20,000 nucleotides of DNA from Lentisphaeria bacterium (GTDB lineage Bacteria > Verrucomicrobiota > Lentisphaeria > JABSQK01 > JAWLHB01): NCBI GenBank assembly GCA_041690595.1, contig JAWLHB010000044.1, positions 52,657-72,656 on the forward strand, given 5' to 3'. The notes beneath the pieces were generated by a model that did no database searches, was not told the DNA's origin, and saw only the letters and a program-made list of their open reading frames with translations. The translations under genes were made by a program, and so were the position numbers. This document shows positions 1 to 20,000 of the stretch, piece by piece (position 1 is the stretch's first letter; every line of letters begins with the position of its first letter).

Positions 1-2500
1 GAAGCGCATCCGGCTTTCGCCCGTACCGATGAACTCCGGTGCTTCGAGGTAGACGTTCGCGCCGCGCGCCACCGTCTTCACATACGAGGTCGTGCCCGAC
101 TGACACGTCGATGATTCGATCCGCACGCCAACCGGGTCCGAGTCGACCGTGATCGTCTGGATCGGGGCCAACACATAGTGCGCCTTCACCGTCGCGTCCG
201 CGTTCACCTGGAAACCAATCTCGAGATTCGTGCTCTCGACCAGGCCGCTCCACCGGACGAAGCGCATGCGCTCTTCGCCCTCGCCGATGAACTCCGGCGC
301 CTGCAGGATCACATTCGTCCCGGTCGCCACTGTCTTCGTATAGAGCGTGGTTCCGGAGTGGCAGGTCGGCGATTCGATACGCACGCCTCGCGGATCCGAA
401 TCCACCGTCAAGGTGCGAATCGTCGACAAGGCGACATAGTGGGCCTTCACCGTTGCGTCCGCATTCACCTGGAAACCAATCTCGAGGTTCGTGCTATCCA
501 CCAGACCGCTCCACCGGACGAAGCGCATCCGGCTCTCGCCCTCGCCGATGAATTCCGGGGCCTGCAGGATCACATTTGTCCCGGTCGCCACGGTCTTCGT
601 ATAGAGCGTGATGCCAGAATGGCAGGTCGGCGATTCGATCCGGACCCCGCGCGGATCCGAATCCACCGTCAAGGTGTGAATGATCGCCTGCTCGTAATGC
701 GCCTTCACCGTCGCATCCTCGTTCACCTGGAAACCGATCTCCAGGTTCGTGCTCTCGACCAGGCCACTCCACCGGACGAAGCGCATCAGGGTATCATCTT
801 CGCCGATGAACTCCGGCGCCTGCAGGATCACGTTCGTCCCAGTCGCCACGGTCTTCGTATAGAGAGTGGTTCCCGAATGGCACGTCGGCGACTCGATACG
901 CACGCCGCGCGGATCCGAATCAACCGTTAAGGTGCGGATCGCCGACAGCGCCACGTAATGCGCCTTCACGGTCGCATCCTCGTTCACCTGGAAACCGATC
1001 TCCAGGTTCGTGCTCTCGACCAGACCGCTCCACCGGACGAAGCGCATGCGGTCGTCACCTTCGCCGATGAACTCCGGAGCCTGCAGGATGACGTTCGTTC
1101 CAGTTGCCATGGTTTTCGTGTAGAGCGTCGTCCCTGAATGGCACGTTGGCGACTCGATTCGGACGCCGCGCGGCTCGGAATCCACCGTCAGCGTGCGGAT
1201 GATCGTCGGTTCGTAGTGCGCCTTCACCGTCGCATCGCCATTCACTTGGAAGCCGATCTCTGGATTGGTGCTTTCCACCAGCCCACTCCACCGGACAAAA
1301 CGCATCGCTGACGCCCCTTCGCCAATCAGCTCCGGCGCCTGCAGGATCACGTTCGCTCCATGCGCCACCGTCTTCGTGTACAGGGTCGTCCCCGACTGGC
1401 ACGTCGGCGATTCAATCCGGACACCGCGCGGATCGGAATCCACCGTCAGCGTATGGATAACCGGCACCAGCTCGTAGTGCGCCTTCACCGTCGCGTCCGC
1501 ATTTACTTGGAAGCCGATCTCTGTATTGGTGCTCTCCACCAGCCCACTCCACCGGACGAAACGCATCAGGCCGGAGCCTTCGCCGATGAATGGCGGCGCC
1601 TGCAGGATCACATTGGCGCCGTGGGCCACCGTCTTCGTGTAGAGCGTCGTACCCGACTGGCACGTCGGCGATTCGATCCGCACCCCGCGAGGATCGGAAT
1701 CGACCGTCAGCGTATGGATAACCGTCACCCGCTCGTAGTGCGCCTTCACGGTCGCATCGCCATTCACCTGGAAGCCGATCTCCGGGTTCGTGCTCTCCAC
1801 GAGGCCACTCCAGCGCACAAAGCGCATCTGATCACCACCTTCGCCGATCAGCTCCGGCGCCTGCAGGATCACATTCGCCCCGTGCGCCACCGTCTTCGTG
1901 TAGAGCGTCGTTCCCGACTGGCATGTCGGCGATTCGATCCGCACCCCGCGCGGGTCGGAATCCACCGTCAACGTGTGGATGACCGCCTGCTCGTAATGCG
2001 CCTTCACCGACGCGTCCGCATTCACCTGGAAGCCGATCTCCGGGTTCGTGCTCTCCACGAGGCCACTCCAGCGTACGAAGCGCATGAGACCTTCGCCTTC
2101 ACCGATGAACTCTGGCGCCTGCAGGATCACGTTGGCTCCATGTGCCACCGTCTTCGTGTACAGCGTTGTCCCCGACTGGCACGTCGGCGATTCGATCCGT
2201 ACCCCGCGAGGATCGGAATCCACCGTCAGGATGTGGATCGGCGACTGCTCGTAGTGCGCCTTCACCGTCTCATCGCCATTCACCTGGAAGCCGATGGTGG
2301 GGTTCGTGCTCTCCACCAGACCGCTCCACTTCACGAAGCGCATGCGCCCGCCGCCTTCGCCGATGAACTCCGGCGCCTGCAGGATCACATTGGCACTGTG
2401 AGCCACCGTCTTTGTGTACAGCGTTGTCCCCGACTGACAGGTCGGAGACTCGATTCGTACTCCACGCGGTTCGGAATCCACCGTCAGGATGCGAATAACC
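1..2500 (-). repeat. Intragenic tandem repeat array, period 258-261 bp, 9 complete copies plus 1 partial
   Basis: Anchor GCCTTCAC recurs at about 182, 443, 700, 962, 1220, 1480, 1742, 2000 and 2257. GCCTGCAGGAT and (A/G)AAGCGCAT-like motifs recur with the same period. Confidence 0.97.
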
Positions 2501-2712
2501 GTACCGTCCGGCGCAAAATCCGCCGCCAGCGTTGCCGGCAGCAGCGGAACATTGCCGCCGATCGCCACGGATGTCAGCTCGACCGAGGGCGATAATCGTT
2601 GCCTTGCCATCGCATCGGGAACCGACGCGTGCAGCGCGGATAAGCCTCCCACGAAGAACGAGACTATGAACAAGGTGACAATCATACGTTTGTTTAGATA
2701 CGGGACATGCAT
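1..2712 (-). CDS. Large secreted/surface repeat protein (partial, at least 904 aa, continues past the left edge); at least 10 tandem 86-87 aa repeats resembling divergent InlB B-repeat (Flg_new-like) domains
   Basis: Manual minus-strand translation. ATG at 2712 with GAGGAA 8 nt upstream. N-terminus MHVPYLNKRMIVTLFIVSFFVGGLSALHA looks like a signal peptide. Repeats read TLTVDSDPRGVRIESPTC(Q/H)SGTTLYTKTVA.G.NVILQAPEFIGEG...MRFVRWSGLVESTN.EIGFQVN.DATVKAHY. The frame is consistent down to position 1 (...MRF). The F..WSG...TV.A.Y pattern resembles InlB B-repeat-like domains. Confidence 0.9.
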   Translation of the reverse strand, partial: MHVPYLNKRMIVTLFIVSFFVGGLSALHASVPDAMARQRLSPSVELTSVAIGGNVPLLPATLAADFAPDGTVIRILTVDSEPRGVRIESPTCQSGTTLYTKTVAHSANVILQAPEFIGEGGGRMRFVKWSGLVESTNPTIGFQVNGDETVKAHYEQSPIHILTVDSDPRGVRIESPTCQSGTTLYTKTVAHGANVILQAPEFIGEGEGLMRFVRWSGLVESTNPEIGFQVNADASVKAHYEQAVIHTLTVDSDPRGVRIESPTCQSGTTLYTKTVAHGANVILQAPELIGEGGDQMRFVRWSGLVESTNPEIGFQVNGDATVKAHYERVTVIHTLTVDSDPRGVRIESPTCQSGTTLYTKTVAHGANVILQAPPFIGEGSGLMRFVRWSGLVESTNTEIGFQVNADATVKAHYELVPVIHTLTVDSDPRGVRIESPTCQSGTTLYTKTVAHGANVILQAPELIGEGASAMRFVRWSGLVESTNPEIGFQVNGDATVKAHYEPTIIRTLTVDSEPRGVRIESPTCHSGTTLYTKTMATGTNVILQAPEFIGEGDDRMRFVRWSGLVESTNLEIGFQVNEDATVKAHYVALSAIRTLTVDSDPRGVRIESPTCHSGTTLYTKTVATGTNVILQAPEFIGEDDTLMRFVRWSGLVESTNLEIGFQVNEDATVKAHYEQAIIHTLTVDSDPRGVRIESPTCHSGITLYTKTVATGTNVILQAPEFIGEGESRMRFVRWSGLVDSTNLEIGFQVNADATVKAHYVALSTIRTLTVDSDPRGVRIESPTCHSGTTLYTKTVATGTNVILQAPEFIGEGEERMRFVRWSGLVESTNLEIGFQVNADATVKAHYVLAPIQTITVDSDPVGVRIESSTCQSGTTSYVKTVARGANVYLEAPEFIGTGESRMRF

Positions 2713-3170
2713 GGCTCAGCTTCCTCTTGCTTCTCGGATGATGACACGCGTCCCTCTGCAAAGGCCGATCTCCTTCACTGAAGTCAACCTATGTCATCTG
2801 CCACCCGCCCGGCAACCACATCACCTCATGGCTCTACATGCCATCCAAGGTCATACTTATTCCACATACAGACTTAGAATCGCTATCAAACAATGTATGA
2901 CTGCGAATGCACCCGATGTCCGCCTCAGAACCCGATTTTCTTCCCTCAAACATCGTTTTCTATACTTCTTTAAACTAGATAGAATAAAGGATGTGCTCAC
3001 AGCGCGAAACCCGCCCTTTACAGCCGGAAAAAAACTAATAGAAAAAGTCACAGAAGATTCGAGCCCCCCGCCGCAAACGCCGACGAACGGAAAAACCCCG
3101 AGCAGCAAAATGCCACTCGAGGTCGATGTCGCGTGTACCGCGGCACAGGCGCGGCAGATAGCTCTTGCGC

Positions 3171-3893
3171 CTATTGGTTGCCCCAGGGCGCTTCGTTCAC
3201 GCGCGCAGGATGCTGGGAGGTCGGCAGCGAGAGCAGCAGGGGCGTGTGTGTCTCAACATGCCCGTCGCAGTAAAGGATATTGCCGGTTCCGTCGTGCGGG
3301 AAGCGCACGCTGGTGTACTGCGGATGGAACCTGAAGAATCCGAGGTTGAGCGGGTGGGCCGGATCGGCGGTTTCACCAAAGGCAATCTGTGATGAAGCCT
3401 TGATGATGCTCGTCTGCCGGCGGTAAGGCGGCTTGCTCGAAAACACCTTTTCACCGCCGATGCCCCACGGGTTCATCCCGTAGTGGGCAAATTCGAAGGT
3501 GTTCCAGATTGTGCCGTAGATCGGCTTCATGGATGGACACGACAGGAATCCGTCCGGCGAAATATGCTGGAACGGTTTCTGGCGAATTGCCGGTTGCAAC
3601 TCGTCGATCATGATCTTCTGCCAGAACCTCGCCCCTTGCGAGCTGGACCAGATATTGTCCCACATGGCTGAATGAAAGGCCGGCAGGAAGCCGTCGTTGG
3701 CATCGCAATACATCTCCCATGCAAGATGCAGCTGCTTGAGGTTGTTGACGCACGATATCCGCCGCGCCGCCGAGCGCGCCTTCCCCAGCGCCGGCAACAG
3801 CATGCTCGCCAGAATCGCGATTATCGCCACGACCACCAGAAGTTCGATCAAGGTGAAAGACCGACGGATATGGTGAATTCCTGGGCTGCGCAT
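3171..3893 (-). CDS. Prepilin-type N-terminal cleavage/methylation domain protein with C-terminal H-X9-DG motif (DUF1559/SBP_bac_10-like), 240 aa
   Basis: [31 protein letters not shown]...[16 protein letters not shown] at the N-terminus; C-terminal [15 protein letters not shown]. Start moved from 3950 to the ATG at 3893, which has AAGGAG 7 nt upstream. Confidence 0.93.
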
Positions 3894-3986
3894 GCGACTA
3901 CTCCTTCCAGATGAGGTCGTTCGATCAAGGACTCTGTCGGCTTTCGCCAACTCTTGAAGTCCAGTCTTGAGCGTGATTCTGCTTGT

Positions 3987-4002
3987 GCATTAACGTTAGT
4001 GA
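3987..4002. promoter_or_regulatory. Putative LacI-family operator O1
   Basis: GCATTAACGTTAGTGA, 14/16 match to the palindrome GCATTAACGTTAATGC with a central CG; covers the -10 box of the leftward promoter. Confidence 0.72.
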
Positions 4003-4021
4003 AGAAGTCACCCTCTGTCAA
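3993..4021 (-). promoter_or_regulatory. Sigma70-type promoter for the prepilin-like gene
   Basis: Minus strand TTGACA (4021-4016), 17-nt spacer, TAACGT (3998-3993); A-rich tracts upstream of the -35; about 100 nt upstream of the ATG at 3893. Confidence 0.75.
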
Positions 4022-4130
4022 ATCATTCTCCAGAATCTTTTTCTTCATCTTTTTCACCTTCTCCCATTAAACAAGGTTGAGGCATCCCAATAACCCCATG
4101 ATCCTTACCAGAAAAATCGCAAAATAGCCA

Positions 4131-4158
4131 TTGCATGATCGTTAATGCCCGATATGGT
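4131..4158 (+). promoter_or_regulatory. Putative sigma70 promoter for lacI and the downstream operon
   Basis: TTGCAT (4131-4136), 16-nt spacer, TATGGT (4153-4158), ending 37 nt before the ATG at 4196. Confidence 0.5.
4133..4148. promoter_or_regulatory. Putative LacI-family operator O2
   Basis: GCATGATCGTTAATGC, 14/16 match to the same palindrome; overlaps the -35 box and spacer of the rightward promoter. Confidence 0.7.
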
Positions 4159-4195
4159 AATGGTGACAAGAAAAAACTGGACGACAGCCTGCCCC

Positions 4196-5233
4196 ATGAC
4201 CACCCTCAAAGATATCGCCCGGCTCACCGGCGTCTCCGTCAACACCGTTTCCCGCGCCCTGCGGGACATGCCCGATATCGGCGATGCGACGAAGGAACGC
4301 ATCCGCCGCGTCGCCGACACCCTCGACTATACCCCCAACGCCATCGCCCGCGGCCTCGTCCTCAAGCGCACCTTCGTGATAGGCGCGCTGGTCACGGAAC
4401 TTGGCAACCCATCCCGAAGCATGCTCATCCGCGAGCTGCGCCGCCTCCTCGGCAAGCAGGGTTACCAGCTCCTCATCGAGAGTTACGACACCGGCGACGA
4501 AGTCTCCGAGCGGCTCCGTACCATGACCTCCCGCGGGGTGGACGGACTTCTCATCGGCAACATCGACGGCATCCTCGCCGAGCAGGAGTATTGGCCCGAC
4601 CTCCAGTCCATCCTCCAGTCCGGCATTCCCGTCGTCGTCTTTTTCCACGCCATCACCACCAAGGTCGACAACATCGTCTGCGACTATGCCGACATCGCCG
4701 CGCAACTCACCCGACACCTGATCGAGACTCACGGTCTGCGCGGAATCGTCTATACCGGCGAGAACGCCACCTGCTCCCGCGCCATGGGTTATCGGCGGGC
4801 AATGGAGGGCGCGGGCCTCGAAGCGCAGATCGGCTTCATCCCGCTCCCCTACTGGAGCATGCGGGAAACCCGTGACGCCATGGTCGCTTACCTCCATGAT
4901 CACCCTGCTCCCGAAGCCATCGTCTGCCACAACGATCTCACCGCCATGGGCATCATGGCCGGTCTCCGCAAGGTCGGGCTGAAGGTCCCCGATGATATCG
5001 CCATCGTCGGCACCGACAATATCGAGATGGCCGAGATCGTCAACCCCACCCTGACCACCGCCGGGTTCGACCCCAACCTCATGGCCCACAAGATCTTCAC
5101 CCTGCTCACCGACCGGATCGAGCACGAAAAGAGCTCCAGAACCGCCCAACAGGTCAACCTCGACTTCAACATCTTTCTCCGCGAATCCTGCGGCTGCTCC
5201 GGCGACTATAGCCCCAAACCACCCCGCACCTGA
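4196..5233 (+). CDS. LacI/GalR family transcriptional regulator (345 aa)
   Basis: HTH MTTLKDIARLTGVSVNTVSRAL, hinge YTPNAIARGL, effector domain motifs VDGLLI, AIVCHNDLTAMG, VPDDIAIVGTDN, PTLTT and LRESCG. Start set at 4196, immediately before the HTH. Confidence 0.96.
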   Translation: MTTLKDIARLTGVSVNTVSRALRDMPDIGDATKERIRRVADTLDYTPNAIARGLVLKRTFVIGALVTELGNPSRSMLIRELRRLLGKQGYQLLIESYDTGDEVSERLRTMTSRGVDGLLIGNIDGILAEQEYWPDLQSILQSGIPVVVFFHAITTKVDNIVCDYADIAAQLTRHLIETHGLRGIVYTGENATCSRAMGYRRAMEGAGLEAQIGFIPLPYWSMRETRDAMVAYLHDHPAPEAIVCHNDLTAMGIMAGLRKVGLKVPDDIAIVGTDNIEMAEIVNPTLTTAGFDPNLMAHKIFTLLTDRIEHEKSSRTAQQVNLDFNIFLRESCGCSGDYSPKPPRT

Positions 5234-5287
5234 TCCCCCTCGCAAACCTTTTCTGCCTATACCCTGCACAACCAAGGAGACATGATC

Positions 5288-8200
5288 ATGATTCACAAGC
5301 TCGGCTTTGTCCTTGCCACGCTCTTTCTCGTCTGCCACCTGCTCCCCCCATTCGCGTCGGCGCAGGATCTCGTCCTCGCACAGGATGGCGAGGCGCGAGC
5401 GGTCATTGTACACAATGGCCACACCACCGCGGCCCCCGGCCTGCCGAGCCGCCACGTGCAGTTGGGCCAGATCAAGCCGCCGGCGGAGGAGCTCGCCCAC
5501 TATCTGAACCTCATGACCGGCGCCACCTTCCCCATCGTCGCCTCACCCGATGAAGTCGGCGACCGTGCCGCCATCATCCTCGACATCGTCGACCAGCTCC
5601 CCGGCGCCAGCGACCGCGAGAGCCGCCACCAGGCCTACCGCATCACCACCGCCCCCAACCGCCTCACCCTCACAGCGGCCTCTCCCCTGGCCCTGCACTA
5701 TGCCGTTTACGGCCTTCTGGAAGATCACCTCGGCTGCGGATTCTACACCTTCTCCCTCAAAGGGCTGCACTACAATGGTCCAGCCCATGAAGTCGTCCCC
5801 GATCGCCCTACGCTTCAGCTCCCCCCGATCGACGAGCTGCGCGAACCGGCCATCCCCAACCGCGGCATCGTCTATTGGGTGGGAAGCGATCCATGGGTCC
5901 TCAAGAACCGAGGCGGCGGCGCCCGCGGAGCAGGACCCGGCATGGCCGTCAACGCCAACCACAACCTCTATCACCTCATCCCCCCGCGCGACAGTGGCCC
6001 GGTCAAGGGTCTCTTCGCCGAGCACCCCGAATTCTACCCCCTCACCAGCGAAGGCAAGCGCCAGCCCGACTGGGCGATGGGCATTTGCGGCACCAATCCC
6101 GACCTGCCCCGCTTCCTCGCTATCGGCCTCGAGCGCGAGATCGAGAAACGCCAGGCGCGCGGCGATATCGACTGGTCCCAGCTCTTCTCGGCCGCCCAAG
6201 GCGACGGCTTCACCGGCTGCCTCTGCGAACCCTGCCGGACCCTCGTCCATGAGGAGAAGTCCGAAGCCGCCCCCCTGATCCTCGCCCTCAATCGCACCCT
6301 CGACATCATCAACGAAAGCTATCCCCAACTGAGGCTCATCACCTTCGCCTACTTCCAGACCCTCAGCGTCCCTCAGACCCTCAAGCCCCACCCCAACCTC
6401 TGGATCAACGTCGTCTCCAGCTCCCTCAGCCAGAATGCCGCCGGCGATCAGGTCGGCCCCATCGATGGCAATCCCGCCAACCGCGACTACGCCAGGGCCA
6501 TCCGCGAATGGCCGCAAGTCACCCCCGGTCGCGTAGCCGTCTGGCACTGGGACACCTATCGCCCCGAGTGGCCCTCCATCTTCCATGTCGCCGGGAACGT
6601 CCGGTACATGCATGAGCAGGGCGTCTTTGCCGCCAATCCCCAGTTCTGCGGCGGCCCGTGGACCGACCTGCTCGCCTGGCTTTACCTCAAAATGACCTGG
6701 AACCCCGATGCCAACGCGGAGGCGCTGGTCCAGCGCTTTCTCGATGACAATTACGGCCCCGAGGCCGGTCGCCACGTCTGGGAGTATCTCAAGCTCGGCC
6801 AGAAAGCCTACGAGGAATCCCTCCACGTCCCCAGCGCCGTACGCTGGAGCGGCTGGACCCCCATCCTTCGCGCCAAACTCTTCTCCCCTTCCATCCTCAA
6901 CGACATGATCAGCCAGATGGACATGGCCATCGCCGCGGCAGAACAATCCGGCAACCCCGCCTGGCTGAACAATCTGCGGGCCGCCCGCGGCCGCTCCCTC
7001 GATGTCCTCGTACTCGACGGGATCACCAATGGCGCCCCCGCCTGGGGTACCGTGGCCCATAACGGCGACATGTGGTTCGTGCCCGCCGCCGATCCGCGCA
7101 TTCCCCCACTCCTCACCAGGGCCAAGTTCGGCATCTTCGAGGAAGGCGGCGGCGAGCCCGGCGTCCTTCGCTCCACCTTCAGCTTTGCCGCCAATCATGG
7201 CGGTCCCATCGTACGACTCGACAACGACGCCGTGACGGCCGACATCTGCCCCGACCTCAAGGGCAGCATCGTCAACGGCACCGTCCGCCTCGGCGGCCAG
7301 GAGCGCCAGCTGCTGGCAGGCGACGACGCCGGCCAGGGCTACAAGGACATCCTGCCCGGCCTCCACGCCGAAATCTGGCTCCCACCCGGCATGGCCGACA
7401 ATCTCGCTCGCCGCACCAACGACGACTGGACCCATCTCTGGAGCGCCTGGGAGCCCCCCTCCTCCACCCTCCTGGAAACGGAAACTGTCCTCTCCCCCAT
7501 CTTCTACGGCTTCGACGCCAGCCGCCGCCTCCGCCGACAGGTGGAACTAACCGACAATGGCCTTCGCATCGAGCGCCAGTACACCGGCAAGCTCGACAAA
7601 CCGGAACGCTTCACCGCGCGCTGGCGCTTCGTCCTCCCCGCCCCCAACCAGGCCAAAGTCTCCGTCAAAGGCGGCGGCATCGACCGCATGCTCGATCTGC
7701 GCCACGCCGTGCCCGGCGGCATTCGCGGCGTCAAAGCCGGCGACCGCATGCCCGCCGCCGACAACATGGACGAGCGCTTCGACACCGTCATTGCCATCTC
7801 CGATGCCGAGGTCACCCGCCTCGACGTCAAGAGCGACGCCAACGAGACGATCGCCATCAAGCTCGACCGCGGCGATGGTCTCGCCGTTGTCCTGACCACG
7901 ACCAGCGCCGGCTGGGAATCGGTCGAAATCAAGCCCGTCGTCGACCGGCAGTACCTCGAAATCACCCTCGTCGGCGCGAAGTCGGTCGGCGCGGCGACCG
8001 TTGCCGAAGAGCTTGCGTTGCCTCCTCAGGAACTCTCGGCTGTCGTCGTTCCCGCCTTGCCCGCCGAAGAGAGCGTCCCAGCGGCCACCGCCGTCCAGTC
8101 CGTGGTGCAGCCCCGAGTGCGCATCACCGGGCCCACGACCGCCGTCAACGAGATCGACGGTGCCGAGCTCGTCTGGATCCCCGCCGGCTCCTTCCTCCGC

Positions 8201-8887
8201 GGCAGCCCCGCGGGGACCGGCGGCGGTGACGAGCAACCCCAGCGCCCCATCCGCCTCGATGGCTATTGGATCTACAAGTACCCCGTCACCCTCGACCAGT
8301 ATCTTGCCTTCTGCAAGGCCACCGACCGCCCCTTCAACCCGACCTGGGGCCAGGGCATGCATGCGGCTCCCGCTGGCGAAGCCGGTGCCCACGCCGCCCA
8401 GGGTGACTGGTACGAAGCCAATGCCTATGCCGGTTGGGCCGGTGCGGCCCTGCCGACGGAAGCCCAGTGGGAAAAAGCCGCCCGCGGCGAAGACGGTCGC
8501 GACTATCCTTGGGGCAACGACTGGAATGCCGACAACTGTGTCTCCATGGAGAACACCATCTACGCCTTCACCACCGGCTTCCGCCCCGTCGGCACCTATC
8601 CCGATGGAGCCAGCCCCTACGGCGTCATGGATATGGCCGGCAACGTCTGGGAATGGGTCCGCGACTGGTACGCCTACGACTACTATCAGGCCGCTCCAGA
8701 GCAGAATCCAACTGGACCCGAGGTCGGCACGCACAAGGTCCTGCGTGGTGGCTGCAGTCTCTACGATGAACGCTTCAGCCGCACCGCCGCGCGCATGGTC
8801 ATGCCGCCTCAGGTCCGCGACTGGACCGCCACCGGCTTCCGCTGCGTCGTCATAGCCCCAGCCCCTCCAGCCGCGGTCCAACCCTGA
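5288..8887 (+). CDS. Secreted multidomain protein of about 1200 aa: DUF4838-like putative glycoside hydrolase region plus C-terminal FGE-sulfatase (SUMF1/EgtB/PvdO) fold domain
   Basis: Signal peptide ending ...PFASA-QD. N-domain [18 protein letters not shown]...[15 protein letters not shown]4838-like motifs HPEFYPL..G.R, ICGTNP, QGDG...CLCEPC, ITFAY..T..P and WNPD......[14 protein letters not shown] motifs [39 protein letters not shown] and GFRC. AAGGAG at 5274-5279 favours the ATG at 5288 over 5282. Confidence 0.85.
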
Positions 8888-8889
8888 AG

Positions 8890-10251
8890 ATGCACAACCA
8901 GAACCCGACCCGATCGCCCATCGGCTTGACCCTGATCCCACCCTCGCCAGTGACGGATAAGATCACGCTGGACATCCGTGCCGGGCTGCGGAATCGAGAG
9001 GCGGCCCCTCGCCCCTTCGAGGTCGCCATCTATCTGGATGAGGAAAACCCGGCACATCGCCTGCATTATGTGCGCCTGGAGGTGGCCGGGCTGACGGCCG
9101 CCTGTGTCAAGCTTCGCTGGCCGACAGCCGCTCACGCCGGCGAGCATACGATCATTCTGGTAGTCGCCAGCGGAGCGGAAAGGTGGCGGACTCATCAGCC
9201 GCTGACCATCCTGCCCTCCGCCACTCGGTCGCCGCAGCGTCTCGGCGGCGCCTGGGCCGGTATCCGCCACTGGAGCGATACCGAAGGTCACTACTGGAAC
9301 CGCGACATCTCGCGCATGACCGACGATCACTGGCGCCAGCTGGTCCGCGGCATGCACGAGGTCGGCCTTGACGTCATCAACATCCAGGAGATCTTCCGCC
9401 ACGAGCAGTATGCCGGCAGGCATGCCATCGAGAAGGAGGGTTACCAGGGGCAGGCCTTCTACCCGTCTGCCCTCTACCCGGGACGCATGCCCATTGCCGC
9501 CTCCGATCCGCTGGAAGCCATCTTCGACGAAGCCGACACCCTCCGCATGCACGTCCTCCCCGGCATCGGCCTCTACGCTTGGTTCGACTACAGCCCCGCC
9601 TCGCTGCAATGGCATCTCGAGATCGCCGACGAGATCTGGGAACGCTATGGTCACCACCCCTCCTTCTACGGCTGGAAGATCAGCGAGGAAGGGCATGGAA
9701 GCCTCGGCTCCAGAAGCTGGGAGCCCGGCCCTCTCCTCGACCAGGATCGCCTCGATCTCGTCGACTTCTTCCGCCGCTTCGGCGACCACGTGCGCCAACT
9801 CGCCCCCGACAAGCCCGTCATGGTGGCCCGCAGCACCCACGGCATGCGCGGCGCCGAAGCGGCCTACCGGCAGCTCCTCCACCACCTCGACATCCTCTGT
9901 TCCTTCTGCTTTCACCGCATGCCCCCCGACGACATGACTGGCGAAGCGGCCGCCGACATGCTCCAGTCCCTGTGTGATGAAGCCGGCGCCCACCTCTGGA
10001 TGAATATGGAGCTCTTCCTCTTCGAAAACGGCGGCGACACCGGCAGCCCCCTCATCCCCCGCCCCATAGACCAAGTCAGGAATGACCTCCTGCGCTTCCC
10101 CAATTTCGAGAAGATCCTCTGTTACCAGTACCCCGGCCTGATGACCCACCCCCATGCCGACATCCGGCTCGGCGGTGATGCCGCGGTCAAGCTCTACAAC
10201 GACTATCGCGCCTTTCTCACTGAGACGACCAACAGGAAGCAAGATCCATGA
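8890..10251 (+). CDS. DUF4434-like putative glycoside hydrolase (TIM barrel) with an N-terminal Ig-like domain
   Basis: Motifs HWSDTEG.YWN, W..LVRGMHEVGLD, AFYPS.LY, DPLEAIFDEAD, YAWFD, YGHHPSFYGWKISEE and LWMNMELF; starts 2 nt after the upstream stop; no obvious signal peptide. Confidence 0.75.
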   Translation: MHNQNPTRSPIGLTLIPPSPVTDKITLDIRAGLRNREAAPRPFEVAIYLDEENPAHRLHYVRLEVAGLTAACVKLRWPTAAHAGEHTIILVVASGAERWRTHQPLTILPSATRSPQRLGGAWAGIRHWSDTEGHYWNRDISRMTDDHWRQLVRGMHEVGLDVINIQEIFRHEQYAGRHAIEKEGYQGQAFYPSALYPGRMPIAASDPLEAIFDEADTLRMHVLPGIGLYAWFDYSPASLQWHLEIADEIWERYGHHPSFYGWKISEEGHGSLGSRSWEPGPLLDQDRLDLVDFFRRFGDHVRQLAPDKPVMVARSTHGMRGAEAAYRQLLHHLDILCSFCFHRMPPDDMTGEAAADMLQSLCDEAGAHLWMNMELFLFENGGDTGSPLIPRPIDQVRNDLLRFPNFEKILCYQYPGLMTHPHADIRLGGDAAVKLYNDYRAFLTETTNRKQDP

Positions 10252-11933
10252 CCGCCTACCCGCACTTCACCAGACGCCTCACCCATGATCTGAACCGCCT
10301 CTGGGATTTTGTCTTCCTTCCGGAGAGCCGGCTCGACAAGCTAGCTCCCGAGGCGCTGGCCTACACCGACCGGCTGCCCGTTCCCTCGGCCTTCGACGCC
10401 CTTCCAGCCTACGCCGGCAAGCGCGGAATCGGCGTCTACCGCACCGCTGTCGAGGTCACCCCCGACACCCCTTCCGTGCTGAAGATCGGCGCCGCCGGCA
10501 TGACCGTCAAGGTCTACATCGACGGCGTGGCCACAGCCTCTCATATCGGCAGCTACACCCCCTTCGAGGTCCTCCTGCCGGCCGCGCCACACTCCCGCCG
10601 CGAGATCGTGGTGGCTACGGAAAATCGCTTCGACTACAAGCGCAATCCCCTGCAGGAGAACTTCTTCGACTTCTACAACTATGGCGGCATTTTCCGGCCG
10701 GTATGCCTGGAAGAACTGCCTGAACACCCCCTGCGACAGGCCTTTGTCACGGTCGATGACCTTCAGGCCGGCCGTATCCGCGTCGTCGTCGACCTCGATG
10801 GAGCAGGCACCGGCCTGACCTGCCGCATCGACGATGGCGACCCCCAGGCGGTCCATTGCACCACCCTGCCCGACCATCGCCTCGAATTTCACACCGTCGT
10901 GCCGAACCCCACGCTCTGGTCGCCCGCGACGCCAAATCTGCATACCCTGACGCTCGACACCGGCAGCGACGCGATGACTGTCCGCTTCGGCCTTCGCGAG
11001 GTGCGTACGGAAAATGGCCGCGTCCTCCTCAACGGCGAACCCGTCAAGCTGCTCGGCTACTGCCGCCATGAAGCCCACCCCCAGTTCGGTCCCGCCACCC
11101 CCGTCTCCCTGATGGCCGCCGACCTGCAGCAGATGCGCGACCAGGGCTGCAACTTCGTTCGCGGCTCCCACTACCAGCAGGATGCGCGCTTCCTCGACCT
11201 CTGCGACGAGCTGGGCTTCCTCGTCTTCTCCGAAAGCCTCGCCTGGGGACAGCACCAGAAGCAGCTCGCCGATCCCGCCTTTATCGAGGCTCAGCTCGAC
11301 CAGACGCGTGTCATGGTCCAGACCGACTTCAATCATCCCTCCATCATCATCTGGGGCTTCCTCAATGAAGGCGCCAGCGACGCCGAGTTCGCCCGGGGCT
11401 GCTACGAGAAGCTGATCTCCCTCATTCGCTCCCTCGATGCTACCCGCCTCGTCACTTACGCCTCCAATCGCTACCTCACCGATCTCTTCCTGGAGCAGGT
11501 CGACCTGGTCTGCTTCAACATGTATCCCGGCTGGTACTCCAGCGATCGCGATAACGAGCATCCCCTCGACGAGGTTCTCCCGCGCATAAAGGCCATGCTC
11601 GACGGCTTGCGCGAACGGGGAGTTTCCGATAAGCCCTTCATCATCTCCGAGATCGGCGCGGGCGCCATCTACGGCTGCCATGATGCCCTCGCCGGCTACT
11701 GGAGCGAAGAATACCAGGCCGAGCTGCTCAAGCTGGTCTGCCAGGAGACGGTGACCAATCCCGCCATCGCCGGCCTCGCCATCTGGCAGTTCTGCGACAT
11801 CCGCACCTACCAGGGCTCCGGGGCCCTCGGCCGCCCACGTTCCTTCAACAACAAAGGAACCGTCGACGAATACCGGCGCCCCAAGCTGGCCTGCTCCATC
11901 GTCAAAACCATCTTCTCCTCCCATGGCAACTAG
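10248..11933 (+). CDS. GH2 beta-glucuronidase-like enzyme (UidA-like)
   Basis: DFYNYGGIFRPV, RHE.HPQFG, NFVRGSHY, CDELG, NHPSIIIWGFLNE (acid/base), N.YPGWY, ISEIGA (nucleophile), WSEEYQ, and the uronate-binding N-x-K motif (FNNKG). ATGA overlap with the upstream gene. Confidence 0.9.
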   Translation: MTAYPHFTRRLTHDLNRLWDFVFLPESRLDKLAPEALAYTDRLPVPSAFDALPAYAGKRGIGVYRTAVEVTPDTPSVLKIGAAGMTVKVYIDGVATASHIGSYTPFEVLLPAAPHSRREIVVATENRFDYKRNPLQENFFDFYNYGGIFRPVCLEELPEHPLRQAFVTVDDLQAGRIRVVVDLDGAGTGLTCRIDDGDPQAVHCTTLPDHRLEFHTVVPNPTLWSPATPNLHTLTLDTGSDAMTVRFGLREVRTENGRVLLNGEPVKLLGYCRHEAHPQFGPATPVSLMAADLQQMRDQGCNFVRGSHYQQDARFLDLCDELGFLVFSESLAWGQHQKQLADPAFIEAQLDQTRVMVQTDFNHPSIIIWGFLNEGASDAEFARGCYEKLISLIRSLDATRLVTYASNRYLTDLFLEQVDLVCFNMYPGWYSSDRDNEHPLDEVLPRIKAMLDGLRERGVSDKPFIISEIGAGAIYGCHDALAGYWSEEYQAELLKLVCQETVTNPAIAGLAIWQFCDIRTYQGSGALGRPRSFNNKGTVDEYRRPKLACSIVKTIFSSHGN

Positions 11934-14267
11934 ATGAGCATCACCCTCTCCCAACCCGCGACCCGATGGATAGACGGCTTCCCCGTCGGCAACGGACGCA
12001 TCGGCGCCATGATCTTCGGCGCGCCCGATCACGACCGCCTGGCCCTCAATCACGAGGAACTCTGGCGCGGCGCCAAGCGCCACCTCGATACCCCCAAAGT
12101 CCCACCCGAACACCTCGCCGAAATCCGCCAGGCGCTCTTCGCCCGCGATTTCTTTCGCGCCCGAAAGCTCTGCGACACCTACCTCAGCGGCCCCGATCCC
12201 GTGGCGGCGGCTCCCGACCTGCAAACCATCCAGCCCTACCAGCCCGTCGGCGATCTGCGTATCACCCTGCGCGCCGGCGAATATGCCGTCGATTACGAAC
12301 GCCGCCTGGAGCTCGACACCGCCACCGCGATTGCCTGCTTCACCGTCAATGGGGTTCGCCATCGCCGCGAATGCTTCGTCTCTGTTCCCGACCAGCTCCT
12401 GATCCTGCATCTCACCGCCGACCAGCCCGGCGCCATCTCCTGCGGCATCCGCCTCGAACGCCGAGCCGATCCCGACTGTCACCTCGACTACTCGCGGGAC
12501 GACGCCACCCGCGGCTTTCGCGGGCGCTTTACCGAAGGTATCGCCTTTGCGGCTCAGGCGAGAGTGACCGCCCATGGCGGTTCCGTTAGCGAATCCGGCG
12601 CGGCCGACCTCATCGTCCGTGAAGCGGGCGCCGTCACCATCTGCGTCGCCATGGCCGTCGCCGCCGATCCCGGAGAACCGGATCCCCTTGAAGCCTGCCG
12701 CCGCATCCTGATGCAGGCTCCGGCGCGTCACGAGGAGCTGCGCGCGCGCCATCTGGCCGAGTATCAACCCCTCTGGAACCGCTGCTCGCTGACCCTGCCG
12801 TCGCCGCCAGCGGTCACCGCTCTCCCCCTCGACCAGCGTCTCCAGCGCCGAGCTGACGGCGCCGCCGATCCCGCCCTGGACGCCCTCTACTTCAGCTTCG
12901 GCCGCTACCTGCTCCTCGCCTCTTCGCGCGCCTGCCGCTTTCCCGCCACCCTCCAGGGAATCTGGAACGGCGATCTGCGCCCGGCCTGGAATGCCGACTT
13001 CCACATCGACGTCAACCTGGAGATGGCCTACTGGGCGGCGGAGGCCGTCAACTTGCCCGAATGCACCCAGCCCCTCTTCAGCTACCTCGAAGCGATGATG
13101 CCGGGCGCCCGGCAAGCCGCCCGCAACTACTACCACTGCCGCGGCATTCACATGGGTACCGGCGACCGCTGGCAGCTTCACCGTTACCTCGCCGCCGGTT
13201 GGGACATCTGGCCCACGGGCGCCGCGTGGCTCGCCCAGCACTTCTGGTGGCGCTGGGCCTATTCCCGCGACCAAACCTTCCTCCGCGACCACGCCTATCC
13301 CTTCCTCAAGGCAAACGCCGACTTCCTCCAGGATTTCCTGGTGGAGGATCCCAGCGGCTATCTGGTGACGGCCCCTTCGCAGTCCCCGGAGAACACCTTT
13401 GCCGGTGGGCCCTACCCCGTCACCTACTGCGCCGGCCCCACCATGGACACCATCTTCGCCCGCGAAATCTTCGAGCGTTGCCTCGAAGCATCCACCCTTC
13501 TCGGCGTCGATAGTGACCTGCACGAGGCATGGCGCACCATCCTGGCGGCACTGCCCCCCTTCCGGATCGGCCGCCATGGCCAACTCCAGGAATGGCTCGA
13601 TGACGAGGAGGAAAACGAGCCGGGCCATCGCCATCTCTCGCACCTGATCGGCGTCTATCCCGGTGAGACGATGACCCCCGAGCGCCTTCCCGAGTTCCAC
13701 CAGGCTGCCAGAGTCTCTCTGGAGCGGCGCTGGGCGGCGGGAGCCGGCCAATCCGGCTGGAGCCGCGCCTGGTGCATCGCCCTGTGGGCCCGCTTCCTGG
13801 AATCCGAGAAAGCGTACCGCGACCTCTCCGATCTCCTCGTCAATCACACGACGGCAAGCCTGCTCAACACCCACCCGGTCGCCACCCACGGGGGCAGGGT
13901 CATGCAGCTCGACGGCAACCTGGGCGGAACCGCCGCCATCGTCGAGATGCTCCTGCAAAGCCACGACGGCATCCTTCGCCTCCTTCCCGCCCTCCCCCAA
14001 GCCTGGCCCGAAGGCGCCGTCCAAGGGCTGTGCGCCCCCGGCGGCTGCACCGTCGACCTCGCCTGGCGAGACGGCAGCCTCTGCCAGGCGACCATCCGTT
14101 CCCCCCTGCACGACGAACTCCACCTCCGCCTGCCGCGCCCCTGCACGGTGACCGCCGGCGGCGCCGACGTCATCAACAATGAGACCAACCGCACCGACCT
14201 GATCCTCCGTTTCCACCAACTGCCGGGCATCGTCAGCCTCACCTTCAACCCGCCCCACCAATCCTGA
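11934..14267 (+). CDS. GH95 alpha-L-fucosidase-like glycoside hydrolase
   Basis: PVGNGRIGAMIFG, YQPVGDL, FGRYLLLASSR, LQGIWN, NLEMAYW, SPEN, GQLQEW, HRHLSHL, GWSRAW and QLDGNLG..AAIVEMLLQSH; directly abuts the GH2 stop codon. Confidence 0.94.
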   Translation: MSITLSQPATRWIDGFPVGNGRIGAMIFGAPDHDRLALNHEELWRGAKRHLDTPKVPPEHLAEIRQALFARDFFRARKLCDTYLSGPDPVAAAPDLQTIQPYQPVGDLRITLRAGEYAVDYERRLELDTATAIACFTVNGVRHRRECFVSVPDQLLILHLTADQPGAISCGIRLERRADPDCHLDYSRDDATRGFRGRFTEGIAFAAQARVTAHGGSVSESGAADLIVREAGAVTICVAMAVAADPGEPDPLEACRRILMQAPARHEELRARHLAEYQPLWNRCSLTLPSPPAVTALPLDQRLQRRADGAADPALDALYFSFGRYLLLASSRACRFPATLQGIWNGDLRPAWNADFHIDVNLEMAYWAAEAVNLPECTQPLFSYLEAMMPGARQAARNYYHCRGIHMGTGDRWQLHRYLAAGWDIWPTGAAWLAQHFWWRWAYSRDQTFLRDHAYPFLKANADFLQDFLVEDPSGYLVTAPSQSPENTFAGGPYPVTYCAGPTMDTIFAREIFERCLEASTLLGVDSDLHEAWRTILAALPPFRIGRHGQLQEWLDDEEENEPGHRHLSHLIGVYPGETMTPERLPEFHQAARVSLERRWAAGAGQSGWSRAWCIALWARFLESEKAYRDLSDLLVNHTTASLLNTHPVATHGGRVMQLDGNLGGTAAIVEMLLQSHDGILRLLPALPQAWPEGAVQGLCAPGGCTVDLAWRDGSLCQATIRSPLHDELHLRLPRPCTVTAGGADVINNETNRTDLILRFHQLPGIVSLTFNPPHQS

Positions 14268-14279
14268 AGAAGCACCCGC

Positions 14280-15473
14280 ATGCAACCGATACGACACCAG
14301 TCCGCACCCATCGAGCGCCTGACAGACAGCTCCGGTCACGCCTTTTTCGGCTACTACGACCTCCAACCCTGGAGCGCCAACTCTCGCTCGCATCTCTGCC
14401 ACCGCGTCCCCTTCATGAACCGCCTCCCCAACGCCGACGATCCCGCCGAACTGGGCATCGTCAGCCTCGCCGACCACCACTTCCTCCCCCTCGCTGAAAC
14501 ACAGGCCTGGAACTTCCAGCAGGGGGCCATGCTGCAGTGGAACCCCCGCAAGCCCGACGAAGAGATCTTCTACAACGCGCGCCTCAACGGCACCTTCCAC
14601 GCCGAAGCGAAGAACCTCGTCACCGGCGAACGCCGCCACTTCTCCAGGCCCTTTGCCAATGTCTCGCTCGACGGCACCCGCGCCCTGAGCGTCAACTTCA
14701 GCCGCATGGCCGACTTTCGCCCCGGCTACGGCTATGCCGGCATTCCCGATCCCTTCGCCGCCATCCCCGCACCTGACGACGATGGCATCTTCCGCCTCGA
14801 TCTCGACACCGGCGACGAAAAGTTGATCCTGCCCCTCTCCGCCATCGGCGACCTCTTCCCCAGCCACTTCGGCAAGCACATGCAGGGCGCCAAAGTCCTC
14901 GTCAACCACATCACCTTCAATCCGTCGGGCTCCCGCTTTCTCTTCCTGGCCCGCACCATGGCCATGCCCGGGCAGGATCCCGGCGGCTGGCTCACCCTCA
15001 TGGTCACCGCCGACCTCGAAGGCGAGCATCTGCACCTCTTCAAGGGCTTCGGCGGCGCCTCTCACTACTGCTGGCGCGACGACCAGCATATCCTCATCTA
15101 CGCCGACCTGCCCGGTCGAGGCAACATGCGCCTCTGTCTCGCCACCGACCAGTCCGATACCATGGAGATCCTCGACCCTCACTTCTTCGCCTTCGACGGC
15201 CACTGCAGCTACTCCCCCGACAAGCGCTTCATCCTCTATGACAGCTATCCCGACGCCGACTGCTATCGCAAGCTCCTCCTCTACGACACCACGAAGCAGG
15301 CAGGCACCCTCCTGGCCGAGCTTTACAGCGTGCGTACGGAGAGCGAAGATGCACGTTGCGACCTTCACCCCCGCTGGCACCGCGACGGCACCACCATCTC
15401 CTTCGACTCCACTCACGAAGGGGTCCGCGCGGTCTACACCATCGACGTCGGGGATCTCTGCCATGACCAATGA
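14280..15473 (+). CDS. Uncharacterised beta-propeller protein (TolB-like / distantly oligogalacturonate-lyase-like)
   Basis: Propeller-type motifs (VSLDGTRALS, FNPSGSRFLF, YSPDKRFILYD, WHRDGTTISFDS) plus FFGYYD, WNFQQGAMLQW, SHYCW, DGHCSY and RCDLHPRW; lies within the operon. Confidence 0.72.
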   Translation: MQPIRHQSAPIERLTDSSGHAFFGYYDLQPWSANSRSHLCHRVPFMNRLPNADDPAELGIVSLADHHFLPLAETQAWNFQQGAMLQWNPRKPDEEIFYNARLNGTFHAEAKNLVTGERRHFSRPFANVSLDGTRALSVNFSRMADFRPGYGYAGIPDPFAAIPAPDDDGIFRLDLDTGDEKLILPLSAIGDLFPSHFGKHMQGAKVLVNHITFNPSGSRFLFLARTMAMPGQDPGGWLTLMVTADLEGEHLHLFKGFGGASHYCWRDDQHILIYADLPGRGNMRLCLATDQSDTMEILDPHFFAFDGHCSYSPDKRFILYDSYPDADCYRKLLLYDTTKQAGTLLAELYSVRTESEDARCDLHPRWHRDGTTISFDSTHEGVRAVYTIDVGDLCHDQ

Positions 15474-17169
15474 CGCCAAGGTGATTGTCAACCAGCTCGG
15501 TTTCCGCAACGGCAGCCGCCGCAAGCTCGTCATCCTAAACGATCTCCCCGACAACCGCGGGATCATGGGCGACTGCCTCGTCTCGGTAGCCGAGCTGAAC
15601 GGCTTCTCCATGTACGCGCTCAACGACCCGCGGCAGCACCCCTTCTTCCACCAGACGTCCGCCTCTGTCGCGCCTGGCGACTTCGGGCGCTGGCTGGTGG
15701 CGGATATCTCCCGGCTCGACCGCGACGGCGTCTATCAGGCCCATTGCGGCAATAACGCCAGCCCCGTCTTCGTTATCCGCGACGATCTCTGGCTCCGCCT
15801 TCTCCCCGAGTGCATTCGCTACTTCCAGATACAGTCCTGCGGCCGCATGGTCGTCGGTTGGCACGAGGCCTGTCACCTCGACGATGGCCATATCCACGAA
15901 CTCGACCGTTACCTGCCCGCTGCCGGCGGCTGGCACGACGCAGGCGACTTCCGCAAGTGGGCCACCTCTACAGCCCTGAACGCGATCGCCTTGCTGGTCG
16001 GCCACAGGTTCTGGGCAGGGCGCGAGGCCGAGCTTGGCATCGAGCCCGGAATCCTGCTCGCCGAGGCCCTCCAGGGGGTGCACTACTTCCTCGGCATTCA
16101 GGACGAGGCGACCGGCGCGCTCTTCCAGAACATCGGTGGCGGACGCGAGGCCTGGCACGATAACCTCGACAACCGCTACACCGACAACCTCCCCCGAAGC
16201 GGCGATGAGCGGCGCATCTGGCCCACACCATGGGCCCGGCCGGCAGGCAAGTTCACGACCCTCTTCGCACTCTATGCGAATGCCCTCCGCGCCACCCATC
16301 CCGATCTCGCCGACCGCTGCCTCGCGGCAGCCCGCCGCTCGATTACCTTCGACCTCTCCGAAGGCACCATGTCGGCCGACGCCCTCCAGTGGCGCGCCTG
16401 GGGATTCCTCGAGCTGTGGCGCCATCAGCAACGCGACGAGGACAAGCATGCCGCCCTGGATGCCCTCCAGGCGCTGCTGACGCTCCAGGTCACCGACTTC
16501 ATCGGCGGGCAGGAATCCGTCCGCGGCTTCTTCCGGCAGCAAGCGGAGTCGACCCAGTACCACCGCAAGCACATCGGCGCGGACTACCCGATCTGGGTCA
16601 TCGCCGAGTTCCTGCGCGAGTGGCCCGCCCATCCACAAGCCGAACGGTGGCGGGAGGCCATACGCCTGTGGGCCGACGACTACGCCCTGGTCTTTGCCGC
16701 CCGCAACCCCTTCGGCCTCCTCCCCTACGCCCTCTATCACGACATCCCCGAAGACCACCGCGACTGCACCTACCGGCAGCTCGGCGATCACCTCTACTTC
16801 CGCTATTTCATCGCCAGCCGACGACTGGGCAGCAACGCTCGCCTCGCCCTCTCCGCCGTCGCCTTTGCCGCCGCCGCGCAAGCGCTCGACCGGCCGGAAC
16901 TGCTCGACCACGGCTACCGCCTTCTCGAGTGGATCATCGGCGCCAACCCCTTCGAGATCTCCATGATGAACGGCGTGGGCATCACCCAGCCCTGCGCACT
17001 GAGCTTTCAGATGGGCAACATTCCGGGTGGCGTCACCCTCGGCGTCGGCGGCGACGAAGAGGACATGCCCTGGTATACTCCCCATCGCTCCGCCACCGAC
17101 GAATACTACGGCTACCAGACCTCCCACTTCACGTGGGCACTCCTCGCCCTCCAGCACCAGGCGCGCTGA
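15463..17169 (+). CDS. GH9-like glycoside hydrolase with N-terminal Ig-like (CelD_N-type) domain, 568 aa
   Basis: VIVNQLGF, YFQIQSCG, HEACHLDDG, GGWHDAGDFRK, WIIGANPF.ISMMNGVG, IPGG and C-terminal TDEY. Start moved from 15238 to the ATG at 15463, overlapping the upstream gene by 11 nt. Confidence 0.85.
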   Translation: MTNDAKVIVNQLGFRNGSRRKLVILNDLPDNRGIMGDCLVSVAELNGFSMYALNDPRQHPFFHQTSASVAPGDFGRWLVADISRLDRDGVYQAHCGNNASPVFVIRDDLWLRLLPECIRYFQIQSCGRMVVGWHEACHLDDGHIHELDRYLPAAGGWHDAGDFRKWATSTALNAIALLVGHRFWAGREAELGIEPGILLAEALQGVHYFLGIQDEATGALFQNIGGGREAWHDNLDNRYTDNLPRSGDERRIWPTPWARPAGKFTTLFALYANALRATHPDLADRCLAAARRSITFDLSEGTMSADALQWRAWGFLELWRHQQRDEDKHAALDALQALLTLQVTDFIGGQESVRGFFRQQAESTQYHRKHIGADYPIWVIAEFLREWPAHPQAERWREAIRLWADDYALVFAARNPFGLLPYALYHDIPEDHRDCTYRQLGDHLYFRYFIASRRLGSNARLALSAVAFAAAAQALDRPELLDHGYRLLEWIIGANPFEISMMNGVGITQPCALSFQMGNIPGGVTLGVGGDEEDMPWYTPHRSATDEYYGYQTSHFTWALLALQHQAR

Positions 17170-17196
17170 ATCACCACCACACCGAAAGAGACCGCC

Positions 17197-19179
17197 ATGA
17201 AGACAACCCCCATGACCTGCCGGACAGCCTCCCTCCTCCTCGCCTGCCTGGCCCTCTTCACCACCAACCTCGCCGCTGACGATCTTCCCCCCGCGAATGT
17301 CCTCGCGGTCATCGCCGAAGCAACCCGCGCGAACAACGATCCGGGCGGCCGGCCGCTGCCCCTCGCTTCGAGTTGGAACAGCGGCTTCGGTTCGTGGGGG
17401 CTGACCGGCTATCCGAACTATCTCCCGCGACCACGCAAGCCGGGGTATCTGGATCTCCACACCCAGCTCGACCTCCTCCTCGCCGGGCACCACTGGCTCC
17501 CCGTCGCCCAGTTCCCGCACCAGATGAAGACCCGTGCCCAGGCCCCGGAAGGCTCTACCTGGTTCAACTACAATGGCTACTACGAGCCGTGGGATACCTT
17601 CGCGAAGTGGGGCATTCCCCTCACCATGGTGGAGACCCAGTTCGATGCCCCCCTCTACAATCAGGCCTTCACCACCGACCGGTGGGTGAAGCTGCCCCCT
17701 TCCCAGAACCCCTGCGTCATCCGCAACGGCCTCCACCTCATGGGTACCCTCGGCCCCGACGCCATCGCCACGACGGAAGGCGTCAACACCGTCCGGGTAA
17801 CCCTCCCGGGCGTCGACCAGCTCGGCGACGACTTGCGGATCTGGTTCTCCCAGGAGATTTCCGTCGGCGGTCTTCGCCTCGATGGCGAACGCTGGGACAT
17901 CACCTCCGTCGAACCCCTCGGCGGCAACGCCCTTGAACTCGACGCGGTCAAGGGCACCGTCGTCACCTTCGCCCACAAGCAACCCGCCACGGCGACCGCC
18001 ACCGGCGGCGGCGTCACCTGGGAGATTTCCCACGTCATCAGCGCCGCCGATCCCCTCGGGCCCGTCGAGCCCTGGTTCGAAGTCGGCCAGTGGTGGATGC
18101 AGGATTTCCGCCGCGACGCCTGGAATGACCTCTGGCAGCGCTACCCCCGCCCGCCCCGGATCCTCTTCCTCTCCAACAACGAAGGCCGCCTCCCCGGTGC
18201 CGACGAGCGCCACCAGTCCAAGCGCTTCGTCGACGCCCATGGCGACAAGACCGACTTCGCCTTCGGCTCCAGGATCGTGAAGGAGGGCTACGCCACCCGC
18301 TTCCAGCGCCTCTTCCAGGGCATGCGGCACGCCATGCCGGAAGCCTGGGCAAACGCCTCGACCATGGTCGCCTACAACGCCGTCTTCACCTGGCACTACG
18401 GTCGCTGGGGCGGCTGGCGCGCCAGTGCCGTGGGAGACGACCTGCCCCAGCATGTCGAGGCAACAAGCTGGGACGGCGCCTCCCCCGAGTACTACCTCAA
18501 CCCCTGGCAGAGCTGCACCGACCATACCATCTTCAGCCCGCAAACCGAATTCATGAACGTCAAGTGGCAGCTCGACCTCCTCTATCAGGAGCATCCCGAC
18601 TTCTGGTACGAGATGTCGACCTGGGACGGCTTCCCCAAGAAGCGCGAATGGTTCGCCGAACGCAACGACCCCTTCACCCCGGAGCGCTACAAGGCCTGGC
18701 TCCAGTACGGCATGTGGCTGACCCGCCCCCGCGTCCTCCGCGAGTTCCGCGACGCCACCCCATTGGAAGAGACCGGCCTCAGCCATTTTCACAAGTTCCT
18801 CGAGGCCGTCGACGACGTTCACGCCGACCCGGTCAAGACCCGCTTCTGGCGACTTGGAACCGTCGTGCCCAACACCAGCCGCCAGCACCCTTACCGGACG
18901 GCAACCCTCGAGAAGTACGACACCATCAACCGCTGGTTCAACCTCGACACCAGCCTCTCTCAACTCCCCCCTGCCGGGCAAGCCGTCAACCTCGATACCG
19001 AAGTCCCTGTCTGGGCCTTGGCCCTCGTCATCGGCCAGGCCCCCAAACGTGAGTGGCTCCTCTACGCCTACTCCCCGCGCCTCGACCGCCAGGCAGTCAC
19101 CATCACCATTCCAGACTATCGGGACATCACCCTCGACGTCCCCCAGGCCGGCCTCTTCCACCACCTCGTCGAACAGTAA
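17197..19179 (+). CDS. Secreted protein of unknown function (660 aa), Trp/Tyr-rich, possible glycoside hydrolase-like barrel
   Basis: Signal peptide (CRTASLLLACLALFTTNLAA-DD); same C-ending codon bias as the rest of the operon; starts 27 nt after the GH9 stop; motifs GRPLPLASSW, LFLSNNEG, WDGASPEYY, FWYEMSTWDG and RPRVLREFR. Confidence 0.82.
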   Translation: MKTTPMTCRTASLLLACLALFTTNLAADDLPPANVLAVIAEATRANNDPGGRPLPLASSWNSGFGSWGLTGYPNYLPRPRKPGYLDLHTQLDLLLAGHHWLPVAQFPHQMKTRAQAPEGSTWFNYNGYYEPWDTFAKWGIPLTMVETQFDAPLYNQAFTTDRWVKLPPSQNPCVIRNGLHLMGTLGPDAIATTEGVNTVRVTLPGVDQLGDDLRIWFSQEISVGGLRLDGERWDITSVEPLGGNALELDAVKGTVVTFAHKQPATATATGGGVTWEISHVISAADPLGPVEPWFEVGQWWMQDFRRDAWNDLWQRYPRPPRILFLSNNEGRLPGADERHQSKRFVDAHGDKTDFAFGSRIVKEGYATRFQRLFQGMRHAMPEAWANASTMVAYNAVFTWHYGRWGGWRASAVGDDLPQHVEATSWDGASPEYYLNPWQSCTDHTIFSPQTEFMNVKWQLDLLYQEHPDFWYEMSTWDGFPKKREWFAERNDPFTPERYKAWLQYGMWLTRPRVLREFRDATPLEETGLSHFHKFLEAVDDVHADPVKTRFWRLGTVVPNTSRQHPYRTATLEKYDTINRWFNLDTSLSQLPPAGQAVNLDTEVPVWALALVIGQAPKREWLLYAYSPRLDRQAVTITIPDYRDITLDVPQAGLFHHLVEQ

Positions 19180-19199
19180 GCCCACCGCGCCCGCCCAAA

Positions 19200-19248
19200 G
19201 TGGGGTAGACATTCCTGTCTGCCCGATCGGAAAGCGGGGTAGACATTC
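19200..19248 (+). repeat. REP-like hairpin directly after the operon, with a truncated second copy
   Basis: GTG-GGGTAGACA-TTCC-TGTCTGCCC (19200-19224; 9-bp stem with one T-G pair); partial copy GCGGGGTAGACATTC at 19234-19248; no U-tract. Confidence 0.65.
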
Positions 19249-19301
19249 GGAAAGGTGGGTCCCAAAAACCTCGGTCGAAACATCGGTGCCCTCCCCAGCC
19301 A

Positions 19302-19652
19302 CGCCACTCGCCTGAGTTAAAGTGGGAGGCGTTCTCCGAACGGCGACTAGGGCCGTTTCCAACGGCCCTGCCATGGCCCTCCCCGACCTCGCCCCTCCCC
19401 AAAACCTCGGTGCCATCCACCGCCTGTTCAGTCCCCGGCCTGTCCGTCCACCGACGCCAACCTGAGCTAACCTCAAAGTGGGAGGCGTTCTCCGAACGGC
19501 GACTAGGGCCGTTTCCCACGGCCCTGCCATTGCGCGCTCCCCTGGCTCGCCACTCGCCTGAGTTAAAGTGGGAGGCGTTCTCCGAACGGCGACTAGGGCC
19601 GTTTCCCGCGGCCCTGCCATTGCGCGCTCCCCTGGCTCGCCACTCGCCTGAG
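19302..19652 (+). repeat. Three copies of a ~56-bp double-hairpin REP-like unit; copies 2 and 3 form a 90-bp tandem duplication
   Basis: AAAGTGGGAGGCGTTCTCCGAACGGCGACTAGGGCCGTTTCC(AA/CA/CG)CGGCCCTGCCAT starts at 19319, 19475 and 19565; hairpins CGTTC-TCC-GAACG and AGGGCCGT-N5-RCGGCCCT. Confidence 0.92.
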
Positions 19653-19678
19653 CAGCCTCCCCCGCCTCACTCCATCCC

Positions 19679-19882
19679 AAATCCTCGGCCAAAACCTCGG
19701 CCGAAACCTCGGTGCCGCCCACCGCCTGCTCGGTCAAAACCTCGGTGCCATCCACCGCCTGCGCGGCCAAAACCTCGGCCGAAACCTCGGTGCCTTCCAC
19801 CGCCTGCGCAACCAAAACCTCGGTCAAAACCTCGGTGCCATCCACCGCCTGCTCGGCCAAGTCCTCAGTCGAACCCTCGGTC
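19679..19882. repeat. Compound minisatellite of 12-bp and 33-bp units
   Basis: Units RAAACCTCGGYC (12 bp) and RAAACCTCGGTGCCDYCCACCGCCTGCKCRRYC (33 bp) in the order 12,12,33,33,12,33,12,33,12,12 (terminal 12-mers degenerate); outlying copies at 19265-19290 and 19401-19426. Confidence 0.92.
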
Positions 19883-20000
19883 CGACGGTGCCACTCACTC
19901 GCGTCCGACCTGGCGTGTTAAAAATTTGCCGCTTGTGGGCATTTCTGCGGAAATAAGTTCACCTCACTTTTGGATCTCCGTGATCCTCCGAATACTTTTC

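Follow-up and report, generated by a model that had tools for sequence, protein, structure and literature searches.

How do bacteria of the PVC group take up polysaccharides without a SusCD system? Passages of three papers (PMC5394234, PMC12078418, PMC11131199) call the matter unresolved, and it is raised by a locus of a Lentisphaeria genome in which a block of glycan enzymes lies next to a divergently oriented prepilin-like gene. We examined this locus in a window of 20,000 nucleotides, the whole stretch of DNA that was analyzed. The block is headed by a gene for a LacI-family repressor of 345 amino acids (aa) (4196..5233, plus strand) with PF00356 and PF13377/PF00532 matches, i.e., an HTH and a periplasmic-binding-type sensor domain, and the recognition helix VSVNTVSR; its start is that of our own gene caller, and the domain scan was run from a longer open reading frame start at 4145. 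Downstream on the same strand, Pfam and a hydrophobicity heuristic for signal peptides revealed a 1,201-aa protein with DUF4838 and FGE-sulfatase-like parts and a signal-peptide-like N terminus (5282..8887) and four proteins without such an N terminus, namely, a DUF4434 protein (8890..10251), a GH2 glycosidase (10248..11933; Pfam and NCBIfam), a GH95 protein of the alpha-L-fucosidase family (11934..14267), and a GH9-like protein (15463..17169). The nearest model for the GH2 protein is a beta-glucuronidase, with a score below the cut-off. A probable beta-propeller protein without a Pfam family (14280..15473, plus strand) was recognized by a weak TolB propeller match; it has relatives in 134 of the 351 genomes of the class and gave no match to sequences of solved structures. 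The last gene (17197..19179, plus strand) encodes a 660-aa protein, also without a Pfam family, with a signal-peptide-like N terminus; its predicted fold is similar to that of TIM-barrel glycoside hydrolases that have an inserted beta domain, and SusG was the best match in Foldseek (E 1.3e-8; TM 0.35; rmsd 13.5).

The gaps following the LacI gene are 54, 2, -4, 0, 12, -11, and 27 nt, with the first being 48 nt if the ATG at 5282 and not the alternative start at 5288 is used. No SusC/D, TonB, ABC, or MFS family was found among the 10 window proteins with Pfam and NCBIfam. The sequence-only reading had described this gene order, all seven gaps, and a block devoid of transporters, and in each respect it was accurate. 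The window stops at the contig end, 821 bases past the last gene and within repeat DNA, so that genes beyond this point are invisible. The LacI regulator and the CAZymes share one predicted operon, which, judged from its sequence, probably targets a fucose- and probably uronate-containing glycan.

The divergent gene (3171..3893, minus strand), apparently transcribed alone, encodes a prepilin-like H-X9-DG/DUF1559 protein of 240 aa, as identified by Pfam, TIGR04294, and its predicted structure. Domain scans started from a longer open reading frame start at 3950 gave matches to PF07963 (30 bits; cut-off, 21.2) and PF07596 (37.5 bits; cut-off, 23.3), and the C-terminal H-X9-DG motif was matched by TIGR04294 (24 bits; cut-off, 19), with H200, D210, and G211 nearly invariant across 119 relatives. 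Its N terminus is that of a pilin, with a basic leader of 12 residues, Phe at +1, Glu at +5, and a long hydrophobic helix. Position -1 of the peptidase site is occupied by Ser instead of Gly. Among 173 prepilin paralogues of the genome, Gly is found at this position in only 14 and Arg in 53, and residues other than Gly are mostly common also to the pseudopilin-like genes in the T2SS-like clusters of the genome. An AlphaFold2 model (pLDDT 82.5; helix at residues 15 to 65) was most similar to pilins or pseudopilins, which made up all of the top 26 structural matches (Z 2.7 to 5.4); the best of these (Z 5.4; rmsd 3.7; 117 residues aligned) does not reach the Z that the tool requires for a firm match. 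The best Foldseek match was also a pilin (E 0.2), and the matches listed for the model included no lectin, CBM, or solute-binding fold. Modeling of the pilin head in complex with the 660-aa protein yielded a score of 0.01 (mark, 0.32), which counts neither for nor against binding.

Two putative operators were identified between the prepilin and LacI genes. Site 1 (3987..4002), a CG-centered palindrome detected by a palindrome scan with shuffles, overlaps the -10 of a putative sigma-70 promoter directed toward the prepilin (3993..4021, minus strand), which has a perfect -35 at 4021-4016, a 17-nt spacer, and a weak -10 (3/6) at 3998-3993. Site 2 (4133..4148), supported by the palindrome scan and genome comparison, is located 47 nt ahead of the LacI start. 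A consensus promoter scan requiring at least 4/6 per hexamer yielded no site at the locus, and the two terminator-like hairpins found there are at chance level (2.1 expected). No RNA match was listed for this region. Each palindrome is two mismatches away from one perfect 16-mer; only four such sites exist in the 8.1-Mb genome, and the other two are coding. The four half-sites differ by four letters in total, an agreement that was reached in 0 of 2,000 dinucleotide shuffles and in 3 of 1,294 real intergenic regions. That the prepilin and operon promoters carry the same palindrome, as proposed earlier, was confirmed with a qualification: the two near-identical sites are beyond chance, but both lie inside one divergent region of 300 bp and not in separate promoters, and the window alone therefore proves little.

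Related loci in other genomes were more informative on this point. In three other genomes of the class (G056, G190, and G328), the same recognition helix is accompanied by a pair of such sites and a pair of opposed sigma-70 promoters; the promoter that faces a prepilin gene has a perfect -10 and is closely followed by an operator. The pilins paired with this repressor type and operator in these three genomes are unrelated. In G136, a LacI-prepilin-propeller operon has one perfect palindrome covering its -35, and the position of site 2 relative to the -35 matches those in G056, G328, and G136. G035 has a different helix and a different palindrome, present twice, and no such palindrome was found near the related LacI genes of G045 and G057 (N-S-V-S-R helix). 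A genome-wide operator search for other regulon members gave no convincing site: the two sites of the window, both of them among the nine training sites, scored 22.9 and 23.5, and the next best scored 19.0. Furthermore, a dedicated transporter carrying the same operator, named earlier as a competing explanation of uptake, was not detected, as the 30 best operator-like sites are not followed by any of the 51 transporter genes mapped. Taken together, it is very probable that the repressor binds both sites, so that an inducing sugar would switch on the pilin-like gene along with the enzymes.

We analyzed whether regulators and prepilins are paired elsewhere in this genome. Since a TIGR04294 search (at least 14 matches) scored only 150 of 327 candidates, we built our own prepilin profile (threshold, 78 bits or more). 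Of its 205 matches, 175 were kept, 174 of them on gene models, and the 30 left out include pseudopilins, fragments, and divergent members; the expansion of the family anticipated for a PVC genome is thus present here, with about 175 genes. The LacI set comprised 40 genes, after 1 of 41 matches was omitted for want of a gene model, and the LacI scan of the genome contigs gave three distant loci only. A prepilin is adjacent to 16 of the 40 LacI genes (2.3 expected; maximum of 10 in 2,000 draws), an adjacency far above chance, and lies within three genes of 28 of them (6.3 expected). For LacI/GntR sugar-sensor regulators in general, the adjacent fraction is 68 of 130 (7.5 expected). In 24 of the 29 cases of a LacI gene with a prepilin within five genes, the prepilin belongs to the predicted operon of the regulator. 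The prepilin is directly downstream of the regulator in 61 of 71 adjacent pairs and divergent in 4, and the layout in the window is therefore a minority form. The pairing is not universal: 62 of 174 prepilins have no LacI/GntR sensor regulator within five genes, and LacI-type sensors are few in 8 of 20 genomes rich in prepilins, both of which speak against a role in glycan capture.

Closer examination of the prepilin neighbors showed glycan domains in 33 of 126, versus 6 of 100 controls (p 6.5e-5). Counted by locus, the enrichment is weaker (20/40 versus 5/20; p 0.096), which again weighs against such a role. Large proteins without a Pfam family (no match at E 1e-6) account for 22 of the 126 sampled neighbors and 3 of the 100 controls. 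Multi-pass membrane proteins are encoded by 6 of 320 genes adjacent to prepilins versus 353 of 5,200, and we found no expanded family of membrane proteins associated with prepilins. The scarcity of transporters is a trait of the genome and not specific to pilin cassettes, since most sensor regulators that lack a prepilin have no transporter nearby either: a transporter is present within three genes of 2 of 33 such regulators (versus 3/97) and within five genes of 5 of 33 (versus 4/97). Neither are transporters depleted near prepilins (9 of 51 within three genes; 8.0 expected), and some prepilin cassettes adjoin ABC or MFS genes. The genome has matches for 6 secretins, 8 PilT-domain proteins, and 1 prepilin peptidase, as well as 4 TonB receptors and no SusD match.

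The head of the window pilin had 11 matches in the class, of which those ranked 1, 2, and 4 have close relatives of window genes as neighbors, in three genomes; in G150, for instance, the pilin gene shares an operon with GH2 and GH95 relatives and lies between them. The other 8 matches and the closest relative, P0002, which precedes a different DUF4838 gene, reside in other loci, and in a tree the window pilin did not group with the three pilins beside window-gene relatives. Within the genome, 62 of 73 pairs of similar pilins have no strongly homologous neighbor in common. The description of the pilin as substrate specific can therefore be maintained only in part, given the unrelated pilins behind the same repressor and operator and the different company of its closest relative. 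The genome-wide enrichment, the conservation of the operator in relatives, and the pilin-like predicted fold do support two other proposals of the sequence-only reading, i.e., that the linkage is regulatory and that the locus is a transporter-less counterpart of a polysaccharide utilization locus (PUL). The data are best explained by regarding the locus as one member of a system of regulator-pilin-glycosidase cassettes that extends across the genome.

What the pilin-like protein does in such a cassette can be framed as a mechanism. With its N-terminal helix inserted in the inner membrane, it would serve type IV pilus or T2SS-type machinery encoded elsewhere as an interchangeable minor subunit, and its variable head would bind the glycan of the locus or a glycan-bound partner. 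Retraction could then pull the polymer to or through the secretin, the two secreted window proteins would cut the glycan outside the inner membrane, and a few shared transporters, not linked to the locus, would import the products, whose breakdown would be completed in the cytoplasm by the five enzymes that lack signal peptides. The pilin would thereby fill the specificity role of SusD and not the pore role of SusC, which leaves the inner-membrane step unexplained. We infer glycan capture by such a subunit with a confidence that is evenly balanced. More tentatively, and with the chances somewhat against it, the approximately 175 H-X9-DG proteins may form a library of sugar-inducible, glycan-specific minor pilins on one shared retractile pilus and secretin, which would represent a PVC-wide third capture route beside SusCD/TonB and ABC systems and the identity of the "fishing rod" fibers discussed below.

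Co-regulation could also exist because the pilin serves the enzymes and not because it binds sugar. In this leading alternative, a client-specific pseudopilin might bring the large secreted proteins of the cassette to a T2SS-type machine or tether them on a fiber, both of which we consider rather unlikely. Such a role agrees with what directly follows prepilins within their predicted operons (of 115 such genes, 79 encode 600 aa or more and 58 look secreted), with the enrichment of large Pfam-less proteins near prepilins, and with the Arg at -1 shared with minor-pseudopilin-like genes of the T2SS-like clusters. In G009, the pilin gene comes immediately after a relative of the 660-aa protein, the sole full-length one detected in the class, a partial relative is present at the G150 locus, and H-X9-DG genes of Tuwongella are "often flanked" by signal-peptide genes according to a passage of PMC8567305. 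Gene neighborhoods argue otherwise: in G136, the best-matching pilin is flanked by the LacI and propeller relatives, and the 20 kb examined contain no relative of either secreted window protein, the G150 pilin sits between relatives of two window glycosidases that lack signal peptides, and the in-genome paralogue of the 660-aa protein adjoins a pilin outside the close matches of the window pilin.

A pilin-derived protein that is never cleaved or polymerized could instead act as a membrane-anchored periplasmic binding protein, holding oligosaccharides for a shared transporter or sensor. The rarity of Gly and frequency of Arg at -1 would fit, as would the cytoplasmic appearance of five of the seven window enzymes, which makes an inner-membrane step necessary. 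This account is nonetheless improbable, as the Glu+5 motif occurs in 173 of 174 prepilins (a count from a motif search that itself demanded Glu+5), and Glu+5 is required for pilus assembly; residues other than Gly at -1 are also common to pseudopilin-like genes of the T2SS-like clusters, and the structural matches cover the whole pilin beyond the helix. In its favor, sections of PMC2754498 and PMC4807772 name DUF1559 a solute-binding family, and H-X9-DG proteins of Tuwongella are described in part of PMC8567305 as fractionating unlike plain pilins. Quite improbable, too, is a pilin with no part in uptake, as an adhesin for condition-dependent attachment to particles or a passenger of mobile cassettes, with both palindromes serving the LacI operon alone. 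LacI proteins often use two operators, both palindromes share one intergenic region, and the prepilin-facing -10 is weak, with no promoter from the consensus scan. Rhodopirellula family members respond to salt, cold, and heat (a passage of PMC2754498), and attachment was proposed for the MUL2 pili of Akkermansiaceae (PMC13174399). Against this stand the 61 of 71 regulator-adjacent prepilins directly downstream on the same strand, the canonical prepilin-facing promoter of three other genomes, which an operator closely follows, and the persistence of the subfamily with parts of the window gene set through rearrangement in three genomes.

We compared glycan capture by a minor pilin with known systems. 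ComP and type IV minor pilins carry ligand specificity for a shared retractile pilus, and ComP was the second-ranked structural match of the model (Z 5.1; rmsd 3.7; 96 residues aligned), although the window pilin is only 6% identical to it, its variable head is larger, and the ligand proposed for it is a glycan instead of DNA. Like Bacteroidota PULs, the system has a local regulator, clustered secreted and cytoplasmic glycan enzymes, and one locus per glycan with many per genome; unlike them, the window locus lacks tandem susC/susD, the recurrent accessory gene is pilin-like, and the regulators counted are of the LacI/GntR types. Akkermansia MUL2 likewise ties a type IV-like pilin to the use of fucose-rich glycans in Verrucomicrobiota (PMC13174399), but MUL2 is one conserved four-gene locus with PilM, a family absent from the 10 window proteins, whereas here about 175 variable pilins each have their own regulated cassette. 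In planctomycetes, pili-like fibers bind dextran, and under the "fishing rod" hypothesis such fibers pull polysaccharide into the periplasm via "dedicated pilin-like proteins" (passages of PMC5394234 and the review PMC12078418); the genes are unnamed in these passages, which concern Planctomycetia and not Lentisphaeria. No link of this hypothesis to the H-X9-DG family was found in the literature searched, although a prior description of the genomic context is possible.

The window prepilin has the same domains as the H-X9-DG family of PVC bacteria (DUF1559/SBP_bac_10, PF07596; TIGR04294), for which passages of PMC8567305 report 41 or more genes per Planctomycetales genome and a passage of PMC10632474 reports 68 paralogues, two of them essential, in Planctopirus. 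In the portions of the H-X9-DG literature available, the functions given are "solute binding" or flanking by signal-peptide genes, and no coupling to a sugar-sensor regulator, operator, or CAZyme was found; PMC6461901 contains no occurrence of DUF1559, PulG, or pilin. DUF1559/H-X9-DG is among the largest PVC gene families of unknown function. The locus offers a named repressor, two defined operators, a likely substrate class, and a promoter geometry conserved between families of the class, and these features turn the open question of PVC uptake into direct experiments. The pairing of regulator and pilin recurs across the genome in place of sugar transporters, making H-X9-DG pilin-like proteins testable candidates for the capture of complex sugars in such bacteria. 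Should glycan specificity reside in the pilins, the variable heads would constitute a large new set of glycan-binding proteins and would mark glycan loci that tools searching for CAZyme clusters miss, as the large, Pfam-less neighbors (22/126) indicate.

The seven-gene block and the gaps described for it in the sequence-only reading were borne out by gene calls, and domain searches found no transporter family in it, as that reading had held. In order, it encodes a DUF4838 plus FGE protein, a DUF4434 protein, GH2 and GH95 enzymes, a probable propeller, a GH9-like protein and a protein of 660 aa; the predicted model of the last (pLDDT 86.7) resembles TIM-barrel glycosidases. A crude hydrophobicity test indicated a secretion signal in the first and last proteins only. 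Because of GH95, GH2 and the GH29 genes of a related locus in G150, another genome of the class, the substrate may be a fucose- and possibly uronate-containing glycan. The window is the final 20 kb of contig C44 in an 8.1-Mb genome that is 97% complete and has no second member of its family among the 351 genomes of its class. Positions 19180-20000 form a short-repeat mosaic with ~20 similar copies across the genome, and the contig breaks at a repeat, since the final ~100 bases recur with 97 to 100% identity close to where contigs C25, C32, C47 and C77 end. Positions 1-2712 (minus strand) encode a protein of ~85-aa tandem repeats with a weak InlB B-repeat match (PF18998) that extends beyond the window start; this gene, 458 nt downstream of the prepilin gene, is probably a separate unit.

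The prepilin gene (3171-3893, minus strand) and the LacI gene (4196-5233) are divergent, and each promoter had been thought to carry the same palindrome. Two matching sites (3987-4002 and 4133-4148) were confirmed, but both lie in one divergent region and not one per separate promoter; taken alone, they could therefore serve the operon only. They are two of only four genome sites within two mismatches of their perfect form, and such a matched pair was equalled by 0 of 2,000 shuffles and by 3 of 1,294 intergenic regions. The first site overlaps the -10 element, a weak one, of a promoter on the minus strand whose -35 is perfect and whose spacer measures 17 nt; this promoter was not called by the consensus promoter scan. 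Across the genome, CG-centred palindromes (at least 7 of 8 pairs) stand before 8 of 47 LacI-linked promoter regions versus 29 of 2,373 others.

In four other genomes of the class, a propeller relative adjoins a LacI whose recognition helix is identical, or almost so, to that of the window LacI. In G056, G190 and G328 the prepilin is divergent from LacI, and each genome has two sites that differ from the same core by one or two mismatches, along with a pair of opposed sigma-70 promoters; the promoter directed at the prepilin carries a perfect -10, and an operator lies just downstream of it. The pilins of these three genomes, however, fall outside the window pilin subfamily (at most 8.4 bits). 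In G136, LacI, prepilin and propeller follow one another on the same strand; the perfect palindrome before them overlaps the -35, and the left half of the second window site recurs in it. G035 has the order LacI, prepilin, 986-aa protein and propeller, with a 46% identical LacI, a different helix and, upstream, two copies of a different palindrome. As counter-examples, related LacI genes in G045 and G057 have neither an adjacent prepilin nor an operator site. Taken together, the putative operator is real and is tied to prepilins in relatives. A prepilin was also found in 14 of 20 propeller loci in relatives, which were picked by score and contig size and had no control.

All gene-order counts are based on 5,694 genes called with a purpose-built codon model. 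At the chosen cut-off the genome has 175 prepilin-like genes (174 mapped), 139 with an H-X-DG-type tail. The proposed adjacency of LacI and prepilin genes exceeds chance, with an adjacent prepilin at 16 of 40 LacI genes (2.3 expected) and one within three genes at 28 (6.3 expected). For 130 sugar-sensor regulators, a set seeded by BLAST from prepilin neighbours that includes all 40 Pfam-defined LacI genes, the counts were 68 (7.5 expected) and 97 (20.3 expected); a separate first count gave 141 candidates. The regulator precedes the prepilin in 61 of 71 adjacent pairs, with the reverse order in 6 and divergence in 4. About 90 of the 130 lack a LacI HTH and have N termini that look GntR-like, and one relative was confirmed to combine a GntR HTH with a LacI-type sensor. 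Over 61 genomes, candidate counts for prepilin motifs and sensor domains correlated (rho 0.74, kin not being independent), and 8 of 20 prepilin-rich genomes had few sensors. A second cassette on C44, extending from about 32.4 to 1.3 kb upstream of the window, comprises a regulator, a prepilin, a 1,477-aa protein, a regulator and six proteins of 578 to 1,712 aa.

In a seeded random draw of 40 prepilin loci, GH, lyase, CBM/lectin, sulfatase or DUF4838 domains occurred in 33 of 126 neighbours versus 6 of 100 genes in the 20 loci used as controls (p 6.5e-5, genes sharing a locus not being independent); per locus the contrast was 20/40 versus 5/20 (p 0.096). Several families of 1,000 to 1,400 aa that match GH123_N or GH42 weakly, or Pfam not at all, are found repeatedly beside prepilins and are candidate new glycan-active families. 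The purpose-built gene caller also gave a giant ORF of 18,067 aa (C17:23770-77973, minus strand).

Pilin heads, the soluble parts of these proteins, are highly diverse in this genome (median pairwise score, 1.4 bits), and 11 of 73 similar pilin pairs share a strongly homologous neighbour (0.43 expected), with none shared in 62. The window head had 11 matches in 7 of 350 other genomes; its nearest clusters are most frequent in Verrucomicrobiota and Lentisphaerota, and one homologue is labelled Lentisphaerae, which makes Lentisphaeria the probable class of the genome. The top match (G136) adjoins relatives of LacI (51%) and the propeller (61%), the second (G009) adjoins relatives of the 660-aa protein (60%) and GH9 (66%) with a GntR-type regulator, and the fourth (G150) lies within a GH29-GH29-GH2-pilin-GH95-propeller-GH9 run with 61 to 72% identity to window genes. 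The tandem GH29 fucosidase genes of this run (L048:6943-9534; 425 aa each, identical scores) either were duplicated recently or arose as an artefact of assembly. The remaining eight matches are found elsewhere; most have a regulator or a large protein with a glycan domain nearby, and one has an MFS gene. The closest relative of the window pilin (57% identical) precedes another DUF4838 gene. In the tree, the three linked pilins form one clade with two unlinked ones and the window pilin stands apart. The pattern amounts to co-inheritance of pilin subfamily and gene set, short of strict orthology.

Transporter searches, covering TonB, ABC, MFS and SSF families, matched 4 TonB receptors, 31 ABC permease domains, 22 MFS_1 and 3 SSF in 51 genes; SusD had no match and MFS_2 added no gene. 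Of these genes, a single one adjoins a prepilin (3.0 expected) and nine lie within three genes (8.0 expected), and predicted multi-pass proteins are rarer beside prepilins (6/320 versus 353/5,200). Transporters occur near 2 of 33 regulators without a prepilin versus 3 of 97 with one; as the former mostly lack transporters too, this lack is a trait of the genome as a whole. No mapped transporter or pilus gene lies behind any of the best 30 of 52 operator-like sites, so uptake by the pilin is not refuted by a dedicated transporter behind the same operator.

LacI very probably controls operon and pilin gene jointly. The pilin model (pLDDT 82.5, pTM 0.80) has an N-terminal helix of 51 residues, and every one of its best 26 structural matches is a type IV pilin or a pseudopilin, with alignments reaching the H-X9-DG strands (best match: Z 5.4, rmsd 3.7, 117 residues); Foldseek gave no match at E below 0.001. 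Shared machinery exists in the genome, as shown by 6 secretin, 20 PilB/GspE/PilT-type and 1 prepilin peptidase match. Eight PilT matches exceeded the cut-off, and paired PilT domains occur at three loci (C3:40415-42622, C4:75894-78481 and C10:77459-80343), as one gene with two domains and two tandem gene pairs. At -1 the window pilin has Ser, and Gly is rare in the family and in the T2SS-like clusters of the genome. Residues other than Gly, most commonly Arg, are general at this position among its prepilins, T2SS-like cluster genes included, which points to a prepilin peptidase with relaxed specificity; the only peptidase match (C11:11189-12445, 418 aa) seems long for a member of its family.

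We put at about even the chance that the pilin-like protein takes part in glycan capture as a minor pilin specific to its locus. That it serves as an export or display adaptor is a less probable reading, though one to be taken seriously. A role as a membrane-anchored binding protein appears unlikely, and adhesion or hitchhiking would be about as unlikely.

The fishing-rod hypothesis of polysaccharide uptake via pilus-like fibres in planctomycetes (PMC5394234, PMC12078418), the H-X9-DG/DUF1559 expansion (PMC8567305, PMC10632474) and planctomycete CAZyme clusters are already in print, as is the Akkermansia mucin utilisation locus MUL2 (PMC13174399). The literature searched, which covered few subscription papers, yielded no link of H-X9-DG/DUF1559 proteins with sugar regulators, with operators or with CAZyme loci. 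The locus in the window is genuine and represents a new form of glycan utilisation locus, for whose co-regulation the sequence evidence is good, and the putative role of its pilin in glycan uptake would be a directly testable proposal.
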